NCBI GenBank assembly: GCA_964448075.1
Contig: CAYUUR010000002.1
Coordinates: 94,010 to 158,009 of the forward strand
Length of the DNA stretch: 64,000 nucleotides
Source of the DNA: an uncultured Candidatus Saccharibacteria bacterium
Lineage (GTDB): Bacteria; Patescibacteriota; Saccharimonadia; Saccharimonadales; CAYUUR01
Direction of reading: 5' to 3'
Shown: piece after piece, positions 1-64,000 of the stretch
How the letters are laid out: each line of letters opens with the position of its first letter
Numbering within the stretch: the first letter of the stretch is position 1
Program-made: the position numbers and the translations under genes
The notes under the pieces: generated by a model
What the model was told of the DNA's origin: nothing
Database searches by the model: none
The model's input: the letters and a program-made list of their open reading frames with translations, nothing else

Positions 1-101
1 AACACCAGTTGCGTTGCGGTTTCGGCGAGCTCTGGGCAGACGTTATCGTCTACAATCTGCTGAGCCAAGTCGTCAAGTTGTTGCTGTTTACTTTGTGCCA
101 T
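1..101 (-). CDS. 5' end of a CDS running off the window start (hypothetical)
   Basis: ATG at 101-99 opens the frame MAQSKQQQLDDLAQQIVDDNVCPELAETATQLV, which stays open to position 1. It is absent from the ORF track only because it is truncated. It overlaps the stop of the 88..309 ORF by 14 nt. Confidence 0.3.
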   Translation of the reverse strand, partial: MAQSKQQQLDDLAQQIVDDNVCPELAETATQLV

Positions 102-309
102 GACGATACGTAAGCGCTCTGTACAGGTTAGTGAGTGAGCCGACGGTAAACACGATGGCGAACAGATATGCCCACATGCTACCCGAGCCAATTGCCCAGG
201 TGGCCGCTGCAAACGCCAGCGCACCCTCGATCATGGCCGAAATGCCATAACCAACACGCGTTTCCTTGATCTGCTTTAGACGCTCGAGCATGTTAGCGCT
301 TTTTGCCAT
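88..309 (-). CDS. small membrane protein, hypothetical
   Basis: 73-aa ORF with two hydrophobic stretches (GISAMIEGALAFAAATWAIG, WAYLFAIVFTVGSL). Co-directional with and overlapping the next small ORF. Confidence 0.5.
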   Translation of the reverse strand: MAKSANMLERLKQIKETRVGYGISAMIEGALAFAAATWAIGSGSMWAYLFAIVFTVGSLTNLYRALTYRHGTK

Positions 310-502
310 GATTCCCTCTGTCCGCTAATACGCCAACGATGAAACCGCTCACCAGCAGCAAAAAGGCTCCTGTGCCAGCATAGCCGTCGTTCTGAATGAC
401 TACGCCAGACTGACCAGACTGGGTTACAAACATAATGCCGTAGTAGCCCGCGACGAGCGCTATTGCCAAAAGGATTATTCTTAGTTTTTTGTTCCGAACC
501 AT
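293..502 (-). CDS. small membrane protein, hypothetical
   Basis: 69-aa ORF with two hydrophobic stretches (LRIILLAIALVAGYYGIMFV, GAFLLLVSGFIVGVLA). Lies 9 nt downstream of the pnp stop. Confidence 0.5.
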   Translation of the reverse strand: MVRNKKLRIILLAIALVAGYYGIMFVTQSGQSGVVIQNDGYAGTGAFLLLVSGFIVGVLADRGNHGKKR

Positions 503-511
503 GGTCCCCCC

Positions 512-2647
512 TTACTTTTCTTTCACTTCCCTTGCGGCGGCTTTCATGCTGAGTTGCAGGCGGCCCTTGTCATCGATCGCGACGAGTTTCACGGTCACTT
601 TGTCGCCTTCTTTAACGACGTCACTCGGTTTGTTGACACGCTCTTCGCTCATTTCTGAAACGTGCACCAAGCCATCTTTGCCTGGCATGATCTGCACAAA
701 CGCACCGAAGTCCATTACGCTCACGACTGGTACATCGACGTAGATCTTGCCAACTTCTGGCTCAGCCGTGATCTGCTGCACCATCTCAATCGCGGCGTCG
801 ATCGACTTCTTGTCTGGGCTTGCAATAAACACCGTGCCGTCGTCTTTGATGTCGATCTCGGCGCCGGTTTCGGCAATGATCTTATTGATCGTTTCGCCAC
901 CTTTACCTATGACTTCGCGAATCTTGTCTGGGTTGATCTGGATTGATTCCACGCGTGGTGCGTACGGACTCAGTTCAGTATTTGGTGCCTTGATTGTTTC
1001 GAGCATGTGCTCAAGGATATGCGCGCGGCCCGTCTTACCCTGCTCCAGGGCTTCCTTTAGAATTGCTACTGGTAGTCCATGTACTTTCATGTCCATCTGC
1101 AGCGCCGTGATACCTTCGGTCGTACCGGTCACCTTAAAGTCCATATCACCGGCAAAGTCTTCAGCATCAGCGATGTCACTCAAGATGTACGGCTTGTCAC
1201 CTTCGATCATCAGCCCCATAGCGATACCGCTAACTGGTCGCTTGAGTGGCACACCAGCGTCCATTAATGCTAAACAGCTCGAGCACGTCGCAGCCATAGA
1301 GGTTGAACCGTTCTGGCTCATAATTTCGGTGACTGAACGAACGGTGTATGGGAACTCGGCTTCGGTTGGGAAAACCGCTGCTAACGCACGCTCTGCGAGA
1401 TAGCCATGGCCAATTTCACGACGGCCTGGGCCCATCAAACGCTTCACTTCACCAACGGTCCAGCCTGGAGCATTGTAGTGATGCAAGTAGCGGCGTTCAC
1501 CTTCACGCTCCATAGTGTCAACCAGTTGCACGTAGCTCAGTGGTGCTAATGTCACGATATTCATCGCTTGCGTCAGACCGCGCGTAAAGATGCTCGAACC
1601 GTGCGCACGTGGCAAAATGCCAATCTCACTGCTCAGCTCGCGTACTTCTGTCAGCTTGCGACCATCTGGACGGATTTGCTTCTCGATAATACCCTTACGA
1701 ACATCCTTGTGAAGCGCCATCGTGAACGCTTCGTGATATTCACTTTTAACATCGGCGTAGTCATCGCCGAGTTTTTCGGCAAAGTGCTCATCCATCTGAT
1801 CACGTAACACGCTGATCAAATCATTACGCTCTGGGTATGGCGCGTGAAGGTTTTCGCCCAGTTTGCCATCAACCCAAGCATCAATGTCTTTTTGAATCTG
1901 CTCATCAGGTAGGGTCAGTTCATATTCTTGCTTCTCGACAGCCAGCTTGTTAACGAGTTCTTCTTGCAGCTTAATGGCTGGCTGCATGGTCTTGTATGCC
2001 CAGTCGAGTGCTTTGACGACTTCTTCTTCGGTTGCTTCGTTGGCGCCGGCCTCTACCATCATGATGCCGTCTTTGGTACCAGCAACGACAAGGTCTAGTT
2101 TGCTGCTTGAAAGCTCCTCAGCGTTCATGAATGCGACGAAATCATCACCCTTCATGCCAACGCGCACACCAGATACAGGTCCTTCAAATGGCGCACCAGT
2201 CAGCATCAGCGCAGTCGAGACTGCAATCATCGCAATCATATCCGGACGAAAGGCTGGATCCATACTGAGAACAGTTGCGATCCCCTGCACTTCGTGACGG
2301 TAGCCTTTTGGCCACAGTGGACGAATCGGACGGTCGATCAGGCGACCAATCAGGATGGCTTCATCTGAAGGACGGCCTTCACGCTTAATAAAACGAGAAC
2401 CGCTGATCTTGCCAGCTGCATACATTTTTTCTTCGTAATCAATGCTGAGTGGGAAGTAGTCAAAACCTTGCACTGGTTTTGCACCCACCATGGCTGTTCC
2501 GAGTACAACCGTGTCGCCGTAACGTACTAATACGCTGGCACTACTACGGAAGCCGACGCGGCCGACTTCAAGTGAAAGCGTCTGTCCGCAGAACTCTGTT
2601 TCTACTTTTGTTATTTCTTTTCCTAGAGGATTAATGGTTGATCCCAT
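512..2647 (-). CDS. pnp: polynucleotide phosphorylase (polyribonucleotide nucleotidyltransferase)
   Basis: Two RNase PH-like halves followed by KH (GKGGETINKIIAETGAEIDI) and S1 (GKIYVDVPVVSVMDFGAFVQIMPGKDGLVHVSEMS) domains. Start placed at ATG 2647 (MGSTINPLGKE), which has GAAAGGAAAA just upstream. The track ORF extends to 2716. Confidence 0.95.
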   Translation of the reverse strand: MGSTINPLGKEITKVETEFCGQTLSLEVGRVGFRSSASVLVRYGDTVVLGTAMVGAKPVQGFDYFPLSIDYEEKMYAAGKISGSRFIKREGRPSDEAILIGRLIDRPIRPLWPKGYRHEVQGIATVLSMDPAFRPDMIAMIAVSTALMLTGAPFEGPVSGVRVGMKGDDFVAFMNAEELSSSKLDLVVAGTKDGIMMVEAGANEATEEEVVKALDWAYKTMQPAIKLQEELVNKLAVEKQEYELTLPDEQIQKDIDAWVDGKLGENLHAPYPERNDLISVLRDQMDEHFAEKLGDDYADVKSEYHEAFTMALHKDVRKGIIEKQIRPDGRKLTEVRELSSEIGILPRAHGSSIFTRGLTQAMNIVTLAPLSYVQLVDTMEREGERRYLHHYNAPGWTVGEVKRLMGPGRREIGHGYLAERALAAVFPTEAEFPYTVRSVTEIMSQNGSTSMAATCSSCLALMDAGVPLKRPVSGIAMGLMIEGDKPYILSDIADAEDFAGDMDFKVTGTTEGITALQMDMKVHGLPVAILKEALEQGKTGRAHILEHMLETIKAPNTELSPYAPRVESIQINPDKIREVIGKGGETINKIIAETGAEIDIKDDGTVFIASPDKKSIDAAIEMVQQITAEPEVGKIYVDVPVVSVMDFGAFVQIMPGKDGLVHVSEMSEERVNKPSDVVKEGDKVTVKLVAIDDKGRLQLSMKAAAREVKEK

Positions 2648-2772
2648 TGTTTTCCTTTCTTCAAGAGTCATCACTGAAGGGCAAATATACGGTGCAGGCC
2701 TTATGCAACCAGCCATATATCTGATTCATCAGCGACGATGTTCTCTTTTAGTGTTAATGTGCACAAGTCTAT

Positions 2773-2797
2773 CTGGCTGTCCGTTTGGGACAGCCGG
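2773..2797 (-). promoter_or_regulatory. GC-rich stem-loop between rpsO and pnp (possible processing/attenuation hairpin)
   Basis: ggctgtcc-gtttg-ggacagcc forms an 8-bp perfect stem, extendable by 2 bp, 16 nt after the rpsO stop. No U-run follows, so it is not a canonical terminator. Its position matches the rpsO-pnp leader hairpin known in E. coli. Confidence 0.4.
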
Positions 2798-2812
2798 ACG
2801 CATCTATGCAGA

Positions 2813-3079
2813 TTAGCGGCGGATGCCGAGTTTTTCTGTGATTGCGAGGTATGATTGACTATCTTTTTTAGCCAAATAACGGAGTAAACGCTTGCGCTTA
2901 CCAACCATTTGCAAGAGTCCACGGCGAGCCATGAAATCTTTCTTGTTGGTCTGAAGGTGTTCAGTAATTTCTTTGATTCGTTCGGTCAAAATACCAATTT
3001 GTACCTCTGGTGAGCCAACGTCAGTTTTGCTAGTCTGTAAGTCCTTGATAACGGCGCTTTTCTTCTCAGTAGTGATCAT
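2813..3079 (-). CDS. rpsO: 30S ribosomal protein S15
   Basis: 88 aa with [29 protein letters not shown]. Classic rpsO-pnp gene order. Confidence 0.95.
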
Positions 3080-3143
3080 ATATTCCTTTATTTACTTAAG
3101 AGTTTGTGATGGCGTTAGCAACAATATACCACACTGGCCTCTG

Positions 3144-3719
3144 TTAAGCAAGACGAACTTTGTGTAAATGGTCGGCACAATCATCACAGAAGCCAACAGT
3201 AGTCGTTTTTGCGAGTACCGTCGTTGTCACGCGACGCATGTCATCAGGGTTATTAACTGCTTCCATGACACAGGCGTTTGAACAATGACCCTCAAAGCGA
3301 GATGTTGCATCGTATTGTGGTTTATCCTCACCCACTAAGCCGACTGCATGACCAGATTCGTGTAATGTCAGTCCAAACAGATCGACACTATCGAGTCGCG
3401 CCGCTGACATAATGAGTGCACCCCCGGCAAAGCGCGACCTTCCATAGCAGTAAGCAATCCTCGCATCAGATGCACCGAGGTCTCTACTGGTCAAATAGAC
3501 ATCAAAAGACCTGTTGTTCCAAGGGGTAACAGATTCTATGACGGCAGAATCTGTCTGCTTGCCATGTTGCGGCAGTAAGTAGTCAAGTTCTGTACGAGTA
3601 ACTTCTGGATGCGCGAGCGCGAGCTGTGGAGTTTGTTCACGAAAAGTGTCTAAAGCAAACTGTACAGCTTCAACGGACTCAGCAGCAACGGCAGTATCTA
3701 CAAAGACTTCCAAACGCAT
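3144..3719 (-). CDS. archaemetzincin-like zinc metallopeptidase (M54-like)
   Basis: HESGHAVG ... GHCSNACVM ... CDDC matches the HExxHxxG / CxxxCxM / CxxC pattern of archaemetzincins. Confidence 0.65.
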   Translation of the reverse strand: MRLEVFVDTAVAAESVEAVQFALDTFREQTPQLALAHPEVTRTELDYLLPQHGKQTDSAVIESVTPWNNRSFDVYLTSRDLGASDARIAYCYGRSRFAGGALIMSAARLDSVDLFGLTLHESGHAVGLVGEDKPQYDATSRFEGHCSNACVMEAVNNPDDMRRVTTTVLAKTTTVGFCDDCADHLHKVRLA

Positions 3720-3746
3720 AATTGCATATTATAACACTTTTTATGC

Positions 3747-5423
3747 TTATTTGTCAATAGTTTGTTGCACGCTCACTGTTTCGCCGCCGAGGTTGCGGGC
3801 AAAGTATGAATCGTGCGATATATAGATGATTGCACCGTTGTAATGCGCCAGCGCGTCCTCCAGCTCTTCTATGCTTGGTAGGTCAAGGTGGTTGGTCGGC
3901 TCATCAAGGATCAACACCTGCGGATTACCAGCCAGCATGTTGATCAGCTGAAAGCGCGCCTTCTGACCACCACTCAGGCGGCTCAGCGGCACTTCCCCAT
4001 CTGTAGCTGGGTTAAACAGGTAGTCCCCGAGCAGTTGCTTGATAAGCGTCTCGCCAATCGGCACGTCTTTGGCCATATAGGCCTGCTCGATAGCCTCGTT
4101 TAGGGTAAGGTGCAGGTATTTCTCAGCAATTTCTTGCTCGTAGATACCAATACGGAGTGCTTTTTCAACAGCGACCGTGCCACCGAATTGTTTACAGGCC
4201 GGTGTTTGATCACGCGCTTTCGCAACAATAGCATTCAGTAAAGTCGATTTACCAGCACCGTTACGTCCATGCAAGCGCAAGCGGTCTTTGGCGCGTAACT
4301 GGAAGGATACGTCCGTAAACAACGGTACTTCCCCGTAACCAAGCCCAAGCTTTGAGACTTCAATCAGCATACGCTCTGAATCTTCATTTCCACCCTTGGT
4401 GTTGACCTTGATGTTGCGTGCTTTGTGCTTTTTATAAGCTTCGCTCATTTTCTCGTTCAGCTCGCCTGCCGAATCACGATCAATCCAGAATGACGGTGTA
4501 TCGATAGCTTCGAGCCGCGCTAGCTCTTCTCTGGCCTGATTCTCTTGGCTTTTAAAGCGATGTATCGTGCCAGGGTCGTTCGCGCGTTCCTTGAGGCGAC
4601 GGAAGCGTATGATGTTTTCTTTGAGGTTAGCGATTCGTCGCTGAGTAACATTGTGTTCGTTGACCTGCGAAACGGTTTTTACCGCATTGATACGCAGGTA
4701 ATCGTCGTAGTTACCAGGGAAACTAATGGCGTGTTCGTCCTTGACCTCAATAATTCGGTCAACCGCCTGGAGTACATCGCGGTCGTGTGTGATAACCACC
4801 ACCGCCTCACGAGCGCTTTTGAACCACTTAACAAAGGCTTTTTTGGCTACATAGTCCATGTGGTTGGTCGGCTCGTCAATCAGGGCTAGGTGTGCGCGAG
4901 CACGCTGTACCTTTACTAGTTCAACCAGACGCTTCTGGCCACCACTGAGCTGCTTGAGCAGACCATTAGCGCGTGTTTCATCAATCTGGTAATCATCAAG
5001 TGCCCGCAAAATCTCGCTCTCAACTTCAAAGTAACCGAGCTGGCCAAAACGGTCGAGCGCTTCGTGATACTTCTGCATTTTGTGGTTGCTTTCAGCCATG
5101 TGCGCCGGATACGTGTCGAGAATATGCTTGAGCTGCGCGTAACTGGGCATGTCGTCGAGCACATACTCCAGCACCGTCTTATCCTCATAACCGTGGTGCT
5201 CCTGCCGTGAACCAATCATAATAGCGCCTTTTTTGAGGCGCACTTCTCCGTCAATGTCGGTGTCCTCACCGGTCATAATGTGCAGCAACGTCGTTTTGCC
5301 GGTACCGTTGCGGCCAACCAGACCGACCTTTTCACCGTCCTGAATTTCAAAATGCAAATCTCGGTACAACACTTTGTTGCCGAACGACTTTTCATTAATA
5401 TCAACCGCTATAACCACAAACAC
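3747..5423 (-). CDS. ABC-F family ATPase (tandem ABC cassettes, no TM domain)
   Basis: Walker A motifs GRNGTGKTT and GRNGAGKST, signatures LSGGQKRL and LSGGQKARF, and a charged inter-domain linker. Confidence 0.9.
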   Translation of the reverse strand: MFVVIAVDINEKSFGNKVLYRDLHFEIQDGEKVGLVGRNGTGKTTLLHIMTGEDTDIDGEVRLKKGAIMIGSRQEHHGYEDKTVLEYVLDDMPSYAQLKHILDTYPAHMAESNHKMQKYHEALDRFGQLGYFEVESEILRALDDYQIDETRANGLLKQLSGGQKRLVELVKVQRARAHLALIDEPTNHMDYVAKKAFVKWFKSAREAVVVITHDRDVLQAVDRIIEVKDEHAISFPGNYDDYLRINAVKTVSQVNEHNVTQRRIANLKENIIRFRRLKERANDPGTIHRFKSQENQAREELARLEAIDTPSFWIDRDSAGELNEKMSEAYKKHKARNIKVNTKGGNEDSERMLIEVSKLGLGYGEVPLFTDVSFQLRAKDRLRLHGRNGAGKSTLLNAIVAKARDQTPACKQFGGTVAVEKALRIGIYEQEIAEKYLHLTLNEAIEQAYMAKDVPIGETLIKQLLGDYLFNPATDGEVPLSRLSGGQKARFQLINMLAGNPQVLILDEPTNHLDLPSIEELEDALAHYNGAIIYISHDSYFARNLGGETVSVQQTIDK

Positions 5424-5442
5424 GCTACTTTCTATTTATAAA

Positions 5443-6123
5443 CTACTGAAGGATAACACTTTTGAGAGATTCTGGTGTCAGATTAGCCATGGCGTGAGCG
5501 TTTTTAATGTCATAGGTTCCAACTTTTATCCGCCTCAAATCAGACATATACGCGCCAGTGGCAAGCATTTCACCGATGTCGCGCACTAAAGAACGAATAT
5601 AGGTACCGCTCGAAACATGGGACGTAAACTTAACAAATGGAAAGTCGTATGACACTTCCGTAATAGCATGGATGGTTACTGTACGTGGCTCCATTTTGAC
5701 TTCCTTACCCGCGCGAGCAAGCTTGTACGCTCGTTGACCGTTCACCTTGATGGCGCTGAAAGCCGGTGGAGTTTGCTGAATCTCACCAACAAAAGACTGT
5801 AAGGTCTGTTTTATTTCCTCAATCTCCGGTCTTCGGTCTCCAGTCTGAGTTTTCTCACCCTCTTCATCATCCGTTGTACTCGTCTCGCCAAGCTTCATCG
5901 TCACTTCATATACTTTGTCGAGTTTAGAGAACTCCTCGGCGCGTTTACAGTAACTTCCCAGGACAACAATCATGAGACCTGTCGCTAATGGGTCGAGTGT
6001 GCCGGTGTGCCCTACTTTGGGCTTCTTGAGCCCCGTTTCACGCTTCACCTGGCCTCGAACCTTAGCCACGACGTCAAAACTCGTCCAGCCTTTTGGCTTA
6101 TCTATAAGCAGAATTCCATCCAT
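5443..6123 (-). CDS. truB: tRNA pseudouridine(55) synthase
   Basis: MDGILLIDKPKGWTSFDVV N-terminus and the GHTGTLDPLATGLMIVVLG catalytic-Asp motif. The start at 6123 has no obvious SD (see findings). Confidence 0.9.
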   Translation of the reverse strand: MDGILLIDKPKGWTSFDVVAKVRGQVKRETGLKKPKVGHTGTLDPLATGLMIVVLGSYCKRAEEFSKLDKVYEVTMKLGETSTTDDEEGEKTQTGDRRPEIEEIKQTLQSFVGEIQQTPPAFSAIKVNGQRAYKLARAGKEVKMEPRTVTIHAITEVSYDFPFVKFTSHVSSGTYIRSLVRDIGEMLATGAYMSDLRRIKVGTYDIKNAHAMANLTPESLKSVILQ

Positions 6124-6145
6124 TAGATTCTACTGTACCACTGAC

Positions 6146-6218
6146 AAGGGAAAAGAGCAGCCCGAGAGACGAATTCATTTCGTCCCCGGCGCGACGAGAA
6201 AAACCGTAGGTTTGTCTC
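6146..6218 (+). repeat. copy 1 of a ~75-nt structured interspersed repeat
   Basis: AAGGGAAAAGAGCAGCC...GACGAA-ttcat-TTCGTC...GAGAAAAACC-gta-GGTTTGTCTC. Alignable end to end with 34697-34771 (reverse complement) and 63165-63241. Confidence 0.85.
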
Positions 6219-6228
6219 TGTTATGAGT

Positions 6229-6278
6229 CTCGTCCAGCCTTTTGGCTTATCTATAAGGAGTAATCCGTCGTAGTTCAT
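6229..6278 (-). pseudogene. displaced truB 5' fragment (ancestral start region)
   Basis: The minus strand reads ATG AAC TAC GAC GGA TTA CTC CTT ATA GAT AAG CCA AAA GGC TGG ACG AG = MNYDGLLLIDKPKGWT. Nucleotides 6229-6257 are identical to 6080-6108 inside truB. It sits 15 nt after the upstream gene's stop, with AAGG about 13 nt upstream. Confidence 0.65.
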
Positions 6279-6293
6279 GACGGACAGTATACC

Positions 6294-8228
6294 TTAGAGC
6301 GGCTGGTTAGGCGGCAATGGTGGCTGCGGACTGCTCATGGTCGGGGGCATAGCCTGTGATGGCATCGGCGGCATCATTGGTGGTGGCACGGGTGGTGGTG
6401 GCGTGGCTGGGCCGCTACTTCCCGAAATATCCTTAGGAGCACTTGGCGGTACAAGATTTGTTGGAACCGTTGATGACACACCGGTGTCGATAATATTTGG
6501 CAAAGGTGGTGCTGGCGAGAACGAAGGCGGGGTTGGCGCACTTGGATTAACAAATGGTTGTGACGCCGATGGCCCAAAGTCGCTATTTACTGATGGCATA
6601 CTCGACTGTAGCGGTTGTGGTGATGTTGCCTGAACAGGAGTTGGTGGTGTGATTGTTGGATTTGGCGGCATACTCATGTCACCACTCGGAGCTGGCGTCG
6701 TGTTGAACGGGTCAGCATTGTTGACCGGGGACGCTGATGGTTTCATATCTGCCCCTGTTGGCGCAACTGAGGGTGATGGCGTATCGCCAAAGGTCGGCAC
6801 AGTAGCCTGTGATGCTGGCTCAGCGGCAGAATCGTGACCAAGATTTAGGTTAACTGGCTGTGCCCCAAGTGCTTGAATTGGCTCAAGATTCTTTTCTGGA
6901 TCACCGCCAACTTCGATAGCCTCATCCACTGCCTCACGGGCGTCTTCTATCTGTTCTTCATGTGACTCTTTATTGTTTTCATCAGAGACTGGCTCATTAC
7001 TGGATGTGTCGTCTGTCTTTTCGTTTGCATTGTTTGAAGCATCTGAAGACTCAGGCAACGGCGCGACTGAAGCTGCCGCAGAACGACTGAGCATACTACC
7101 GTCATCGGTGCGAGGAGCGCCTGCACTCAGCGGATCGGTTGAGGGATCAAGCGACAAATGTTCAGGCACACTATTTGCAGTTAATTTGCCCCCCAGCGTT
7201 GGAGGCTCGAGGGTCATAGTGTTGGCTTTCGGTGGTTCATCAGTTGTTGGCCGAACATTATCAATTGCCGGCCCATTGTCCTCATCTTTTGGCGACAACG
7301 TTTCAGCAGGTTCAGCGTCATCTATCGTCAACGCAATGTCATCATCGTTCGGCTCTGGTAGATCGATCTCTGGTTCGGTTGGCGGCACGGGCTTTTCATC
7401 TTCGACCGGTTTTTCAGGTTCATGCTCAATAGTAAGTTCACCGTCATCTGTCTCAGATGGCTTTTTAACTGTGCTCACTGTCAGGGGTGCGTCAAGCTTA
7501 TTGGCAATCAGTTGCTGGTTGGCGCCTGCCCCCATCAACTCAGAGGCAAGCTTCATGGTTGCAGGGCTCGTCTTCTCATTACTAAAGCGATCCGTTTCGG
7601 CCACAATACCAGTCATCAGTGCAGTAGCTATCTGGTTATCAAAAGCTTCGTGGCTTAATTCTTGCCCAACGAGCGCCATCATTTCGCTCAAACTACTCGC
7701 CTGCAAGTCAACCCAGTTGATAGTGCCAAGACTTCCCTGATCTTTGTTGTTAACCGATATAACAGTGGCGTCGTGCAAGATTCGCCCGTGTGCAACGATG
7801 GCTTGGTCAAGATCTGCTTTCTGATGTACGCCCAACGCCAACACGACATCAACATTGAAATCGCCCTGACTAAAATCTAGGTCTTTATCACTAATACTTG
7901 TTCGATACGGGGTAATGAAGATCTTAACGACAGTATCTTCGACTTTGTAGCGCAGTTTGTCTGCCTTGGATTTATCAAGTGCAATGATAAAATCGCGTAA
8001 CGAATCAGTGTTCTTTTCGAGTGTGTTATCTGGCTGCAAAAACTCCAGTGTCGACGGTACGTCACCACTGAAGACTGCCGCACCACGCTTGCCAACCTTG
8101 TTGAGCAAGAGTGTAAACCCAATACACGCCGCCAATTGATCCACCGTTGGATTGTTGCTGACCGTAACCAACACATTAGTTGCTTCTTTGAGTCGAGCGA
8201 CGAGTGAATCTTTTGCGTTTGGGTCCAT
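6294..8228 (-). CDS. DHH/NrnA-like domain protein with degenerate catalytic motifs and ~400-aa Pro/Ser/Thr/Asp-rich tail
   Basis: The N-terminal ~245 aa align by eye to NrnA-type DHH/DHHA1 (GIVAETDRF vs GIVGDTGRF). However, motif I reads SNNPTVD and the DHH position reads VNNKD. The C-terminal part is low complexity (PPPPVPPPMMPPMP etc.). Confidence 0.65.
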   Translation of the reverse strand: MDPNAKDSLVARLKEATNVLVTVSNNPTVDQLAACIGFTLLLNKVGKRGAAVFSGDVPSTLEFLQPDNTLEKNTDSLRDFIIALDKSKADKLRYKVEDTVVKIFITPYRTSISDKDLDFSQGDFNVDVVLALGVHQKADLDQAIVAHGRILHDATVISVNNKDQGSLGTINWVDLQASSLSEMMALVGQELSHEAFDNQIATALMTGIVAETDRFSNEKTSPATMKLASELMGAGANQQLIANKLDAPLTVSTVKKPSETDDGELTIEHEPEKPVEDEKPVPPTEPEIDLPEPNDDDIALTIDDAEPAETLSPKDEDNGPAIDNVRPTTDEPPKANTMTLEPPTLGGKLTANSVPEHLSLDPSTDPLSAGAPRTDDGSMLSRSAAASVAPLPESSDASNNANEKTDDTSSNEPVSDENNKESHEEQIEDAREAVDEAIEVGGDPEKNLEPIQALGAQPVNLNLGHDSAAEPASQATVPTFGDTPSPSVAPTGADMKPSASPVNNADPFNTTPAPSGDMSMPPNPTITPPTPVQATSPQPLQSSMPSVNSDFGPSASQPFVNPSAPTPPSFSPAPPLPNIIDTGVSSTVPTNLVPPSAPKDISGSSGPATPPPPVPPPMMPPMPSQAMPPTMSSPQPPLPPNQPL

Positions 8229-8306
8229 TGTTTATTCCATAGTTTTTATTTTGGTACCTTTAAGGCGAGATTACCATAGACTGCTTATGTTTGTCCAGTC
8301 TTTTTC

Positions 8307-8335
8307 TTTACAATCCCGCCCCTGTAAGGTATAGT
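8307..8335 (+). promoter_or_regulatory. sigma70-type promoter for rpsT
   Basis: TTTACA, 17-nt spacer, TATAGT, about 42 nt upstream of the ATG. AAGGA RBS at 8366-8370. Confidence 0.55.
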
Positions 8336-8377
8336 AGTCAGTCGATAACCAGCAAACTGTAATGAAAAAGGAACTAC

Positions 8378-8782
8378 ATGCCCATTATCAAATCAGCTAA
8401 GAAGCGCGTACGTGTTGCAAAAAAAGCCGCCGTTCGTAACAGCAAGACCAAGCGAACTCTGCGAACTTCTCTGAAGTCATTCCAAGCAGCCATAACTGGC
8501 GGAAAAGGTATTGATACTGCTCAAGCCGAAGCACAAGCAGCGATCGATACTGCGGTAAAGAAAGGCGTTATTCACAAGAATAAGGCCGCTCGACAGAAGA
8601 AAGCACTTGCCGCAAAAGCTAAGGCTGCCGGTGCAAAGCCAGCTGCTAAGAAAACCAGCAAGCCTGCAAGCAAAACCGCTACTGCAAAAAAGACGACTGC
8701 CAAAGCGCCTGTCAAAAAGGCTGCAGCCAAGAAGCCAGCAGCAAAGAAAACTCCTGCTAAAAAACCAGCCGCCAAGAAATAA
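8378..8782 (+). CDS. rpsT: 30S ribosomal protein S20 with Lys/Ala/Pro-rich C-terminal extension
   Basis: PIIKSAKKRVRVAKKAAVRNSKTKRTLRT ... KGVIHKNKAARQK is the S20 core (~85 aa). It is followed by a 49-aa AKKPAAKK-type tail. Confidence 0.9.
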   Translation: MPIIKSAKKRVRVAKKAAVRNSKTKRTLRTSLKSFQAAITGGKGIDTAQAEAQAAIDTAVKKGVIHKNKAARQKKALAAKAKAAGAKPAAKKTSKPASKTATAKKTTAKAPVKKAAAKKPAAKKTPAKKPAAKK

Positions 8783-8810
8783 CCCGTCACTACAGCCGCT
8801 TAGGCTCACG

Positions 8811-8847
8811 AAAACAACTCTGCTCACTCTCTAAGCAGAGTTGTTTT
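8811..8847. terminator. bidirectional intrinsic terminator between convergent rpsT and holA
   Basis: aaaacaactctgct-cactctcta-agcagagttgttttt: 10-14 bp stem flanked by A-run and T-run. Confidence 0.7.
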
Positions 8848-8855
8848 TATGTCGC

Positions 8856-9779
8856 CTACTTTATCGAGAACGACAACAGTAAATGCTGCATGGCGTCATC
8901 GGCATCAATCGGTTGCGACTTGAGCGCCGTATCGAGCAAAAGCGTCTGACGAACCCACTGCGTAATGCGTTGCATACTGACCTTCTGGGCTACGGAAGAC
9001 GTCTTGCGTACAACAAACGGGTTGAGCTTCGCCTCACGTGCAATTTCTTGTGAATCACGCGTGCCAGCGGCTTTGACTAGCGCCAGAATATGCAACTGCC
9101 AGGCTATCATGCCCAGCATAGCGAGTGGCTCAACACGCTGCGCCCGCTGTTCTGTATACAAACTAAGTACTCGCTGACGATTGCCAGAGAATGCCGCATC
9201 GAGCAACTCAAAAACACTACTTTGGGGCGAATGTTCTGTCATGAGCTCAATTGTTGTCCGCGTGATCTGTTTGTCGTACAAAAGCAGTTTCTCGAGTTCA
9301 TGTGACAGTAGTAATTGGTCAGTACCGACACGCTCAAGCAAATAGCGTGCATCAGACGCGCTCAGGCTCCCCTGCTGCGCCTGCGCCTCCCGAACAAGCC
9401 ACTGCACCAAAGCCGACTCATCAAGCGACTCAAACACCTCTACGTCATCTTGCTTGAGCAGAAACTTGTAGAATGCCGTGCGCTTGTCCGGGTTCGACTC
9501 TGTAATAAGCAGTTCAGTCGTATCTGGCACGTCGGCAAGCAAGGTCTGTAATCGTTCGGCTGCAGCCTTGTTTGCAGAAATGTCTGCAATGACAACCAGG
9601 CGCCGCGCTGTCAAAAATGGTAGCGCAGTGATAATGCCATGCAAGCTCGCCGCCTCCAACTGCGCGCCATCATAACGTTCTACGGCCATTGCATCGTGCT
9701 CAGACACAAAGGCCTGTATTGCCTCGTGGACGGAGCGCTGCATTAACAGTGCATTCTTACCCAAATATACTCGTACCAT
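8856..9779 (-). CDS. holA: DNA polymerase III subunit delta
   Basis: 307 aa with overall delta-subunit layout (YLGKNALL..., ALPFLTARRLVVI, GTDQLLLSHELEKLLLY, VFELLDAAFSGN). Confidence 0.8.
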   Translation of the reverse strand: MVRVYLGKNALLMQRSVHEAIQAFVSEHDAMAVERYDGAQLEAASLHGIITALPFLTARRLVVIADISANKAAAERLQTLLADVPDTTELLITESNPDKRTAFYKFLLKQDDVEVFESLDESALVQWLVREAQAQQGSLSASDARYLLERVGTDQLLLSHELEKLLLYDKQITRTTIELMTEHSPQSSVFELLDAAFSGNRQRVLSLYTEQRAQRVEPLAMLGMIAWQLHILALVKAAGTRDSQEIAREAKLNPFVVRKTSSVAQKVSMQRITQWVRQTLLLDTALKSQPIDADDAMQHLLLSFSIK

Positions 9780-9803
9780 TGTTTCTCTATTCTAGCAGTA
9801 TGT

Positions 9804-10292
9804 TCAGGCTTTTTGAGCACGTTTACGAAGGATTTTGTATAGTTGATGCTGACGAGTAAAGTGAATCGTCTGCATGCCGATGCGTGCTGCGGTGCGATTA
9901 TTGCGCCGAGCGTTATCGATCAATGTACATTCTTCTGGCCGGCGCTGAATGTGGTCAAGAGCGTGACGAAATATCTTTTCACTCGGTTTCCGAGAGCGAA
10001 CCTCAGACGATATCACTATGTGGTCAAATAGATCATCCAGGCCTTGTGCAGTAATCCCCCGGTACATCCAGGGGTGGTAAGAGTTAGAGAAAAAGACCAA
10101 TACATAGTCTGACTTGAGTTGCCGCAAAACCGGTACAACCTCAGGAGCAATTACATCAAGTTTGCGACGCAGATGCAATCTATACGCCAAAACTTCCAGA
10201 CTGTACCAAAAATAGTGCCGATTTGAGATAGTTCCAAAACAATCAATAAGTAAGGCTGGTTTGCGGTTTATAGTTGTTGACACTTTGGACAT
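9804..10292 (-). CDS. HAD-like hydrolase-fold protein (non-canonical motif I)
   Basis: C-terminal ISSEVRSRKPSEKIF...TLIDNARRNNRTAARIGM corresponds to HAD motifs II-IV. Motif I reads LIDCFGT instead of DxDGT. Confidence 0.55.
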   Translation of the reverse strand: MSKVSTTINRKPALLIDCFGTISNRHYFWYSLEVLAYRLHLRRKLDVIAPEVVPVLRQLKSDYVLVFFSNSYHPWMYRGITAQGLDDLFDHIVISSEVRSRKPSEKIFRHALDHIQRRPEECTLIDNARRNNRTAARIGMQTIHFTRQHQLYKILRKRAQKA

Positions 10293-11137
10293 ATATGCGT
10301 TCCTCTTCCGGCTACTTTAAGCTTAATGATCGTAGTTTGGCAACGCGGACAGGCCTGCCCTTCGCGGCGGAATACTTGTGCAAAATCCATATAGCTACCG
10401 CGCTTGCCTTCGGCATTAACGTAATTCTTGTCCGTTGAACCACCCTTCTCAATCGCCAACGTGAGCACGGTTTGAATGGCCTTATGAAGCTCTGTTATTT
10501 TGTTTTTGGAAAGCCCGCTAACTTTTGTTCGCGGATCAACCCGGACGGTAAACAACGACTCATCAGCATATATATTACCTATCCCAGCCAGAACGGTCTG
10601 GTCAAGCAAGGCCGCCTTAATTGTTGTGTTCTTGCGGCGTTGCAACTGCTCATAGAGCAGGTCCGGAGTAAAATCTGTACTCAATGGCTCTGGGCCAACC
10701 TTCTTCATGAAGTCTATGTTGGGCACCTCGGCTGTGGGCATTAGCCGCACCCAGCCAAACTTGCGCTGGTCATTAAAAAACAACTTCGCGCCATTGAGCG
10801 TAAAGGTTACACGGGTGGAATTGTCTGGTAGTTCACCAATCAAGGAGTGGTTGGGGTGCCCTGCCCCAAACCTTTCGCCACCATCTGCACGATAGACAAG
10901 CTGGCCCGTCATCTTTAGGTGGATCACTAATGAATATTTGCTATCCAGTTCGATCAGCAAAACTTTGGCGCGACGAGCAACTGTTACAACACGAGCACCA
11001 ACCAAGAATGCCTGCACATCTGCTGGCGGATTTGGAAAGCTCTTTGGCCAGTCAAAGTCTACGCGCTCAATGACTTTGCTGGGCAATAATTCCTGGAGTC
11101 CTCGTCTAACTGTTTCAACCTCTGGTAACTCTGGCAT
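10268..11137 (-). CDS. mutM: formamidopyrimidine-DNA glycosylase
   Basis: Starts MPELPEVETVRRGL (catalytic Pro2/Glu3). Contains an H2TH region and the C-terminal zinc finger CPRCQTTIIKLKVAGRGTHICPKCQ. The track ORF's 49-aa upstream extension is rejected. Confidence 0.9.
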   Translation of the reverse strand: MPELPEVETVRRGLQELLPSKVIERVDFDWPKSFPNPPADVQAFLVGARVVTVARRAKVLLIELDSKYSLVIHLKMTGQLVYRADGGERFGAGHPNHSLIGELPDNSTRVTFTLNGAKLFFNDQRKFGWVRLMPTAEVPNIDFMKKVGPEPLSTDFTPDLLYEQLQRRKNTTIKAALLDQTVLAGIGNIYADESLFTVRVDPRTKVSGLSKNKITELHKAIQTVLTLAIEKGGSTDKNYVNAEGKRGSYMDFAQVFRREGQACPRCQTTIIKLKVAGRGTHICPKCQQL

Positions 11138-11164
11138 GCCTCTATTGTATGCGATAATAACGAC

Positions 11165-11407
11165 ATGACGAACAGTTTGGCGGACATCCTCGGTAATCGA
11201 AAATTCGACGAACCGGCAGAGATTGGCATTATCAAGACATATGTACGCAAACACCTTCAGTCTGAGGTGTCGGTTTCTGTCCAAGAAAGACAGATCACCA
11301 TTGGCGTGTCTTCTGGTGCGCTGGCCAGTGCCTTGCGCTCACATTTGTACAAACTAGCTCAAGAATGTAACACTACGAAACGACTAGTTATTCGTATCGG
11401 TCAATGA
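11165..11407 (+). CDS. small protein, possibly DUF721/DciA-like
   Basis: 80-aa ORF divergent from mutM across a 27-nt gap. The C-terminal ITIGVSSGALASALRSHLYKLAQECNTTKRLVIRIG resembles the DUF721 pattern. The family call is tentative. Confidence 0.4.
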   Translation: MTNSLADILGNRKFDEPAEIGIIKTYVRKHLQSEVSVSVQERQITIGVSSGALASALRSHLYKLAQECNTTKRLVIRIGQ

Positions 11408-11426
11408 TCGAAGACGCGTTGGAGCC

Positions 11427-11999
11427 CTAAGAAGAAGGCTTGAGCGAGAAGTCGACGTCGTTAACGATATCGCTGTAGTTAGGAATCTGCGCCTGGAACA
11501 GATTCTGCGTATTGGTGACCTGACCACCGTAGGTACCACGTTCACAGGTTGCTGACCACGTGTTAACTACCTCTTCGTTGTTGCTCGTTAACACATAACT
11601 GTAGCGCTTGGCTGTTGGACATACCGATGTAAAATCAAGCTTAGAGCTGCGAACTTTACTAAAGCCGACTTGCTCTAAGCCAGCCAGGAATGCACTGAAC
11701 GCATCTGTCGTGTTTGGAAAAGTTTCTTCACTTATAACTTTGCCGTTGTAGCCCTCTGTAATTGCCACGCTACGGCTCGATGCAGTTACTTGTACGTTTA
11801 CAATACGGTGGTTTTCTTCTGCATTAATGGCGCCACCAGTAGTCATAGTCACTTGAGATTGTGGCTCAGTACTATATTCTGTCAAAGCTTTAACATCAGG
11901 TGCAGGCGTCGAGGTATCATCGCCACCGCGCAAAGCAAGCACGATCACAAATATGATCAAGAGTATGACTCCGAGAACTCCTAAAAAGTATTTCATCAC
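11427..11999 (-). CDS. N-terminally membrane-anchored hypothetical protein
   Basis: MMKYFLGVLGVILLIIFVIVLAL signal-anchor, then a soluble domain. No recognisable motifs. Confidence 0.55.
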   Translation of the reverse strand: MMKYFLGVLGVILLIIFVIVLALRGGDDTSTPAPDVKALTEYSTEPQSQVTMTTGGAINAEENHRIVNVQVTASSRSVAITEGYNGKVISEETFPNTTDAFSAFLAGLEQVGFSKVRSSKLDFTSVCPTAKRYSYVLTSNNEEVVNTWSATCERGTYGGQVTNTQNLFQAQIPNYSDIVNDVDFSLKPSS

Positions 12000-12076
12000 A
12001 CTGTTATTGTATCACAATTGTTGTAAATTTACAATGTTCTGACTACATACGTACGTTTTGCGGATATACTGAAAGT

Positions 12077-12886
12077 ATGGAAAAGGGTTTGGTCGGGATT
12101 TTAAACGCAACACCAGATAGTTTTAGCGATGGCGGTGAATACTTTGACCCTGATAAGGCACTCGATCATGCCCGTGAAATGTTTCACGATGGCGCCAGTT
12201 TTATTGACGTTGGTGCAGAATCAACGAGACCGGGCGCAACACCAATTAGTGTCGAAGAAGAACAGTCAAGGCTCGAGCCAATTGTCTTTGCCTACACGTC
12301 CACCTTCTCAAGAACACTCTCAATTGACACCCAGCACCCCGAGATTATCCGTTGGATTGCCTCAGAAGTTGGCCCTGTCATTATCAATGACGTCACTGCC
12401 TTCAACAACCCAGAAATGATTACTGTGGCGGCCGAGTTTGGGCTGCCGTGCATCGTGAGTCACCTGCCAAATCATTATGGACAGGATATTCAGGCAGCAC
12501 ATCGGGCAGAAAACAAGGTCGACAGTAGCAGCCAGGTTGTCGACGAACTTATGTCGCGCCGGATGGAAATGATTGAGGAGGGCGTCGACAAAGATAACAT
12601 CACACTTGACCCAGGTGTGGGCTTTGGCAAAACGTTTCGACTCAACTGGGAATTGCTTGAGTTTGGACGACTCGTCCCTGGCATCCAAGTGATGATCGGC
12701 GCCTCGCGTAAGAAGTTCCTGGCAACCGACCAAGAAACTGGCCGACCGTTGCCTAACGCAGATGAATTACGCCAAGACCGTAGCTGGTTAGATGAGCGTA
12801 GTGTCTTTGCCGGCAAGATTGCCTTTAGCAACGACGCCACGCTGCTCCGTGTGCACAATGTCGCTGCGCACGCCACGTTGTTCTAA
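12077..12886 (+). CDS. folP: dihydropteroate synthase
   Basis: GILNATPDSFSDGG, DVGAESTRPGA, GASRKKF motifs. Confidence 0.9.
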   Translation: MEKGLVGILNATPDSFSDGGEYFDPDKALDHAREMFHDGASFIDVGAESTRPGATPISVEEEQSRLEPIVFAYTSTFSRTLSIDTQHPEIIRWIASEVGPVIINDVTAFNNPEMITVAAEFGLPCIVSHLPNHYGQDIQAAHRAENKVDSSSQVVDELMSRRMEMIEEGVDKDNITLDPGVGFGKTFRLNWELLEFGRLVPGIQVMIGASRKKFLATDQETGRPLPNADELRQDRSWLDERSVFAGKIAFSNDATLLRVHNVAAHATLF

Positions 12887-13542
12887 GCAGGATTTTGCAG
12901 TGAGAAGAAATGCCAGTCACCGGTTTCGGCATGAGGCCTGACCACATGAGATAGCTGATTGTAGCCGTTATCGGCGATGAGGTCTTCCATTTCTAGAACA
13001 GAGCCGTCTTGATCTAAGAACGATGTGTGTAAGGTGCCGCCCGGTTCAAGAAATGTAGGTGCCTCGTCAAGCAATTGCCTATTCAAGCGTAGGCCTGGGT
13101 CGTGTATTGCTCGTTCGGCGAGTGTGCCGACTGGAGCATCCCGGGATGGCAAGTAGGAAACAATCGTATCAAAACGCCCTGCTATGCCTGCAAACATATC
13201 CGCGCAAACGATATCAACGGCCACATTATGCCGCTGTGCGTTCAGTGCCGTGTTCTGACAGGCACGATCATGAATGTCAGTTGCCACTACCCGCTCTGCA
13301 CCACTGAGCGCGGCGATAATGCCACGTACACCACTGCCACAACCCAGATCCAGGACGCGTTTGCCTTCATACATGGCAATGTTCTTTTTAGTGATGCCGG
13401 TCGTCGACCCAAATGTTGGGTAGGGAGCAAAAACATCACTTAAGACAACCCAGCCTAAGCCCCGATATTGCAGCACTCTATCAACTGGCGCTGGAGCGTC
13501 TTCATAGAGATCATGTAGATGCTCTGGTGCTTGGGTGTTCAA
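12883..13542 (-). CDS. class I SAM-dependent methyltransferase
   Basis: VLDLGCGSGVRGIIAAL (motif I) and VVATDI. Its stop overlaps the folP stop region, and its start overlaps the upstream ORF by 4 nt. Confidence 0.75.
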   Translation of the reverse strand: MNTQAPEHLHDLYEDAPAPVDRVLQYRGLGWVVLSDVFAPYPTFGSTTGITKKNIAMYEGKRVLDLGCGSGVRGIIAALSGAERVVATDIHDRACQNTALNAQRHNVAVDIVCADMFAGIAGRFDTIVSYLPSRDAPVGTLAERAIHDPGLRLNRQLLDEAPTFLEPGGTLHTSFLDQDGSVLEMEDLIADNGYNQLSHVVRPHAETGDWHFFSLQNPA

Positions 13543-14330
13543 TCGTTGCCCCAGTTGAAATAGTGAAAGCCGCTGGCAAGATCATCCGGCAGCACATTTG
13601 CCCGCAGCATAAACGAAGTACGTCCAGGTGCATTTACGACAGCGTGTTCTGGCCGAAAGTCATCATCTGGACCTTCTGGTATGAGACCTGTCGCTCGCAG
13701 CAATGTCAGTGTTCGCGGCCGCGTAGGAACAGTTAAGGTGCTATGTACATCCCAAGACACGACCTCTTCAGCATCGATTTCTGGGTTATAGCGATAGGCT
13801 GCAGGCGTGCGATTCACCACCTGGAAGTCACCTTCTTTCTCAATTGTAGCAATGGCAATTAACCCGTTAAATCGCTTGTTGTCTTTGTGAGGGCTGAGAC
13901 CAACACCTTCAGGTGCACCATAGTATTCATGGTAAGACATTTCATCTGCCGTCCAGTCCACCAACGAGGCAAAAACAGGCGACAAACCTCGAATTAAACG
14001 TTCAACGTCACGACCGAGCTGGCGCATGTGTGGAACATTCTCAACCGGCGTCTGGTCACCCCTGCTCAGTTTGAGAGCAAACACGGTGTGATTCTGCACC
14101 ACCCGCACTCCCCTTGCGTTGACGTACTCGTCACCGGCATCAGTCCAGATAACCCGCGTCGGGTCTTTCATCTCTGCTACGAGCGCTTCGTGGGCTACTG
14201 GGTCAATCGCTTCAGGAATATTGAACACGCCAAAACCCTCGACGCCAAGATATTGACCAATACCCTCAAGCTGCTCTGGCTTGATAGCAAGCGTTTCATA
14301 AGAAGTCGTCCCCATTGCCCTCTCATTCAT
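13539..14330 (-). CDS. putative 2OG-Fe(II) oxygenase-fold protein
   Basis: LSPHKDNK (HxD) ... RPEHAVVNAPGRTSFMLR (distal His and Arg) at spacing typical of the family. Tentative. Confidence 0.45.
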   Translation of the reverse strand: MNERAMGTTSYETLAIKPEQLEGIGQYLGVEGFGVFNIPEAIDPVAHEALVAEMKDPTRVIWTDAGDEYVNARGVRVVQNHTVFALKLSRGDQTPVENVPHMRQLGRDVERLIRGLSPVFASLVDWTADEMSYHEYYGAPEGVGLSPHKDNKRFNGLIAIATIEKEGDFQVVNRTPAAYRYNPEIDAEEVVSWDVHSTLTVPTRPRTLTLLRATGLIPEGPDDDFRPEHAVVNAPGRTSFMLRANVLPDDLASGFHYFNWGND

Positions 14331-14391
14331 ACCTACTATTGTACTTTATTGCACATCCGTCACATAGTGTATCGCAATAACAATACCAGGA

Positions 14392-14958
14392 TTATAGTGA
14401 TCCGGCGTAGACTATGGCTTCGCCGTTTGCGAGTTCTTCGGGGATGATATCGGCAAGTGTTCGGTTGTTGAGTTTTATCTCGTACCCATCGTCAAACGGC
14501 AAGACGAGCGTTTGGTGCACCGCACTGCTCAGGTCAAGTTCATGCGCAACTTCTTGGCCATGCTCAGTCGCTAGCGTTTGTAAAAACGCTTGGGCAACAG
14601 CAAAATCAGGATAGAAGAATTCCATATGCTCTACGCCAACAATCCCTTTACCAAGTTTTTCTGGACGGGGCTCCATGATCTCAACAATCTCAACCTTGCC
14701 AAGACGCCCAATACTGAGGCCACTCATAAGCATGGCTGTTCCTAGGCGTCTTTCGCCCTTACGCACATACGTAATTGCACGGGAAACCGGACGAAATTCC
14801 TCCATAGTCTCAATGAAGTGCTCTCCGTCTCTACATTTAATAGCAATATGGTCTGGCTCAACAAACCACTCGCTCGGTAAGTTATGCTGGGCAATGTAGT
14901 CACTCGCCGCTAAAGCGAAGTCCGCCACCTCTGCCTTAAATTGACTCATACCGGTCAT
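14392..14958 (-). CDS. YecM-like VOC-superfamily protein
   Basis: 188 aa. PDHIAIKC, IVEIMEPRPEKLGKGIVGVEHMEFFYP and IKLNNRTLADII line up with E. coli YecM (ADHISLRC, IVELPWPGEKRYPHEGWEHIEIVLP, IKFHPWSIEEIV). Confidence 0.55.
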   Translation of the reverse strand: MTGMSQFKAEVADFALAASDYIAQHNLPSEWFVEPDHIAIKCRDGEHFIETMEEFRPVSRAITYVRKGERRLGTAMLMSGLSIGRLGKVEIVEIMEPRPEKLGKGIVGVEHMEFFYPDFAVAQAFLQTLATEHGQEVAHELDLSSAVHQTLVLPFDDGYEIKLNNRTLADIIPEELANGEAIVYAGSL

Positions 14959-15374
14959 CTGCTCCCTCCATCCTTAATTGGTAGATGTTCTATTTCGATT
15001 GGTGTCTTTAGTTTTTTTGCTATGTCAGCGAGGTTCAGATCCAGAAATTCATAACTAAAACCTTGCTCGGAGGCTGGAGTCGCATAGACTATTCTGTCTA
15101 TCTCTGCCCAGGCTGCACAGCTGAAGCACATCAAGCATGGCTCGTGGCTGCCATACATAGTGCCACCGTTAAGATTGTGGTTGCCTATCTTTTTGCAGGC
15201 TGCCCTGATCGCAGAAGTCTCGGCATGCAGGGTAGGATCATGTTCTTCGTGAACGTGATTGTGCTCAACAGCAAGCACTTCTCCATTTCTCACAATTACC
15301 GCTCCGAAGTTTCTTGGTGCTTGCTGCTCGTTACCCTTGTCTATTGTCATCTGCAAGTAATCTTGGTCGGTCAT
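14955..15374 (-). CDS. CDA-fold zinc deaminase (TadA/guanine-deaminase-like)
   Basis: HAETSAI ... PCLMCFSCAAWA (H(A)E / PCxxC). Start set at MTDQDY (ATG 15374), forming an ATGA overlap with the upstream stop. Confidence 0.8.
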   Translation of the reverse strand: MTDQDYLQMTIDKGNEQQAPRNFGAVIVRNGEVLAVEHNHVHEEHDPTLHAETSAIRAACKKIGNHNLNGGTMYGSHEPCLMCFSCAAWAEIDRIVYATPASEQGFSYEFLDLNLADIAKKLKTPIEIEHLPIKDGGSR

Positions 15375-15745
15375 AGTTCGCTCCAGGTGCTTACAGGAAA
15401 CAACATATGCATGCCAACTATGTCGCATGCAGCCTCAACTGCCGCAGAGTATTCCGGAGCAACCTGCCGCTGACACAGTATAAAATGCCCGAACTCGTGC
15501 CCTAAAGTCATTAATCGCGCAGCTTCATCCTGTCGTGGGTTGAGATAAATTGTCCGCGCGTCATAAAACAGCTGGCCTTGACCAATAATACTCCGCTCCA
15601 ACACAGCAATACTGTGCATCCGAAGCGTAGCACCAATGTCGATAGCGCCATTGTCAGCAAGCACGGTGTTATCCTGTAGCCACGACTTGATGCCGTGTCT
15701 TGCAAACAATTCTCTGCCCTGTACTACTTCAGAAGGTATCCACAC
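15371..15745 (-). CDS. ImmA/IrrE-family (COG2856-like) metallopeptidase domain protein
   Basis: 124 aa with LGHEFGHFIL (HExxH). GTG start overlaps the polA TAG by 1 nt. Confidence 0.65.
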   Translation of the reverse strand: MWIPSEVVQGRELFARHGIKSWLQDNTVLADNGAIDIGATLRMHSIAVLERSIIGQGQLFYDARTIYLNPRQDEAARLMTLGHEFGHFILCQRQVAPEYSAAVEAACDIVGMHMLFPVSTWSEL

Positions 15746-18417
15746 TAGAGTTCGCCCCAGTTCTTGCCGCTCACGGTATCTACCGTCAGTTTGACCGGCA
15801 ACTTAACCACCCCTTCCATAGTCTCTTTCAGAAGTGCCGCTATACTTTCAACGTCTTTTTCTGGACATTCAACCAGTATGGAGTCATGAATCTGGAGTAA
15901 CATGTCACAGTCTTTGCCGTCTAAGGCCTGTCCGAGCTTCACCATAGCAAGCTTCATAATGTCAGCCGCGCTGCCCTGAAACGGCATATTAACTGCCGCT
16001 CGGTAGGCTGCTTCGCGCACCATGAAGTTTGACGACTTAACATCGGGTGTCGGACGTCGTCGTCCAAAGATTGTTTCGACATACCCCTCCTCGGCTGCCT
16101 GTTTTTTGACCGAGTCAATGTAGCCTTTCAGTTTTGGGCGAACTTCAAAGTATTTTTCTATGAACTCTTTGGCCTGACCATAAGTCATGCCGGTTGCCGC
16201 TACGAGGCCGTGGGCACTTAGCCCGTACATCACGCCAAAGTTAACAACCTTGGCGTCACGTCGCATGTTCTTGCTGACTTCTTCTGGATCATATCCATAT
16301 ACCTCAGCCGCTGTCATAATATGAACATCTACATCGCGATTGAACTGATCAATGAGCTTTTCATCACCACAGAGATACGCCGCCAGGCGTAGTTCAAACT
16401 GTGAGTAATCGGCACTTACGAGCGCCTTGCCTTTGCCGGCTACAAAAGCCGTACGAATATGCCGTCCAAGCTCGGTACGGATTGGGATATTTTGCAGATT
16501 TGGATCAGTACTACTCAGTCGCCCCGTTTGGGCTATTGTTAAGTTAAAGGTCGTGTGCAGGCGCGATTCTTCATCCACCATCGTCGGCAATGTATCAATA
16601 TAGGTATTTTTGAGCTTTGTGACTTCTCTATATTGGGTAATAAGGTCGATGATGGCGTGTTTACCGCGCAATTTGTCGAGTTCGGTTGCGGCCGTTGAAT
16701 ACCCAGTCTTACCACGCTTAATACCTTCTGTTGGCAGCTTCATTTTATCGAACAACACTTCAGCCAATTGGCTTGGACTACTGATATTGAATTCTTGGTT
16801 AGCATGACCATAAATTTGTTGTTCAACATCACTAATAGTGTCGTTGATTTGATGAGAAAACTTCTTTAGGTACGCGGTGTTGAGTTCAATGCCGCGGTAT
16901 TCCATACGAGCAATCACCGGAATAACTGGCCATTCAACATCATGTGCCAACTGAGAGACTTTGGGCATATCTTTGAGCTGTTTTACCTGTTGGTCATAGA
17001 GTGATTTGATGACCGCAATTATTTCTGGCTCCAAGCCCACCAACTCTTCCCCACTAAGGTTTTCGAAACCTGAACCCTCATAACCAAGGTCGGTTTGCGC
17101 CAATTCTGTAATACTCTGAACGCGACGCAAGCTGTCTATCAGGAACGCCCCAACCATAACGTCGTGTTCGACCGTTGGTAGCTCAATGCCGAGTTCGATC
17201 AATATCTTAAGTACATTCTTGACGTCATAGCCGACAAGTTTAGTCTTGCTCAGGAATGACAGCGCTTGCGTGGCCGTGGCGGCATCAATTGACGCGAGGT
17301 CAATGGTGTAGGTATCTTTGCCGTCTAAACTCAGCGCCAGCAAGAGCGGCTTGCGGCCGTGTTTCCCGGCAGTCATGCCATGAACAAAAATATGCTTAGG
17401 TACGCCGAAATCTACAGCCTGTAACTGTTCGGTGGTTGCAATATGGTTCGATTTGCCAACCTTAATACTACTTGGCATATGTACGGCTGCTTGGTCTTCA
17501 GCGCTCATTTGCATTACTTCAGGTAGTTGTCGTACGAGGCTACGGAATTCGAGTCGTTGCAAGATATCACGGATCTTCTCTGGGTCGCAGTTGCTGACAT
17601 CAAGACTTTTGAGATCGAGCTTAATCGGCGCATCCGTCCAGATTGCCGCAATCTTCTTGCTCAAATACGCCAGGTCTCGGCCCGCTTCGAGCTTTTTACG
17701 AAGAGAATCCTTAACGAGTGCGAGATTGTCGTATACACCGTCAAGTGTTTCGTGAGCCTTGAGCAGTTCCAATGCTCCCTTTTCGCCAATACCCGGCACA
17801 CCAGGAATATTGTCTGAGGAGTCGCCCTTGAGGGCTTTAAGATCTAAAAATTGCGTGGCTTTAATGCCGTATTTGGCTTCAAAGCTTTCAGGTGAGTACA
17901 ATTCAATGTTGCTGAGTCCTTTTTTGAGCGCAAAAACATGAATGTGTGGATCAATAAGTTGCAACATGTCCATGTCAGAGGTAATAAGCATAGTTTCTAT
18001 GTCTTGTTTGGCGGCCTGTACAGCTAATGTACCCATAATGTCATCTGCTTCATAATCGTCGAGTTCATAAAGTGGCCAGCCAAATGCTTCGAGTACTTCA
18101 TGAAGGATCGGGATCTGCTCATAAAAATCTGGTGGTGGCGGTTTGCGACCAGCCTTGTATTCTGGATATAACTCTAGGCGCTTGCGGATATTTGTCTTGG
18201 GTTTGTCCCAGGCCACGCAGACATAATCTGGCTTGAGCCGCTTGAGCACCTCAAGTGCCATACTTGAAAAACCAAACACGCCACCGGTCGGCGTACCGTC
18301 TTTCATGCTGAGATTCGGCATGGCGTAGTAACCACGATAAAACACCGACTTACCATCAATAATGGCCAGCTTCTTCTTTTTGGTCGCCTCACTCATACGT
18401 ATAGTATACGCTACCAC
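15745..18417 (-). CDS. polA: DNA polymerase I
   Basis: 5' nuclease (LAIIDGKSVFYRGYYA, GDSSDNIPGVPGIGEKGA), a central exo-like domain, and pol motifs (DYSQFELRLAAYL, RRDAKVVNFGVMYG, QIHDSILVE). The start is either GTG 18417 or ATG 18396. Confidence 0.95.
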   Translation of the reverse strand: MVAYTIRMSEATKKKKLAIIDGKSVFYRGYYAMPNLSMKDGTPTGGVFGFSSMALEVLKRLKPDYVCVAWDKPKTNIRKRLELYPEYKAGRKPPPPDFYEQIPILHEVLEAFGWPLYELDDYEADDIMGTLAVQAAKQDIETMLITSDMDMLQLIDPHIHVFALKKGLSNIELYSPESFEAKYGIKATQFLDLKALKGDSSDNIPGVPGIGEKGALELLKAHETLDGVYDNLALVKDSLRKKLEAGRDLAYLSKKIAAIWTDAPIKLDLKSLDVSNCDPEKIRDILQRLEFRSLVRQLPEVMQMSAEDQAAVHMPSSIKVGKSNHIATTEQLQAVDFGVPKHIFVHGMTAGKHGRKPLLLALSLDGKDTYTIDLASIDAATATQALSFLSKTKLVGYDVKNVLKILIELGIELPTVEHDVMVGAFLIDSLRRVQSITELAQTDLGYEGSGFENLSGEELVGLEPEIIAVIKSLYDQQVKQLKDMPKVSQLAHDVEWPVIPVIARMEYRGIELNTAYLKKFSHQINDTISDVEQQIYGHANQEFNISSPSQLAEVLFDKMKLPTEGIKRGKTGYSTAATELDKLRGKHAIIDLITQYREVTKLKNTYIDTLPTMVDEESRLHTTFNLTIAQTGRLSSTDPNLQNIPIRTELGRHIRTAFVAGKGKALVSADYSQFELRLAAYLCGDEKLIDQFNRDVDVHIMTAAEVYGYDPEEVSKNMRRDAKVVNFGVMYGLSAHGLVAATGMTYGQAKEFIEKYFEVRPKLKGYIDSVKKQAAEEGYVETIFGRRRPTPDVKSSNFMVREAAYRAAVNMPFQGSAADIMKLAMVKLGQALDGKDCDMLLQIHDSILVECPEKDVESIAALLKETMEGVVKLPVKLTVDTVSGKNWGEL

Positions 18418-18674
18418 TACCGGGCGCGGCGTGCCCTAATAATCCTCGTCCGTTGTTTTTCCGATGTCCCGCCCCACACACCATGCTCAATACGATTATC
18501 GAGAGCGTATTCAAGACAGACCTCTCGCACGACACAGGTTGCGCATATTTTCTTTGCTACCTCAACGCCCGCCCTATCATGAGGGAAAAATGTCGCAGGC
18601 GACTCAAACCGGCAAGCACCTTCTTGCATCCATTCAGTATCTCCGACGTGCGTTGGTCGCTCCATATAGCCCAC
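18417..18674 (-). CDS. WhiB-like (Wbl) Fe-S transcriptional regulator
   Basis: 85 aa with C21 ... C44-x2-C47-x5-C53, GVWGGTSEKQR and a basic tail RIIRARRAR. Confidence 0.85.
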   Translation of the reverse strand: MGYMERPTHVGDTEWMQEGACRFESPATFFPHDRAGVEVAKKICATCVVREVCLEYALDNRIEHGVWGGTSEKQRTRIIRARRAR

Positions 18675-18711
18675 AGTCTAGTGCCTCTATCTCAGATTGC
18701 AAGCGTGAGCG

Positions 18712-19287
18712 TTATACGAAGAGAATCGCGCTAGCCACAGAGAAGTAAATAAGAATACTAATGACGTCCTGAAAAATCGTCTTGAACGGCCCGGCACCGA
18801 CGGCAGGATCCTGATGTTCGGTCTGAAACAGCTTGGCGGTAACGAGGGCGACGATTGGCGCCACAGCGACCGATCCTGCCATGGCGATGGCAATCGTGCT
18901 GCTGAGTGAGACGTCCTTGAACCATAGGTAGGTAAAACCAAAGGTAAGGAAACCGAAGACACAGCCAAACAGCACGCCCAAGAAGGATTCTTTCACAAGG
19001 TACGTATGGAAGTAGCCCTTTTTATCAGCTAGGTTGCGTACATATATGGTCTCAGTCTGAGTACCTACCGCATCACTCAAGTACACGATGACAGGTAAAA
19101 AGAATGCCAAGCGCACATCACTTGCCAGCACTGACTCGTAGTTTGAGATTAGTATCGAGGCGCCAAAACCACCTAATAATCCTGCTACTAACCACGGCAA
19201 GCGCAGCTTGAGCAAAAACCCCACCGACTCTTTGAGATCATCGGCCATAATGACCTTTTGCATGTGCTTTTTGGAATGCTTTTTCAT
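18712..19287 (-). CDS. MgtE-type divalent cation transporter, membrane domain only
   Basis: FFLPVIVYLSDAVGTQTETIYVRNL and multiple TM helices. No N-terminal or CBS domains. Confidence 0.65.
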   Translation of the reverse strand: MKKHSKKHMQKVIMADDLKESVGFLLKLRLPWLVAGLLGGFGASILISNYESVLASDVRLAFFLPVIVYLSDAVGTQTETIYVRNLADKKGYFHTYLVKESFLGVLFGCVFGFLTFGFTYLWFKDVSLSSTIAIAMAGSVAVAPIVALVTAKLFQTEHQDPAVGAGPFKTIFQDVISILIYFSVASAILFV

Positions 19288-19358
19288 TATTTACCTCATT
19301 ATACTGCATATGGTTATAGTTCCCTCTTTTGTCGACTTCTCGTATACTAATCAGCGAT

Positions 19359-22112
19359 ATGCCAAAACCAACACCAGACAAACCGTATTATCAACTGTCG
19401 CCCGAACAAACAGTCAGCCGACTTACTACCAATACAGATGGGTTGAGTGCTGACGAAGCCGCCAAGCGGCTCGAAACAAACGGCGCCAACCGCCTGGAGG
19501 ATCTGCACAAAGAAAGCTGGCTGATCAAGTACCTGCGCCAGTTCAAAGACCTTATTATTGTGCTCCTCATCGCCAGCGCTGGTATCTCGTACCTCTTGGG
19601 TGAACATCAAACCGCTATTGCACTCGGGATTGTCATCTTGCTCAACACGGCGCTTGGTTTCCGCCAAGAATACAAAGCGGAGAAAATTATGGAGAGTTTG
19701 GAGCGACTAGTGGTGCCGGCTACCCGCGTGATGCGCGACGGCAAGCTGCAAGAAGGCACCTCCCCAGACCTCGTCGTCGGTGATGTCGTCTATATCGAGG
19801 AGGGCGACTCAGTGCCTGCCGATCTGCGTCTCCTCAGCGAATCACAATTATCATGTAATGACTTCGCGCTGACCGGTGAATCCAACCCATCACGCAAGAC
19901 GATTGAGGCAATCCACGGCAACGTACCGCTCGGCGACCGACACAACATGCTCTATATGGGCACAACTGTAGCGACGGGCCATGGCTATGGCGTGGTGGTG
20001 GCGACGGGCATGCAGACTGAGCTTGGTAGGATTGCCGGTCTGAGTGCCAGCACCAAGAGTGATCAGAGCCCGTTGCAGAAAGAAATGGATAATGTAGCCA
20101 AGCGTGTCACGCAAGCCACTGTGGGTATCTTCTTGTTGCTACTGCTTATTGCAAATAGTAGTGATATTGGTTTTGAGGCGGCCTTTTTGTTTGCGGTGGC
20201 GGTGGCGGCGTCATTGGTACCGCAAGGCTTGCCCGCAGCCATTAGCACTGTTTTGTCGCAAGCTGCTCACAAAATGGTTGACGCCAAAGCACTCGTCAAA
20301 AAGCTCTCTGCCGTCGAAACCCTCGGTGCCACCAGCATTATTTGCACGGACAAGACAGGCACCCTGACTAAGAATCAAATGACGGTCGAACAGCTCTGGA
20401 TTGCCGGCAAAACCTACCACGTCACCGGCGGTGGCTACCAACCCAGCGGACACGTGACGTACAAAGGCAAATCTCTCTCAACTGAAGAACTGAGAGCGCT
20501 CGACACGTTCTTTGCCACTGGTAGCCTGGCCAGCAACGCGCGGATTCATGAGCCAGACAATGAACACCCTGAGTGGTACTGCCTGGGCGATCCGACCGAA
20601 GGCGCCCTCGTTACTTTGGCCGAAAAAGCCAAGCTCGATACCGTAGAACTAGAATCGCTTTATCCTGAGCTCAAACAATTCTCCTTTGATTCTGCTCGTA
20701 AGCGCATGAGTTCCATCCGCACCTACGGAGACAAAAAACTCCCCCACGTCTTTGCCAAAGGCGCCCCAGAAAACATCCTGGAACGCTGTACTCACATATG
20801 GGACAACGGCAAGGTCCGTAAGCTGACCACGACGGACAAAGCAACGATTCTCAAACACAACGAGACGCTGGCTACACAAGCCATGCGCAACCTGGCCTTT
20901 GCCTTCAAGCCGCTCGAGGCCAAAACAAACATCGATAAAATGGATGAAGACGACGCCGAATCCGGCCTGACCCTGCTCGGTATGGTATCGATGATAGATC
21001 CACTGCGCGAAGAAGTGCCAGCCGCCATGCAGGCTGCCCACGAAGCCAATATCCGCATCGCGGTCGTCACGGGCGACTACGCCAGTACAGCCCAGGCAAT
21101 CGCCAAGAAAGCAGGCTTAGGCGTCAGTCACGATATCGTCGTGGTCAGCGGCGAAGAAGTCAAAGCTATGGACGACGCCAAAGTCCTGGAGCTCGCCACC
21201 CGCGGCTCTGTCATCTTCAGCCGTGTCTCACCAGAAGATAAACTCCGTATCGTCGGACTCGTCAAAGACAGCGGCCGGGTCGTGGCCGTGACGGGCGATG
21301 GCATCAACGACGCACCAGCACTCAAACGCGCCGACATCGGTGTCGCCATGGGCGTAACGGGTACCGACGTGGCCAAGCAGTCCAGCGAGATAGTGCTGCT
21401 CGATGACAGCTTCAATACACTCGTCCATGCCGTCCAGCAAGGCCGTACCATCTTCCAAAACATCAAGAAGATTACACTTGTGGCGTTTGTGGCTAACTTC
21501 TCTGAGCTTGTCGTCAACCTAGCTGCACTGATTGCCGTCAGCCTCTACTCTGCCCCGTTGGCACTCACCGTCATGCTGATTATCGCCATCGACCTCATCG
21601 CCGAGCTCTTCCCTATGGTGGCACTCGGTTGGGATAAAGCCGAAGGCGAAGTCATGCGTGAACAACCACGCGATCCAAAAGATCACATCCTGAACAAACA
21701 CACCATCCGTACCATCATGTGGGCTGGCGGCTTAATCGGTATATTGTCATTTGCCAACTTCGCCTTCTTCTTCTGGCGTAATAACCTCGGCTTTTCTGAG
21801 GTCGAACAAGACTCCCTGCTGCAGATGCAAGCTAGCACTCTCACCTATGTCACTATCATGCTCTGCCAGCTGGTCAATATTTTGTTTATGCGCTCTCGTA
21901 AAGGCTTGTTCACCCGTTATCAGCTACATAACAGTAAGTTGCTTATGGCATTTGGCCTATCAATCGCCTCCGTACTCGCCATTGTCTATGCACCGTTCCT
22001 ACAACCATTCTTTGGCAGCGCTTCACTCACTGCAACCGACTGGGCAACAGCTGTCGCTGCCGCCCTCATCTTCGGCTTCATCCGCCAGCTAAGCTACCTC
22101 AAACGGACATAG
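19359..22112 (+). CDS. P-type (P2-like) cation-transporting ATPase
   Basis: ICTDKTGTLTKNQM, TGES, TGDGINDAPALKRADIGVAMG, about 10 TM segments. ATG 19359 chosen; the track ORF begins at TTG 19329. Confidence 0.9.
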   Translation: MPKPTPDKPYYQLSPEQTVSRLTTNTDGLSADEAAKRLETNGANRLEDLHKESWLIKYLRQFKDLIIVLLIASAGISYLLGEHQTAIALGIVILLNTALGFRQEYKAEKIMESLERLVVPATRVMRDGKLQEGTSPDLVVGDVVYIEEGDSVPADLRLLSESQLSCNDFALTGESNPSRKTIEAIHGNVPLGDRHNMLYMGTTVATGHGYGVVVATGMQTELGRIAGLSASTKSDQSPLQKEMDNVAKRVTQATVGIFLLLLLIANSSDIGFEAAFLFAVAVAASLVPQGLPAAISTVLSQAAHKMVDAKALVKKLSAVETLGATSIICTDKTGTLTKNQMTVEQLWIAGKTYHVTGGGYQPSGHVTYKGKSLSTEELRALDTFFATGSLASNARIHEPDNEHPEWYCLGDPTEGALVTLAEKAKLDTVELESLYPELKQFSFDSARKRMSSIRTYGDKKLPHVFAKGAPENILERCTHIWDNGKVRKLTTTDKATILKHNETLATQAMRNLAFAFKPLEAKTNIDKMDEDDAESGLTLLGMVSMIDPLREEVPAAMQAAHEANIRIAVVTGDYASTAQAIAKKAGLGVSHDIVVVSGEEVKAMDDAKVLELATRGSVIFSRVSPEDKLRIVGLVKDSGRVVAVTGDGINDAPALKRADIGVAMGVTGTDVAKQSSEIVLLDDSFNTLVHAVQQGRTIFQNIKKITLVAFVANFSELVVNLAALIAVSLYSAPLALTVMLIIAIDLIAELFPMVALGWDKAEGEVMREQPRDPKDHILNKHTIRTIMWAGGLIGILSFANFAFFFWRNNLGFSEVEQDSLLQMQASTLTYVTIMLCQLVNILFMRSRKGLFTRYQLHNSKLLMAFGLSIASVLAIVYAPFLQPFFGSASLTATDWATAVAAALIFGFIRQLSYLKRT

Positions 22113-22126
22113 CACACGCTAGAGAC

Positions 22127-23110
22127 TTATCGTCTATCAAGCGATTCTTGGAGCTTGCGGAGCTTGGCTGCGAATGAATGAAACTCTCCAGGGATTTGGT
22201 TAGCAGGTGTGTCTGCTGGAATCTTTACCACACCATCTCTGAATGCTTGCGTATCTTGAACCAGTGCGCGTAAAGTCGCGCGCCCATACATACCGACGTC
22301 AAACGATCGTCCATCTTCCCATCCAGCGCGTACCGCGTCGAATGCACGCGCGGCATAGGTACCGCTCGTATCCAGTCCGACACCGGTCGTCTCATCACCA
22401 GTTGCGCGTAATACCCTGCTCACAAACATCATGAGTGCAGCGCTATCCGGCTGGAAACGATACTTTTTGGCGCCCGTTTCATCAACGAAATCCTCACGAT
22501 CAACGCGCAGCAACATAACTGGTTTCTCGTTCACGGTGCCAATCTGTATCAACTGTCCGGTTTCTGCCTCGATGAGTGAATTTTCTGGATCAAGCGCATA
22601 ACCGAATGACATGACCACCGGTGTTTCAAATGCCTCATACCCCTCCAGATTACGCGCCACCAGCTCAGCTACGTCATACTCGGTCAGATCAGTTTCTGTT
22701 CTGTACTTTTCAGCCAGATAGGCCTGCTCATCTGCACCAACCTTACGATTCGCGGAGCCAGCGAAGATGATCGTCTCAGCTGCAGCAGTACCCATGGCAG
22801 CTTCGGCCTCGATCTTCCAGGGCTTACCGCCATCTACGATGCGCACCTCAGCCGTACCTGGCACATCTTGTTCAGCACCAACACCAAATCGAGTTGCGAC
22901 CTCACGCAGCGCCTCGATGTACGGCTCCATAGCTTCATCAAGCACTGCATCAGCCCGGGTTTCGGGCGGCTCAGGAAACACAGTCAGCGGATCCACCTCG
23001 CGGTCCCCTGTCACAATCTCTACTGCATCCCACAGCCATTCCTGACGTTCAGCGATATACGCCTCAACTCGTTCCCTGGCACCCTCATTTGTCTGCGAAA
23101 ACTCACTCAT
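22127..23110 (-). CDS. hypothetical protein (distant paralog of 24504..25466?)
   Basis: 327-aa ORF, acidic. ETIIFAGSANRKV, PVMLLRVD and GLDTSGTYAARAF occur in the same order as QIVVLGGTQRANNV, HIVLLNTP and GFISGNPYLERTA in the other ORF. Confidence 0.55.
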   Translation of the reverse strand: MSEFSQTNEGARERVEAYIAERQEWLWDAVEIVTGDREVDPLTVFPEPPETRADAVLDEAMEPYIEALREVATRFGVGAEQDVPGTAEVRIVDGGKPWKIEAEAAMGTAAAETIIFAGSANRKVGADEQAYLAEKYRTETDLTEYDVAELVARNLEGYEAFETPVVMSFGYALDPENSLIEAETGQLIQIGTVNEKPVMLLRVDREDFVDETGAKKYRFQPDSAALMMFVSRVLRATGDETTGVGLDTSGTYAARAFDAVRAGWEDGRSFDVGMYGRATLRALVQDTQAFRDGVVKIPADTPANQIPGEFHSFAAKLRKLQESLDRR

Positions 23111-23153
23111 TACTCTTACTCCTATTTCGTTACTATTGCCGTAATTGTGCGTA

Positions 23154-23603
23154 TCATGTGACAGCTTCTATATACAATTCATCTTCTATGGCTTTGTTCA
23201 CCATGCGTACGAAGCCGTCTCGACGACGACCTTTCATCGGAAGTTCAAATCGAGTGTTATTGTTTTGAATGCAGGCGTCATTTACACTCCCATCAATCGC
23301 AAGCACCAATCTGTTCGTATTCACACGATCAGTGTCTTCATCAATAAGCACGGTGTCATACAGTGAGACCTCTATCTCATCAGACGGAAGCTTAGTTACA
23401 CGCACGCACGATTCATCATCAAAGCCTATGAATCGCACTACCTCGTCATAGTTTGGATCCTGAAATCCGCCATCAGCGAGCAGTTCATCAAGTCGCTGAT
23501 ACAAAAGTGGATACTTCTGCTCAGCCGTGTGTTCTGGGTTATATTGGGTCATAAAATCATCTCCTTTCAAAGATTCGGCCATATCATACCGTTCATGACT
23601 CAT
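23154..23603 (-). CDS. hypothetical acidic protein
   Basis: 149-aa ORF with no recognisable motif. Confidence 0.5.
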   Translation of the reverse strand: MSHERYDMAESLKGDDFMTQYNPEHTAEQKYPLLYQRLDELLADGGFQDPNYDEVVRFIGFDDESCVRVTKLPSDEIEVSLYDTVLIDEDTDRVNTNRLVLAIDGSVNDACIQNNNTRFELPMKGRRRDGFVRMVNKAIEDELYIEAVT

Positions 23604-23706
23604 TTTGTCAATGTCTTTTCACATAATTTTCTGACTTTATTTCCTTTGTAAGAAACTTCGTGAATTTTGTATTCACATTTTGTGACTATTGTGCTACACT
23701 CGTAGC

Positions 23707-24507
23707 ATGAACAAACTACATGCCGCCGGCCTCAGCGATACAGAGGCCAAAACGTACGAATCCTTACTGTCTCGAGCTGCCTGGCAACCGAGCGAACTTG
23801 CCAAAACTGTCGGTGAATCGCGCACAAATATGTATAAAATTCTTGATAAATTAGTGTCGCTTGGCCTTGCCAAAAAGTTCGATCAAGACAAAAAAATCCA
23901 CTACGCGGCCGTCAATCCAGGCAGATTGCTCGAACTCGCCCATGCCCGCCGTCAGGCTCAGGAGCAGGCCGAAAAGGAGCTTCAGGTTCACTCGCAACAG
24001 CTCATCCGTTCGTACGTCAAAACACATGAGCAGCCCGCAATAACCTACTACCAGGGCAAAGATGAAATGCGCGAGATATTTGATGTGATCGAGAATGCGA
24101 ATGAAGAAATTGTATTCGTGCATACCGTAGCCGGGATTGATTTCTACGGCTTTGACTTCATGCATCAACTACGTATGCGGGCGGTAAAAAGCGGACGGAC
24201 CCGGCGTGGCTTGACCCCTGATACAGCGCTCGCCACTGTTGATTACAAAGAAAAGGATGCGCTCGTTAATCTGACGCGTACCTGGCTCAAAGCAGAAGAT
24301 TACACCGCTCCCGTTGAGTGGGGTGCCTTTGATGACAAACTGTATATCATCTCTTACGGTGAGGATGCGCTTGGTATGGTCATCCAGAATCAGCAAATCG
24401 CTGATGCGTTCAAGCAATTGTTTGCCCTCTTAGAACGCGGGCAGCACGCCTTGCCTGATTACGGCTCATTACCGCTGCTCGCCTCTCGTAAGGGCCGCAC
24501 AGACTAG
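23707..24507 (+). CDS. TrmB-family HTH transcriptional regulator
   Basis: MNKLHAAGLSDTEAKTYESLLSRAAWQPSELAKTVGESRTNMYKILDKLVSLGLA is a TrmB N-terminal wHTH. Start moved to ATG 23707. Confidence 0.8.
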   Translation: MNKLHAAGLSDTEAKTYESLLSRAAWQPSELAKTVGESRTNMYKILDKLVSLGLAKKFDQDKKIHYAAVNPGRLLELAHARRQAQEQAEKELQVHSQQLIRSYVKTHEQPAITYYQGKDEMREIFDVIENANEEIVFVHTVAGIDFYGFDFMHQLRMRAVKSGRTRRGLTPDTALATVDYKEKDALVNLTRTWLKAEDYTAPVEWGAFDDKLYIISYGEDALGMVIQNQQIADAFKQLFALLERGQHALPDYGSLPLLASRKGRTD

Positions 24508-25466
24508 TGCGTCTGGTCTAGATATATATTACGAGCGATCTCACCCAAGAACAGATAGTCCTTATCAGGATCACTGTACGCAGCCGGGCCGGCCGGTATG
24601 AGGTCGATGTCCGCCCGATCATGGTTCGTCAGCACACCCTGGACGACTCGTGCGGTGCGTTCAAGATATGGGTTACCACTGATAAATCCAACTTTCGCGC
24701 CATTTGGTGGCTGGACCTCTTGAAGCCACTGCTCGGTACAAGCTTCTGTGGTGTGACGAGGTTCACCGTTTGGTCGGGCGACAGCTGGTGTATTCAACAG
24801 TACAATGTGAGTGCCGTGCTCTCCCGCAAGCTCATAGCGGCTAACCGGCACTTCGGCGTTACCGAAACGCAAGTGTGCCTTCTGTACACTAAGGTTACCA
24901 AGGTGCTGTAAGGCAGACAGCCGCAACAGTTCTGTTTCGCTCAGCGGCCCAGTGTAGTTTTCGAGCCACGGATTCGTGATGCCTGCTGCCTGAATACCCT
25001 TGAAGCTGTCTGCAACATACGGTGTTTCGAGCCCATCAAACATTGCGCGCTGACCACCCCACAGCACAACGCTACCTTGCTCCGCCAACGACACATCGCC
25101 AGACTGCAGCGCAGCTTCCAAGAATTTCATACGGACATTGTTGGCACGCTGTGTGCCGCCAAGCACCACAATTTGATCATACTCCCTTGACGGCAGCGGC
25201 CAGGCGTCAACCATACCCATCTGCCGGTAGAGTTCACGGGCCTGCTGTGACTGCTCAGAAGTGAACTCCAGTTTGTGTTCTGGCTTGAAGTGATCACCCT
25301 TGACCCAGGGCTGCGTAACCTCAACAACTTTGTCGAGGTCTTCGCTCCAATCAGCCTCCATGCCCAAAACTGTAAACAGCTCATGAAGTTCTGGTTTGTG
25401 GGCATCAAAAAACCGGCCGTCCGTTATGGCCTGTTGTTCATGCTGTTGGCCAGGTGCTGAAATCAT
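24504..25466 (-). CDS. hypothetical protein (Rossmann-like pattern; see 22127..23110)
   Basis: 320-aa ORF containing QIVVLGGTQRANNVRMKF. Overlaps the TrmB gene end by 4 nt (convergent). Confidence 0.55.
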   Translation of the reverse strand: MISAPGQQHEQQAITDGRFFDAHKPELHELFTVLGMEADWSEDLDKVVEVTQPWVKGDHFKPEHKLEFTSEQSQQARELYRQMGMVDAWPLPSREYDQIVVLGGTQRANNVRMKFLEAALQSGDVSLAEQGSVVLWGGQRAMFDGLETPYVADSFKGIQAAGITNPWLENYTGPLSETELLRLSALQHLGNLSVQKAHLRFGNAEVPVSRYELAGEHGTHIVLLNTPAVARPNGEPRHTTEACTEQWLQEVQPPNGAKVGFISGNPYLERTARVVQGVLTNHDRADIDLIPAGPAAYSDPDKDYLFLGEIARNIYLDQTH

Positions 25467-25536
25467 AACCTATATTATAGCATAAGCGTCGTGATTTTTC
25501 AATCTCTAGCCTCTGGTCGGCACATTTATTCTTGTA

Positions 25537-26556
25537 CTATCGAGTTATGGGAGAGACCGTGCGTTTGGTAGCTTTTAGGAGCACACGGCGTTTGCGGGGT
25601 TTGACTTTTTTGGTGTAGACGACGAACGGGTCTTTTTCGATCTGTTCGGCTGTCCATTTGTACATATCATTGGCGGTTTCCAGGGGCACGCGCAGGCGTT
25701 TGGGGATGAAGCGGAGGCCCTTGTCGGCTTCAGCCTGCCACTCTCGGTAGCGTTTGAGCTGTAAATCGATTAACTTCTTGAAGGCTTCGGGGTGCTCGCG
25801 GGCGGTCGCTTCCTTCAGGTCCTTGAGGCCGTATTTCTTGAGGTCAGTGGTCGGAATATACTGCCGGCCAAGCTCATTATCTTCAGCGATATCGCGCACA
25901 AAATTGATCCACTGCATGGCTCTGCCCTGCATCTCGGCCGCGTGCTGAATCGTTCGCTTTTCACGCTCAATCGCTTCTTTGGTGATGTCTGTTTGTTTGG
26001 TTAGACGGTACTGAACGTGCGAGCGAGTGCTTTTGGCCAGGCGTTTGGGTAGCTTCTCTTGCTTGTGGCGGGCTGCCTCGGCTTCCAGATGAAGTACGCG
26101 ACGGATGTTTTTGGCCCGATCAATCCCCATGACGCGCGCCATCATCAGCCCAATCACCTCTGCGGAGCCATAGACGTACTTGAGTGAACTCTCCAAATCA
26201 GCATGTGATCGCGATGCAACGTCTCGCTTCATCGCTTCCAAGAACGCGGGCACCCACTCTGGATCAAACTTGAACTTGCGGCTGACCTGGACAACATTCT
26301 TGACCACGCGGGTGTCGAGCTCGTCCCACTGATGTGTGATGGACTCAAAGTTTGGGTCAGCCATGGCTTTTTTGTAGGCGTCTTCGAGTGCCGTCAGCTT
26401 CTTTGGCTGAGCAGGCCGCGCATCAACATAGTCATCGGCCACACGCACGAAGCTGTAGAGACGGAAGACGTCATGCCGGACTTCTTTTGGGAAAAACCGT
26501 GAGCTGAAGTAATACGTCGTGCTGCCTTGCTTGAATATATCCTTCTCAGTGTTCAT
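25537..26556 (-). CDS. squalene/phytoene synthase family protein
   Basis: GSTTYYFSSRFFP, YSFVRVADDYVD and NFVRDIAEDNELGRQYIP (two Asp-rich motifs). A ~55-60-aa charged insertion lies between them. Confidence 0.85.
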   Translation of the reverse strand: MNTEKDIFKQGSTTYYFSSRFFPKEVRHDVFRLYSFVRVADDYVDARPAQPKKLTALEDAYKKAMADPNFESITHQWDELDTRVVKNVVQVSRKFKFDPEWVPAFLEAMKRDVASRSHADLESSLKYVYGSAEVIGLMMARVMGIDRAKNIRRVLHLEAEAARHKQEKLPKRLAKSTRSHVQYRLTKQTDITKEAIEREKRTIQHAAEMQGRAMQWINFVRDIAEDNELGRQYIPTTDLKKYGLKDLKEATAREHPEAFKKLIDLQLKRYREWQAEADKGLRFIPKRLRVPLETANDMYKWTAEQIEKDPFVVYTKKVKPRKRRVLLKATKRTVSPITR

Positions 26557-27659
26557 GATGTCCGTACCAATAAGTATTCCGCGAGGCCGCGTAAGAATGT
26601 AACACCTTCATCTGACCATCCATTCGTGTCATCATCAAGGCTTTTGAGGGCTTTATTCACATGAACCTCTGCTTGCTCGCGGGCGTAATCATAGGCGCCT
26701 GACTCTACTAAGATGTCTTTGCAGCGTTGGAATTCAGCTTGCGTGAGATTGTGATTACCCAGCATGTGGATGAGGAAGTTTTTGTCGGCTCGCTTGGCGT
26801 GCTCGATGGCGTGCAGCGTCAGAACAGTACGCTTGCCTTCGCGCATGTCATCCATCGGACTTTTGCCGCTCTCAAACTCGCTACCAAATATTCCCAAGAT
26901 ATCGTCAGTGATCTGGAAGGCCCGGCCGGCATGCATGGCATACTCAGTGATGGATTCGAGCGCATGTTCGTCAGCGCCAGCCAGGACCATGCCGACATGC
27001 AACGGATTGAGGAACGTGTAGTGCGCGGTCTTCCACTCAAGCACGCGATCAATATCATCCTTCGTAACTTCAGCACTCACTTCATTCATGATGTCATTGG
27101 TCTGACCGTGGGCGGTGGTAATCATCGTCTGGTTCACCAGTTCAATCACCCGATTACGGACTTCAACCGGTACATCAAGATTAGTAAGCGTCATTTGAGC
27201 GCCATGACAACCCAGGAGCGCAGAATTGAGAGCAATTGCGATGCCAAAGTGCGCCTCTTCATCCGCCAGCCGGTGCGCCCGATGATAGTCACTGAGCATG
27301 ATATGCGCTGTCGGACCACCACGACGTACGACCGAGCGGTCTTGGATGTCATCGATGATTAGAATGTAGGCATGGAGCATTTCGAGCGCCCGGGCCGCTT
27401 CCAAAATCATTGCCTTGTCTTTGCCACCTGACATTTCGTACCCCATCATGACGAGTGCGCCACGAATACGTTTGCCGCCACGCTCGAGAATGCTTGTATA
27501 GGCGTCAGCGGCCAGACGAGCGTAGGCGCCGTAGGTCTTGAAGGTCTCTTGTTTGTTGTGTTTGACGTACTCGGCAATGTCGTCGTCAATCAGCTGCTTA
27601 TACGTGCCAAGCTGTTGTTTGAACAAAAGAATGGCGGATTCATTCGCCTCAGTATGCAT
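26553..27659 (-). CDS. polyprenyl diphosphate synthase (GGPP/FPP synthase family)
   Basis: LIIDDIQDRSVVRRG (first DDxxD) and FQITDDILG (second motif, last Asp replaced by Gly). 4-nt overlap with the downstream synthase gene. Confidence 0.9.
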   Translation of the reverse strand: MHTEANESAILLFKQQLGTYKQLIDDDIAEYVKHNKQETFKTYGAYARLAADAYTSILERGGKRIRGALVMMGYEMSGGKDKAMILEAARALEMLHAYILIIDDIQDRSVVRRGGPTAHIMLSDYHRAHRLADEEAHFGIAIALNSALLGCHGAQMTLTNLDVPVEVRNRVIELVNQTMITTAHGQTNDIMNEVSAEVTKDDIDRVLEWKTAHYTFLNPLHVGMVLAGADEHALESITEYAMHAGRAFQITDDILGIFGSEFESGKSPMDDMREGKRTVLTLHAIEHAKRADKNFLIHMLGNHNLTQAEFQRCKDILVESGAYDYAREQAEVHVNKALKSLDDDTNGWSDEGVTFLRGLAEYLLVRTS

Positions 27660-27676
27660 AGAGTAATTATAGCAGG

Positions 27677-28252
27677 CTAGCCGGCTGCAAACCCGAGGAT
27701 TTTTTCGGCCTCGTCTTTGAATGCTTTGATGTCATTGCCGCTGTTTTCAATAAATACGTCCGCTTTTGCTTTCACGGCGCTGACGTTGAGCGTCGCTTCG
27801 TCCCCTTCCGGGTGCATTTCGCGCGCTTCATCGGCCAAAAATTCTTCATATGACTTGCGATCTTCTACTCTGCCACGATCATTCTTTTGCAAACGGTCAT
27901 ATCTGATTTTCGGATCTGCATCCACCCAGATGACCTCGCCACCAAGCTCATGAACACGGTCCACTTCCCCGGGGTGCCGTAAACTACCGACAATCAAACC
28001 ATTATATTGATCTTTGACCTTCTCAAAATCTTCGATTGCTCTATCGACAATCGCCGCCATGCCGTACTGGCGTCGCCATTCTGCACTCAGCTGCGATTTG
28101 TGGATGCGGTCAGTTGGCAGGCCACGCTTCTCGAGCTCATCACGCAGCATGTCAGTGGCAATGGCGAAGTAAAACTTGTGCCGCTCCACCAGCATCTCGG
28201 CCAAGCTATCCTTGCCCGCCCCATTCGTCCCCGCCAATCCATAAATCTTCAT
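27677..28252 (-). CDS. P-loop nucleotide/nucleoside kinase-like protein
   Basis: MKIYGLAGTNGAGKDSLAEML Walker A. Size and layout resemble small NMP / dephospho-CoA kinase-like proteins. Confidence 0.6.
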   Translation of the reverse strand: MKIYGLAGTNGAGKDSLAEMLVERHKFYFAIATDMLRDELEKRGLPTDRIHKSQLSAEWRRQYGMAAIVDRAIEDFEKVKDQYNGLIVGSLRHPGEVDRVHELGGEVIWVDADPKIRYDRLQKNDRGRVEDRKSYEEFLADEAREMHPEGDEATLNVSAVKAKADVFIENSGNDIKAFKDEAEKILGFAAG

Positions 28253-28300
28253 CGCCTCTATTCTAACCTATCGGGGGTTATTTCTCTATGCTGTTTGCAC

Positions 28301-29041
28301 CTAGCGTATTTCTTCAATGATGACTCGTTGCGGGAGTTCGTCTTTTGCGCCAAGGATTTTGGCAAAACAATAGCTATAGTCTGCTTTGAGCTCTGGCTCA
28401 CCTTCCTCGTTGGCGACAACAAGCAAAGGTGATTCGCCAGTACGCAGTTGTTGAATCTGCTCCGCCACCCATTCAGGCCGCAGCATATGGCTCGTGTCAC
28501 GACCATCCCTGTCCCAAAACGGCGTCGCCATACCAGAAGGTGCTGCGACCAATGTCTTACCGATCCGTCGGTCCAGCGACATACTATTCGCAAATTGTGC
28601 TGCTCCAGCCTTCACTGCCGTGTAAATCGGCTCAAGCTCACGCGGTGTCCATTGTGATGTCGAGGTTATAACGGTCAGTTCTGGTAATTCATCTTGCCGC
28701 TCAATCACCTTTTTGACCGTATAAATCAACCCGTTAAGTCCAATGTTTAACATATCCTCGATGCCCGCAATGCTAATTTCATCAATGTGGCCCTCTTGGT
28801 AAAAACCAGCAGCATAAACCAATGAGTCAATCGGAGCCTTCGGAAGCTGAGCTATAAACCCATCAACCTCAGAATAAAATGCCATATTTGGATCTTCCAG
28901 GTGTAAGTCACGAAAGCTAAAATCATCACCTTGGCTACGCCTATCGTGCCTGCCCGCTACAATTACATGACTGTCCTGACTCGCCTGTCGCGCAATCTCC
29001 AGCCCTAAGCCACTTGTTCCACCGATAATTAGTTCATTCAT
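28301..29041 (-). CDS. SDR family oxidoreductase
   Basis: IIGGTSGLGLEIA and YTAVKAG (YxxxK). ATG 29041 chosen because AAAGGA lies 9 nt upstream. Confidence 0.8.
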   Translation of the reverse strand: MNELIIGGTSGLGLEIARQASQDSHVIVAGRHDRRSQGDDFSFRDLHLEDPNMAFYSEVDGFIAQLPKAPIDSLVYAAGFYQEGHIDEISIAGIEDMLNIGLNGLIYTVKKVIERQDELPELTVITSTSQWTPRELEPIYTAVKAGAAQFANSMSLDRRIGKTLVAAPSGMATPFWDRDGRDTSHMLRPEWVAEQIQQLRTGESPLLVVANEEGEPELKADYSYCFAKILGAKDELPQRVIIEEIR

Positions 29042-29148
29042 TATTATGTATCCTTTCATTAGTTTGACACCGCACTAGTGTATACAACTACAAGCTTGTC
29101 TGCTTGATGCAATTATGATAAAATAATGACGTTTCTAACCTGTTTATC

Positions 29149-30246
29149 ATGATGAGTATACAATTTTGTCCAGGCCGCATGGCGGAAATGAAGCAGCTTA
29201 TCGATAGTTCGACCGATACGGCTGTTGTTGGCATGCCTGGCGTCGGTATCGCAACGTTCTTGATTGAACTCAGCAAACAACCCTATGGACTGATGATTTT
29301 TATCGACGCCCACGTACTGCCCCGCCACACGACTGATGACCTAGCCCGAGCCTTGTTACAAAGACTCGGCCAAGATATCGGCGACATGTCGCCTGATGAA
29401 GTCATCCGAGCTGTCGTTGCACGCCTAAAAGAGGCCTGCCAGCAGCATGAACGAATCGTCATCAGTATTGGCGGTTTTGATCAGCTCCAAGCGGAATTTG
29501 ATAAGGACTTCTTTCATACGCTCATGACTTTTAAGGGTGTCGATAAACAAAAGATCATCTACCTGTTTGGCGTTTGTAGGCGTCTTGATAGTTTCATCAC
29601 AGACAAGATGATCGACACTGACCTTAGGTTCTTTTCATCTGTTTATTACCTGAAACCCTACACACCAGATGATCTCCGCTTCCTCTTGCCAATATATGCA
29701 TCAACTGCAACACTGCAGCACCCAAGACTTAATGAGCTTATAGCGTACAGTGGCGGTAATTTTCAGTTCCTGCGCCTCCTCCTCGCCTCTCAGCGCCAAG
29801 ACAGACCAGTTGATGACCCGTTAATAAAACTGGCTTTTAGCAACATCTATAACTCATTGAGTAGCAAGCAAAAAACCTTGTTGAAGCAAATGGCACAAAA
29901 CGGTTCAAGTGACAAAACTGACGAGTTTCTACAAGGCGTTGGCATAATTATTCCTGACGGAAAGCGCTATAAAATCTTCTGCGAATTATTTGTCGATTGT
30001 GTTCGCGTTTATACGCAACCACGCCTGCCTGCCAAGGAGCAAAAATTATTCCGCTTACTCAAAAGAAACCTCGGCGAAATTGTACACAAAAACGAGATCA
30101 TGGATACATTGTGGCCAGATGGCAGCGGATCAGAGTGGGCATTGAATGCGCTCGTTTACCGCCTGCGTCGCCATCCCGCCTTCCAGTCACAACAGTACTC
30201 TATAGAAAACGCCAAAAAACTCGGCTACATCCTTACCAAAAACTAA
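29149..30246 (+). CDS. AAA-like NTPase domain (degenerate Walker A) fused to C-terminal OmpR/PhoB-type winged-helix DNA-binding domain
   Basis: VVGMPGVGIATFL (Lys of GK[ST] replaced by Ile). C-terminal LPAKEQKLFRLLKRNLGEIVHKNEIMDTLWPDGSGSEWALNALVYRLRR is Trans_reg_C-like. Confidence 0.6.
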   Translation: MMSIQFCPGRMAEMKQLIDSSTDTAVVGMPGVGIATFLIELSKQPYGLMIFIDAHVLPRHTTDDLARALLQRLGQDIGDMSPDEVIRAVVARLKEACQQHERIVISIGGFDQLQAEFDKDFFHTLMTFKGVDKQKIIYLFGVCRRLDSFITDKMIDTDLRFFSSVYYLKPYTPDDLRFLLPIYASTATLQHPRLNELIAYSGGNFQFLRLLLASQRQDRPVDDPLIKLAFSNIYNSLSSKQKTLLKQMAQNGSSDKTDEFLQGVGIIIPDGKRYKIFCELFVDCVRVYTQPRLPAKEQKLFRLLKRNLGEIVHKNEIMDTLWPDGSGSEWALNALVYRLRRHPAFQSQQYSIENAKKLGYILTKN

Positions 30247-30854
30247 ACTCGCAGGAGTCCTAGCTCAATCCAATCAGTGTTTCCAATTGTTTGGTGGCAT
30301 TCGTACTCCAAAGAAAAAGCATCACCTGCCAGCTCTCGTACCGTATCAACATCGTAATAATAGAACATACGGTCACCGAATTTATCCTGCTGCAAGCGCG
30401 GTTCGTACTTCTCACCTTCTTTCAGGGATACAAAGAACACTCCGCCTTTCCGGAGCGCCTTGGCAACTCGCGGAAATAGCTGGGCGTTTTCTTCGCGACT
30501 GAGGTGTAGTAGTGATGCGAACGCAAAAACAACATCAAGATTGTCTGGAAATACGTAATTCTGAGCCGTCTCATTCACAAAGTTAACATCGGGTAACTTC
30601 TGTCTCGCTAGCTTCAAAAGGCCTTTTGACGGCTCAACACCTTCGTACCATGTGACTCGATTAACTATCTCGGCCGCATCTCGCCCATCACCGCAACCAA
30701 TCTCAACTACTCGAAGAGCTGAATTAGCACCAGCCAGATCAATAGCACACTCAATGTCGTCAACACGAGGGCCAATGCCCTTAAAATAATCTGCTAACTG
30801 TTCGGCTGAATCATCGTAGGTTTCGATAGTTTTTGCTGCCCAGTTCTCTGCCAT
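30243..30854 (-). CDS. class I SAM-dependent methyltransferase
   Basis: VVEIGCGDGRDA motif I and DVVFAFASLLH. Confidence 0.8.
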   Translation of the reverse strand: MAENWAAKTIETYDDSAEQLADYFKGIGPRVDDIECAIDLAGANSALRVVEIGCGDGRDAAEIVNRVTWYEGVEPSKGLLKLARQKLPDVNFVNETAQNYVFPDNLDVVFAFASLLHLSREENAQLFPRVAKALRKGGVFFVSLKEGEKYEPRLQQDKFGDRMFYYYDVDTVRELAGDAFSLEYECHQTIGNTDWIELGLLRV

Positions 30855-30863
30855 TGTTGAGTC

Positions 30864-32126
30864 CTACTTTATGTAATCGTGGAGTTTTTTGGAGTCTTTG
30901 TGTTTGCGCAGTTTTGCCAGTGCTTTGGCTTCGATCTGACGGATGCGTTCGCGGGTGACAGAAAACTCTTGGCCAACTTCTTCCAAAGTATGTGATTTGC
31001 CGTCTTCCAGACCAAAACGTAGCTTGAGAATTTTTTGTTCGCGCTCAGTCAGGGCTGAAAGCATGTCTTTGACGTGCTCCTTGAGCAACTGGCCAGTTGC
31101 CGCTTCTTCCGGTGTGACGGTGTCTTCGTCTTCAATGAAGTCACCAAGCACCGAGTCTTCTTCGTCATCGCGGACAGAAGCATCGAGGCTCGAGATATCT
31201 TGCTTGATCTTCATGATGTGCTCAACCTTCTCTACGTCGATCTCCATCTCCTTGGCAATTTCTTCGTTGGTTGGCTCACGGTTCAATTCTTGCGTCAGAC
31301 GACGTTGAGTTCGGAGTAATTTGTTAATGGTCTCAACCATGTGTACAGGAATACGAATCGTGCGCGCTTGGTCGGCAATAGCACGCGTAATGGCCTGACG
31401 AATCCACCAGGTTGCATAGGTCGAGAATTTGAAGCCCTTGTCTGGGTCAAACTTTTCTACCGCACGGAGTAGACCAGTGTTGCCCTCTTGAATCAGGTCA
31501 AGCAGATCGAGTCCTCGGCCCACGTAACGCTTAGCAATAGAAACGACGAGGCGCATGTTAGCTTCCGCCATTTGATCTTTTGGCCGACTCAACTGTGCCG
31601 CTTCAGCGACGAGTTTCTTATAATCTTCTGCTTGCTGTTTTGTTCGGCTGGCAATACCACCGTCTTCATCTTTAAAGGCGGCAAGCTTGGCCTGAACCTT
31701 GCTGAGCTTTGGCTGGTTGGCCACAATCTGCTGGGCGAGGGTGAGCTCTTCTTCTGCAGTCAGTAGTGGAATCTTACCGATTTCACGCAAGTACAAACGG
31801 ACTGAATCGTCTGCAATATCGTCAAGATAAGCCTTGTCATCAAGGACGATCTCTTCCTCTTCTTCGTCTTCTGCCCAGACGTCAGTGAATTCAGCCGCTT
31901 TAGGGTCGGTTGCGCTGACAATGTTGAGGTTGAGGTCGGCGAGCTGCGTGTACAGCGCGTCGAGAACCTCAGTATTCTCAGGCACATCAGGAATCAGTGC
32001 AAAAATATCGCGCTGGTCAAGTTTACCCTCTTTCTTGGCTTGGGCGAGGAGTTTTTTCTGCAGATCTTCAATAGTTACTTCAACGATCTCTTCTGTTTTT
32101 TTAGCTTTCTTGGCTTGCTTGGGCAT
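30864..32126 (-). CDS. rpoD: RNA polymerase sigma factor RpoD (sigma70)
   Basis: Region 2 ([14 protein letters not shown]), region 3, and region 4.2 ([24 protein letters not shown]). Confidence 0.95.
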
Positions 32127-33879
32127 TCACGTCTCCTTCGTTAGACAAATGTAATAAAGCATCGAGTGCTTTGGCTTGAGTGAGTAGTTTTTCTGTTTGT
32201 TCCTCGGTAGCTGCATCACGCAGTTGTTCAGCTATACCGACTTTTACGCGTTTTACGTATTGTTCTATCATGCGGACCTGCAATCGAGCGGCTTCGTAGC
32301 GAAGTTCCAAAATCTCGAGGTTCTGATAGAGCTCTTCAAATATGACTGCCAGCATTTTGACATAATCAGCGATATTATTCAACTCTTTGCTCTCTGGAGA
32401 CTTACCGTCGAACGTCGGATTACGCTGCAAAAAGTCTAACAGCGCCTGAGCATCGGCTTCAGGAAGCATTTCTTGGGTAAGCTTCATAAGGTATTCACGG
32501 GCATTTGGCACCATAAAGGTCAGTGCCAACAGATGGTTTTGGGTGCGTATCGCCTCCGCCTGGCTCAGATCGACTTTGGGTGGAGTCACATTGCGTTTTC
32601 GCGGTGGCGCGCTGACGGTGCCGCGCATCTTTGACTGCATAGCTTCTTTACTCACGCCAATAACTTTGGCGGCTTTTTCCATAAAGTGCTCTTGTTCTAC
32701 CTCATCGTTCAAGCTTTTTATAGTACGCACCATAATCGTACTGAACTCGCGCTTTCCCTGAGCAGTCTGCAAATCAAGCTCACGCTGATAGTGATCCATC
32801 AACCAATCGAGTGCATAGACTGGTTTTTCTACAGCTTGCTGCCATAGTTTTGGGTCTTTCTGAATCAGCTCGTCTGGATCCTTAGCATCATCACCTATCG
32901 GTACCATGCTCAAATTAGCGCCAACTTTGCTGGCAATAGGTATGGCGCGTTCTGTCGCCTGCAATCCAGCGTTATCTTGGTCATACGCCAGCCTTATATC
33001 TGGCGTAAAACGCACTAATGCCTTAAGGTGTTGTTCTGTCATAGCTGTACCCGCGGTCGCAACCGTTTCGGTTACACCAACTTGATGGCTCGCCACTACA
33101 TCCATATTGCCCTCTACTACAACCGCGTACTTTTTCTTGCGGATAGCGTCCTTGGCTAGATGCAAGCCAAAAACGTGCCGTGATTTGTCGTACAACGGCG
33201 ACTGTGGCGTGTTGAGGTACTTTGGAGCGTTTGGAGTGTCCTCTAGTAACCGACCCGTAAAACCAATAACATTGCCGGTCGCATCCATCAGCGGGATCAT
33301 AATTCGCCCCCGGAACATATCGCCAAGCTGTCGACGCTGCGTGCTGAGGCCGCCCTTTTTGAGTTCATCGGCAGTAAAACCCTTACCGAGCAAAAACTTG
33401 GTTAACGCCTCCCCGTTGTTGGGCGCATAGCCAATCCGAAAACTCAGGGCCGTTTTCTTATCGAGCCTTCTTTTTTTGAAGATATACTCAAGCGCGTCTT
33501 GGTGCTTACTGAACTGTACTTGGTAGAACTTAGCGGCAAGATCATGTGCCTGAAGCAAGCGTTCTTTGAGTTGCGTGTTGCCGCCTGATGTACGCTGATA
33601 CTGGCTAAGGTCTACACCAGCCTTGCGGGCCAATTGTTCCAGTGCAGTTTTAAAGTCGATGCCCTCCATCTCCATAACAAAACTAAAGAGGTTGCCACCT
33701 TTGCCAGATGAAAAATCATGCCAAATCTGCTTCTCGGGGCTAATCATCAAACTCGGTGTCTTTTCATTACTAAATGGGCTCAGCGCCTTGAAGTTACGCC
33801 CTGCCCGTTTCAGCTCGACGTATTCACTGGCTACATCCTCGATAGACAACCGGCTCTTAACTTCCTCAACCGCATCCAT
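32101..33879 (-). CDS. dnaG: DNA primase
   Basis: TOPRIM/RNA-pol core ([17 protein letters not shown]). The N-terminal zinc-binding-domain scaffold is present but without Cys/His ligands. dnaG-rpoD order with a 26-nt overlap. Confidence 0.9.
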
Positions 33880-33988
33880 GGTTATAGGGTATAGGTGTTA
33901 GGGGTTAGGGGCAAGCTTTAGGGGTGTGTGTCAGTAGGTTTTTGCGTAACCACCTGCTCTGCGCTAGACCGTAACCATCAAAACCTTT

Positions 33989-34630
33989 ATGATTATGTGT
34001 ATGAATCAAGTTACTCCCCCGGACGGCTCAGACCCGTACGGCTTTATCCTTAACGACCCACCAAAGAAAAAACGCGCCTTGTTGCCCCAGGGCAGCTCCA
34101 AAAAGCAACGATTAATCATTATGGCTGGCGTGGCAATAGCTGCGCTAACGCTGTTTATACTCATTTTTTCGCTTATTTTTGGTAATCGTGGCGACAGCGT
34201 CAAAAACATTAAGATGGTCGCCGCTCAGCAACAAGAGATTATTCGTATCGCACAGTTAGGTGAAAAACAAGCTCGCTCCGCCAAAACACAAAGCTTTGCC
34301 ATCAGTACCAAGCTATCTATCACCAGTTCGCAGCAGCAAGTTTTTGCTTACCTTACCAAGAAAGACCAGATGCCAAAAGGCAAAGAGCTCGGGCTTGCCC
34401 AGAGCAGCAAGAACGACACAATCTTGCAAACAGCCACGGATAACGGCCAGTTTGATGAAGTCTTTGAAGAGACCATGACGACCCTTTTACAGAGTTACCA
34501 GAAGAGTCTATCCAAGTATTACGACAGTGCTTCAAGCGCAACGCAGAAACAACTCCTCCAAGATGCCTACGTCCAGGCCAAACAGCTGACCACTGAGCAA
34601 TCCGCCGAAGATTCTACAACTACACCCTAG
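33989..34630 (+). CDS. single-pass membrane-anchored hypothetical protein
   Basis: LIIMAGVAIAALTLFILIFSLIF TM segment followed by a Q/S-rich helical domain. The start could be ATG 34001. Confidence 0.5.
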   Translation: MIMCMNQVTPPDGSDPYGFILNDPPKKKRALLPQGSSKKQRLIIMAGVAIAALTLFILIFSLIFGNRGDSVKNIKMVAAQQQEIIRIAQLGEKQARSAKTQSFAISTKLSITSSQQQVFAYLTKKDQMPKGKELGLAQSSKNDTILQTATDNGQFDEVFEETMTTLLQSYQKSLSKYYDSASSATQKQLLQDAYVQAKQLTTEQSAEDSTTTP

Positions 34631-34696
34631 CTATTTAGCTACTAAATCATACGAAAGGCGGATGAATCCTTGGATTTCTTCGCGGCTTCGCCTTAT

Positions 34697-34771
34697 GAGA
34701 CAAACCTAGCGGTTTTTCTCATCGCGCGGTGTGTCGAAATAAATTCGTCACGCCGGCTGCTCTTTTCCCTT
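34697..34771 (-). repeat. copy 2 of the ~75-nt structured interspersed repeat
   Basis: The reverse complement reads AAGGGAAAAGAGCAGCC...GACGAAtttatTTCGAC...GAGAAAAACCgctaGGTTTGTCTC. Flanked by 44-bp direct repeats at 34638-34681 and 34776-34819. Confidence 0.85.
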
Positions 34772-35086
34772 GCTCGCTACTAAATCATACGAAAGACGGA
34801 TGAATCCTTGGATTTCTTCCCAGGGGAGCTGACCACTGAGGATGATGGTATTCCAATGTTTTTTGTTGAGATGATACCCGGGCAAGACCGTTTCGTACTT
34901 CTCACGCAAGGTCGTCGCCAATAGCGGATCGCATTTGAGACTAATCCGTACTGGGTTGGTTTTTTCTGGAATGAGCGCGAACATCTTGTCGTTCACTTTG
35001 TATACTGCTACGCCCTCACCAAAAGGATAATCAAGCACCGCGTTTGGCATGCTCAGTAGATATTCCTCTACTGTCTTATGATCCAT
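34748..35086 (-). CDS. MmcQ/YjbR-family protein (3' end altered by repeat insertion)
   Basis: MPNAVLDYPFGEGVAVYKVNDKMFALI ... LNKKHWNTIIL pattern. The last 7 codons (SKGKEQPA) are encoded by the inserted repeat. Confidence 0.75.
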   Translation of the reverse strand: MDHKTVEEYLLSMPNAVLDYPFGEGVAVYKVNDKMFALIPEKTNPVRISLKCDPLLATTLREKYETVLPGYHLNKKHWNTIILSGQLPWEEIQGFIRLSYDLVASKGKEQPA

Positions 35087-35630
35087 TTTTAAACCACTCT
35101 AAATAATGTTGCAGTTCAGCGACGCTTGCCTGTATATCATCAAAAGCGCGGTGAGCGTTGTTCTTCTCAAACACCTCGCCGTACTTGCCCTGCATGACGA
35201 TTTTGAAGCTCGACACATCCAGCATTCGATAATGCAGCTTGAGGTCAAGCTCTGGCATCCATTGTTTGATAAATAACCTGTCGTTATAGATTGAATTGCC
35301 TGCTAAGATTGCTGGCTCACCGTTGAAATGCTTGTCGACCAAGGCAATCAGTTCGTTTTCGACTTCTTTCATAGGCTTAGCATCATCAAGGCCGTTAATG
35401 AAGGCGTCGCGGTTTTCCGGATAATCTTTGTACCAAATGTTGGCTTGCAGACGTTTCACCACGACGTCACGTTTTTGCTTAACGCACGCTTCGTAGCTCT
35501 CAAGGGTCTTAAAGTCAAAATCTGTTATCTCTGCGGCAACTTCTAAGATCACGTCCTTGAGCGGATCAAGACCGGTCATCTCAAGATCAACCCACAATAG
35601 TCTGGTTGGAATCACATCTGCTGTCTTCAT
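35076..35630 (-). CDS. orn: oligoribonuclease (DEDDh 3'-5' exoribonuclease)
   Basis: LLWVDLEMTGLDP, SIYNDRLFI and HRAFDDIQASVAEL. Confidence 0.85.
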   Translation of the reverse strand: MKTADVIPTRLLWVDLEMTGLDPLKDVILEVAAEITDFDFKTLESYEACVKQKRDVVVKRLQANIWYKDYPENRDAFINGLDDAKPMKEVENELIALVDKHFNGEPAILAGNSIYNDRLFIKQWMPELDLKLHYRMLDVSSFKIVMQGKYGEVFEKNNAHRAFDDIQASVAELQHYLEWFKNGS

Positions 35631-35646
35631 TGCCTTACAGTATACC

Positions 35647-36030
35647 TTACTTGGCTTTTTTGAATTCTAGTGCTGCAGAATTGATGCAATAGCGCTGCCC
35701 TGTTGGCTGGTCAGTGGCATCATTGAACACATGCCCAAGGTGACCACCACAGCTTTGACAGACAACTTCAGTACGCTCCATTCCGAGCGAACTATCAGGG
35801 ACGAGCTTAACGTTCCCTTGGCTTACTACGTCATAAAAACTTGGCCACCCACTCCCTGAATCGAATTTGTGTTCGCTACTGAATAACGGTGTGCCGCAGG
35901 CCGCGCATGTATACATTCCTGTGTCCGTGTTATGTAGTAACTCTCCGGTAAACGGCGCTTCTGTCCCTTTTTCGCGCAGTACTTTGTACTGGGCGGGCGT
36001 AAGTTTGTCTTTCCAGTTATCGTCATTCAT
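35647..36030 (-). CDS. msrB: peptide-methionine (R)-S-oxide reductase
   Basis: Starts [29 protein letters not shown]. Contains CAACGTPLF and [12 protein letters not shown] zinc cysteines and the RYCINSAAL catalytic Cys. The track's upstream extension is rejected. Confidence 0.9.
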
Positions 36031-36307
36031 CGTTTTTACCTTTATCTCCCCAGCGCCAGCCAGGTTTTTCGCCTCTTTTATATGATAGGACAACCAGGCA
36101 GAGACAGGTCGATGCGAACCACAGAGCATAAACGAACGTTTCTTGTGTCGTTTCTGGCTCACCACCATAAAACAATAGTGACCCAATCACCAAAACCGAC
36201 ACGAACACCGCTACCGAAAGCCACCCCTGCCAAGATGCTGGCGTCCAACCCCAACCGTAGCGCTTTGCTTGAAACCATAGTTTTTTGTCCTTTGCAGGTT
36301 TGTTCAC
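36023..36307 (-). CDS. small membrane protein, hypothetical
   Basis: 94 aa with two TM stretches. Its stop overlaps the msrB start by 8 nt and its start overlaps the mscL stop by 4 nt. Confidence 0.5.
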
Positions 36308-36711
36308 TTTGGTTTGTCCAGTTTTTCTAGGCGCAATACTTTGTAGACGATATAAATAACCGCCGCTACCATCACAAAACTAATCAGCACATCAATGAAT
36401 GTTCCATACGTAAAGCGTGCTGATTTTGAAGCGATCGTAACCGTGACTGTCTTGCTTGATAGTGAGCCCGACCCCGGCAAAACCAAACCTAATAGTGGAT
36501 TAATAAAGCTCGCAACGAACTGATCAACTAGGGCTTTCACTTGAAGGCCTAGCACCAAACCAATAGCCAGACCAACCACACCTTGCTGACGAATGAACTC
36601 AATGAATCCACTGAAATGCTGACCAGACCGACTTGCCGCAGCACGCTCCTTGATACGTTTCGCGCGCATTTGTGCAGCGGTAAGTTGTGGGGCTTTCTTT
36701 TTTGTTGCCAA
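36304..36711 (-). CDS. mscL: large-conductance mechanosensitive channel
   Basis: FIEFIRQQGVVGLAIGLVLGLQVKALVDQFVASFINPLLG aligns with the MscL TM1 region. There is a ~30-aa basic N-terminal extension. Confidence 0.85.
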   Translation of the reverse strand: MATKKKAPQLTAAQMRAKRIKERAAASRSGQHFSGFIEFIRQQGVVGLAIGLVLGLQVKALVDQFVASFINPLLGLVLPGSGSLSSKTVTVTIASKSARFTYGTFIDVLISFVMVAAVIYIVYKVLRLEKLDKPK

Positions 36712-36720
36712 TGAACGCTC

Positions 36721-37146
36721 CTATCGAACCAATCCCAGAACGGCGCCCATCACCGCCAAAGCAACAACATCACCGCTGGTAGTAATAAGGATATAATCGG
36801 TAGACTTCATCTCGAACAATGTGTGCATGACTTTATTACTCACTACAAAACCAAGTGCCACTAATGCACCCAACAACGCCCCATCAACCACGCCTTCAAG
36901 CGCCAACACATCAAATACGACTGCGAGAGCAACCGCCGATACGAGCACGCTAAGCGCCCCGCCGCCCATAGTTTTGACCATGTTTGGATTCTCAACGTCT
37001 TTTGCGCTTAGGCCAGCGCCCTTCATCCAGCGCTTGCCAAAGACTGCTTGCGAATACCAGATAGCTCCACAAGCAAACGATGCGACTGCGGAAAGCACCA
37101 CCGCCAGCCAGTTTAGTTCCCCTACGTAATCTAAGAGTACATCCAT
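36721..37146 (-). CDS. DUF1761-like membrane protein
   Basis: NWLAVVLSAVASFACGAIWYSQAVFGKRWMKGAGLS pattern, 4 TM. Confidence 0.65.
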   Translation of the reverse strand: MDVLLDYVGELNWLAVVLSAVASFACGAIWYSQAVFGKRWMKGAGLSAKDVENPNMVKTMGGGALSVLVSAVALAVVFDVLALEGVVDGALLGALVALGFVVSNKVMHTLFEMKSTDYILITTSGDVVALAVMGAVLGLVR

Positions 37147-37197
37147 GACTCATTCTCCCTTTAATTTATGCTTTTGATTATACGCTGCCTATGCAAG

Positions 37198-37704
37198 TTA
37201 CGGGACAATTTCTATAACCCCAAGTAGCGCCTCTGCTTTTTTTGCCGGCTCCTTGAACACATAGCCATCACGCTTGAGTACTTTATACTTCTCGTACATG
37301 TGCATGACGCTTTTTAGTTTGCTCCGGTCATATACAAGCCAGATATCCATTTTGTTGTGTTTGTGATCTTTTGGTACCCAAACGTGAAAACCTTTGAGAA
37401 TAAAGAGACTTAGGTATTTGCCTGGTTTAACAACACACACCCTGCCAAAAAAATCGATGTGTTTTTTGTCGATGTTCTCATACCTATCTCCTACTCGGTC
37501 TGGATCATACCGATCAGTGCCGTTCTTGAGTATATCGGCTACGAGCTGAGCCTTGGAGCGATCATGTGCCGATGGGCTGACGGCTCTCAGAACAATTTTT
37601 TGCCCGTTGAAGTTATCAACCAAAGCCTGGTCAATTTTGCGCGCCACCGCATGAACATCAAGATTATTGAGGTCATACTCTGGAATGGCAACCCTAACAC
37701 GCAT
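37198..37704 (-). CDS. hypothetical protein
   Basis: 168-aa ORF. Its start overlaps the argS stop by 1 nt. No motif recognised. Confidence 0.5.
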   Translation of the reverse strand: MRVRVAIPEYDLNNLDVHAVARKIDQALVDNFNGQKIVLRAVSPSAHDRSKAQLVADILKNGTDRYDPDRVGDRYENIDKKHIDFFGRVCVVKPGKYLSLFILKGFHVWVPKDHKHNKMDIWLVYDRSKLKSVMHMYEKYKVLKRDGYVFKEPAKKAEALLGVIEIVP

Positions 37705-39371
37705 TACATTTTCTCTGGCGCAGGAATGTTGAGTAGCTCTAAACCTGTCTTCAATGTATTCGCATATGCCTTCACAAGCATCAATCGCACGGCCTCGCGG
37801 TCATCACCTATTACGCGATTTTGCTCATAGAAACGATTGAATACTTGAGATAATTCATACAGATACGTACAAATATGATGTGGCATAAGGTCGCTGACCG
37901 CCAGATCAACTGCCTCATGATACATGCCAAGCTTACGGACAAGGCTGCGTTCACCGGGCTGTAAGTCATCTGGCTCACCTTTCGTGGCCGATTTCTTAGC
38001 TAGAATCGAACAGGCGCGGGCATGCGCATATTGAAGGTATGGACCGGAGTTACCTTCCAGCGCAATTGATTCTTCGGGATCATAAATCACATCACCGCCG
38101 ATACGGTTTTTGATAAACGCGTAGCGGACTGCTGCCAGTACAGTATCTGTTGTGACATCACGGCCAGATTTTTGGGCGGCTTGCATGGCGGAGTCGAGAA
38201 TATCGGTGGCACGCAGGATGTTGCCTTTGCGTGAGCTCATTTTGACACCACCGGCCAGCTTCACCATGCCGTGCGTGAGGTGCTGCGTACGCTCAACAAC
38301 CTCTGGGTGGAAATTGCTGAGTGCCAGTAATACGACTTTCATATATTCGACGATGTCGTTCCCTGTAATCATGACACTCATGTCAAAGTGATAGTCTTGC
38401 CATTTACGCTGGGCTAGCCCAAGGTCCTTTGCCTCATAGGTCGGCAGGCCTTGTGAGTTCAAAAATACCCGCGTGTGGAGCCCATACGATTCACCATCAA
38501 ATATCACCGCACCATCAGATTTTTTGAACACACCGCGTTCAAGCCCGGCTTCTACGGTCGCAATACCGGGTGGAGTTGTTTCGCTCTCGGGGTAGTATTT
38601 GTCGAATGGCACCATACCGAGTTGGGCATACAGCCGGTCAAACCCGTCGTAACTCCACTGCCGACAAGTCCAGTAGATTTGTGCAAACGGCGATTCGTGA
38701 TCGTCAGTCGCGTGAATTGCATAAATTTGTGCGTTGTAGTCAGTGATTTGTTGTTTGGCTGTGGCATCGTCCTCGAAGGCTGCATTACCCTCAACATAAC
38801 GTGCGCTCACCCAATCCAAATGCTCATCCTCTGGAATTGTTGCTAGCTTTTCAGGATACTCACCGCCTAGCTTTTGTATAATTGCCCACATAGTCATTGC
38901 CACGTGCCGACCAACGTCACCACCGAAGTTAACACGCTTAACATCCGCACCGGCCGCTTCTAGTATCTTGGCAATCGAGTCCCCCACCAGGCTTGTGTAC
39001 AGATGCCCCGCATGGAGCACTTTGAATGGATTCGGATCAGAATACTCTGCCACCACTGTCTTACCCTTAAGTGCTTGCTGAGATATCTCACTGGTCAGCT
39101 GCCACAGAGCTTGGTCGCTGAGTGTTATATTCAAAAACCCAGGACCAGCTACTGCAACACCGGCGATTGAGCCATCATTGTTTTCTTCGGCGTATTCCTT
39201 GAGTTGTTCAGCGATTTCGCGCGGTGATTTCTCAAGTTTGCCAGCCAGTTGCAGCGCTACGTTGGTAGCATAATCACCGAATTGTTCATCGGGACGTGTC
39301 AGTGCTGGCTCAATCGTTACATTGAACAATTCTTCGCACGCTGTAGTGAGTAGCTCCACAAGATAGGTCAT
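37704..39371 (-). CDS. argS: arginine--tRNA ligase
   Basis: NPFKVLHAGHLYTS (HIGH-type) and KMSSRKG. C-terminal anticodon-binding domain ends with M. Confidence 0.95.
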   Translation of the reverse strand: MTYLVELLTTACEELFNVTIEPALTRPDEQFGDYATNVALQLAGKLEKSPREIAEQLKEYAEENNDGSIAGVAVAGPGFLNITLSDQALWQLTSEISQQALKGKTVVAEYSDPNPFKVLHAGHLYTSLVGDSIAKILEAAGADVKRVNFGGDVGRHVAMTMWAIIQKLGGEYPEKLATIPEDEHLDWVSARYVEGNAAFEDDATAKQQITDYNAQIYAIHATDDHESPFAQIYWTCRQWSYDGFDRLYAQLGMVPFDKYYPESETTPPGIATVEAGLERGVFKKSDGAVIFDGESYGLHTRVFLNSQGLPTYEAKDLGLAQRKWQDYHFDMSVMITGNDIVEYMKVVLLALSNFHPEVVERTQHLTHGMVKLAGGVKMSSRKGNILRATDILDSAMQAAQKSGRDVTTDTVLAAVRYAFIKNRIGGDVIYDPEESIALEGNSGPYLQYAHARACSILAKKSATKGEPDDLQPGERSLVRKLGMYHEAVDLAVSDLMPHHICTYLYELSQVFNRFYEQNRVIGDDREAVRLMLVKAYANTLKTGLELLNIPAPEKM

Positions 39372-39392
39372 AACAGATGACAGTATAACAGA

Positions 39393-40076
39393 TTAGTCAC
39401 GGTTATTTTTTACTGCGAGTACGAGTTGATAGATTGACCAGTACACACTACTCAAGAGCAAGAAGAATACAAGCGTGGTTGAGAACGCTTGCGGGTGTTC
39501 TGAGGGGTTAATGAACCGCTCCGACACGTCAAAAAGGAGTCCAAACGGATTGAACAGAATATCCCAGGTGTTCCAGCGCAAGTACCGTCCTAGATAGATC
39601 GCAAATGCACACAAAAGTAATGCCAGTGCTACCAAACCATGCGCGTTCCGGCGCTTGAACCGTACTAATGCAGCTTGATGCATCAGATATAGACTGATAT
39701 ACCCTGCTAAAAAACCACTCCAAATAAATGCCATCATCATGACGACGTCATAGAGCAGGCTAATGTCACCGGTTGAACGTAAGTGGATCAAATCACTGAC
39801 GATATAAAAGCTGTTGGGCAAAAATCCAAGCCAAAGGACTGCTAACAGCACGTTTTGCCAGGCTAGCAGCCGTGTACCTGGCAAGCGCCTAACTAAAAGG
39901 TACGCGAAAGGTAACGGCAAAAAACCCAGAATTAAGTTCCATGGCAAAAACCAAAAGTCGAGATTGCCGGTTGCAAAGAAACGGAGCGTCAGCAAACCTA
40001 TAGCCACACCGCTACTCACACCTAATGCCATGAGTACGCGTTTGTTTTGTTCGTGCTGCTGTTTTGACATAGGCAT
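39393..40076 (-). CDS. DUF1361-like polytopic membrane protein
   Basis: FLPWNLILGFLPLPFAYLL and NSFYIVSDLIHL patterns, about 6 TM. Confidence 0.6.
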   Translation of the reverse strand: MPMSKQQHEQNKRVLMALGVSSGVAIGLLTLRFFATGNLDFWFLPWNLILGFLPLPFAYLLVRRLPGTRLLAWQNVLLAVLWLGFLPNSFYIVSDLIHLRSTGDISLLYDVVMMMAFIWSGFLAGYISLYLMHQAALVRFKRRNAHGLVALALLLCAFAIYLGRYLRWNTWDILFNPFGLLFDVSERFINPSEHPQAFSTTLVFFLLLSSVYWSIYQLVLAVKNNRD

Positions 40077-40132
40077 ATTATAGCAAACAGAGGTCGCAAG
40101 TGTTGCATGCAGTGCGCTATAATGGCTACAAG

Positions 40133-40756
40133 ATGAAAACCGCTTCGCCCATTACCTTCGTGCAAACGACCGTCAAATCCGCCTTCAACCAGCTCGCGCG
40201 TTTATTGAATTTTATAAGCCGCGGAAGACTGCATCCAAACATGGTTACCATGTTTAGTTTTCTCGGTCACGTACCCATTGCAATCTTAATAGCCACCGAT
40301 CACCACATTATCGCCGGTCTCTTACTGATTGTCTTTGGCCTAATGGACACGTTAGATGGTGCCTTGGCGCGCTTGCAGAACCGTGCGAGCAATAAGGGCA
40401 TGTTTCTCGACTCAGTAACTGATCGTATCAAAGAAGTCATGCTCTACGTTGGAATAGCTTACTTCTTTGTGAGCTACCTCGACCCTAAGCTTGCCGTCTG
40501 GGCTGTGGCAGCCTGTGGAATTTCTGTTGCTGTGAGCTATTTGAACGCATGGGGCGAGGTTGTGACTGCCGATTTGCCAAAACTCCATGTCAAAAACAGT
40601 GCCTTTCGGAATGGACTCATGAGTTATGACATCCGTATGTTCTGTCTCGTTGTAGGTCTCCTGTTTGGCGTCTTAGAACAGGCGGTCATCATAGTTGCCG
40701 TGCTTTCTTGTCTTACCGTATTACAGCGCTTCAATAATGTTTACAAGAGGTTGTAG
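40133..40756 (+). CDS. CDP-alcohol phosphatidyltransferase family protein
   Basis: DTLDGALARLQNRASNKGMFLDSVTDRIKE matches D(x)2DG(x)2AR...G(x)3D(x)3D. ATG 40133 is preferred because a perfect TATAAT (40118-40123) lies between it and the GTG 40100 of the track ORF. Confidence 0.8.
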   Translation: MKTASPITFVQTTVKSAFNQLARLLNFISRGRLHPNMVTMFSFLGHVPIAILIATDHHIIAGLLLIVFGLMDTLDGALARLQNRASNKGMFLDSVTDRIKEVMLYVGIAYFFVSYLDPKLAVWAVAACGISVAVSYLNAWGEVVTADLPKLHVKNSAFRNGLMSYDIRMFCLVVGLLFGVLEQAVIIVAVLSCLTVLQRFNNVYKRL

Positions 40757-40759
40757 CCG

Positions 40760-41416
40760 GTGTTTAAAGTAGACCTTCATACGCATTCAAATCTATCGAA
40801 GGATGGCGGTATAACTGAGGCACAATACCGGTATATACTTGAGCAAGGCAACCTAGACTGCATAGCTATCGCTGACCACAACCAGATTGACTTTGCCGTG
40901 CTGCTTCAGCGCTCGCTCGGCAATAAAATAATTGTCGGGGAAGAAATAATGACCAATCGCGGCGAGATTATAGGTCTCTATCTTACGCAGCTCGTCGCAC
41001 CACACCAATCGCCGCTGGATACTGCCAAGGCCATCCGCGCACAAGGTGGTCTCGTCTACATTCCTCACCCATTTGAGACTGTACGTCATGGTCTACAGGA
41101 GTCCGATATGGAAGCAATCAGCGATTACATTGATATCGTTGAGGTCCATAACGGCCGAGCTGTCCTTCAGAACCGCAGCAATAAGGCTCTGTTGTGGTCT
41201 ACTATGCATCAGAAACCATGGGCCGCGAGTAGTGATGCGCATGGCGCCAAAGGACTAGGTAAAACCTACACCATCCTCAAGGAAATGCCAGAACATGCTA
41301 CACTGCTAGACCTCGTCACAAAGGGCCAAGCCATCGTGGCGCGACCGCCAATGAAAACGCTCCTCTACCCTAAATTTAATCGCGTCAAAAAACGACTACA
41401 CAAAGGTTCAAACTAA
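40760..41416 (+). CDS. PHP-domain metal-dependent phosphoesterase
   Basis: GTG start. VDLHTHSNLSKDG, IADHN, YIPHPF and SSDAHG are PHP His/Asp motifs. Confidence 0.8.
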   Translation: MFKVDLHTHSNLSKDGGITEAQYRYILEQGNLDCIAIADHNQIDFAVLLQRSLGNKIIVGEEIMTNRGEIIGLYLTQLVAPHQSPLDTAKAIRAQGGLVYIPHPFETVRHGLQESDMEAISDYIDIVEVHNGRAVLQNRSNKALLWSTMHQKPWAASSDAHGAKGLGKTYTILKEMPEHATLLDLVTKGQAIVARPPMKTLLYPKFNRVKKRLHKGSN

Positions 41417-41964
41417 TGGATACTATCTGGTTTGCTATCTGGTTCTTCCTGCCGGCAGGCGTTGCTAATGCAACACCGGTATTCGCCAACAAGATCCCCG
41501 TGCTTAACCGCTGGAAAACTCCACTTGACTTCGGTAAGTCATACCGTGGCAAACGTATCTTTGGCGCAAACAAAACCTGGCGTGGCTTAGTATTTGGTAG
41601 CTTCATCGGCGCCCTTACAGGTGTACTCATTGCCATCGTCTATCCACCATCTGCGAGCGCTGCTGGCATAGCTCCATTACTTCCAAAGGCAAGTATGGCG
41701 CTGCTTGGCGGCTTACTGGGTCTCGGTGCCTTAAGCGGCGATGCGGTTGAAAGCTTCTTTAAACGACAACAAGGCGTTGCCGCCGGCAGAAGTTGGTTCC
41801 CTTTCGACCAGATTGACTACATTATTGGCGGGTTGTTGCTTTCATCAATTGTGGTGCAGTTATCACTTACCGAATATCTTGTCGTCGCAGTAACCTGGTT
41901 TGTACTACATGTCGTCTCGGCATATATCGGCTACCTACTCAAACTCAAAGACACACCTATCTAG
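41416..41964 (+). CDS. CDP-archaeol synthase (CarS/DUF46) family membrane protein
   Basis: FFLPAGVANATPVFA...PLDFGKSYRGKRIFGANKTWRGLVFG...GDAVESFFKRQ aligns with archaeal CarS. TAATG overlap with the PHP gene. Confidence 0.75.
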   Translation: MDTIWFAIWFFLPAGVANATPVFANKIPVLNRWKTPLDFGKSYRGKRIFGANKTWRGLVFGSFIGALTGVLIAIVYPPSASAAGIAPLLPKASMALLGGLLGLGALSGDAVESFFKRQQGVAAGRSWFPFDQIDYIIGGLLLSSIVVQLSLTEYLVVAVTWFVLHVVSAYIGYLLKLKDTPI

Positions 41965-42368
41965 TTCTGATCTTCTCTCAGTTGTTCAAGCAAATATTCA
42001 GGAGACCCCAAGTAATCATCGATTGCTTCTTGCGCGCCGGGCAAAATGTGCAGTTCGGCATCAGCGCCATTGCCAACCCGACAAACAACCTCACCAAGGC
42101 CGTCGATTATGTCGGCTTGGCCAAACCCTTTTTCGCCTTCTCTATCAATATAATACGTTCTAGCTTCTGAAATGTAATCCAGCAAAAATTCTGGATCGTA
42201 GATATCGCCAGAATCAACCGTCGCCACTGTACCTTCCGCCTGCTTGTCAGTACACACCTCAATAACTTCAGGTGGCTGCCCAGGACTTCCACAGCCGTTT
42301 AATAGCAAGCTTCCCACCGCTACTCCTACACCAAGACTCAGTTTTCGGACATTCAACAGTTCGCTCAT
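41961..42368 (-). CDS. putative lipoprotein, hypothetical
   Basis: Signal peptide with lipobox LLLNGC, acidic mature part. Confidence 0.55.
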   Translation of the reverse strand: MSELLNVRKLSLGVGVAVGSLLLNGCGSPGQPPEVIEVCTDKQAEGTVATVDSGDIYDPEFLLDYISEARTYYIDREGEKGFGQADIIDGLGEVVCRVGNGADAELHILPGAQEAIDDYLGSPEYLLEQLREDQN

Positions 42369-42461
42369 GTAATTTTTCTCCTTGTTACGGGAATATTGAC
42401 ATGCAACCTAGAAAATGGCAAGCATAAGCAAACCTTTCGACTTACCGTTTTCTAAATTCTA

Positions 42462-43262
42462 CTAAACTACTTGTGGTCGTTGGGCACGTGCCACAATGGC
42501 GGCTTGCCAACGGCGCGGTAGAACCCGTGTCAGCTGAGTAGCAAGCTTGTTACGACGTCCATGCACTGCAATGCGCCGACCCCGCTTCATAGCAGCAAAT
42601 CCAAAATGAGCAACTACTTCTGCCGTGGGCAATTTGCCACTAAATATTCCAGCTTTTGAAGCATGTGAGGTTTTTGCAAAGCCTGTTTTGGTCGGGCCAG
42701 GACAGAGCGCTGTCACCGTTACACCGCTGCTTTGCCATTCTTGGCTCAGTGCCTGACTCAGACTCAACACATATGCTTTTGTAGCGTAATACACTGCCAT
42801 ATATGGTCCAGGCAAAAACGCCGCCGTGCTGGCCACATTCATAATCCGGCCTGACTTCTGTTCGACCATATCGGCGCCAAACAGCCGCGCAAGCACCGTC
42901 AATGCAGTAACATTAACTGCAATCATATCCATAGCAACCGCTGGCTGACTCTCAGTAAAGGCTCCGAAATCCCCAAAACCAGCATTGTTTATGAGTATCT
43001 CGACATTACATTTACGTTGCTGGGTCAGTTGATATAACTTCTTAGACGTGTGCTCGTCGGACAAGTCACCACTGAAAACCAAGCTCTTCACGCTGTGCTT
43101 TTTCTCGATTTCGCGGGATAGTCTGCGCAAATCTTGTTCACCGCGACCTGCCAACACAACATGATACCCATCTTGAGCACATTCATGCGCCAAGGCGCGA
43201 CCAATACCGCCGCTTGCTCCGGTAATTACCGCCCATGAGTCCTTTTTAGTCTGTTGTTTCAT
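42462..43262 (-). CDS. SDR family oxidoreductase
   Basis: VITGASGGIGRALA, NNAG and YYATKAY. Confidence 0.85.
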   Translation of the reverse strand: MKQQTKKDSWAVITGASGGIGRALAHECAQDGYHVVLAGRGEQDLRRLSREIEKKHSVKSLVFSGDLSDEHTSKKLYQLTQQRKCNVEILINNAGFGDFGAFTESQPAVAMDMIAVNVTALTVLARLFGADMVEQKSGRIMNVASTAAFLPGPYMAVYYATKAYVLSLSQALSQEWQSSGVTVTALCPGPTKTGFAKTSHASKAGIFSGKLPTAEVVAHFGFAAMKRGRRIAVHGRRNKLATQLTRVLPRRWQAAIVARAQRPQVV

Positions 43263-44299
43263 GTATTGAGTGTTGTTTTGAACTTTTCTATCAGCGCCAC
43301 AGGCGTTGGATCAACGCCATTGAGCAGTGCCAAATAAACACTGACGTAATCACCGAGAGCAATAGCCCAGAGCATCTGCTCGAGGATTGAATCGCCCACC
43401 ACTTTCACCTCAATTGCCGCCGGGCGCATGCCGCTTAATAGCTTACTTGCAACCTCAAAGCGCTTTTGCACCCGCGAATTATCTAGATTCGACCGCAGGT
43501 CGACAACTGCATACGGCTTCTCAACTGGCTGCCCTGTCCAGCCAAGCATTTCGTTGTGGTTAAATTCTGGGTACTGGTTACACCACGCCACATTTTTGGC
43601 GTTTTCGTTCATGTTGATCTTCCATTTGTACGCTACCGGGAAGAGCGCTGGACCACTGTAAATAACGACTGATTTACCCATGAGGTCCTGAGCAATCTGC
43701 TTGGCGTAGTTTTTTTTGCTGGGGACGGTCGGGAGCCATGTTTCGAGCTGCCCTTCAAGCCAGCCAGCAGCTTGATGCAAGGTTTTTATGCTGTCCTGCG
43801 GCACTAAACCAACGTCATGCAACAGCTGCACGAGTGCAGCGAAGTTATAAAACACCGCCATGCGCGGCTGTAACCCAGTAGGAATCTCAAACAATGGATA
43901 CCCCCTGGTCTTTGCTACTTCTGAGAGCTTACCGCCGGCCGCAACAACGACAACCCGCGCGCCTCTAGCCTCAGCAGCCGCCAGAGCTGCCAACGTTTCT
44001 TCCGTGTTACCTGAATAGCTTGAAACGATAAATAATGTGTCTGCGTCAACGTAGCCGGGGATTTCGTAGTTGCGCACCACCTCAAAAGGCACTTGAACTC
44101 CCGGCCAACTCTGCACCATAAGTGCCGCCAATGCCGAACCGCCCATGCCCGCCAATACGACATTGTAAATCGGTTTTTCATCTGCATGTTGTACGAGCTC
44201 CGTATGATAAGCATATAAAAGTTGCTGGCATTGCTTCTGCACAATCCCCAAGGCGTCATGGGTATCACGTTCGTGAATAACTTTCAGGTCATCAAGCAT
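43259..44299 (-). CDS. bifunctional phosphoglucose/phosphomannose isomerase-type SIS protein
   Basis: VVLAGMGGSALAA, SYSGNTEET, and C-terminal pattern typical of archaeal-type PGI/PMI. Confidence 0.75.
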   Translation of the reverse strand: MLDDLKVIHERDTHDALGIVQKQCQQLLYAYHTELVQHADEKPIYNVVLAGMGGSALAALMVQSWPGVQVPFEVVRNYEIPGYVDADTLFIVSSYSGNTEETLAALAAAEARGARVVVVAAGGKLSEVAKTRGYPLFEIPTGLQPRMAVFYNFAALVQLLHDVGLVPQDSIKTLHQAAGWLEGQLETWLPTVPSKKNYAKQIAQDLMGKSVVIYSGPALFPVAYKWKINMNENAKNVAWCNQYPEFNHNEMLGWTGQPVEKPYAVVDLRSNLDNSRVQKRFEVASKLLSGMRPAAIEVKVVGDSILEQMLWAIALGDYVSVYLALLNGVDPTPVALIEKFKTTLNT

Positions 44300-44367
44300 G
44301 GTTTCTCCGGTTTAATACGTCTTTAGTATATGCTATTATACTCCTGAACAAATAATTCTAATGCTTA

Positions 44368-44937
44368 ATGGGGGCGGGTATGTTCGGTCAAGACGACACA
44401 AAAGACGATACACAAAATGGGGCAACCACAATTGAACCAACAACAGATGATACGGCGGCTTTGCCGGTAGCCGATGACGGCGCTGACACTGTATCTGACG
44501 TCGTTCCTTCAGACACCGAGTCAGACGCTACTGAGCTGCCTGTAGCAACAGATGATCAAGAACCGGCAGAAACGTCCGAGGAACCAGAGGCAGCCAGTGT
44601 AACTCCAGTAGAGGTCGAAGAGCCAGTCGCTGACGATACTCCGGCAGAAGCCACTACAGAGACTACCCCACCAGCCAACAATGACGAGCTACTCGAACTC
44701 AAAAAAGAAGCGCTCACCGACCTGGGACCTCTTGTCAGTCATCTAGATCAGACCCCTGAAGAACACTTTAAAACTACCATGATGCTCATCCAAGCAACCG
44801 ACAACGCCACGTTTGTAAAAGAAGCCTACGAAAGCGCTAAGAAGATTGGCGACGACGCTGTTCGCGCCCAAGCACTTCTCGACATCGTCAACGAAATAAA
44901 CTACTTCACCCAACAACACACAGAGACCAAAGAATAG
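44368..44937 (+). CDS. acidic hypothetical protein
   Basis: 189-aa ORF with a D/E/T-rich N-terminal half and a helical C-terminal half. Confidence 0.5.
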   Translation: MGAGMFGQDDTKDDTQNGATTIEPTTDDTAALPVADDGADTVSDVVPSDTESDATELPVATDDQEPAETSEEPEAASVTPVEVEEPVADDTPAEATTETTPPANNDELLELKKEALTDLGPLVSHLDQTPEEHFKTTMMLIQATDNATFVKEAYESAKKIGDDAVRAQALLDIVNEINYFTQQHTETKE

Positions 44938-44941
44938 ACAC

Positions 44942-45319
44942 TTAGGTTGTCTGGAAAACGGTAAAACTTTCTCCACCAGGGGTGAGTCGACGCGTCCGCG
45001 TCACGAGCTCGTTTTGTTGACTCAACAGCTGCGCAAGGTTTTGGTTGAGTGCTCTGAACTCGTTTTCGAGTGAGCCCATACGGTTCTCGAGCGCCATACT
45101 CCTTCGTAGTAATTGCTCGTATTGTATGGTCGTAATACGCGTCCTTTGTTGCTCCATAATTTGTACATAATTAAATACACGGTCACGGGCATGATCTACC
45201 GCCCCTTGAACGTCATTCTTGGTTATGAGCCGTTCGATAACTCGATTCTTTGCTTGATCGACTATCGTCTGGACCTCTTGTTTGCTTACGGTTACTGACA
45301 TATAACTTTTCCTCCACAC
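44942..45319 (-). CDS. coiled-coil hypothetical protein
   Basis: 125-aa ORF with heptad-like Q/L/R-rich sequence. Alternative start at ATG 45301. Confidence 0.45.
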   Translation of the reverse strand: MWRKSYMSVTVSKQEVQTIVDQAKNRVIERLITKNDVQGAVDHARDRVFNYVQIMEQQRTRITTIQYEQLLRRSMALENRMGSLENEFRALNQNLAQLLSQQNELVTRTRRLTPGGESFTVFQTT

Positions 45320-45466
45320 TTAAGTTAGTATGTTTTGGTGTAACCTGTTTGTTTTTACGATTCCCCCCTTCTTAGTTTGTTGACTACTTGCGGTAGTTGC
45401 GCCCTCGAGATTGTTGCAAAGTATTCTCTGATTGTATTATCCGCCTGTCAGCAGCCAAACGCAAGC

Positions 45467-45494
45467 GCGATGCTTCTCTCATGAGGAGCATCGC
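45467..45494. other. perfect stem-loop downstream of 45518..45949
   Basis: gcgatgcttctc-tcat-gaggagcatcgc: 12-bp stem including one G-U pair. No U-run. Confidence 0.4.
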
Positions 45495-45517
45495 AATGTT
45501 TGATTTACTAGTAATGA

Positions 45518-45949
45518 TTATAGGTCGAGGAGTGGGCCGGTACGAGGGATTTCTTCCTCTGTTGGGCCGGTGGTTGGAGTAGTCTCTGTTGCACTCGTCG
45601 AATCATCTGCTGTCGTGGAGTCTGATGGTTGTGACGAGCTTGATGACCCTGCATCTGTAGACGCGTCAGTGCTACTTTTGTCGTCAGTTGTTGGCGTGGT
45701 TCCAGTTGAGGTATTGGCTGAATCGGAGGTTTGTTCAGTTGTGGCAGTATTGTCGTCGTCGAATACGACACGGTACAGTGCACGACCACCGTAAAATACG
45801 GCTAGTACGATAATTACAGTTGCTACAAAGACACCGGCGCCGAGCAACCAAGAAGCACGATTCTTATCGCGTTCTTCGTGGGCGTAGTATTCTTTGATCT
45901 CAGTTGGTACGAGATCGGTCGATTTCTGGCGACGAAACGGTACATTCAT
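45518..45949 (-). CDS. membrane-anchored Ser/Thr/Asp-rich hypothetical protein
   Basis: TM segment WLLGAGVFVATVIIVLAVFYGG followed by a low-complexity STD-rich tail. Confidence 0.5.
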   Translation of the reverse strand: MNVPFRRQKSTDLVPTEIKEYYAHEERDKNRASWLLGAGVFVATVIIVLAVFYGGRALYRVVFDDDNTATTEQTSDSANTSTGTTPTTDDKSSTDASTDAGSSSSSQPSDSTTADDSTSATETTPTTGPTEEEIPRTGPLLDL

Positions 45950-46024
45950 AGTAGCAACTCCTTAAGCTATACATACTGTACTACAATATTGCTCTTTTAT
46001 CAATGTTCCGGTAACTCCGTACAT

Positions 46025-46052
46025 GAAAAGAAGCCCTGTTGGGCTTCTTTTC
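46025..46052. terminator. intrinsic terminator after groEL
   Basis: gaaaagaagccc-tgtt-gggcttcttttc: 9-bp GC-rich stem with flanking A/T runs, 40 nt after the groEL stop. Confidence 0.7.
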
Positions 46053-46091
46053 TGACAGGTCGAATAATTCCGCCATCGGCTAACACATAAG

Positions 46092-47738
46092 CTACATGCC
46101 CATCATGCCGCCGCCCATACCGCCACCAGCTGGCATCGCCGGCTCTTCCTTTGGTACTTCGGCAACAAGCGCACCCATAGTCATGCCAGTGCCGGCTATC
46201 GAGACAGAGTTCTGAATCGCTTCACGGGTTACCCGGACAGGGTCAACCACGCCAGCTGCCTTCATGTCGACGAGCGCTTTAGGGTCATTTACATCAACAC
46301 CTTGGCCGGCTTTGCCATTCTTGACCTGAGGTAGCCACTCATCAGCGTTCAGACCGGCGTTTTCCATCAGGATTCTAAATGGCTTCTCGAGCGCGTTCAC
46401 CAGAAGTTGCTTCCCTGCTGCGACCGAGTCATTGCCATCGACTTTAACTTTGCTGGCAACGTTAACGAGAGTCACGCCACCGCCAGAAACAATCCCTTCT
46501 TCAAGTGCCGCCTTAACAGCCGCAACCGCGTCATCAACCCGGAATTTCTTTTCTTCAATCTCAGTCTCCGTTGCACCACCGACTTTGATAACCGCAACTT
46601 TGCCGCTGAGCGCCGCACGACGCTGATCAAGGTTGTCGCGGTCGTAATCACTGGCAGCTGTTTTGGCCTGCGCGCTAATCTGTGCAATGCGCGCTTTCAA
46701 GTTAGCTGCGCTACCAGCGCCTTCAATAATGGTAGTTTCATCCTTTGTAACCAATACCTTACGAGCACTACCAATAACGTCCATGTCGACGTTCTCAAAG
46801 TCCATGCCTCGGCCGTCAGTAATCACTTGACCACCCGTAAGCACTGCGATATCCTCAAGGATTTCGCTACGACGCTCGCCAAAGGCAGGTGCCTTCACGG
46901 CAATCGTGTTAAAGACGCCTTTGAGCTTGTTGAGCACCAGCGTACCCAACGCTTCACCGTCAACGTCTTCGGCAATCAGCACCAAGTCTTTCTTGCCAGC
47001 TTGCGCTAATTTCTCAAGGAGTGGCAAGAATTCTTGGATTGAGCTAATCTTCTTGTCTGTAATAACAATAGCGGGCTTTTCGGCAATCGCCTCCATGCGC
47101 GTCGTATCAGTTACCATATATGGACTGACAAAGCCGCGGTCAAACGTGAAGCCTTCAACAACTTCTTTTTCGAGATCAAGCCCTTGACCTTCCTCAACCG
47201 TCACCACGCCATCTTTACCAACCTGATCAATCACGTCAGCGATAAGGTTACCAATCTCAGCATCACCTGCTGAGATAGTGGCGACTTCAGCGACGCGTGA
47301 CTTCTTGCTCTTGATGTCTTCGCTCATTTTGCCAAGTTGCGCAATCACATCGTGTGACGCCGCTTCAAGCCCTTTACGGAGTAACATCGGGTTATGACCA
47401 GCAGCAATCAGCTTGTTGGCTTCGTTGAGGATATGATACGTCAGTACGGTCACGGTGGTGGTACCGTCACCAGCCACGTCATTCATTTTGCTGGCGGCTT
47501 GCTTTATAAGCTCTGCACCGACCTTATAACCGAGTGTTTCGTCGTCTTTGTCTTCGATCTCCACGCCTTTTGCTACGGTCACACCATCATGCGTAACTGT
47601 CGGAGCTCCATAACTTTTATCAATCACCACGTTACGGCCTTTTGGCCCCATGGTTGTCTTTACGGCGTTGTACAGAATCTCCGCACCAGCCAAGACTCGG
47701 CGGCGGGCATCGTCATCATAAAATACTTTCTTTGCCAT
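46092..47738 (-). CDS. groEL: chaperonin GroEL
   Basis: AKKVFYDDDARRRV, TTTVTVL, AAVEEGIVSGGG and the C-terminal GGMGGGMMGM. Confidence 0.97.
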   Translation of the reverse strand: MAKKVFYDDDARRRVLAGAEILYNAVKTTMGPKGRNVVIDKSYGAPTVTHDGVTVAKGVEIEDKDDETLGYKVGAELIKQAASKMNDVAGDGTTTVTVLTYHILNEANKLIAAGHNPMLLRKGLEAASHDVIAQLGKMSEDIKSKKSRVAEVATISAGDAEIGNLIADVIDQVGKDGVVTVEEGQGLDLEKEVVEGFTFDRGFVSPYMVTDTTRMEAIAEKPAIVITDKKISSIQEFLPLLEKLAQAGKKDLVLIAEDVDGEALGTLVLNKLKGVFNTIAVKAPAFGERRSEILEDIAVLTGGQVITDGRGMDFENVDMDVIGSARKVLVTKDETTIIEGAGSAANLKARIAQISAQAKTAASDYDRDNLDQRRAALSGKVAVIKVGGATETEIEEKKFRVDDAVAAVKAALEEGIVSGGGVTLVNVASKVKVDGNDSVAAGKQLLVNALEKPFRILMENAGLNADEWLPQVKNGKAGQGVDVNDPKALVDMKAAGVVDPVRVTREAIQNSVSIAGTGMTMGALVAEVPKEEPAMPAGGGMGGGMMGM

Positions 47739-48043
47739 TACTTATCTCCCTTCTTTACAGTCGCGAGTACATCTTCTTCTTTAACCAAGATGTAGGCTTC
47801 GCCGGCCACTGTAACATCTGTTGTGCTGTAGCTTTTGTAGATAATCTGGTCTCCAACTTTTAATTCCATCGGAATTCGTTCATTGTCATCGCCAACCTTG
47901 CCGGGGCCAACTGCTACAACAGTAGCTGTCTTTGGTTTTTCCTGTGCGCTATCTGGTATGTAGAGTCCGCTGGCTGTTTTAGTCTTGGCCTTTTCGGCCT
48001 GCGCAACCACATAGTCGCCGAGTGGCTTAATCGATACACTCAT
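47738..48043 (-). CDS. groES: co-chaperonin GroES
   Basis: IKPLGDYVVAQ ... SGLYIPDSAQEKPKTATVVAVGPG. 1-nt overlap with the groEL start. Confidence 0.95.
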   Translation of the reverse strand: MSVSIKPLGDYVVAQAEKAKTKTASGLYIPDSAQEKPKTATVVAVGPGKVGDDNERIPMELKVGDQIIYKSYSTTDVTVAGEAYILVKEEDVLATVKKGDK

Positions 48044-48076
48044 TACAATCCTCCTTCACTAATTTTCAGTAATGAG

Positions 48077-48103
48077 TTAGCACTTGAATGTGTTGAGTGC
48101 TAA
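48077..48103. promoter_or_regulatory. CIRCE operator (HrcA-binding inverted repeat)
   Basis: TTAGCACTT-N9-GAGTGCTAA lies between the promoter and the AAGGAGG RBS of groES. An additional half-site, AGCACTC (revcomp GAGTGCT), follows 5 nt further at 48109-48115. Confidence 0.85.
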
Positions 48104-48115
48104 CTTTCAGCACTC

Positions 48116-48145
48116 AATATAGCGGACTGCCAAAACCCCTGTCAA
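48116..48145 (-). promoter_or_regulatory. sigma70-type promoter of groES-groEL
   Basis: On the minus strand: TTGACA, 18-nt spacer, TATATT, immediately upstream of CIRCE. The -35 overlaps the stop codon of the upstream gene. Confidence 0.6.
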
Positions 48146-49176
48146 GTTTCTGTTTCGCTGCTCTCGGGTCGATGCTTTGCAAGCTCAAAATATGCTTCAA
48201 TGTCTTCTCTTGATAATTCTTCCAGATACTCACACACCACATCAATCATAATGATCGCTTCTTCCCCGTAGTTCGCAGCAAACCGCAAAGCTGGATGACG
48301 CAAGGTGCTCCGGTAGTTTGACAAGAAAGCCGATCTAAACACTTGGTTGCGTCCTTTTTTATCAAGGCCTTCGAGATAGCCTTCAGCATATAAGGAACCA
48401 ATCAGCACTAATAGATCATTAGTTATCTCTTGCTGCAAAAGCTCTAGGTTCGGCGCCTCAGGCGTGTGTACTAAGACCATTTGCTCAAGGTCAATCGCAC
48501 GTATTACTCCCTTACATGCAGCAAAGTTCTTTATCTGGGCATCTCGATGCACAAACCCGTTGGCATGCAGGCGACCGAGCGTGTAGGCGGCGCGCTCCAG
48601 ACCTTCTAGGTTAGTAATATGCTCAAACATTTTGTCATCTGCAGATTTTTGCCAGTCAATGTTATCAAGGGACGTTACATGTTCTTCGAAGTGCGTCAGA
48701 TAAAAGATATTCCCTTGGTAATCAACGAGGAATCCCAACGGCTTAAACGATTCAATAAATCCAGAGCTATTGATGACTTGCGTTGCTGCGTACTCATGCA
48801 CAGCATACTCAGCCCAGCCCGGATATGGCTTTACCGCGATAGGCATCGTGATGGCTTCGCCATCGTCAAATCCAAGCGTGAGATTGCCAAATTCAACTTC
48901 ATGGTACGACGCTTCACGACCTTCCTTCCATTCCGGAACCTCCACATAAGAGGTAGTACTAATACTTCGCTCATAAGCCCTCATCTCAGCGTTAAATTCG
49001 GGTGAGAACCAGAACTGTGCACCCTGCGTTTGTAGCCCTTCGGCAAGCCCAGGCACACCAAAGAGATTCATGACTGGTGTTTCTACTTCATTCGGGATGA
49101 CCGTGTGTAACGGGGAAAATCCCGGCACAACAAACTCGGGTCGCTCAAAAGGATTAAATTGCTCCATTTGATTCAA
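48142..49176 (-). CDS. protein-kinase-like fold protein (RIO/Kdo/aminoglycoside-kinase-like), hypothetical
   Basis: IAVKPY (VAIK-like Lys), LHANGFVHRDAQIKNF (HRD...N catalytic loop) and IRAIDLE (DFG-equivalent). Confidence 0.5.
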   Translation of the reverse strand: MNQMEQFNPFERPEFVVPGFSPLHTVIPNEVETPVMNLFGVPGLAEGLQTQGAQFWFSPEFNAEMRAYERSISTTSYVEVPEWKEGREASYHEVEFGNLTLGFDDGEAITMPIAVKPYPGWAEYAVHEYAATQVINSSGFIESFKPLGFLVDYQGNIFYLTHFEEHVTSLDNIDWQKSADDKMFEHITNLEGLERAAYTLGRLHANGFVHRDAQIKNFAACKGVIRAIDLEQMVLVHTPEAPNLELLQQEITNDLLVLIGSLYAEGYLEGLDKKGRNQVFRSAFLSNYRSTLRHPALRFAANYGEEAIIMIDVVCEYLEELSREDIEAYFELAKHRPESSETET

Positions 49177-49244
49177 TATTATACTGTTTTTCTACAATAA
49201 ATCAAATGCAGGAGCCTTTGCGTTGTTTGGTACAATAGACCCTA

Positions 49245-50042
49245 ATGACAAAAACAATCCTTATGTGCGCGCCCGAGTTCTTCGACATCGAGTACGAAAT
49301 CAACCCCTGGATGCACACAGACAACCAAGTTGACACCTCGCTAGCAGGCAAACAATGGCAGCAGCTCTACCAAATCTACACTGAAAAGCTGAACTGGGAT
49401 GTGCAACTTATCGACCCAGTGAACCATCTGCCAGACATGGTTTTCACAGCTAATGGCGCTTTGGTCATCGATGGCAAAGTTGCCTTGCCGCGCTTTCGCC
49501 ACCCTGACCGTCAACCAGAGACAGACAAGTTCAAGACATGGTTTGAGGCAGCTGGTTACGATGCATTCCTACTGCCAAAGTACGATTTTGAAGGCGAAGG
49601 CGACGCCCTGCCATGGAACGACAAAATCTTTGTTGGCTACCCTTGGCGTTCAGACCTAGCCTGCCACAAAGAAATAACCGACTTTTTTGACAAAGAGGTT
49701 ATCAGTGTGCAGCTCGCTGACGCTCGTTTCTACCACCTTGATACCTGTCTAACAATTGTTAGCAATGACACAGTAGCGGTCTGGCCCAAGGCCTTTACCA
49801 AAGACAGTCTAGAACTGATACACAAAACAGTCCCTCACGTCATCAACGCCAGCGACGAAGATGCCCTCGCCTACGGACTCAACGCCATGAGCGACGGCAA
49901 GAACATCGTATTATCAGACAAGGCAACCAGCCTGATCGCCAAATACCGCGCCCATGGCATGACCGTACACCCGACTCCGATCAGCGAGTTCAAAAAATCA
50001 GGTGGTGGCGTCAAATGCCTCACCCTTGAACTACGTAGCTAG
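49245..50042 (+). CDS. amidinotransferase-fold protein (DDAH/arginine-deiminase-related)
   Basis: ILMCAPEFFDIEYEINPWM, FYHLDTC and C-terminal SGGGVKCLTLEL (catalytic Cys). Confidence 0.7.
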   Translation: MTKTILMCAPEFFDIEYEINPWMHTDNQVDTSLAGKQWQQLYQIYTEKLNWDVQLIDPVNHLPDMVFTANGALVIDGKVALPRFRHPDRQPETDKFKTWFEAAGYDAFLLPKYDFEGEGDALPWNDKIFVGYPWRSDLACHKEITDFFDKEVISVQLADARFYHLDTCLTIVSNDTVAVWPKAFTKDSLELIHKTVPHVINASDEDALAYGLNAMSDGKNIVLSDKATSLIAKYRAHGMTVHPTPISEFKKSGGGVKCLTLELRS

Positions 50043-50049
50043 TTGATTA

Positions 50050-50745
50050 TTACTTGTGTTTTAAGAAGAGTGTTTGTAGGACGCGTTCTTGGTCTTCGTG
50101 ATCATACAACGCACCAAGTGCAAAGACTGGCTTTTCGTCCATATCACCAAGCTTGACGATAATAGCTCGATTGCTCGTGCCAAGTACGCCTATCTTGTAG
50201 GCTGGCAGTGTTGTGTTGAGACTTCGTGCAGGTTGTACGTCCTTGACTTCACGATTACCGATAGAGATTGAGCGCTGACTACCCCTGCCTGCGAGTACTT
50301 CTTGCCACATAATTGGGATCTTTTCCTTAACGATTGAGTCGACCAGCTTGTCCTTTATACCTTCACGTTGCAGATGTTCAGCAGCGCGGCGAGTAACTGG
50401 GTGGTCGTTGGTAAAATCAACGAAGAGGTATTTGAGCGAAGGTGTGGCAACTTCCGCGACCCGAATCTTTCGCGTTGAATCGTCATTCAGCCAGCCAATC
50501 TTGGCAAAATCAAATTTGAACGGCTGTGTCGGAGTTGTAGCCGTCTCCTGTTGATCCCACAGGCGAGCTCGTGCAATGTATTCATCTGTTTCCGCTTGAA
50601 GCGCTTCTGTCATAGCCAACTCTGCTGCAAGTTCAGCTATCAACGCTTTTTGCTCATCCCGCTCGCGAGTGGTTAGAAGTGGTAGTTCTGCCTCAAGCTC
50701 GCTCAAAAATGCGCGTTCAGGATTTACGGCTTCGTGATCTGTCAT
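50050..50745 (-). CDS. hypothetical protein
   Basis: 231-aa ORF with an N-terminal acidic coiled coil. Last gene of the minus-strand array that starts at 55754. Confidence 0.5.
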   Translation of the reverse strand: MTDHEAVNPERAFLSELEAELPLLTTRERDEQKALIAELAAELAMTEALQAETDEYIARARLWDQQETATTPTQPFKFDFAKIGWLNDDSTRKIRVAEVATPSLKYLFVDFTNDHPVTRRAAEHLQREGIKDKLVDSIVKEKIPIMWQEVLAGRGSQRSISIGNREVKDVQPARSLNTTLPAYKIGVLGTSNRAIIVKLGDMDEKPVFALGALYDHEDQERVLQTLFLKHK

Positions 50746-50766
50746 AATATATATACTATAGCATAT

Positions 50767-51342
50767 CTATGCTTCTGGGTCAATGCTCGGTTGATTCTTT
50801 TTGTTGGGCACTTGTTTGATTATTCTGTGAATCAATTCGCGCTGCCCTGCTATGCGTGCCGCCTCAGCCAGACGCTTGGCGTGCTCTTGGGGCTGACCGA
50901 TCAGACCAGGGTCTGCATCATCGATCTCGTCTAATTCCTCTACCAGCTCTTCATCGAGCTCATCTAGCCATTGTTTAAGCGCGTGGCCGATATGTATAGG
51001 CGTATTATCCTTATCTGGATATGAACTGCGGGCACGATTTTCTCTGAGCTCAATTTCTCGCTCTACAAAGCTATCAACATAGTCGTAAGGCAGTGTGAAC
51101 GGTCCCCAGCCAAAGTAAAAGAACGTAACCTCATGTTCCGGATCGATATCAAGTTGCCAGGCCCGTTCTTCTTCATCAGATATGCTTATGCCACCTTTAC
51201 CACAGTTAGCCTCCATAACGGCATCATCAAACATCGTACGTAAAGCAGGTGCACCCAAACTGTGCACAAGCTGACTGAACACTAATTCGGGTGTTGTTTC
51301 GTACAAACCAAAGCCATGATTCTTCTCTACCATTTCACCCAT
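50767..51342 (-). CDS. hypothetical acidic protein (candidate immunity partner of the upstream EndoU-like protein)
   Basis: 191-aa ORF starting 20 nt after the EndoU-like gene. Very acidic C-terminal half (ELDEELVEELDEIDDAD). Confidence 0.45.
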   Translation of the reverse strand: MGEMVEKNHGFGLYETTPELVFSQLVHSLGAPALRTMFDDAVMEANCGKGGISISDEEERAWQLDIDPEHEVTFFYFGWGPFTLPYDYVDSFVEREIELRENRARSSYPDKDNTPIHIGHALKQWLDELDEELVEELDEIDDADPGLIGQPQEHAKRLAEAARIAGQRELIHRIIKQVPNKKNQPSIDPEA

Positions 51343-51362
51343 TATAACATATTGTAGGGTTA

Positions 51363-52142
51363 TTATAAAGTACGGGCTTGCGAGTCAGTTGCTGTGGTTA
51401 CTTCATGCGTCATAAGGTGTTCACCTGCTTGTTCGTTTGTAAGTCTCATGCGACTTTCTGGCGTTGGTACAGGATAAGCGCTAATGATTTTCTCAGTGTC
51501 TGGGTCAAGAATCATTCGTAGTGTTATCGACGCATGTGCATCAATCAGCGGCGCTTCTCCGTAGACTTCGATCACCTCACCGTGGCTGCTGGCTACACGC
51601 TTTTCACTGGTTACATCACGACTACCGTAGGCTGCTTCAATTGTTTTCAGCACTGCAAGGGAATCATATTCTTTTGGGTACATAACATTCTTGGTGTTAA
51701 TAATTGTTGGTTCATTGGTTTGTGGATCGATATGCCAAGTTTTCTTTGGTTTTCCATTAATGACCACTCGGGCTTTGTAAGGCTCAAATGGCCTTTCGGC
51801 AAATTCACTTCGGGCGCGAGAGTTTGCTCCATCTAGATGAGATCTATCAACATGGGTCAGACCATCAGAAATGCCCGCTTCATCAAGTACCGCCACCGAA
51901 GTTTCATGATGAAAACCCTGAACCATTTTTTCTCCCGTGTCTGATTCCAGCTGTTCACCTACAAGTGCGTGCATTAACCCATCGCGCCCTGTTTCTGAGT
52001 CGTAATAGAACATGTCAATTAATCCAGATTGTTCAGCAAACTCGTAATCTGTACCGAGCAGTGCGCGTAACTTCAGCTCACGCTGCGCATCAACAGGGGT
52101 TTCAAAGTCAATTTGTTGGGGTGGTCGCTCTATGGTTGTCAT
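51363..52142 (-). CDS. bacterial EndoU-like nuclease domain protein
   Basis: The C-terminal 185 aa contain, in order: GFHHETS ... NGKPKKT ... NVMYPKEYDSLAVLKTIEAAYG ... GEVIEVYG ... EKIISAYPV. This follows the pattern G(G)H ... K ... (S)TxFPxxW/Y-s...i..a ... I.TaYP of bacterial EndoU toxin domains. Confidence 0.55.
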   Translation of the reverse strand: MTTIERPPQQIDFETPVDAQRELKLRALLGTDYEFAEQSGLIDMFYYDSETGRDGLMHALVGEQLESDTGEKMVQGFHHETSVAVLDEAGISDGLTHVDRSHLDGANSRARSEFAERPFEPYKARVVINGKPKKTWHIDPQTNEPTIINTKNVMYPKEYDSLAVLKTIEAAYGSRDVTSEKRVASSHGEVIEVYGEAPLIDAHASITLRMILDPDTEKIISAYPVPTPESRMRLTNEQAGEHLMTHEVTTATDSQARTL

Positions 52143-52221
52143 GTGTTTTCGGTTTTTTGTTTAGAGTTAACAGATACATGTTATCATGCTTTTGCTTAAA
52201 TGTCAATTGAGTGAGTTATGC

Positions 52222-53577
52222 TTACTTCTTGAGGGCTTGGCGGGCGGTGGCGACTTCGTCCCAAGGGTGTTCAATGACGCGTTCGGGGTTGTGGTCGTCT
52301 TGTTGCAGGTGTCGGAGTTCAGCGGCCTTAGGGCCATTGCGCAGAATGTCTTTTTCGTGTCCCTTACCCAGCAATATGACCGTGTCACCCTTGTTGGCGC
52401 GCTGCATGGCAAAGGCAATAGCCTCGGTGCGATCATGCACCATGAACAAATCTTTATCCCTAGTTTTGCCTGATTCGGCCGCCCCTTCAGCAATCTGCTC
52501 CATGATCTCTTGACCATCCATATCGCGGTCGTCTTCTTCAGTAATAATAATCTCATCAGCGTACCTACCGGCAATTCGCCCCTGTTCAGCTCGCTTGGAT
52601 TCATCACGTCGGCCAGCTGAGCCAAACAGACAGATCAGCTTGCCTTTCACGACCGGACGCAAATCTTTGAATAACTTCTCGAAGCTGTCTGGCGTGTGTG
52701 CATAATCAATGATAACGTCAAAGTCCTGGCCTTCATCCACACGCGTCATCCGGCCTTCAACGCTCTCAAGCGCAGCAATGCCTTGTTCTATCTGCTCCCT
52801 ATTCAACCCAACGACACGACCAACACCAACCGCCGCCAAAGAATTCGCTACGTTGAAACTACCCGGCAAATGACAGGTAATATCGTAAGTCTCCCCATCA
52901 ACAGAGACTTCATACCTACTGCCCTTCGGCGTCAACTGTATGTTGCTAGCACGTAGATCGCCTGAATCAACACCGTACATAACGGTATTCTTAATAGCGC
53001 TGGCGAAAACCTCTGCATTTGGGTCATCAGCATTTATAACACCAGTTCGCAGGCCTTTATGATTACGGTTAGCGATCTCAAAAAGTTTGCGCTTGGCCGC
53101 CAGGTAGCGCTCAAACGTTTTGTGATAATCCAGGTGTTCGTGTGTGATGTTGGTGAGTACAGCAACACTGTACGGCACACCCCAGACGCGATGCTGTACC
53201 AAAGCATGACTGGTCGTCTCCAACACCAACCATTCGACACCTTCTGAACGCAAATACTTGAGGCGTTTCATGAGTTCTGGCACTCCGACACTCGTCATGT
53301 GCTCGGCTTGTGGTTTGATGTCCATTCCGGCACCAAAGGCCACCGTCGTCATCAGGCCAACCTTGCAGCCGGCTTCATGGAGCATGCGATGCACCAAAAA
53401 AGCCGTCGTCGTCTTACCGTTAGTGCCAGTAATGCCAACTACTTTGAATTTACGCCCCGGAAAACCATGTATTGCATTGAAGAAAACCGCCTCTGCCAAA
53501 TGCCCTACCGGTTCTATCTTTTGGAATACTGACCGAGGAATAAACTTCTTAACAATTTTTCGTGGGTTCATTATCAA
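52222..53577 (-). CDS. Mur ligase family protein (MurE-like UDP-MurNAc-dipeptide amino acid ligase)
   Basis: VVGITGTNGKTTT, TNITHEHLDYH, DYAHTPDS and GSAGRRDESKR. The position of the DAP-specific DNPR motif reads EEDDRD. Confidence 0.85.
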   Translation of the reverse strand: MIMNPRKIVKKFIPRSVFQKIEPVGHLAEAVFFNAIHGFPGRKFKVVGITGTNGKTTTAFLVHRMLHEAGCKVGLMTTVAFGAGMDIKPQAEHMTSVGVPELMKRLKYLRSEGVEWLVLETTSHALVQHRVWGVPYSVAVLTNITHEHLDYHKTFERYLAAKRKLFEIANRNHKGLRTGVINADDPNAEVFASAIKNTVMYGVDSGDLRASNIQLTPKGSRYEVSVDGETYDITCHLPGSFNVANSLAAVGVGRVVGLNREQIEQGIAALESVEGRMTRVDEGQDFDVIIDYAHTPDSFEKLFKDLRPVVKGKLICLFGSAGRRDESKRAEQGRIAGRYADEIIITEEDDRDMDGQEIMEQIAEGAAESGKTRDKDLFMVHDRTEAIAFAMQRANKGDTVILLGKGHEKDILRNGPKAAELRHLQQDDHNPERVIEHPWDEVATARQALKK

Positions 53578-53610
53578 TTAAGTATACAAGTAGACCGCCC
53601 ACAACGAAAC

Positions 53611-54387
53611 TTACCAGTCATCTTGTGATTGCACGGAACCCTCAACTGGACTGTACGACTGCGGGCCAATGGCTATACGTGCTTGCGAACCAAGATAGCG
53701 GCGTTTGTTTGCACTCTCCACGCCAATCATCAGCTGGCTCAACCGTTGTCTGAATTCATCTCTATCATCAAGTGGCAGACTATTCTGGCCATTCAACATA
53801 GAGAATTGTGCCAGAAGCTCGTTAAGGCGGATGGGGTCGTCTTCTAACTCTTTAAGGCCTTCATTATTAAGACCGATTTCTTCTATAACAGACCGGATTT
53901 CAGGTTTACTAAACAGTTCGTCCAGTCCTTTATTAACCCAAGGTTCATATCCCTCTGTGTCATGATCTACACGATACTCTACTGCCTCAGCGGCAATTTC
54001 TCGCGGGAGCAACCATTCATTAGAAAACGCATGACCACCGTTTGCAGCGATCATTGTTTCGACGGGCAAATTACGTGCGTTATAACGTAGCGCAACTTCC
54101 TCTGGTACGTCGACAAATTGATGACGACGATAACTCTCTCCATGGCTTAACTGACGTCCGCCAGCATACCCTTCTGCATCATTGGGGTTATCTGTAAACC
54201 AGCGACCAGCAGTGTCTAAGGCGGTTGATCGCCCGGTAATGTCCTTAATTATCGGACTTCCGGTATCGTCGACAATATCACCTCTGTATAGACGAACATA
54301 CCCTTCTGCCAAGGGCGGAAGCGGAATCTCCGGTTGCGCCATGATCTCGGCAGGAATTTGGACCAGTGCGCTTTCAATCGTACGCAT
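53611..54387 (-). CDS. hypothetical protein with ADP-ribosyltransferase-like (R-S-E type) motif order in the N-terminal ~140 aa
   Basis: VRLYRGD (arom-R-G), RWFTDNPNDAEGYAG (hh-[ST]-x...A..Y/F) and SNEWLLPRE (xE-h-LLP-R, cf. C3 QLEVLLPR). Tentative. Confidence 0.4.
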   Translation of the reverse strand: MRTIESALVQIPAEIMAQPEIPLPPLAEGYVRLYRGDIVDDTGSPIIKDITGRSTALDTAGRWFTDNPNDAEGYAGGRQLSHGESYRRHQFVDVPEEVALRYNARNLPVETMIAANGGHAFSNEWLLPREIAAEAVEYRVDHDTEGYEPWVNKGLDELFSKPEIRSVIEEIGLNNEGLKELEDDPIRLNELLAQFSMLNGQNSLPLDDRDEFRQRLSQLMIGVESANKRRYLGSQARIAIGPQSYSPVEGSVQSQDDW

Positions 54388-54392
54388 AAGCC

Positions 54393-55754
54393 TTACTTGT
54401 TCAACGCTTCCATAAACTCTGCTTCACGATCAGACAAATAGCCACGGAGGTTTGGATGGGCTTCGGCGGTTTGATCAATGGTCAGGCGTACTACATCGAG
54501 CACGGCATCACGATCGTCTTGGCTCACAAGTTGCAGATTACGAGCGAAGTCTTCAGGATAGGTAATCATAATGTTAAGTGTTGAGGCAGCAAGCTCATCA
54601 ACTCCGTCGTAGGGATGGCCCATTGCTTCAGAATCCGCGAGATAGTTGCTTTCTTTTAGTACACGATACAGGCTCAAGTCGCCAATTACATTGCCAAGAG
54701 CAACATTGGCATCATCCATCAGCCCATACATTTCGTCTGGAGCATTGGCTACCGCGCCTTCCTGAGGATTACCAAGTGCCAGCATGTCGCCACGAATCTT
54801 AGCCATACGGCCAATACTGCTGACACTGCATTCCGGTAAAACTTGCTCTATCGATGCATCTGGGCTGGCAGTCTCTGGGGTCGGTTGTAATGTAATCCAG
54901 TCACCGTTACGGACTGAATCAGCCAGTACATCGTAGCGTTGACTAAGCACTGGATCTGGGGCAAGCTCGGAGATCTGTCGCAAAGTTGGTTCTAGGGTCT
55001 GTAAGTTATACTTCACACCTTCCAAGGCTGTGCCACGTAGGTTTGCACACGCACTTGCAAACTGACGCTGTACCTCTGGATTGGCTTCGCCCTTAGACCA
55101 GCTGGAAACTGCTGCGCTACTAAATAATCCATGGCCAACAACCTCGTGGGTCAAGTACTGTTCCATAAACTCTGCATCAATATCCCCAGCGTCTGGCGAT
55201 ATTTCAAAAACTGCTTGTTTATTCTTGACGTCCAGGTAACCGTAAACGTAGCCAGCGTCTCGCTCAATATCTGTACTTTCCCGTTCATCAAGCGCAAACA
55301 CAATCGAATCAACGTTTCCTTTCAACGCTTCTTTAACGGGCTCTTCTAGCGCTGCAACGCGCGCTGAAAACCAGGCTGCATCTTCTTGTTTCATGCCATC
55401 AGGAGAAGTATCGGTCAGGACGAGCCTGTCGTCTTGCAAATCCACGCGCGCAAACGGTGCGTATGACATACTCCCTAGTTCCGTCTCGACATTCATGGTT
55501 GCTTTCTGTTGTGACTCCTCACTCGAGAAGCCCAACCGTGTCGTATCAATGTATAGTGATGCCACCTGTTGAGCCGTTTCGTTGCGCTCGCTCGTAACCT
55601 CGTAAACACCCTCTTGCGTGATATGGGTAGTCGCTGTCGCCTCAGAGCTCGGGGTGACTTCCCCGCCACTTGCACAAGCCGCCAATAAAAGCCCGGCCAT
55701 CGCTGCCGGCACTGCAGTTTGAGTCAACTTTTCTATGTTTTTATGTTCCGACAT
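54393..55754 (-). CDS. lipoprotein with HExxH zincin-like motif
   Basis: Signal peptide with lipobox LLLAAC. YLTHEVVGHGLF motif near residue 210. Confidence 0.55.
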   Translation of the reverse strand: MSEHKNIEKLTQTAVPAAMAGLLLAACASGGEVTPSSEATATTHITQEGVYEVTSERNETAQQVASLYIDTTRLGFSSEESQQKATMNVETELGSMSYAPFARVDLQDDRLVLTDTSPDGMKQEDAAWFSARVAALEEPVKEALKGNVDSIVFALDERESTDIERDAGYVYGYLDVKNKQAVFEISPDAGDIDAEFMEQYLTHEVVGHGLFSSAAVSSWSKGEANPEVQRQFASACANLRGTALEGVKYNLQTLEPTLRQISELAPDPVLSQRYDVLADSVRNGDWITLQPTPETASPDASIEQVLPECSVSSIGRMAKIRGDMLALGNPQEGAVANAPDEMYGLMDDANVALGNVIGDLSLYRVLKESNYLADSEAMGHPYDGVDELAASTLNIMITYPEDFARNLQLVSQDDRDAVLDVVRLTIDQTAEAHPNLRGYLSDREAEFMEALNK

Positions 55755-55826
55755 TACACTATAAACATTAGCATATTATTGCGCATATGGCAATAGACGT
55801 GCTTACTAATCTGGTATGCTATAGGG

Positions 55827-56888
55827 GTGAAAATTCTAGGTATTGAAAGTAGTTGTGACGAGACGAGTGCGGCAGTGGTTGAAGACGGCAAGCGTTTACT
55901 GTCTGTTATGACAGCATCTAGCATGGATCTGCACGCCCAGTACGGCGGCGTCATTCCAGAGGTGGCAGCCCGCAGCCATATCGAGGCAATTACCCCTGTT
56001 ATCAAAGATGCCCTGGCGCAAAGTAAGTGCCAGTGGGCAGATATTGATGCTATTGCCGTCACTTACGGAGCTGGACTTGGTGGATCGCTTTTAGTCGGCG
56101 TCATGACTGCCCGTACGTTGGCAATTACACACAACAAACCACTCTATCCCATTAATCACGTCGAAGCACATGTCTACGCTAACTTCTTAACCGAGTCCTC
56201 CTTACCCGACTACGTCCTACCAGCAAAACAGCCAGAGTTTCCACTTTTAGCCTTAATTGTCAGTGGTGGCCACAGCCAGCTCGTGCTGTTCAGAGATCAT
56301 TTTGATTACACATTACTTGGACAAACCCATGACGACGCCATTGGCGAGGCTTTTGATAAGGTGGCGAAGGTTCTCGGCCTCCCCTACCCCGGCGGCCCAA
56401 GTGTTGGTAAAAAAGCCTTAGACGGCAATGCACATGCATTTACCTTCCCGAAGGCCAAGATGCCTGGCAAGTATGATTTCAGTTTCTCAGGGCCCAAGAC
56501 GGCTGTTTTACGAGCCGCCCAGAGCGCAATTGGCGCAGATCATAGTTTCCCCTCATTTAAGCTTTCAGAGAGGCTCTCTGAGGCGCAGAAGGCCGACATT
56601 GCAGCCAGCTTCCAGCGTATCGCTATTGAAACGGTGGCTGATAAGACGGTTTTGGCTTACGAAGAATTTCAACCAAAGAGCGTGGTCATTGCAGGTGGCG
56701 TCGCGGCCAGCCCAGAACTGCGTCGTCAATTAAGTGAGCGACTCCCCTTGCCTATTGCCTATACCGACCCTAAGCTTTGCACCGATAACGGCGCGATGGT
56801 GGCAACACTTGGCTGCTACCACAAGCTACACAACTCACCTGTAGCTGACCCCTACTCGCTTTCTATAAAGCCTAATCTATCGATGTAA
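55827..56888 (+). CDS. tsaD: tRNA N6-adenosine threonylcarbamoyltransferase
   Basis: GTG start. KILGIESSCDETSAAVV, HIEAI, SGGHSQL and TDNGAMVA. Confidence 0.95.
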   Translation: MKILGIESSCDETSAAVVEDGKRLLSVMTASSMDLHAQYGGVIPEVAARSHIEAITPVIKDALAQSKCQWADIDAIAVTYGAGLGGSLLVGVMTARTLAITHNKPLYPINHVEAHVYANFLTESSLPDYVLPAKQPEFPLLALIVSGGHSQLVLFRDHFDYTLLGQTHDDAIGEAFDKVAKVLGLPYPGGPSVGKKALDGNAHAFTFPKAKMPGKYDFSFSGPKTAVLRAAQSAIGADHSFPSFKLSERLSEAQKADIAASFQRIAIETVADKTVLAYEEFQPKSVVIAGGVAASPELRRQLSERLPLPIAYTDPKLCTDNGAMVATLGCYHKLHNSPVADPYSLSIKPNLSM

Positions 56889-57200
56889 ATCTTCTGGTGG
56901 TCGTAGTGCCATCACCGCGAGTATGTGCTCACCCATTCTTGCGCCATATGGATCACTTTCTCTGATCGCAGCATTGTGGGCGTGTGCTTCAGCACTCAGA
57001 TGGCCGTTATGGTTCGGGAAAACGGCCTGCGTACCATATTCGGCAGCTTCTTGCGCTTGCATAACCTCCAGTCGGCTCATTGTCTCGCCTTCTGTCGTCG
57101 TGACTGGCGCGTACAAATCGCTCACCGCAAACTCACCGATCTTAACGAGCGTCGGAGTGACTATTTCTGGCAGAGACTTCTTAATACTGTCATGATTCAT
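56877..57200 (-). CDS. hypothetical protein
   Basis: 107-aa ORF convergent with tsaD, overlapping it by 12 nt. Confidence 0.4.
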   Translation of the reverse strand: MNHDSIKKSLPEIVTPTLVKIGEFAVSDLYAPVTTTEGETMSRLEVMQAQEAAEYGTQAVFPNHNGHLSAEAHAHNAAIRESDPYGARMGEHILAVMALRPPEDLHR

Positions 57201-57411
57201 AAGATGCTATTCTAGCATGTTGATCGTAGTTTGTCAATATTGATACCTCTGGTAATCTTTGTTATGGTTGTAGTGCAAAAACAAAAAACGTGTCTGACTC
57301 CGCTTGATCAGCAAGCTTGAACCTTACGGAAAACAAAAGCCGGTTATGGGTGTGTAAATGACGGCTCACGGGTGTAGCCTTTGAGATTAATTGTGCAAAA
57401 AGTTCACGTGA

Positions 57412-57441
57412 AACGCTTCTGCTTAACAGGGGTGTTTTTTT
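57412..57441 (+). terminator. terminator-like hairpin in the valS leader (candidate attenuator)
   Basis: aacgcttctg-cttaa-caggggtgtt forms 10 bp including 3 G-U pairs and runs into a T7 tract 29 nt before the valS ATG. No plus-strand gene ends nearby. Confidence 0.45.
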
Positions 57442-57469
57442 AGTTTCAAGTCTGTTACCATTAACAGAT

Positions 57470-60046
57470 ATGAATTTGAACAAAGTCTACACGCCGGGCG
57501 AGTACGAAGCCGACATCTACGCACTCTGGGAGAAAACCGAAAGTTTTGTACCAAAGAACAGGGGAAACGACGCAAATTACAGTATTGTTATGCCGCCACC
57601 CAATGCTAACGCCAATCTGCACATAGGTACCGCTATGACAATCGCGCTGGAAGATATCGCCGCTCGCTATCACCGCATGACAGGGAAGGCGACCCTGCTC
57701 CTGCCAGGAGCGGACCATGCCGGCTTCGAGACCCAGGTTGTCTACGAAAAACAGCTTGCCAAAGAAGGTAAAAGTCGTTTTGACTTCAGTAAAGAAGAAC
57801 TCTACAGCCAGATCTGGGACTTTGTTGCCCAAAACCGCAGCAACTTTGAGACACAATTCCGTAGTGTTGGTGCCAGTTGTGACTGGAGTCGCTACACCTA
57901 TACGCTTGACGACAAGATCGTTAAGAGGGCGTACAAAACATTCAAAAAACTCTGGGACGATGGACTCATCTACAGGGGCGAACGCCTGGTTAATTTTTGC
58001 ACATTCCACGGTACCGCATTTGCCGATATTGAGGTGGAATACCAGACAGAGATGGGGAAGATGTACTACATACACTTTCCACTGGTACCCGTCGCTGGCG
58101 TAACAGATGAGAAAGACCATGTTTTAATTGCAACCACACGCCCAGAAACATTGCTGGGCGATGTTGCAGTCGCGGTACACCCCGATGATAAAAGGTTCAA
58201 ACAATTAGTCGGCCGGACGATCAAAATCCCGCTCGCCGATAGGGAAGTGCCGATCATTGCGGATCAGATGGTCGACCCGAAGTTCGGTACGGGCGCAGTA
58301 AAGATCACCGCTGCGCACGACCCAAATGACTTTGATGTCGCTAAAAATCACAATCTGCCCCTTTTGAGCGTAATCACTGAGGAAGGGAAGATTGGTCACG
58401 ATGCACCTCGCGCATATCACGGACTCACGGTTGAAGATGGTCGCAAGAAAGTCGTTGAAGATGTTGAAAAACTTGGCTTACTCGAAAAAATCGAAGATCA
58501 CGAACACCGTGTTGGCCACTGTTATAAATGCAAAAACGTGCTTCAGCCGATGGTGCGCGACCAGTGGTTTGTTAATATGGAACCGTTGGCACAAAAGGCT
58601 ATTGCCGTCCTGGAAAAGAAAGAAATCACCTTCTATCCTGACACCAAGCGTACGCAGCTTATCACCTACCTCAAAAGCTTACGCGACTGGAATATAAGTC
58701 GCCAGATTGCGTGGGGGATCCCTATTCCGGCGTTTCAGAATGTTGATGAGCCAGACGACTGGATCTTTGATGAACGTGTCGACCAAGAAGTTATACAGGT
58801 AGCAGGCAAGACCTATCACCGCGACCCAGACGTCTTCGACACCTGGTTCAGTAGTTCGAGCTGGCCATATGCCACATTAGACTACCCGGACGGTGAAGAC
58901 TTCAAGAAGTTCTACCCTTTGAGCTTGATGGAAACTGGCGGAGAAATCCTCAACCCTTGGGTCTCACGCATGATCATGCTTGGTCTCTACATAACCGGTG
59001 AAGTTCCGTTTAAGGCAGTTTATATTCATGGTTATGTCATGGCGGAAGATGGCTCCAAGATGAGCAAATCCGTCGGTAATGTTATTGACCCTATGCCAGT
59101 TATTGAAGAGTTTGGTTCTGATGCGTTACGTATGGGAATTATTGCCGGCCGCGCACCGGCCGTTAATCGTGGATATGATCGAGCAAAGGTAGAAGGCGGT
59201 CGCAATTTTGCCAACAAACTATGGAACGTGGCGCGATTCATAGAAAGTGTATTGCCCGCAGACTTCAAGTACGATGGCCCCAAAGCAAAAACACCAGCTG
59301 ATCACTGGGTGTTGAGTAAGTTACAACAGTCTACAGAGGTAATTACTGCTCATCTTGAAAGTTACAGGTTTGCTGAGGCCTACGATGAAGCGTACCGTTT
59401 GCTCTGGGACGATATCGCCGATTGGTACATTGAAGCCTCCAAGGATACTCAAAATCATAGTATGTTAGCTTGCGCGTTGGACACTGTACTGAAACTCGTT
59501 CATCCTTTTGCGCCCTTCGTGACAGAGACAATTTGGCAAACTCTTACATGGACTGGCGATAGTATTCTGGCAGTTGCGCCATGGCCAAAACCAGGAAAAG
59601 CAAGTAAGAAGGATGTCACTGTCTTCGAGAACATCATGAGTATCGTAAGTGAGGCTCGTGCAATATGCACGGCACTCAAAGTTCACAAAGTAACTCTCTA
59701 TCACCTATCAGATCCATTTATCGCTACTCATGCCGCACTTATAAAGCGACTCGCAAAACTCGGTGCCGTTACGGAGGTAGAAGGTGGTCAAGGCGTACAC
59801 CTTACAACCACTAAGCACGCTTGCTGGCTCGACATTGACCGTGAATCGGCCGCTGCATACCGCGAGGAGCTCAAGACAAAAGCCGAGCTACAACAACAGC
59901 GAATCAAACAACTCCAGGGTAGACTGGCAAACAAATCATATGTCGACAATGCACCTGACGCACTGGTTGCAGAAACAAAGCAACAATTGCGTGACGCAGA
60001 AGCCCTCCTGCAACAGATCCAGCAAGAAACCGAACGATTCGCTTAA
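57470..60046 (+). CDS. valS: valine--tRNA ligase
   Basis: PPPNANANLHIGTA (HIGH), an editing-domain insert, KMSKSVGN, and a C-terminal coiled coil. Confidence 0.97.
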   Translation: MNLNKVYTPGEYEADIYALWEKTESFVPKNRGNDANYSIVMPPPNANANLHIGTAMTIALEDIAARYHRMTGKATLLLPGADHAGFETQVVYEKQLAKEGKSRFDFSKEELYSQIWDFVAQNRSNFETQFRSVGASCDWSRYTYTLDDKIVKRAYKTFKKLWDDGLIYRGERLVNFCTFHGTAFADIEVEYQTEMGKMYYIHFPLVPVAGVTDEKDHVLIATTRPETLLGDVAVAVHPDDKRFKQLVGRTIKIPLADREVPIIADQMVDPKFGTGAVKITAAHDPNDFDVAKNHNLPLLSVITEEGKIGHDAPRAYHGLTVEDGRKKVVEDVEKLGLLEKIEDHEHRVGHCYKCKNVLQPMVRDQWFVNMEPLAQKAIAVLEKKEITFYPDTKRTQLITYLKSLRDWNISRQIAWGIPIPAFQNVDEPDDWIFDERVDQEVIQVAGKTYHRDPDVFDTWFSSSSWPYATLDYPDGEDFKKFYPLSLMETGGEILNPWVSRMIMLGLYITGEVPFKAVYIHGYVMAEDGSKMSKSVGNVIDPMPVIEEFGSDALRMGIIAGRAPAVNRGYDRAKVEGGRNFANKLWNVARFIESVLPADFKYDGPKAKTPADHWVLSKLQQSTEVITAHLESYRFAEAYDEAYRLLWDDIADWYIEASKDTQNHSMLACALDTVLKLVHPFAPFVTETIWQTLTWTGDSILAVAPWPKPGKASKKDVTVFENIMSIVSEARAICTALKVHKVTLYHLSDPFIATHAALIKRLAKLGAVTEVEGGQGVHLTTTKHACWLDIDRESAAAYREELKTKAELQQQRIKQLQGRLANKSYVDNAPDALVAETKQQLRDAEALLQQIQQETERFA

Positions 60047-60053
60047 AGATCAT

Positions 60054-60917
60054 TCAGAAGGCGAGAGACAGTTTGATTCGGTCAACACTCTCATGCACAC
60101 GGAAGTCATCTAACCACAGTACATGCCAGCCACAGCGCTCTGCGGCCATGACATTAGTGCGACTGTCATCTACAAGTAAGATCGCACTAGGCGGGACGCC
60201 TGTGGCCTTAGTAGCACTATCAAAGATCTTGGGGTCGGGCTTGATTGCCCCAACTTCTGATGAATCAATAATTGCCGCGTAATCTACATCTGGCAAAAGC
60301 TTCTTTGTGCGCATAATCTCAATGAAGCCCGGCATAATGTTACTCAGAAGCCCAATCTGGTAGTGTTGTGACGCCCAGAGTACCAGCTGATGCATTTGCT
60401 TGATTGGTTCGATGGCTTCAAAGTAGTATTTAGACCAATCAAACGTCTCAGTACCGATGGCCGTTGCCATGGCACGATTGAAGCTTTCGAGCGTCATATC
60501 ACCCTTACATACCGAGTCGTTATAATGCCAGAAAGTCGTCTCAACAACATCAGCGGGTATATGGTAGTCCTTGGCAATATCACTGAAAGCTCGGTGAAAG
60601 AACCGCACCAGACAACCGTTAATGTCAAAATACACAAAGCGAATGCCGGATTTAGAAACCTTTTTGTGCTGTGCGGATGGGGAAGTGTCGTGCCCAATCA
60701 ATACATCCAGTGGCATACTAAGTGTTTCTGCGATGTTCTGTATGGTAAAGATTGAGGGTGATTTGATTGCACCCCGTTCTATCTTGGCAAGTGTAGAGTA
60801 GGCGAGCTTGGCCTTCTGGCAGAGTTGCTGTTGGGTTAGCCCAGCAGCCTGACGGGCACGCTGAATGCGCAAACCCAGACTTACAGACGCCTCGTCGGAC
60901 CCACCATGTACTTCCAT
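60054..60917 (-). CDS. XRE-family HTH domain fused to HAD-like domain
   Basis: N-terminal LRIQRARQAAGLTQQQLCQKAKLAYSTLAKIERG. C-terminal FVYFDINGCLV ... DSSEVGAIKPDPKIF ... LLVDDSRTNVMAAERCGW. Confidence 0.75.
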   Translation of the reverse strand: MEVHGGSDEASVSLGLRIQRARQAAGLTQQQLCQKAKLAYSTLAKIERGAIKSPSIFTIQNIAETLSMPLDVLIGHDTSPSAQHKKVSKSGIRFVYFDINGCLVRFFHRAFSDIAKDYHIPADVVETTFWHYNDSVCKGDMTLESFNRAMATAIGTETFDWSKYYFEAIEPIKQMHQLVLWASQHYQIGLLSNIMPGFIEIMRTKKLLPDVDYAAIIDSSEVGAIKPDPKIFDSATKATGVPPSAILLVDDSRTNVMAAERCGWHVLWLDDFRVHESVDRIKLSLAF

Positions 60918-60979
60918 ATGCCCATATACTACCAGTTTTCGTAAGCTGCTACTAGAGGTATGTAGTACTATCTGGCTAG

Positions 60980-61153
60980 TTATTTCGGTATCATTGCTAA
61001 CACAATAAGCATGACACCTGCCGCTGCAAGACCAGCGACTGCCGCAACAGTTCCGGCACTTCTATTATTACCGCCTGTTCGTCTGTACATTTTGCTGTAC
61101 ACCCAAGTTGCAGCACCTGCACCCATCATCAAAGCAATTAGTCCGTTTCCCAT
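60980..61153 (-). CDS. small (57-aa) membrane protein, hypothetical
   Basis: Translated by hand as MGNGLIALMMGAGAATWVYSKMYRRTGGNNRSAGTVAAVAGLAAAGVMLIVLAMIPK. Two hydrophobic segments. Below the track cutoff and has no clear SD. Confidence 0.4.
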   Translation of the reverse strand: MGNGLIALMMGAGAATWVYSKMYRRTGGNNRSAGTVAAVAGLAAAGVMLIVLAMIPK

Positions 61154-61162
61154 ACCGATATA

Positions 61163-61555
61163 TTACTCTAGTCGTAGTCGATTAGCCATATCAGCGAGCG
61201 CAGTGTGATCGGGTTCGGTCACCGTGTCTTGTTTAGCATGTAGTTCCGCTGGATTATCAAAGGGGATGAGCTGCACATGGGCATGCGGAACGTCTATGCC
61301 AACAACTTTGAGACCAACCCGCTTACCAAGGATACGGTCGAGTTGTAGCATGAGTCGTTTAGTTGTTTTCATGACCGCCTGGTAGGTCTCGTCATCAAGG
61401 TCGTATAACTTATCAATCTGCACCTTCGGTATCACCAGTGTATGCCCAGGCTGAACCGGGTGGATATCGAGGAAGGCGAGCGTCTTAGCGTCTTCATACA
61501 ACTTATGGCAGGGGATTTCGCCCTTAATTATTCTTGTAAATATACTGTCTTGCAT
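61163..61555 (-). CDS. HIT-family (histidine triad) protein
   Basis: IFTRIIKGEIPCHKLYED and VPHAHVQLIPF (HxHxQ-type triad). Confidence 0.9.
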   Translation of the reverse strand: MQDSIFTRIIKGEIPCHKLYEDAKTLAFLDIHPVQPGHTLVIPKVQIDKLYDLDDETYQAVMKTTKRLMLQLDRILGKRVGLKVVGIDVPHAHVQLIPFDNPAELHAKQDTVTEPDHTALADMANRLRLE

Positions 61556-61597
61556 GGATACATTGTAACGTCTTTCGCTTCATGACAGAATAAGCAT

Positions 61598-62638
61598 ATG
61601 CAGACTGCTCGCAGAATAAGCCTCGTCTTGGCCGCGCCACTGCTCTCAATCGCCATATTTCTAGGAGTAACGGCCTGGAGTGTACAAACATACTTTGCCG
61701 ATGGCAACATGCTCAAAGTCTGGTTGTCCGAGAGTGGTATCTACCCGGCGGCACGAACCATGATTGTTACGCAGACTACTGAAGACAATACCATTCAGAT
61801 GAGTACTGACGAGGTCACTTTCAGCGACAAACTCATCGAGCGCTCCTTGAACCGGGCTTTGACAGCCGAATACCTACAATCAGCCGCTGAGCAGTTTATC
61901 GATGGTACATATGCCTGGCTCCGAGGCGATGTAGAGGTGCCTTCGTACAATATAGATGTGACTAGTCTCAAGACTGCCTTTGCTAATGAGGTTGTGGCGA
62001 GCGCCCGTAAACGACTCGCATCACTGCCGCCGTGTGTCTTGCCGGGTCAAGCTACTACCACCGACCCGTTTAAGACCAATTGCAATCCGCCCAAAGAAGT
62101 GACTCAGAAAGAACTGGCGCGGCTCAAGAAGGAAATTACAGCCAGTAAGGACTTTTTGCCAGCGGATATAACCGCCACAACCACCAGCATATCCCAAGCC
62201 TCGCAACCTACTGAGTCAGCGCCGTGGTATCAGGGCGTAGCACACTTTCCGCGGCTATTCCAGCTCACTATGATTGCTCCATATGTGTTTTCTGTTCTGG
62301 CAGTTGTCATGGCTATTGTCATTGTGTTTGCCAGTCAGACTAAGCGCCGTGGCGCAAAGACAATTGCCATTACCACGCTTACCAGTAGCGCTGCTCTGGC
62401 CTTGAGTGCGGGGATATTGTTGTTCATCGTGGACAGATTCAGCATTCCCGTGTCGTCAAGTAACGCAGAGCTGCAGGAGCCGCTTATTGTCCTATTCAAA
62501 TCAATGTCTAATGCTGTCAGTCGCTGGCAGCTCATCACGAGCCTTGTGTTGGTCGTATTGAGTGGACTCGGTCTGTTGGCGCTTCGATTAACGCGTCCCG
62601 GTGTCGTGGCGCCTGTTGGTCAGAAGACTGTTAAATAA
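61598..62638 (+). CDS. polytopic membrane protein, hypothetical
   Basis: 346 aa with an N-terminal TM, a ~200-aa extracytoplasmic part and 3-4 C-terminal TM helices. Confidence 0.55.
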   Translation: MQTARRISLVLAAPLLSIAIFLGVTAWSVQTYFADGNMLKVWLSESGIYPAARTMIVTQTTEDNTIQMSTDEVTFSDKLIERSLNRALTAEYLQSAAEQFIDGTYAWLRGDVEVPSYNIDVTSLKTAFANEVVASARKRLASLPPCVLPGQATTTDPFKTNCNPPKEVTQKELARLKKEITASKDFLPADITATTTSISQASQPTESAPWYQGVAHFPRLFQLTMIAPYVFSVLAVVMAIVIVFASQTKRRGAKTIAITTLTSSAALALSAGILLFIVDRFSIPVSSSNAELQEPLIVLFKSMSNAVSRWQLITSLVLVVLSGLGLLALRLTRPGVVAPVGQKTVK

Positions 62639-62950
62639 ACAGTCGGCGAAAGGGAGGGGTAGCGCACATCGGCAGCCGTCCTCGGAGTAAACTCCTGTGG
62701 GCGGCTTTGATGACCGCACCATCGGTTCAGTATTTACTAAAGTAAATCCGTCCGAGGGTTCAAATCACTCAACAAGATGAAATGCATCAGCGAGCCGAGG
62801 CGTTTCGTCTTGGCGGAAGGGGAGGGATGCGCTTCGCTTGCACGGATTTCACTGCTCGGTACAAGATTCCTGCGCTGCTCAATCCTGTGCGAACCCCTTT
62901 TGCCTTGGGCAAAAGACAGGGTTCGAATCCTTCCCTGTTTCGATAGAAAC

Positions 62951-62980
62951 AAAAAGACCTTGCCAAAGCGAGGTCTTTTT
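62951..62980. terminator. bidirectional intrinsic terminator downstream of tRNA-Ser
   Basis: aaaaagaccttgc-caaa-gcgaggtcttttt: GC-rich 8-bp stem embedded in complementary A5/T5 runs. Confidence 0.65.
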
Positions 62981-62985
62981 CATCC

Positions 62986-63077
62986 TGGCGGAAGGGGAGG
63001 GATTCGAACCCTCGGTATCGGTTGCCCGACACAACTGTTTTCGAGACAGTCCAGTTCAACCACTCCTGCACCCTTCC
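62986..63077 (-). tRNA. tRNA-Ser (anticodon CGA), class II with long variable arm, CCA encoded
   Basis: Folded by hand: acceptor GGAAGGG/CCCTTCC, anticodon arm ACTGT-CTCGAAA-ACAGT, long variable arm, T arm GAGGG-TTCGAAT-CCCTC, discriminator G, CCA. Confidence 0.9.
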
Positions 63078-63164
63078 GTAAGGTAAATCATAGCACAAAT
63101 ACACTAGTATTTTACTCTGTAATATGATAGGATTACCCCTGTTGTATTCGTTTCCATTCTACGG

Positions 63165-63241
63165 AAGGAAAAAGAGCAGCCCGAGAGAAATGTATTTCAT
63201 TTCCCCGGCGCGATGAGAAAAAACCATCAGGGTTTTGTCTC
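63165..63241 (+). repeat. copy 3 of the ~75-nt structured interspersed repeat
   Basis: AAGGAAAAAGAGCAGCC...GAAATG-tattt-CATTTC...GAGAAAAAACC-atcag-GGTTTTGTCTC. Ends 8 nt before tRNA-Arg. Confidence 0.85.
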
Positions 63242-63249
63242 ATTACCTC

Positions 63250-63326
63250 GCACCCGTAGCTCAGCTGGATAGAGCGTTGGCTTGCGGAGCCAAAGGTCGT
63301 AGGTTCGAATCCTGCCGGGTGTACCA
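63250..63326 (+). tRNA. tRNA-Arg (anticodon read as GCG), CCA encoded
   Basis: Folded by hand: acceptor GCACCCG/CGGGTGT, D arm GCTC-AGCTGGATA-GAGC, anticodon arm TTGGC-TTGCGGA-GCCAA, T arm GTAGG-TTCGAAT-CCTGC, A73-CCA. Close to the E. coli tRNA-Arg backbone. Confidence 0.85.
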
Positions 63327-63334
63327 ATCAAAGG

Positions 63335-63357
63335 AGCCATGGAAACATGGCTTTTTT
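63335..63357. terminator. intrinsic terminator after tRNA-Arg
   Basis: agccatg-gaaa-catggct followed by TTTTT, with AAA before it. Confidence 0.7.
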
Positions 63358-63586
63358 GATTGGTTTATTTTGCTGATTTGGTTCTACGACTCGACAGCTT
63401 GCTGGCGAAAGTCGTAGGTTCGGTCATGAGTCTGCTGCCCGAGTGACTCGGCGCACAGATTCATGTGCGTTTTACCCTGCCGGTGGCAGTTCTCAAGGGA
63501 ACCTTCACCTGGCAACTCGTTGCCATGACGGAAGTTTCGGGGACGCGGAACGTGACCGAATCCTGCTGGGGGATGAGAAAACCTTT

Positions 63587-64000
63587 TCAATACCAGAAGT
63601 CTTTGCGGAAGCCAGAATAAAAGCGCAAAAACTGATGTTCTGTCTTTGGCCACACCGAGTAGCGTTTGCCAAAAGGCAGCTCCATGGCGGGCATAAGTGG
63701 GGCTGTGTCTTTAGCAAAGCCCGTTTTAAAGGTATATAGGCCCTTCATGGAACTGGTTTCACGTTCGGCTTCAGGTGGAATGCCTGATAGATCGTATTGT
63801 TTTACGCCTTGGGACTGCATGTCGCGCATTATTTCCCATTGCAGTAATCTCGGGCCCATGAGGTTAGACTTTTGGCGTACAGATCCACCGTCTTTGTACC
63901 ACGCACTCGTCCCGAGTTTGACCACAAAAGCGCCCGCTAACAGATCGGCGTCATGCCAAGCAAAATACAGCATTCCCTGATCTGCTTGCGCAAAAGCGTT
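63587..64000 (-). CDS. FemAB-family peptidoglycan interpeptide-bridge aminoacyltransferase (C-terminal part; 5' end outside window)
   Basis: The frame stays open to position 64000 (NAFAQADQGMLYFAWHD...). AWYKDGGS, GPRLLQWEIMRDMQSQGVKQYDLSGI and GLYTFKTGF match the FemAB C-terminal pattern. Confidence 0.75.
   Translation of the reverse strand, partial: NAFAQADQGMLYFAWHDADLLAGAFVVKLGTSAWYKDGGSVRQKSNLMGPRLLQWEIMRDMQSQGVKQYDLSGIPPEAERETSSMKGLYTFKTGFAKDTAPLMPAMELPFGKRYSVWPKTEHQFLRFYSGFRKDFWY

Follow-up and report, generated by a model that had tools for sequence, protein, structure and literature searches.

The 5′ end of truB in the 64,000-nt stretch of DNA analysed here (the window) probably carries an old insertion of a member of a family of small structured repeats, accompanied by duplication of the target sequence, and not a Campbell-type integration of a DNA imitating the gene end. 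A small repeat, represented in the window by a copy of ~110 nt at 6124-6228, was inserted after approximately codon 17 of truB in an ancestor common to several related lineages, and truB survives with a new start codon. The repeat family is previously undescribed and the same is seen at other gene ends in Saccharibacteria. The features of the truB locus, in the direction of transcription, are:

6286-6291, minus strand: TATACT, a -10-like box 7 nt 5′ of the ancestral truB ATG, found by sequence; putative promoter
6123-6278, minus strand: uORF of 51 codons from the ancestral ATG (6278-6276) to TAA (6125-6123), whose stop overlaps the truB ATG (TAATG)
6229-6269, minus strand: U, upstream copy of the duplicated segment, ancestral truB codons 4-17 (GAC GGA ... 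TGG ACG AG), with the perfect 29-mer at 6229-6257
6219-6228, minus strand: left linker ACTCATAACA, joining the duplicated segment to the core; ACTnnTAACw is kept in all four lineages with the truB insertion
6146-6218, minus strand: core of the structured repeat with the P1 and P2 hairpins; 88.8 bits in the covariance model, supported by covariation
6124-6145, minus strand: right tail GTCAGTGGTACAGTAGAATCTA, specific for the truB locus, containing the TAA of the uORF
6132-6140, minus strand: possible extended -10 motif TGGTACAGT within the right tail, found by sequence
6121-6123, minus strand: new truB start codon ATG from the inserted DNA (GTG in L002)
6080-6120, minus strand: D, downstream copy of the duplicated segment, present truB codons 2-15, with the perfect 29-mer at 6080-6108
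5443-6123, minus strand: truB, 226 aa, with TruB_N and TruB_C_2 domains

The 29-mer CTCGTCCAGCCTTTTGGCTTATCTATAAG occurs exactly twice in the 64-kb window, at 6080-6108 and 6229-6257; with up to three mismatches allowed, there was no match in 100 shuffles, so that none is expected by chance. It lies within a 41-nt direct repeat (6080-6120 and 6229-6269, 90% identity) whose four mismatches are all confined to the last 12 nt, and the 120 nt between the 29-mers include the core (6146-6218). Just outside the 29-mer, most codon differences between U and D are synonymous or conservative (GAC GGA TTA CTC versus GAT GGA ATT CTG). The minus-strand ATG at 6278-6276, located 15 nt past the stop codon (6296-6294) of an upstream ORF of 644 aa, opens with MNYDGLLLIDKPKGWT..., and the annotated truB ORF starts with the ATG at 6123-6121 and has the N-terminus MDGILLIDKPKGWTS. 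All coordinates of the initial annotation hold. Its second truB N-terminus was found with the position and sequence described, but the ORF is not a dead stub: it runs for 51 codons through the duplicated segment, the linker, the element and the tail. The 51-aa product had no match in Pfam.

In the relatives L129 (TruB 89% identical) and L004 (82%) truB is uninterrupted, and these empty sites bear out the insertion into the 5′ end of the gene that had been read from the window. The site is occupied at identical junctions, with linker and tail conserved, in the window, L002, L126 and L127, the right tail being conserved in L127 and L126 and diverged in L002. GGTATACT followed by ATG is invariant in 8 of 8 aligned loci, occupied and empty, and the TATACT-N7-ATG architecture is also present in a more distant relative. 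Because this context is invariant, the upstream ATG at 6278 is the ancestral truB start, displaced as the initial annotation had it. The ancestral start was probably leaderless, with TATACT as predicted promoter. The 22-nt tail plus ATG was found at truB loci only and does not align significantly with the region upstream of the ancestral start (alignment versus shuffles, p 0.1-0.98); therefore, the new truB start codon is provided by the inserted DNA, again in agreement with the earlier reading. Two other origins of the tail were rejected: a diverged copy of the ancestral promoter region, which would mean a duplication of ~65 nt, because the alignment did not rise above shuffles, and a part of the mobile consensus, because the tail is confined to truB loci.

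Since the sequence is metagenome-derived and the two N-termini resemble alleles of different relatives, two strain variants of the truB 5′ end could have been joined via a repeat during assembly. This reading is effectively refuted. Two independent Logan assemblies (SRR16481186 and SRR16481187) match the window base for base across the 251 nt compared, which excludes the mis-assembly considered earlier; the same architecture was found in three more assemblies of a relative with 92% TruB identity, and five other assemblies from relatives have it; and joining of an empty and an occupied allele cannot yield the junction between U and the linker.

U and D differ at 10 of 41 positions in L002 and at 13 of 41 in L126 (24-32%), and at 0 of 29 plus 4 of 12 positions in the window. 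Because of this divergence in the relatives, the truB insertion appears to be old. The downstream 29-mer of L127, in which the upstream duplicate is lost, is identical to the upstream 29-mer of L002 at 28 of 29 positions, demonstrating that sequence moved between the U and D copies. Plain drift after duplication cannot account for a perfect 29-mer beside four mismatches in 12 nt, and a simple duplication followed by drift had already been considered unlikely on similar grounds. Since the copies have diverged in relatives and were exchanged between each other, we are inclined to read the perfect 29-mer of the window as a recent gene-conversion tract within an old duplication, as judged from the pattern of differences. 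DNA uptake and recombination are described for Saccharibacteria (PMC10633639).

With the covariance model, three copies of the ~75-nt two-hairpin repeat were found in the window; the truB core recurs at 34697-34772 (87%) and 63165-63241 (82%). The two further copies are:

34638-34819, plus strand: second copy with target duplication, 91.9 bits in the covariance model, empty site in L130
63163-63263, minus strand: third copy, 76.1 bits in the covariance model, the match span including flank that reaches into a tRNA

The second copy is bracketed by 44-nt direct repeats (34638-34681 and 34776-34819, 43 of 44 identical) which match the 3′ end of yjbR on the minus strand and are the host's own sequence. 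The 94-nt insert between them (34682-34775) consists of a hairpin, P0 (GCGGCTTCGCC), the core (34697-34772) and CTC. In the relative L130 the end of yjbR is uninterrupted, and because this is the exact empty site expected, the 44-nt repeats are a target-site duplication. The yjbR copy is younger than the truB copy. The third copy lies in the spacer between divergent tRNA-Ser and tRNA-Arg genes. The tRNA-Arg (63250-63326) is on the opposite strand, with 6-7 nt separating its 5′ end from the left end of the copy, and a flanking duplication is absent. The tRNA-Arg and the right-flank motif with the element are also found in L050, and the same tRNA with the element in L011 and L071.

Across the family, 17 of 117 copies (~15%) are bracketed by direct repeats abutting the element (48, 45, 44, 44, 42, 37, 49 ... 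17 nt), and a control with swapped partners never scored above 10. The longest near-perfect duplications measure 37-48 nt. The bracketing repeats differ at every site and equal the local gene sequence, often gene termini, and the conserved core has nothing in common with the targets. Some duplications have the start codon as their exact beginning, and in most start-region cases one boundary lies within 2 nt of it (L066, L039, L055, L052, L027, L032 and L038). Since the 44-nt duplication of the second copy has an exact empty site in a relative, the bracketing duplications are target-site duplications and an att-like mimic is not needed.

The initial annotation had proposed such a mimic, on a tiny DNA recombining with truB in a Campbell/att-like manner. 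Spelled out, this model has a small DNA molecule, possibly circular, in which the repeat is joined to an imitation of the truB 5′ end; a single Campbell-type or att-like crossover within the 29-mer would have left one hybrid copy on each side. The donor expected, as a free or circular form or as a locus, would read core, tail and ATGGATGGAATTCTG... We consider this very unlikely, although it would explain why neither the new start codon nor the 22-nt tail is native to the truB locus and why the differences just outside the 29-mer are mostly synonymous or conservative. L064 has the same pattern: outside a perfect 45-mer, LEKL-stop is encoded twice with five synonymous differences, the element-side version resembling the allele of another species, L057. 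Moreover, elements with different P2 sit at one and the same gene end in different species, as in msrA (L066, L056), tpiA (L039, L055) and the gene shared by L057 and L064. The synonymous pattern is, however, also expected if tracts of homologous recombination with other alleles terminate within the duplicated segment, beside the heterologous insert. At 34638-34819 both repeats are host sequence with the empty site in L130 that a target duplication predicts, the repeats are particular to each site and unrelated to the core, and a recombinase was not found, the immediate neighbours that were scanned being TruB, YjbR, an ABC-F-type ATPase and an RNase T-like exonuclease. Further, the truB body of the window is closer to L129 (89%), which has the D-type codons GGA ATT, and therefore the downstream copy looks native and not imported. 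Finally, the copies in L002 and L126 differ throughout, which fits an old duplication and not a crossover product.

A count of copies in related genomes, as suggested earlier, gave at least 118 loci in genome contigs, nearly all titled Saccharibacteria or Saccharimonadales, and the covariance model gave 120 matches in 100 sources; the family is restricted to Saccharibacteria. The copies are single and non-coding, with several to dozens per genome; where two share a locus they form pairs 0.5-4.5 kb apart and no tandem array. The core comprises P1 (~6196-6218, GAGAcAAACC tac GGTTTtTCTC), followed by a conserved TCGCGC, and P2 (~6157-6195), which is variable in sequence with compensatory changes and is followed by GGCTGCTCTTTTCCCTT; TCGCGC and GGCTGCTCTTTTCC are the invariant segments. 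In the family alignment 97.6% of the pair cells are paired and compensatory changes occur in 13 of 17 pairs, values reached by 0 of 500 shuffles (slid controls ≤60.5%). The structure call rests on this covariation and not on the single-sequence fold of the truB copy, which is unconvincing alone (z = -1.6). G-U pairs are almost absent from the family alignment and give no choice of the functional strand. A search of the window against Rfam 15 at gathering thresholds passed two tRNAs only, and with E-values up to 10 nothing relevant was found in 6050-6300 (best match 14 bits versus a threshold of 60). Terminal inverted repeats are absent: when the outer 30 nt on either side of 127 copies were compared, the best inverted match averaged 4.66, versus 4.83 with shuffled ends. 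Outside the core the insert ends vary, with a left linker of 5-13 nt and a right tail of 3-24 nt, and the P0 hairpin at the left end is common to a subfamily. P2 was considered as a guide to the target and rejected because different P2 classes are found at orthologous sites: truB (window and L127 versus L002 and L126), msrA, the L057/L064 gene and tRNA-Arg.

Many copies lie at orthologous sites across species, for example 5′ of the same tRNA-Arg. Together with the conservation of the core, this is more in keeping with a host function or with continual homogenisation than with a purely selfish transposon. The repeat could mainly be a host module, such as a transcription terminator, an element for RNA processing or stability, or a site of protein binding at the boundaries of genes and tRNAs, with the truB copy as a by-product whose duplication arose by local recombination. 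The core is far better conserved than its flanks (the truB cores of L002 and L126 are identical although their TruB proteins are only ~80% identical), and for 29 of 127 copies a tRNA on the opposite strand has its 5′ end close to the left end of the copy (median distance 4 nt), compared with one copy at a same-strand tRNA. On the forward strand P2 is a G+C-based hairpin followed by CTGCTCTTTTCC, resembling an intrinsic terminator. We nevertheless regard a mere host module as rather unlikely. It does not account for presence/absence polymorphism with target duplications; the simple promoter/terminator consensus scan did not call the element at either bracketed copy; copies occur in both orientations relative to neighbouring genes (~2:1); and the forward orientation in truB would terminate the transcript of the conserved promoter. 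Function and mobility are not mutually exclusive. A reverse-strand promoter within the element serving the adjacent tRNAs was rejected by eye, there being no convincing -10/-35 pair at a usable distance.

For the insertion with target duplication, the element may have been joined to cuts staggered by ~40-50 nt, followed by gap filling, so that ~41 nt (possibly 44) of truB were duplicated; the joining enzyme would act in trans. Enzyme-made staggered cuts are suggested by the longest near-perfect duplications of the family falling at 37-48 nt, and we hold them to be plausible, at slightly less than an even chance. The gene still works because the downstream duplicate remained attached to the truB body, with the insert bringing an in-frame ATG right before it, and the upstream duplicate to the old putative promoter and the old start codon. 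Thereafter, the duplicates diverged in the related genomes, and the 29-nt stretch in the window was probably re-homogenised by recent gene conversion. Two observations sit poorly with such a scheme: the lack of inverted repeats and the variable insert ends are unusual for a transposase acting on defined ends, and duplications starting exactly at the start codon are not predicted by a simple staggered cut.

These properties would follow more readily from a templated insertion in which, without a dedicated transposase, a growing strand during replication or break repair copies an element or its RNA together with flanks and returns 40-50 nt upstream, thereby duplicating this stretch. The return point would be set by microhomology, for example ATG or TAATG. 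No inverted repeats would be required, both ends could vary, with linker and tail specific for the locus, and duplication length could vary as well. A boundary within 2 nt of the start codon follows if the source copies usually adjoin the 5′ side of a start codon, stable hairpins could stall polymerases, and no mobilising gene was found, neither a transposase nor an integrase nor a reverse transcriptase having been linked to the family. On the other hand, the clustering at 37-48 nt suggests a fixed geometry, and several to dozens of copies per genome with a highly conserved core suggest recognition by a protein. In addition, no flank-matching source was found among 126 copies, flank matches being due to orthologous loci or the shared P0 hairpin. 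Templated insertion is judged unlikely. Isolated halves of the element were not in excess: ~1 Mb of flanking loci contained 132 full matches compared with 99 matches to the left half and 119 to the right half, and these loci thus gave no sign of an autonomous parent element. It is possible, albeit doubtful, that the family represents a new kind of bacterial mobile element: a folded DNA of ~80-110 nt, or its RNA, without inverted ends, inserted by an enzyme or by template switching that copies ~45 nt of target, rebuilding the genes it hits at their first or last codons, retained for gene expression (bridging ORFs, fixed element 5′ of tRNA genes) and with its inner hairpin swapped among discrete variants.

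Some features resemble those of known systems. MIRUs are reportedly mycobacterial intercistronic units with a small ORF that overlaps the stop and start of the flanking genes, which is thought to keep translation coupled; they are said to be tandem minisatellite units without a conserved two-hairpin fold or long target duplications. To our knowledge, regeneration of gene ends is not reported for them. The Saccharibacteria repeat is MIRU-like in its bridging ORF with the stop placed over the downstream start (TAATG in the window, TAGTG in L002), but its copies are single and not tandem. Rickettsia palindromic elements are said to be small palindromic repeats within protein-coding genes that are translated in frame as part of the protein. 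Like these, the repeat is a small palindrome translated as part of an ORF; unlike these, it is accompanied by a duplicated gene end and resides in a separate short ORF or, in yjbR, a C-terminal extension. Integrative elements use a recombinase and one fixed att sequence existing before integration, and Campbell integration leaves attL and attR repeats. They share with the repeat an insert between direct repeats of 20-50 nt and the restoration of one gene end, but here the repeats are derived from the target and differ at each site, and the insert of ~100 nt is too short to encode a recombinase.

There is also a likeness to bacterial MITEs and small interspersed repeats such as Correia/NEMIS, ERIC, RUP and BOX (reviewed in PMC10969869): both are short (~75-110 nt), non-coding, multi-copy and hairpin-forming, lie at gene boundaries and inside transcription units, and have presence/absence polymorphism and a flanking target duplication. 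In contrast to MITEs, the Saccharibacteria repeat has no terminal inverted repeats and is variable outside the core, its target duplications are 17-49 nt and not fixed (2-10 nt in MITEs), no related full-length insertion sequence is known, and many copies occupy orthologous sites across species. Novelty, as claimed in the initial annotation, applies to the family, whose description was not found in the literature on Saccharibacteria and Patescibacteria, but not to long target duplications of variable length as such. These are known from IS1549 and IS1634 (IS1634 family), which duplicate 8-514 bp and for which no mechanistic model was then proposed (PMC2266710). Those elements are 1.5-2 kb with a DDE transposase and inverted ends, whereas the repeat has ~100 nt, encodes no enzyme and lacks inverted ends; the lengths of its recent duplications concentrate at 37-48 nt.

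The uORF of L002 also has 51 codons and a stop-start overlap (TAGTG), despite its different P2 and tail. In 12 of 13 duplicated start regions, the ORF opened by the upstream start continues across the element and ends between -9 and +11 nt of the real start, often as TAATG; given that only 45% of the frames across cores are open, this pattern has P ~5e-4. Over the family, 31 of 114 copies have a bridging ORF, with exact overlap in 14. The truB AUG has no Shine-Dalgarno sequence, and the TAATG on the new truB start suggests translational coupling from the uORF to truB, a prediction to which we assign about an even chance. Transcription would most likely still start from the putative TATACT promoter, so that the mRNA leader is very short or absent; translation would begin at the old ATG, proceed through the 51-codon ORF and terminate at the UAA of UAAUG, with re-initiation at the truB AUG. 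The overlap is not universal, as the uORF of L127 stops 54 nt before the truB start, and the tail holds a possible promoter of its own at TGGTACAGT.

The genomes of Saccharibacteria are tiny and tightly packed, and almost any insertion is expected to be harmful. The family represents one route for the spread of a mobile sequence in such genomes: the stretch of target that it duplicates is long enough for the disrupted gene end to be restored, and the frame that it leaves open may pass ribosomes to the restored gene. Mobile-DNA biology gains a small element that combines target duplications of 40-50 nt with the lack of inverted ends. The conserved copies 5′ of tRNA genes and the near-invariant core point to an unrecognised RNA or DNA signal, which cultivated, transformable Saccharibacteria strains make open to experiment. 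For annotation, the family accounts for start codons that have shifted position, for short conserved ORFs labelled "hypothetical" and for unusual C-terminal extensions in these genomes. The yjbR product of the window has such a short element-encoded extension (..LVASKGKEQPA). YjbR homologues of 113-114 aa were considered as further insertions and rejected, their C-terminal extensions being unrelated natural tails; P0128 is the only one of this set with end residues encoded by the element.

The truB gene of the window is interrupted near its 5' end by a small two-hairpin repeat, which is flanked by an upstream and a downstream copy of a truB segment. In the direction of transcription, the locus is composed as follows:

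6296-6294, minus strand: stop (TAA) of a 644-aa ORF upstream of truB
Between this stop and the old ATG, minus strand: GG-TATACT-GTCCGTC
6278-6276, minus strand: old truB start ATG, followed by AAC TAC
6269-6229, minus strand: upstream copy, GAC GGA TTA CTC CTT ATA GAT AAG CCA AAA GGC TGG ACG AG
Between upstream copy and core, minus strand: linker ACTCATAACA
6218-6146, minus strand: 73-nt core, followed by the tail GTCAGTGGTACAGTAGAATCTA up to the new ATG
6123-6121, minus strand: truB start ATG
6120-6080, minus strand: downstream copy, GAT GGA ATT CTG CTT ATA GAT AAG CCA AAA GGC TGG ACG AG, followed by TTTTGAC... (rest of truB)

The structure described in the initial annotation was confirmed: the window contains the 29-mer twice and no more often, against a chance expectation of none; it is part of a 41-nt direct repeat with 90% identity, all four mismatches of which lie within the distal 12 nt. 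In this region, the window is reproduced without a single difference by two independent Logan assemblies of the same organism; the structure is therefore not a mis-assembly. The 644-aa protein encoded upstream (6294-8228, minus strand) has a long, proline-rich C-terminal half of low complexity and no Pfam match; the position of its gene is kept in all relatives examined. Between the upstream gene and truB of a relative at greater distance (75% TruB identity) lies a different 160-nt sequence (L136:241-400) that contains a long inverted repeat (GGGCTTTCGCACAGTGCA ... TGCACTACTGTGGCGAAACCCC) and seems to be a different structured insert in the equivalent intergenic position.

The window was assigned to Candidatus Saccharibacteria from its TruB homologues, and comparison with relatives bore out that DNA had been inserted into the 5' end of truB, downstream of a displaced ancestral start. 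truB is uninterrupted in the relatives L129 (TruB 89% identical; ...GGTATACTGTCCGTC ATG AAC AAC GAC GGA ATT CTG CTT ATC GAT AAG CC...) and L004 (82%; ATG AGT TAC GAC GGC CTA CTT...), directly behind the same TATACT-N7-ATG context as in the window. All eight loci, whether they carry the insertion or not, have an unchanged TATACT box 7 nt before the old ATG, and this arrangement also immediately precedes ATG GAC GGA ATT in a distant relative. This layout is probably that of a leaderless gene, which would account for the missing Shine-Dalgarno sequence of truB. The insertion is present at this position in three further lineages: L002 with L001 and L003 (TruB 92% identical to the window), L126 (80%) and L127 (N-terminal part near-identical). 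Since the linker ACTnnTAACw and the tail GGTGGTAYRGTAGA...TAATG are also recognisably conserved among the occupied loci, the insertion is older than the split of these lineages and the window; the empty truB of L129 is then either ancestral or a revertant that arose by recombination between the two repeats.

An old insertion has to be reconciled with the perfect 29-mer. Upstream and downstream copies differ at 10 of 41 positions in L002 and at 13 of 41 in L126, and at these divergences the 29-mer of the window should contain ~7-9 differences; it has none. L127 lacks the upstream duplicate entirely (ATGAACAAC|ACTCTTAACA...), and its downstream 29-mer agrees with the one upstream in L002 in 28 of 29 positions: sequence has moved between the two copies in other lineages too. 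Further, the Ser codon after TGG ACG is AGT in the window and L127 but TCN in L002, L129 and L004, a double change that would be expected from copying ...ACGAG out of the upstream junction. We infer that the perfect 29-mer is rather probably a recent gene-conversion tract within an old duplication. The machinery for such an event is present, since Saccharibacteria take up DNA by natural transformation and recombine it into homologous sequence (PMC10633639).

The initial annotation had asked for the copy number of the repeat. Two further core copies were found in the window (34697-34772 and 63165-63241), and a covariance model built later retrieved only these three family copies there. A search pattern derived from them matched at least 118 stretches in a one-genome-per-species collection, often several per genome and essentially all titled Saccharibacteria, Saccharimonadia or Saccharimonadales. 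The family consensus, on the forward strand, is:

P0: optional small hairpin, GCGGCTTCGCC or GCGCCTCCGGC
P1: hairpin (T)nATGAGAcAAACC-tac-GGTTTtTCTCAT
TCGCGC: invariant, between P1 and P2
P2: hairpin, sequence wholly different between copies, pairing always kept
After P2: GGCTGCTCTTTTCCCTT

The fold was tested by RNAalifold and a covariance-model alignment of 120 copies. In this alignment, 97.6% of the pair cells were paired, and in 13 of 17 pairs both sides had changed, with 299 compensated cells; none of 500 shuffles reached these values and sliding the partners reduced pairing to at most 60.5%. G-U pairs are almost absent, P2 included, which fits a fold acting on both strands or in DNA but is not decisive. 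The sequences of P2 fall into discrete classes that recur across species (e.g. AAAATGGAATACATTTT, AAAAAGACGTGACTTTTT and TTTGGCAAAGCCAAA). At the orthologous truB site, one class is present in the window and L127 and another in L002 and L126; P2 therefore cannot select the target, and is exchanged or replaced. Neither an Rfam match, terminal inverted repeats nor a longer autonomous relative of the element was found, nor a description in the literature. The element is thus a small interspersed repeat without inverted ends but with unusually long target duplications, and the Saccharibacteria-spanning family appears to be undescribed.

The origin of the duplications became apparent from the second copy:

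34638-34819, in the last codons of minus-strand yjbR: second family copy with a 44-nt direct repeat (43/44 identical)

yjbR is empty in relatives at 91-92% identity; in one of them (L130, YjbR 91% identical) it ends ...GAT TTG GTA GCA AAG TAA, directly followed by the convergent gene. In the window, the 44 nt GAAGAAATCC...GATTTAGTAGC are followed by a 94-nt insert, the same 44 nt and TAAATAG. Comparison of the two gene ends identifies the repeat as host sequence that was duplicated at the target site, which makes the previously proposed Campbell/att-like integration of DNA carrying a mimic of the gene end wrong or unnecessary. The yjbR frame now continues into the element, with ...LVASKGKEQPA as its new C-terminus; the former end (..LVAK*) is retained as the downstream repeat. 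The stop of the plus-strand gene 33989-34630 abuts the original yjbR stop (34631-34633, minus strand) without spacer (34628-34633); before the insertion, terminators would have had no space between these genes. At the corresponding end of yjbR, another species carries a copy of the family that has no flanking duplication (L133:759-894); an extra insert of ~36 nt with a small hairpin inside its P1 loop (GGGGCCCCCGCAAAACCTGTTTTGAGGGGTGATAGTA) looks like a nested insertion.

Direct repeats abut the element in 17 of the 117 copies with enough flanking sequence (48, 45, 44, 44, 42, 37, 49, 31, 30, 29, 29, 27, 26, 24, 19, 19 and 17 nt, many perfect), and the score never exceeded 10 when left and right flanks were paired randomly between loci. 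The duplicated sequences include the first codons of msrA, tpiA, lepA, an aminotransferase and truB; others are last codons of genes or Shine-Dalgarno-plus-ATG junctions within ribosomal-protein operons. Long duplications are a property of the family and derive from the target. The left linker (5-13 nt) and the right tail (3-24 nt), both outside the core, vary between copies. Several copies in ribosomal-protein operons (L027, L032, L038, L046 and L117) lie at gene-gene junctions with an overlap of upstream stop and downstream start (..AAGGAGGCCAAGTAATG). The junction, 17-19 nt long, has been duplicated to flank the element, which therefore lies within a short ORF beginning and ending in TAATG. 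The same or nearly the same nucleotide of a gene end is occupied in two species each at a gene ending ..APLEKL* (L057/L064), msrA (L066/L056) and tpiA (L039/L055), with differing P2 classes, linkers and tails; in L064, LEKL-stop is encoded twice outside a perfect 45-mer, with five synonymous differences. Each pair may go back to one ancient insertion whose similarity has been maintained by conversion, or preferred sites may have been hit repeatedly.

How the element moves is the weakest part of our explanation. An enzyme would cut the target strands ~40-50 nt apart, giving the duplication. Such staggered cuts are favoured by the clustering of near-perfect duplications at 37-48 nt, the strongly conserved core and the precedent of IS1549 and IS1634, whose target duplications are likewise long and variable (8-514 bp, mechanism unknown; PMC2266710). 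The missing inverted ends, the variable flanks and a duplication boundary that is often exactly at the start codon count against them, and we consider an enzyme of this kind possible, at somewhat less than even chances. The same three features would be compatible with a templated insertion in which strands are switched at ATG or TAATG microhomology, but source copies with matching flanks were not found, and this route is unlikely. No protein associated with the element was found.

The inserted DNA also supplies the start codon of truB, as had been suggested: the truB tail was found only at truB loci and is not a recognisable copy of the ancestral upstream region, indicating that the new ATG arrived with the insert. 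From the old ATG, an upstream ORF (uORF) of 51 codons runs across the duplicated segment, the linker, both hairpins and the tail to a TAA (6125-6123), the last A of which is shared with the truB ATG (TAATG). The uORF of L002 has 51 codons as well and overlaps by TAGTG, despite a different P2 and tail. Where start regions are duplicated, the ORF from the upstream start ends close to the real start (stop at -9 to +11 nt) in 12 of 13 loci; as only 45% of reading frames are open across cores, P is ~5e-4, or ~2e-3 with only eight loci taken as independent. Bridging ORFs (start at most 80 nt upstream of the core, stop at the start of an ORF of at least 70 aa) were present in 31 of 114 copies, 14 of them with an exact TAATG-type overlap. 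Because this geometry recurs across the family, we propose, at about even odds, that truB is translated by termination-reinitiation coupling: the uORF would terminate at TAATG and the ribosome would reinitiate on the truB ATG. Such coupling has also been suggested for the mycobacterial MIRUs. Alternatively, the tail may contain a second leaderless promoter, TGGTACAGT, 8 nt upstream of the ATG. The window, L127 and L126 have this candidate, L002 does not; with its uORF truncated, L127 must depend on something like it.

The third family copy adjoins a tRNA gene:

63163-63263, tRNA-Arg on the opposite strand: third family copy, between divergent tRNA-Ser and tRNA-Arg

A distance of 6-7 nt separates it from the 5' end of tRNA-Arg. 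Likewise, 29 of 127 copies (from loci L007-L124) have a left end that is 0-10 nt (median 4) away from the 5' end of a tRNA gene on the other strand, compared with a single copy next to a same-strand tRNA; no convincing promoter for the adjoining tRNAs was found in the element. Many family copies occupy orthologous positions in different species. At the tRNA-Arg site, the window and the loci L011, L050 and L071 have 50-55 nt of tRNA-Arg in common, and the window, L049, L050 and L079 share the right-flank motif CAACAGGGGTAA(TC), while P2 differs among the inspected copies (window, L050 and L071). The cores of L002 and L126 are identical, though their TruB proteins are only ~80% identical. The core would be either under selection for a host function or continually homogenised, and the family is not merely a parasite. 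Nearby, the 3' end of tRNA-Ser with 8 nt of flank recurs 175 nt downstream of the tRNA as a 29-nt copy (62803-62831 versus 62978-63006, 90% identical). Rfam and ARAGORN called nothing in the region of this copy, the stretch in between contains a T-arm-like GGTTCGAATCC, and the copy may be a remnant of an integration or a degenerate tRNA.

What the first reader, a model, noticed from the sequence alone, without database searches (positions are those of the whole stretch)
18417..18674. Canonical WhiB-like regulator translationally coupled to polA
The sequence shows all Wbl hallmarks: four Cys with C-x2-C-x5-C, GVWGG, and a basic C-terminal tail. Wbl proteins are generally regarded as restricted to Actinobacteria and their phages. 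Yet the rest of the window (CarS-family gene, minimal operons, zinc-less primase) does not look actinobacterial. The wbl stop overlaps the candidate polA GTG start by 1 nt, so it heads a wbl-polA-immA-deaminase-yecM operon. If the genome is from an epibiont of Actinobacteria, this may be a host-derived gene wired to DNA repair.
Basis: partly seen in the sequence, partly recalled or inferred. Interest (0 to 1): 0.55.

Follow-up and report, generated by a model that had tools for sequence, protein, structure and literature searches.

The report
WhiB-like regulator in a Saccharibacteria genome
A small iron-sulfur transcription factor said to occur only in Actinobacteria and their phages is a real, selected gene in a Saccharibacteria genome (bacteria that live attached to Actinobacteria), most likely captured long ago from that host phylum, but it is not translationally coupled to the DNA polymerase gene beside it.

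Summary
The ORF at 18417-18674 (minus strand) is a genuine Wbl protein: Pfam Whib 77.7 bits, C21-x22-C44-x2-C47-x5-C53, GVWGG, all four aromatic-patch residues and a basic tail. The window is Saccharibacteria (Candidatus Saccharimonadota), not Actinobacteria. The protein belongs to a Wbl subfamily ("NRIEHGVWGG") otherwise found in Acidimicrobiia (56-73% core identity) and is nearest to, but distinct from, WhiB/WhiB2.

Wbl genes are rare and patchy in this lineage. Of 76 evaluable polA-anchored loci, 4 have a wbl abutting polA and about 8 have one within 4 kb. The copies are probably polyphyletic, so at least two captures are favoured but not proven. The gene is not recent: its GC3 equals polA's, and dN/dS is 0.08.

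The claimed 1-nt stop/start coupling is not supported. polA starts at the ATG at 18396, behind its own conserved -10 box (TAGCGTATACT, then 6 nt, then ATG), which also occurs in relatives without wbl. wbl has its own conserved promoter-like element.

One mechanistic puzzle remains: the lineage's sigma-70 lacks the His516-Pro517 anchor that every tested Wbl needs (it reads K-H instead).

Verdict: a new member of a known family in an unexpected phylum, of moderate interest.

The parts
18417..18674 (-). wbl coding sequence (85 aa from GTG 18674; more likely 82 aa from ATG 18665). Carries C21/C44/C47/C53, GVWGG 65-69, aromatic patch W15/F29/F30/W67 and a basic tail.
   Evidence: dN/dS is 0.08 against L172.
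18675..18702 (-). Promoter-like element of wbl: -35 TTGCAA (18697-18702), 16-nt spacer, -10 TAGACT (18675-18680), then 9 nt to ATG 18665.
   Evidence: Conserved in the window, L172 and L081, although synonymous sites between the window and L081 are saturated. Inferred from conservation; not shown experimentally.
18397..18416 (-). 20-nt wbl-polA spacer holding the conserved box TAGCGTATACT (18403-18413). Its -10 hexamer TATACT ends 6 nt before the polA ATG, which is leaderless-type geometry.
   Evidence: A strict form of the box is found in 30 of 82 Saccharibacteria-like polA loci and relaxed forms in most others, including loci without wbl.
15745..18396 (-). polA (DNA polymerase I, 883 aa from ATG 18396).
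   Evidence: Pfam DNA_pol_A, 5_3_exonuc_N and 5_3_exonuc. Start fixed by comparison with L172, L081, L173 and L031.
15371..15745 (-). ImmA/IrrE-like M78 peptidase gene. Its start overlaps the polA stop by 1 nt.
14955..15428 (-). Cytidine/dCMP deaminase gene, overlapping the previous gene.
   Evidence: A deaminase also follows polA in L031.
14392..14958 (-). YecM-like gene (weak Pfam match), overlapping the deaminase gene by 4 nt.
   Evidence: Its cluster includes MBP7807154.1, labelled Candidatus Saccharibacteria bacterium.
18712..19287 (-). MgtE-like membrane-domain gene, 37 nt upstream of wbl on the same strand. It has its own TATAAT box 10 nt before its ATG.
   Evidence: The same neighbour is present in L172.
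18703..30863 (.). About 12 kb variable accessory island between rpoD and wbl/polA. Contents: methyltransferase, OmpR-like protein, SDR, AAA_18 kinase, polyprenyl synthetase, squalene/phytoene synthase, TrmB-like regulator, P-type ATPase, MgtE-like gene and several orphan ORFs.
   Evidence: In relatives the distance from the end of rpoD to polA ranges from 116 nt to more than 3.8 kb.
30864..32126 (-). rpoD (primary sigma-70), the presumed Wbl partner. Its C-terminal stretch (30867-30914) reads [16 protein letters not shown] where other primary sigmas have KLRHPSRS.
   Evidence: His516-Pro517 of M. tuberculosis SigA corresponds to Lys-His here.

Best explanation
This is a functional WhiB-like [4Fe-4S] transcription factor gene resident in a Saccharibacteria genome. 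It belongs to a Wbl subfamily (signature W-M-x-EG-x-CR...FFP-x-DG-x-GVEVAKKIC-x2-C...CLEYAL-x-NRI[ED]HGVWGG) that is otherwise typical of Acidimicrobiia, where it is a paralog separate from WhiB/WhiB2.

The most likely history is an old horizontal capture from Actinobacteria, the phylum that known Saccharibacteria parasitise. The capture was followed by full compositional amelioration, strong purifying selection, and vertical descent within a small clade (window, L172, L081, L173, L084). A second Saccharibacteria lineage (L031, L174) probably captured a related copy independently, and other lineages carry other Wbl types.

The gene sits at the polA-proximal edge of a variable accessory slot in the conserved dnaG-rpoD-(kinase)-polA backbone. 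It is transcribed from its own promoter as a near-leaderless mRNA. polA has its own leaderless-type promoter in the 20-nt spacer, so the two genes are neighbours rather than a translationally coupled pair. Read-through from wbl into polA is possible because no terminator lies between them.

Inferred mechanism, by homology with WhiB1, WhiB3, WhiB7 and Streptomyces WhiB: the four Cys hold a [4Fe-4S] cluster. The aromatic patch beside the cluster docks on region 4 of the primary sigma factor in RNA polymerase. The Arg/Lys tail makes non-specific DNA contacts upstream of the -35 region. Cluster damage by O2, NO or oxidants changes the output.

Shown here: domain identity, motif conservation, selection, taxonomy, synteny and the promoter-like elements. 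Inferred only: cluster binding, sigma docking and the regulon.
For: - Family membership: Pfam Whib 77.7 bits. Best solved relatives are Streptomyces WhiB 62.5 bits, WhiB1 48, WhiB4 45, and WhiB7/WhiB3 about 37. Invariant W15, C21, F29, F30, P31, C44, C47, C53 and G65-G69 across 46 homologs.
- Saccharibacteria origin of the window.
- Closest relatives: 79 of the 80 best species-representative loci are Acidimicrobiia or other Actinomycetota. Core identity of the window protein is 73% to L082 (actinobacterial context) against 57% and 56% to the Saccharibacteria copies in L084 and L031.
- Actinobacterial contexts of the near neighbours (ppk-wbl-FTCD-whiB2, GC 0.65-0.75).
- Rarity: a Wbl-domain ORF within 4 kb upstream of polA in about 8-10 of 80 polA-anchored loci, abutting polA in 4. 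The L031 type has one other close relative, and the L138 type none, among 5.8 billion clusters.
- Polyphyly: quartet bootstrap of 98.6% for (window, L082 | L031, L072). All-Saccharibacteria monophyly in 0 of 300 NJ bootstraps. 149 of 180 ML quartets favour split origins, mean RELL 0.68.
- Old residence and selection: GC3 0.50 for wbl and 0.50 for polA, against 0.73-0.93 in actinobacterial relatives. dN/dS 0.08.
- Vertical descent within the clade: the PolA tree groups the window, L081 and L084. Wbl/PolA identities to the window are about 70/85 (L081), about 58/69 (L084) and 56/56 (L031).
- Separate promoters.
- Variable slot.
Against: - The lineage's primary sigma-70 lacks the His516-Pro517 anchor. 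S512-K-L-R-H516-P517 of M. tuberculosis SigA reads A-K-L-R-K-H here. H516A abolishes binding of every Wbl tested (PMC13013590, PMC10245118). Canonical docking on the organism's own sigma is therefore unproven.
- The phylogeny rests on only 71 aligned sites. The window-type clade has just 20% NJ bootstrap support, and single-origin quartets keep a mean RELL of 0.19.
- The AlphaFold model is of low confidence (pLDDT 60) and found no fold match.
- No WhiA or Fe-S assembly gene was seen among about 39 window ORFs scanned. Only 64 kb of the genome is available.
- Different Wbl types recur immediately 5' of polA, and an Acidimicrobiales subgroup has a similar linkage. A pure hotspot explanation does not fully account for this.
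Confidence: 0.62

Rival explanations
1. Functional wiring to DNA repair. wbl lies directly upstream of polA because selection favours Wbl-controlled or Wbl-co-induced expression of the polA-immA-deaminase-yecM unit. This could work through read-through from an autoregulated wbl promoter, or by Wbl acting at the polA promoter, whose -35 region lies inside the 3' end of wbl.
For: - At least five sequence-distinct Wbl types lie 7-38 nt upstream of polA in Saccharibacteria-like contigs: the window type, L031/L174, the WhiB2-like L139, the divergent L138 and the two-domain L089.
- All five Wbl-anchored Saccharibacteria contexts have polA immediately downstream.
- An Acidimicrobiales subgroup has a same-class wbl 136-720 nt upstream of its own, unrelated polA.
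- No terminator-like site lies between wbl and polA.
Against: - polA keeps the same -10 box and spacing in relatives that lack wbl, so polA expression does not need Wbl.
- The slot just 5' of polA is highly variable and carries many unrelated genes, so adjacency can arise from an insertion hotspot.
- The polA-anchored sample is biased towards finding polA-linked copies.
- L168 carries a same-class wbl with no polA nearby.
Confidence: 0.2
2. Ancient shared or single-origin inheritance. One wbl was placed upstream of polA in an early Saccharibacteria ancestor (or is even older than the phylum) and has since been lost from most lineages. The apparent polyphyly is then noise from a 71-residue alignment.
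For: - The same position, strand and spacing occur in two lineages whose PolA proteins are only 56% identical.
- All copies are fully ameliorated.
- 24 of 180 ML quartets, with mean RELL 0.19, allow Saccharibacteria monophyly.
Against: - Monophyly was recovered in 0 of 300 NJ bootstraps, and 149 of 180 ML quartets go against it.
- Long-branch attraction would pull the two Saccharibacteria groups together rather than apart.
- The sister loci L085-L087 lack wbl.
- L139 carries a different Wbl class, 82% identical to Streptomyces WhiB, in the same slot. That copy cannot descend from the same ancestral gene.
Confidence: 0.12
3. Host-directed factor. The protein is kept to bind the actinobacterial host's sigma-A rather than the epibiont's own sigma-70, as actinophage Wbl proteins do.
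For: - The organism's own sigma-70 lacks the His516-Pro517 anchor.
- The protein keeps every feature needed to bind actinobacterial sigma-A region 4, and stays 73% identical in its core to actinobacterial orthologs despite saturated synonymous divergence.
- Phage Wbls bind host sigma-A in a His516-dependent way (PMC13013590).
Against: - The N-terminus (MGYMERPTHVGDTEW...) shows no hydrophobic signal-peptide-like stretch when read directly.
- Exporting a folded Fe-S protein into another cell has no precedent known to me.
- The gene has an ordinary promoter like its housekeeping neighbours.
- A His one residue later in the sigma tail may be enough for docking.
Confidence: 0.05
4. Assembly or binning artefact, or a decaying relic. 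The wbl would belong to a contaminating actinobacterial fragment, or be a dying pseudogene.
For: Saccharibacteria co-occur physically with Actinobacteria, so chimeric assemblies are conceivable.
Against: - The gene sits inside a 289 kb contig.
- The same junction with Saccharibacteria-type polA appears in seven independent assemblies: the window, L172, L081, L173, L084, L031 and L174.
- GC and GC3 match the flanking genes.
- dN/dS is 0.08 with the ORF and all motifs intact.
Confidence: 0.01

Closest known systems
Acidimicrobiia 'NRIEHGVWGG' Wbl subfamily (unnamed; for example the proteins in L082, L006, L016, P0046, and Aquihabitans L040/L072)
   Same: Same subfamily signature across the whole domain, the same C-x22-C-x2-C-x5-C spacing, and 56-73% core identity to the window protein.
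   Different: In Actinobacteria it sits in high-GC genomes, usually near a canonical whiB2-type paralog (ppk-wbl-FTCD-whiB2), and has C-x2-C-P-V. The window clade has C-x2-C-V-V, a host-like GC3 of 0.50, and lies upstream of polA in a Saccharibacteria genome.
Streptomyces WhiB / M. tuberculosis WhiB2 (class II Wbl; PDB 8DY7, 8DY9)
   Same: It is the best solved-structure match (62.5 bits), with the same Cys spacing, the FFP motif, the G-[VI]-WGG turn and an Arg-rich tail.
   Different: Core identity is only 42%. A true WhiB2-class protein such as L139 scores 127 bits against the same chain. In Acidimicrobiia the two types coexist as separate paralogs. The WhiA partner was not found in the part of the window that I scanned.
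M. tuberculosis WhiB1 (PDB 5OAY, 6ONO), the reference for sigma-A region 4 docking
   Same: The aromatic patch W3/F17/F18/W60 corresponds to W15/F29/F30/W67. Both share the four Cys, GVWGG and a basic C-terminus (PMC13013590).
   Different: WhiB1 has a loop five residues longer between the first two Cys, and core identity is 39%. Its partner SigA has His516-Pro517, whereas the window's sigma-70 has Lys-His at those positions.
Actinophage Wbl proteins (for example the WhiB2 homolog of phage TM4)
   Same: They are Wbl genes outside actinobacterial chromosomes, held by an entity that exploits Actinobacteria, and they spread by horizontal transfer (PMC13013590).
   Different: The best viral-contig matches are only 50% identical. 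The window gene sits in a cellular chromosome, with no phage genes identified beside it apart from an ImmA-like peptidase.

Membership tests
Wbl (WhiB-like) family, Pfam PF02467 / IPR034768 | Matches the family profile above the curated threshold | tested here: met
   77.7 bits against a cutoff of 23.6, E 1e-21, covering profile positions 1-64 of 65.
Wbl (WhiB-like) family, Pfam PF02467 / IPR034768 | Four conserved Cys, C-x(n)-C-x2-C-x5-C, for a [4Fe-4S] cluster | tested here: met
   C21, C44, C47 and C53 are present and invariant in 46 homologs. Actual cluster binding cannot be tested with these tools.
Wbl (WhiB-like) family, Pfam PF02467 / IPR034768 | Gly-rich beta-turn G-[VI]-W-G-G | tested here: met
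   G65-V-W-G-G69, invariant across the alignment.
Wbl (WhiB-like) family, Pfam PF02467 / IPR034768 | Aromatic patch AP1-4 used for sigma-A region 4 binding (W3, F17, F18, W60 of WhiB1) | tested here: met
   W15, F29, F30 and W67 align with these residues (alignment to 5OAY). The feature is defined in PMC13013590.
Wbl (WhiB-like) family, Pfam PF02467 / IPR034768 | Basic C-terminal DNA-contacting tail | tested here: met
   Residues 73-85 (KQRTRIIRARRAR) contain six Arg and one Lys.
Wbl (WhiB-like) family, Pfam PF02467 / IPR034768 | The cognate primary sigma factor carries the His516-Pro517 docking pair | tested here: not met
   The window's RpoD reads A-K-L-R-K-H where M. tuberculosis SigA has S512-K-L-R-H516-P517. 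The same is true of every primary RpoD tail recovered from the related loci, about 40 in all. This is a property of the partner, not of the Wbl itself.
Wbl (WhiB-like) family, Pfam PF02467 / IPR034768 | Four-helix Wbl fold around the cluster | tested here: inconclusive
   The AlphaFold2 model has pLDDT 60.3. Its helices at 12-23, 37-46, 50-59 and 72-84 fit the Wbl layout, but Foldseek against the PDB returned no match.
Wbl (WhiB-like) family, Pfam PF02467 / IPR034768 | Restriction to Actinobacteria and actinophages, as stated in reviews | tested here: not met
   The window and L031 are Saccharibacteria. The reviews stating exclusivity are PMC6282962, PMC10245118 and PMC13013590. This is a distributional statement, not a structural criterion.
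WhiB/WhiB2 subclass (class II) | Orthology to Streptomyces WhiB / M. tuberculosis WhiB2 | tested here: not met
   It scores 62.5 bits and is 42% identical in the core, against 127 bits and 82% for the true class member L139. It forms a separate clade from the whiB2-type paralogs of the same Acidimicrobiia loci.
WhiB/WhiB2 subclass (class II) | Acts together with WhiA | not testable with these tools
   No WhiA domain was found among about 39 window ORFs scanned with Pfam. The rest of the genome is not available here.
   The polA start is the ATG 20 nt downstream of the wbl stop, and L172 has an in-frame stop upstream of that ATG. A conserved -10 box lies 6 nt before the ATG, including in loci without wbl.

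The most novel reading that the evidence does not exclude
The Saccharibacteria Wbl cannot dock in the canonical way on its own sigma-70, which lacks His516-Pro517. It is instead retained, and repeatedly re-acquired from Actinobacteria, because it acts on the host's sigma-A, as phage Wbl proteins do. That would make it a transcription-hijacking factor of an epibiotic parasite.
Probability: 0.05. Interest if true: 0.9.

Novelty: new member of a known kind. Interest (0 to 1): 0.55.

Why it matters
Reviews and a 2026 structural and phylogenetic study state that Wbl proteins occur only in Actinobacteria and their phages (PMC6282962, PMC13013590). Here, a canonical Wbl under strong purifying selection sits in Saccharibacteria, whose cultivated members are obligate epibionts of Actinobacteria. 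It probably arrived more than once.

This matters for three reasons:
- **Regulator transfer.** It is a concrete case of regulatory genes, not just metabolic ones, moving from a host phylum into a reduced-genome epibiont.
- **A natural experiment on docking.** The recipient's sigma-70 has Lys-His where every tested Wbl needs His-Pro. Either docking tolerates a shifted His or the protein has another partner, and a simple pull-down can decide between these.
- **A caution for annotation.** Wbl genes are sometimes used as markers for an actinobacterial or actinophage origin in metagenomes, and that use is not safe.

Automated annotation already labels such proteins (for example MBP9738440.1), so the sequences themselves are not new. 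The open-access literature I searched does not discuss them.

Tried and rejected
- **NCBIfam scan of the Wbl:** no model matched, so it gave no subclass name.
- **AlphaFold2 with a 46-sequence alignment:** pLDDT was only 60, and Foldseek against the PDB found nothing. I did not use it as evidence. A complex with sigma region 4 could not be modelled with these tools.
- **Generic promoter/terminator scan:** it missed both promoter-like elements because they score 8 of 12 under its rule. They were found by comparing loci instead.
- **Rfam scan of the window:** it found only two tRNAs, and no riboswitch near mgtE or wbl.
- **Viral contig scan:** the best match was 50% identical, so there is no sign of a phage vector for this subfamily.
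- **Cluster look-ups for organism labels:** most close homologs carry no label. The taxon of L168 (tandem wbl pair, GC 0.52) stays unresolved.
- **Small ORFs upstream of polA in loci without wbl:** none is a degenerate Wbl.
- **Exact polA box as a general motif:** at full stringency it is rare in the window. The general feature is only the -10 hexamer at 5-10 nt.
- **Co-transfer of wbl with polA from Acidimicrobiales:** rejected. Saccharibacteria PolA is only 33% identical to the Acidimicrobiales PolA and forms its own clade.
- **Literature searches:** WhiB paired with Saccharibacteria, Patescibacteria, TM7 or candidate phyla radiation returned only papers about host WhiB genes or phages.


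Full report
**1. What is at the coordinates**

On the minus strand, 18417-18674 is an 85-aa ORF (GTG start): MGYMERPTHVGDTEWMQEGACRFESPATFFPHDRAGVEVAKKICATCVVREVCLEYALDNRIEHGVWGGTSEKQRTRIIRARRAR. It matches Pfam Whib (PF02467) at 77.7 bits, E 1e-21, against a cutoff of 23.6. It carries the following features:
- C21-x22-C44-x2-C47-x5-C53
- the G65-V-W-G-G69 turn
- a tail with six Arg and one Lys in the last 13 residues
- W15, F29, F30 and W67, which align with the aromatic patch W3/F17/F18/W60 that WhiB1 uses to bind sigma-A region 4 (alignment; the patch is defined in PMC13013590)

The observation of a canonical Wbl is confirmed. This is far beyond chance.

**2. What organism this is**

The window comes from a 289,361-bp NCBI contig. 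Its PolA falls in a 90% identity cluster with MBP7807157.1, 'DNA polymerase I [Candidatus Saccharibacteria bacterium]'. Its YecM-like protein clusters with MBP7807154.1 from the same source. Window GC is 0.49 throughout. A labelled Saccharibacteria MAG (L031, JAGOUG010000014) shares the local genes. NCBI places such organisms in the phylum Candidatus Saccharimonadota.

**3. Which Wbl it is**

- Among solved structures the best match is Streptomyces WhiB (8DY9_H, 62.5 bits). WhiB1 follows at 48 bits, WhiB4 at 45, and WhiB7 and WhiB3 at about 37.
- In a scan of species-representative genomes, 79 of the 80 best loci are Acidimicrobiia or other Actinomycetota.
- Those proteins share a clear subfamily signature with the window protein: W-M-x-EG-x-CR...FFP-x-DG-x-GVEVAKKIC-x2-C...CLEYAL-x-NRI[ED]HGVWGG.
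- In the same loci a second, canonical WhiB/WhiB2-type paralog usually lies 0.3-2 kb away on the other strand.
- An actinobacterial member of the window's subfamily gives the same PDB score pattern (66.9 bits to WhiB). A true WhiB2-class protein scores 127 bits.

The window protein therefore belongs to a distinct Wbl subfamily that is adjacent to the WhiB2 class but not a member of it.

**4. How common Wbl is in the window's own lineage**

I anchored on the PolA N-terminal domain and fetched 80 metagenomic loci whose full-length PolA is 51-76% identical to the window's. A profile-HMM scan of all their ORFs gave these results:
- A Wbl domain lies within 4 kb upstream of polA in L084, L139, L138, L089, L155/L159/L161 (near-identical to one another) and, weakly, L088.
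- Four of these (L084, L139, L138, L089) abut polA, out of 76 loci with enough upstream sequence to judge.
- The small ORFs occupying that slot in other loci are not Wbl-like.

In a PolA tree, the window, L081 and L084 form one clade. Their sisters L085-L087 lack wbl. L031 lies far away. Database-wide, each Saccharibacteria Wbl type is a very narrow lineage:
- The window type comprises P0001/L172, P0003/L081, P0002/L173, L084 and perhaps P0096. These share a C-x2-C-V-V signature where actinobacterial members have C-x2-C-P-V.
- The L031 type has one other close relative (P0157/L174).
- The L138 type has none.

Wbl is therefore not widespread in the lineage.

**5. Origin**

*Identities.* In the 79-column core the window protein is 73% identical to L082. 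L082 has an actinobacterial context (ppk-wbl-TatA-FTCD-whiB2) and GC 0.65. By contrast, the window protein is 69%, 57% and 56% identical to the Saccharibacteria copies in L081, L084 and L031. L031 is closest (63-64%) to the Aquihabitans-type proteins L072 and L040.

*Tree tests.*
- The distance quartet (window, L082 | L031, L072) has 98.6% bootstrap support.
- In a 43-taxon NJ analysis the five window-type copies cluster, nested among L082-like proteins, but with only 20% support. Monophyly of all Saccharibacteria copies appears in 0 of 300 replicates.
- In a likelihood quartet test (Poisson model, 180 quartets), 149 favour split origins, 24 favour Saccharibacteria monophyly and 7 favour the third topology. 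Mean RELL supports are 0.68, 0.19 and 0.13.
- Long-branch attraction and the shared low GC would push the Saccharibacteria copies together. The opposite result is therefore conservative, but 71 sites cannot make it decisive.

*Other captures.* L139 carries a different class altogether, 82% identical to Streptomyces WhiB, in the same position. More than one capture has certainly occurred in Saccharibacteria as a whole.

*Age.* The transfer is old. The window's wbl has GC3 of 0.50 and polA has 0.50, against 0.73 and 0.93 in L082 and L072. The same match to the flanking genes holds in L031, L081, L084 and L139. Window versus L172 gives dN 0.064, dS 0.80 and dN/dS 0.08, and more distant pairs are saturated at synonymous sites.

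*Descent within the clade.* Wbl divergence scales with PolA divergence. Wbl/PolA identities to the window are about 70/85 for L081, about 58/69 for L084 and 56/56 for L031. This fits vertical descent after capture.

*Phage route.* Phage Wbls are not close, at 50% identity at best.

**6. Relationship to polA**

*The polA start.* The stop TAG (18419-18417) shares a base with a GTG, but this is not the polA start. In L172 (the same mgtE-like, wbl, polA order; Wbl 88-89% identical) the polA frame has a stop codon just upstream of the ATG. PolA starts at an ATG in every adjacent case (MSEATKKKK in the window and L172, MTEQTKKKK in L081, MSERKK in L031 and L174), 15-38 nt after the wbl stop.

*The polA box.* The spacer holds a conserved box, TAGCGTATACT (18403-18413). 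Its TATACT ends 6 nt before the ATG at 18396. A strict form (CGTATA[AC]T, then 4-10 nt, then a start codon) occurs in 30 of 82 polA loci. Relaxed forms occur in most of the rest, whether or not wbl is present. This is the geometry of a leaderless-mRNA promoter.

*A genome-wide habit.* In the window, 23 of 68 ORFs have a TA[TGC]A[ACT]T hexamer ending 5-10 nt before a candidate start, against 3-10 of 68 at control offsets.

*The wbl promoter.* wbl has its own element: TTGCAA (18697-18702), 16 nt, TAGACT (18675-18680), 9 nt, then ATG 18665. It is conserved in L172 and L081 despite saturated synonymous divergence. This favours an 82-aa product that starts at 18665.

*Transcription units.* The mgtE-like gene upstream and the divergent P-type ATPase gene have similar boxes. 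No terminator-like site lies between wbl and polA. polA, the ImmA-like gene, the deaminase gene and the YecM-like gene overlap each other by 1-58 nt. The most likely units are therefore [mgtE-like], [wbl, with possible read-through] and [polA-immA-cda-yecM].

**7. Why next to polA?**

The backbone dnaG-rpoD-(AAA_18 kinase)-polA is conserved, but the interval just 5' of polA is highly variable. The distance from the end of rpoD to polA runs from 116 nt to more than 3.8 kb across loci. In the window it is 12.5 kb, filled with unrelated accessory genes. In L031 and L174, wbl is the only insertion between the kinase gene and polA. An accessory-gene hotspot explains much of the recurrence, and part of my sample is polA-anchored by design.

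Two things still exceed what I can explain:
- All five Wbl-anchored Saccharibacteria contexts are polA-linked.
- A subgroup of Acidimicrobiales (L045, L070, L072) has a same-class wbl 136-720 nt upstream of its own polA, which is only 33% identical to the window's.

Functional coupling therefore remains a live rival.

**8. Mechanism and its weak point**

By homology the protein should hold a [4Fe-4S] cluster, dock through the aromatic patch on region 4 of the primary sigma factor, and touch DNA through its basic tail. However, every Wbl tested so far needs His516 of sigma-A (PMC13013590; PMC10245118). The window's RpoD, and every primary RpoD tail recovered from the related loci (about 40), reads A-K-L-R-K-H-K-D where M. 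tuberculosis SigA reads S512-K-L-R-H516-P517-S-R. This holds regardless of whether wbl is present. The alignment is ungapped to the C-terminus, so the shift is real. Either a His one residue later is enough, or the partner is another sigma factor, or (least likely) the target is the host's sigma-A. No WhiA or Fe-S assembly gene was seen among the window ORFs I scanned, but only 64 kb is available.

**9. Novelty**

Reviews and recent papers state that Wbl proteins are exclusive to Actinobacteria and actinophages. Searches pairing WhiB with Saccharibacteria, Patescibacteria, TM7 or candidate phyla radiation returned nothing about Wbl encoded by these bacteria. NCBI's pipeline already names L031's protein 'WhiB family transcriptional regulator [Candidatus Saccharibacteria bacterium]' (MBP9738440.1). 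The sequences are therefore public but, as far as I could search, not discussed. This is a new member of a known family in an unexpected phylum, with an interesting mismatch in its partner. It is not a new kind of system.

Noticed in passing
window-wide; examples at 18403-18413, 18675-18680, 19298-19303, 19343-19348, 25474-25479, 27666-27671: About a third of ORFs (23 of 68) have a -10-like hexamer TA[TGC]A[ACT]T ending 5-10 nt before the start codon, against 3-10 of 68 at control offsets. This suggests that leaderless or very short-leader mRNAs are common in this Saccharibacteria genome.
   Followed up: partly
window 30867-30914 (C-terminus of rpoD, minus strand); also about 40 related loci: The near-universal primary-sigma tail KLRHPSRS is replaced by KLRKHKD[SA]KK in every primary RpoD tail recovered from this group. 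That removes the His-Pro pair used by Wbl proteins.
   Followed up: partly
window 19329-22112 (+): The P-type ATPase ORF is listed from a TTG at 19329. A TATACT box followed by 10 nt precedes the ATG at 19359 (MPKPTPDK...), which is the more likely start. That leaves room for the divergent mgtE-like promoter.
   Followed up: no
window 18703-30863: A 12 kb accessory island lies between rpoD and wbl. It includes a squalene/phytoene synthase (25537-26556) and a polyprenyl synthetase (26553-27659), which are unexpected isoprenoid genes for a reduced genome. It also holds a TrmB-like regulator and several ORFs with no Pfam match (22127-23110, 23154-23603, 24504-25466).
   Followed up: partly
L045 3794-7483; L070 4989-8625; L072 4944-8043: In a subgroup of Acidimicrobiales (including Aquihabitans daechungensis), a Wbl of the same subfamily lies between a response-regulator gene and the organism's own polA. 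This parallels the Saccharibacteria arrangement, although the PolA proteins are only 33% identical.
   Followed up: partly
L168 3702-4255: An unlabelled contig (GC 0.52, many orphan ORFs, a 607-aa AlaRS) carries a WhiB2-class wbl and a window-class wbl in tandem with a 1-nt overlap. They lie next to an FtsA-like gene, with no polA nearby. Its taxon is unresolved and it may be another non-actinobacterial carrier.
   Followed up: partly
L155, L159, L161 about 1090-2590; L089 3028-3945: Some Saccharibacteria-like contigs carry clusters of two or three highly divergent Wbl-like domains about 2 kb upstream of polA. One ORF (in L089) has two Wbl-like domains and abuts polA.
   Followed up: no
L139 711-1511: A Saccharibacteria-like contig has a WhiB/WhiB2-class protein, 82% identical to Streptomyces WhiB in the core, with a long N-terminal extension. 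It sits directly upstream of polA and has host-like GC (0.49).
   Followed up: partly
L018, L047: Two MAGs labelled Acidobacteriota carry the Acidimicrobiia-type wbl. L047 also has the usual second, whiB2-type wbl about 2 kb downstream. These are possibly mis-binned contigs.
   Followed up: no
L097 2432-3415: One Saccharibacteria-like locus has a second sigma-70-family gene, 47% identical in region 4 to the window's RpoD and with a KLRHSSRS tail, just upstream of polA. Alternative sigma factors that keep the His therefore exist in the group.
   Followed up: no
window 15371-15745 (-): An ImmA/IrrE-type M78 peptidase gene starts on the last base of the polA stop codon. It is absent from L031, where the deaminase gene follows polA directly. 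No partner repressor was identified.
   Followed up: no

Follow-up and report, generated by a model that had tools for sequence, protein, structure and literature searches.

A small structured repeat of Saccharibacteria, its apparent insertion at gene termini and its long flanking duplications

The 3' end of a yjbR/mmcQ-like gene in the 64-kb stretch of DNA analysed here (hereafter, the window) carries a 94-nt insert between two 44-nt direct repeats. We interpret this structure, with a probability of roughly 0.6, as a genuine and recent insertion of a small, non-coding, non-autonomous and Saccharibacteria-specific element that duplicates its target; the mechanism of insertion is inferred rather than demonstrated. 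The genomes of Saccharibacteria and other CPR bacteria are tiny and densely packed and are thought to be poor in mobile elements, and to our knowledge almost nothing is known about gene expression in the phylum. The family to which the insert belongs occurs across the Saccharibacteria class, and appears to be still active because its flanking repeats are perfect in many species. The duplications of 20–90 bp far exceed those of typical bacterial repeats and, taken with the apparent absence of a transposase, point to an undescribed route of integration; being tightly linked to tRNA and ribosomal-protein genes, the element is also a candidate for a regulatory or processing RNA. Its lifestyle would suit a genome with little spare DNA, as it re-supplies the gene end, is translatable in operons and is hidden in leaders cut by RNase P. 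The family also calls for caution in the annotation of CPR genomes, where copies yield truncated or extended gene calls and pseudo-fragments.

Results and discussion

An insertion at the 3' end of yjbR

The two copies of the repeat, GCTACTAAATCATACGAAAG(G/A)CGGATGAATCCTTGGATTTCTTC, are identical at 43 of 44 positions, start 138 nt apart and form the longest direct repeat of the window (Table 1). The distal copy translates as EEIQGFIRLSYDLVAK followed by a stop, and the copy attached to the gene body as ...YDLVASKGKEQPA and a stop, in which EEIQGFIRLSYDLVA runs on into the insert as SKGKEQPA-stop. A sequence-only reading of this DNA had described these repeats and both translations, all of which prove exact, and had proposed that a repeat present elsewhere in the window had inserted into the yjbR terminus with the reading frame kept open. 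The frame is indeed open, giving a read-through protein of 112 aa whose stop comes from the insert. The insertion itself is borne out by a covariance-model match within the insert (75.9 bits, E 7e-22) and by empty alleles in relatives.

Those empty alleles came from the comparison that the sequence-only reading had suggested as a check. The closest YjbR orthologs (P0001–P0003, 91–92% identical) end in ...YDLVAK or ...YDLVAGK. Seven loci whose YjbR is likewise 91–92% identical (L121–L124 and L125–L127) have a single 44-mer region and end in ...YDLVAK/AGK-stop, which is the empty site. Their synteny is that of the window (RNase T, YjbR, convergent gene, DnaG), with 10–14 nt between the yjbR stop and the convergent gene. 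Of 80 further metagenomic yjbR loci, 78 lack the element, which is present at the yjbR end in one (L147) and at another place in the locus in one (L138). The same reading had named, as one finding that would refute it, orthologs that natively end in ...ASKGKEQPA and also carry the downstream 44-mer. No such ending occurs in any of the 120 best YjbR homologs, and this, with the existence of empty sites, excludes a native gene tail. An assembly artefact is excluded as well, since the exact 112-aa read-through YjbR and a base-identical insertion region are found in two independent Logan assemblies, SRR16481186 and SRR16481187. The observation at yjbR is thus confirmed as real, and its interpretation as an insertion is supported.

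The window has no spacer between the native yjbR stop (TAG) and the opposite-strand stop of the convergent gene, so that an insertion there is tolerable only if both gene ends are preserved. A 14-nt direct repeat without mismatches, AGCTGACCACTGAG, encloses the insertion region as a whole, at 34584–34597 and 34827–34840; the end of the convergent gene contains one copy, the other precedes the proximal 44-mer by 7 nt, and both strains have the repeat. The chance expectation for a match of this type is about 0.001 in 800 nt, and the repeat has no explanation.

Table 1. Positions in the window of the element copies, their flanking repeats and the reading frames that they affect.
Feature	Position	Strand	Basis
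Proximal 44-nt copy, joined to the yjbR body; encodes EEIQGFIRLSYDLVA	34776..34819	-	Repeat search and translation
Inserted 94-nt segment: leader GAGC, core element, 3' tail	34682..34775	-	Missing from empty sites L121/L123/L125/L126; identical in L001/L002
Leader GAGC, 4 nt; overlaps the covariance-model match by 2 nt	34775-34772	-	
3' tail AGGCGAAGCCGC with GGC-GAA-GCC mini-hairpin	34693-34682	-	
Copy B, core two-hairpin element: 5' purine tract AAGGGAAAAGAGCAGCC, variable hairpin P1, linker GCGCG, conserved hairpin P2	34694..34773	-	Covariance model, fold, family covariation
Distal 44-nt copy; with 34631-34637 (AAA TAG) the displaced native yjbR end ...YDLVAK-stop	34638..34681	-	Translation; same as native end of closest orthologs
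yjbR/mmcQ ORF; final 7 codons and stop supplied by the insert	34748..35086	-	Pfam YjbR 3e-28
Copy A, antisense to truB, just past its start codon	6144..6221	+	Covariance model, 85 bits
Copy of the 41-nt duplication attached to the truB body (37/41; partner 6229-6269)	6080..6120		
Distal 41-nt copy with native truB start (MNYDGLLLIDKPKGWT)	6229..6269		Empty alleles L210/L211 start MSYDGLLL
51-codon upstream ORF: distal TruB N-terminus and reverse-complemented element	6123..6278	-	
Copy C, in the 5' leader of tRNA-Arg(gcg) (63250-63326), without flanking duplication	63163..63244	+	Covariance model

A family of two-hairpin elements

The covariance model finds three copies of the element in the window (A, B and C; Table 1), and the two-box motif GAGCAGCC-N20-34-GAGAAAAA is found three times there versus none in 100 shuffles. 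A pattern scan with one genome per species places the element at a minimum of 118 loci, nearly all of them under titles that name Saccharibacteria. Viral contigs gave no matches, which excludes a phage-borne element. A known RNA family is also excluded: searches of Rfam 15, small self-cleaving ribozymes and riboswitches included, returned only two tRNAs in the window at gathering thresholds and no match in the region 34560–34900 at E <= 10. No description of the element was found in the full-text literature, and the family is apparently undescribed. One further stretch of the window, ACAAGGGTAACGAGCAGC at 15322–15340 on the minus strand, resembles the element in its 5' box alone (covariance-model E 0.39) and is probably a chance match.

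The core of about 78 nt has the consensus (T)AAGGGAAAAGAGCAGCC–P1–GCGCG–P2, with P2 reading ATGAGAAAAACC-GTA-GGTTTGTCTCAT, and is often followed by a mini-hairpin, GGCGAAGCC or GCGAAGC; the short 3' tail is specific to the sub-family. The purine tract is single-stranded, and P1 has a 3-bp base, a conserved 1x1 mismatch, a stem of 7–8 bp and a loop of 5–6 nt. The mismatch, at the fourth base pair of P1, is A.C in 76 of 123 copies and behaves as a conserved mismatch, not as a wobble. All four Watson–Crick pair types occur at each position of the P1 stem, the sequence varying and the pairing being kept, and P2 is a 12-bp hairpin conserved in sequence. A plain MAFFT alignment of all copies misaligned P1, and a hand-anchored covariance model was built instead. 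In the resulting alignment of 121 copies both helices covary strongly, with 94.3% of cells paired and 406 double-sided changes, compared with 113 +/- 14 after shuffling; slid controls are 40–57% paired. The pairing figure is somewhat inflated by the fitting of the alignment to the model, and the same compensation is visible in the raw sequences.

Across copies, the A-run of the 5' purine tract and the A/T-run of P2 vary together in length (13/17 vs 0/101, Fisher p = 3e-14), a statistic inflated by shared ancestry within sub-families. This association suggests, from sequence comparison alone, that the 5' tract may form a triplex or an alternative pairing with P2. The folding strand is undecided: counts of wobble pairs point to the forward strand (54 vs 25), and single-sequence energies to the reverse strand (z -5.2 vs -2.4 for isolated copy B).

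Two kinds of atypical copy were noted. At L041:1317-1436, L128:759-875 and L209:~1090-1130, the P2 loop or the P1–P2 linker contains an extra GC-clamped hairpin of about 39 nt (GGGGCCCCC...GGGG), which looks like a second, smaller insertion nested in the element. At L005:495-700, on the minus strand, a copy has a 23S rRNA fragment on its 5' side and a fragment resembling the C-terminus of a PcrA/UvrD-like helicase on its 3' side; either the contig is chimeric or the copy is inserted within an rRNA intervening sequence.

Long and variable duplications at gene termini

The truB gene of the window offers a second insertion with which that at yjbR can be compared. The sequence-only reading had drawn this parallel, which holds for the long duplication, the location in a gene terminus and the open reading frame; the insertion sits at the 5' (start) end of truB, however, and not at the 3' end, and the repeat, given as 29 nt, is in fact 41 nt long with 37/41 identities, 29 nt of it perfect. 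The TAA stop of the 51-codon upstream ORF overlaps the ATG of the real truB (TAATG). The insertion is common to the window, L209 and L213 (TruB 90–92% identical) and absent in L210 and L211 (82%), and both repeat copies carry lineage-specific bases. The truB repeat is the more diverged (37/41 vs 43/44 at yjbR) and the yjbR insertion is absent at 91–92% YjbR identity, which agrees with the truB event being the older of the two; the family has thus been repeatedly active in this lineage. In L213, the apical half of P1 is wholly different from that of the window copy at 6144–6221 (alignment A6) despite 92% TruB identity; judged from the aligned sequences only, this swap of the apex would imply gene conversion between element copies within a genome.

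Across the family, about 20 of the 124 listed copies have significant flanking duplications, which range from 20 to 88 nt and are perfect in L054 (50/50), L060 (48/48), L062 (44/44) and L061 (42/42). The distal repeat starts 0–11 nt from the 3' end of the element in every duplicated case, and the unit period is 116–177 nt, mostly 116–149. The duplicated sequences are mutually unrelated, and their lengths vary between copies, even at one gene. That unrelated duplications of 20–88 nt flank copies at many different genes rules out a single att sequence, as the sequence-only reading had argued. That reading had also suggested testing whether duplicated length and insertion in a terminus hold for all genomic copies, and neither does: the length is not fixed, and most copies lie in pre-tRNA leaders or between ribosomal-protein genes. 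Neither a cut-site motif nor microhomology was found at the junctions.

Between the proximal repeat and the core lies a leader that in L060, L061, L062, L053, L050, L028 and copy A is homologous to the displaced terminus, diverged in sequence but with its coding preserved. Both copies in L060 encode PLEKL-stop with codons that differ in 4/5 positions, and its leader is closer to the native end of another species (L054) than to its own. The two MsrA N-termini of L053 differ at synonymous sites only, across AIFAAGCFWGV. The YjbR ends of L050 are of the short-tail and the long-tail type and include Ser encoded by TCA vs AGC, and the 88-nt duplication of L028 is about 80% identical, its proximal copy having Arg at an otherwise invariant Trp. 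In L062, L036 and L052, the leader supplies the ribosome-binding site. The perfect repeat blocks coincide with the conserved motifs PWEE, DKPKGWT and GCFWG. Insertions at one and the same gene end recur in different lineages, with junction positions that differ, and the tail AGGCGAAGCC is common to all five yjbR-site elements. The element tail ends in ...GGCGAAGCCGC, and GAAGAAATCC is the sequence that a circular or tandem junction would join to that tail.

The diverged, coding-preserving leaders are not what a simple staggered cut of fixed length followed by neutral decay would leave. The pattern of perfect and diverged blocks could instead reflect a spare terminus, brought from a previous host gene, that integrates by homology and each time newly duplicates the target. 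Alternatively, the duplications could be old; gene conversion would then keep blocks of at least 29 nt uniform, and distal copies would be renewed through recombination with empty alleles. For the cases with perfect repeats we favour the spare terminus, and the choice remains undecided; a comparison of L028 and L050 with about 90 orthologs included no close relatives and brought no resolution.

Target duplications flanking copies at many unrelated sites would also be left by a MITE moved in trans by a DDE transposase with long, variable staggered cuts. Direct repeats of 17 to several hundred bp are known in the IS1634 group and of 24–29 bp in the IS1202 group; these groups resemble the element in their long direct repeats and differ from it in being autonomous, with a DDE transposase and inverted repeats. 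The element lacks both defining features of a MITE. Terminal inverted repeats are lacking, since the ends of the unit (AAGGGAAAAG... and ...GTCTCAT) are unrelated, neither end of the core (AAGGGAAAAGAG... and ...GGTTTGTCTCAT) is an inverted copy of the other, and inverted repeats occur solely as the arms of the internal hairpins P1 and P2; the target duplications, at 20–88 nt, are neither short nor of fixed length. A variable, non-conserved leader and tail, moreover, separate the duplication from the conserved core, with leaders at several loci showing homology to the displaced gene terminus. No transposase was found in the window, and about 1 Mb of loci contained no extended, autonomous version of the element. 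We consider a MITE of this kind highly unlikely. More broadly, MITEs, Correia/NEMIS, RUP, ERIC and the Rickettsia palindromic elements are, like the element, small, non-coding and multi-copy with conserved secondary structure, and MITE-type repeats are likewise scattered beside and inside genes and tolerated in transcribed and even translated regions. Their duplications are fixed at 2–10 bp, whereas those of the element are long and variable without terminal inverted repeats, and they have neither a variable leader that regenerates a terminus nor a strict orientation and spacing to tRNA genes. We know of no partner transposase for the element.

Integrases that target gene ends yield an identity block and a replacement terminus, as when phage 21 and e14 enter icd. 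The identity blocks and diverged synonymous termini of L050, L053, L060 and L028 are typical of such integration, and the element has in common with tRNA/tmRNA-targeting integrases, phage 21 and e14 that the gene is left intact. The element might then be the remnant of a site-specific integrative element whose repeats are attL and attR cores and whose proximal terminus is an element-borne replacement. The yjbR insert, however, is only 94 nt and encodes nothing (inserts compared with such elements are 94–110 nt here), unrelated repeat pairs enclose the same 78-nt core at many genes, repeat length and junction are not fixed, junction positions vary between lineages at the same gene, and there is no integrase in the window. 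A remnant of this kind is effectively refuted; a recombinase that acts in trans and recognises P2 remains possible. More generally, an att-type integrative element should have one conserved att core in all insertions and encode its own integrase; the duplicated sequences here are unrelated between sites, the insert encodes nothing and the window has no integrase.

Two further candidates were rejected. REP/BIME/REPIN sequences, which are mobilised by RAYTs, are extragenic imperfect palindromes of 20–40 nt with a conserved 5' GTAG and no target duplication; the element has another consensus and a 78-nt two-hairpin unit, along with long duplications and a location in coding termini. A diversity-generating retroelement would give adenine-specific mismatches, and those observed are not (one G/A at yjbR; C/G, A/T, T/A and A/G at truB); nor is there a reverse transcriptase in the window.

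A possible route of integration

In the reading we prefer, that of an inserted element which duplicates its target, integration duplicates 20–90 bp of target DNA and leaves the distal repeat joined directly to the fixed 3' end of the element. The variable leader on the 5' side gives a replacement stop codon in 3'-end insertions, or a replacement ribosome-binding site and start in 5'-end insertions. We infer a mobile intermediate that would be single-stranded (RNA or ssDNA) and whose 3' end would be defined; on its 5' side it would bring along a variable extension from the donor locus, and this extension would anneal to the homologous gene terminus. The enzymes would presumably be those of host recombination and repair, with no dedicated transposase. 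A homology-anchored INTERMEDIATE whose 3' end is fixed is supported by the homologous leaders, the match between L060 and L054, the differing junctions at shared gene ends and the shared AGGCGAAGCC tail.

Several points stand against this proposal. Neither an intermediate, an enzyme nor a source copy has been identified. The yjbR copy of the window has a leader of only 4 nt and so does not itself show a foreign terminus. Ancient duplication combined with gene conversion (in blocks of at least 29 nt), or patchy recombination with the empty alleles of other strains, could account for the same pattern. Finally, the link with tRNAs and highly expressed genes may mean that the element is primarily functional and not selfish.

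The search for proteins was limited to the 68 window ORFs of at least 90 aa, among which Pfam reveals no transposase, integrase or reverse transcriptase. Nuclease-related matches among the window ORFs are confined to Fpg, PolA and a weak EndoU-like domain; the last, at 51363–52142 on the minus strand, is a weak match to bacterial EndoU nuclease (E 4e-8) with no link to the element. No autonomous insertion sequence with the same ends was found in the 64-kb window, in about 1 Mb of related loci or in viral contigs, complete genomes being outside the scan.

In its long, variable duplications, precise 3' end and variable 5' side, the element is reminiscent of target-primed insertion by eukaryotic non-LTR elements and SINEs. 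It differs in that no reverse transcriptase or endonuclease was found, no copies are truncated at the 5' end and there is no A-tail, and we know of no bacterial precedent for SINE-like retroposition. It remains a tentative idea, and on present evidence an unlikely one, that the family is a new class of bacterial mobile element in which a structured RNA of about 80 nt, first transcribed as the leader of a pre-tRNA or mRNA, moves through a single-stranded intermediate with a fixed 3' end and is integrated by host enzymes alone, through homology-anchored priming or recombination, carrying a spare terminus with it. If this were true, the spare gene terminus would both address the element to the same gene in other lineages and repair the gene it interrupts, and some members of the family would have been domesticated in Saccharibacteria to serve in the leaders of tRNA and ribosomal-protein transcripts.

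Genomic settings of the copies

A same-strand tRNA gene follows 33 of the 125 listed copies at a distance of 2–12 nt from the element (21–31 nt from the GAGAAAAA box), compared with a single opposite-strand case, and 23 of 32 tRNA-linked copies have a strong -10 hexamer 19–50 nt upstream of the core box AAAGAGCAGCC. This spacing and the upstream -10 box make the element part of the pre-tRNA 5' leader. Copy C of the window belongs to this group, and its position before tRNA-Arg(gcg) is also occupied in L046, L047 and L069. Where a protein gene in the same orientation lies directly downstream, it is mostly a highly expressed one, encoding S7, S17, S14, L16, L13, S9, L10, L4, S3, EF-Tu, EF-Ts, SSB, DnaK, GroEL or ClpB; eight of these assignments (S7, S17, S14, L16, L13, L10, EF-Tu and SSB) are confirmed by Pfam.

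Among the listed copies, about 22 in forward orientation lie upstream of such genes within mini-ORFs of 33–40 codons, situated between ribosomal-protein or chaperone genes and always in one constant frame, whose stop overlaps or abuts the next start. In five reverse copies, that at truB included, an upstream ORF traverses the element in reverse complement and terminates at the real start. Genes that start next to the 5' end of the element and point away from it are ordinary ones and encode TpiA (three cases), MsrA (two), MurB (two), TruB and Maf. The remaining copies, outside tRNA leaders and mini-ORFs, are at gene termini. Protein-gene neighbours, when pooled, show no orientation bias. A fixed orientation relative to replication is excluded, as GC skew is uniform across the window while copies lie on both strands.

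Survival of only those insertions that leave both genes intact would explain the three settings in which copies are seen: gene termini with duplications, in-frame coupled mini-ORFs and pre-tRNA leaders. We infer that copies survive only where they are harmless, RNase P trimming the leaders, ribosomes reading through in operons and the duplication restoring gene ends. The reverse orientation may be excluded before untranslated tRNAs because it ends in a hairpin and then CUCUUUUCCCUU; it is predicted to act as a transcription terminator wherever it goes untranslated.

These settings raise the question of whether the element is instead a functional cis-acting leader RNA of tRNA, ribosomal-protein and chaperone transcripts, the yjbR copy being a stray by-product of a duplicating process. 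It could serve as a processing or stability signal, as a put-like processive antiterminator, or as a sensor working through alternative pairing of the 5' purine tract with P2. The strand-specific placement before tRNAs with its -10 box, the nature of the downstream genes, the conservation of the tRNA-Arg(gcg) position in four genomes, the covariation of both helices, the tracking of the P2 A/T-run by the 5' A-run and the preference of wobble pairs for the transcribed forward strand would all fit such a role. Copies A and B do not, however: B lies between convergent genes and A is antisense to truB, so that neither can serve a downstream gene. Nor do the absence of orientation bias among pooled protein-gene neighbours, the absence of the element at yjbR in most relatives and at truB in some, without visible consequence, or the lack of an Rfam match, even at E <= 10. 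Function and mobility are, in any case, compatible with each other. A primarily cis-acting role seems to us rather improbable.

The coupled mini-ORFs recall the MIRUs of Mycobacterium tuberculosis, which Supply et al. in 1997 reportedly described as intercistronic operon repeats with a small ORF overlapping the flanking genes. Like MIRUs, the element lies between cistrons in operons, with a small overlapping ORF and translational coupling preserved; this feature is seen in 22 forward and five reverse copies, including the TAATG of copy A. MIRUs differ in being tandem minisatellite units, which the element does not form, and in having no target duplication, conserved hairpins or tRNA link, and the resemblance is functional only. 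The element is best filed as a small non-autonomous bacterial repeat with unusually long and variable duplications, regeneration of gene termini and residency in tRNA leaders.

Two minor observations concern the tRNA genes. A C-rich motif, CCCCTGTT or CTCTGTT, occurs in the 60 nt upstream of tRNA-linked copies (for example at 63125–63150 in the window, and in L013, L066, L077 and L103). In many Saccharibacteria it recurs at tRNA promoters, just downstream of the -10 box or sometimes just upstream, and might represent a conserved sequence that is initially transcribed or regulatory. Downstream of tRNA-Ser(cga) (62986–63077) and its terminator hairpin, at 62800–62990 on the minus strand, lies a degenerate second tRNA-Ser-like copy that shares the last 29 nt of the tRNA (26/29), has GCGAAGC in place of the T-loop and receives no ARAGORN call. 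An integration or duplication event at the 3' end of the tRNA may have left this copy behind.
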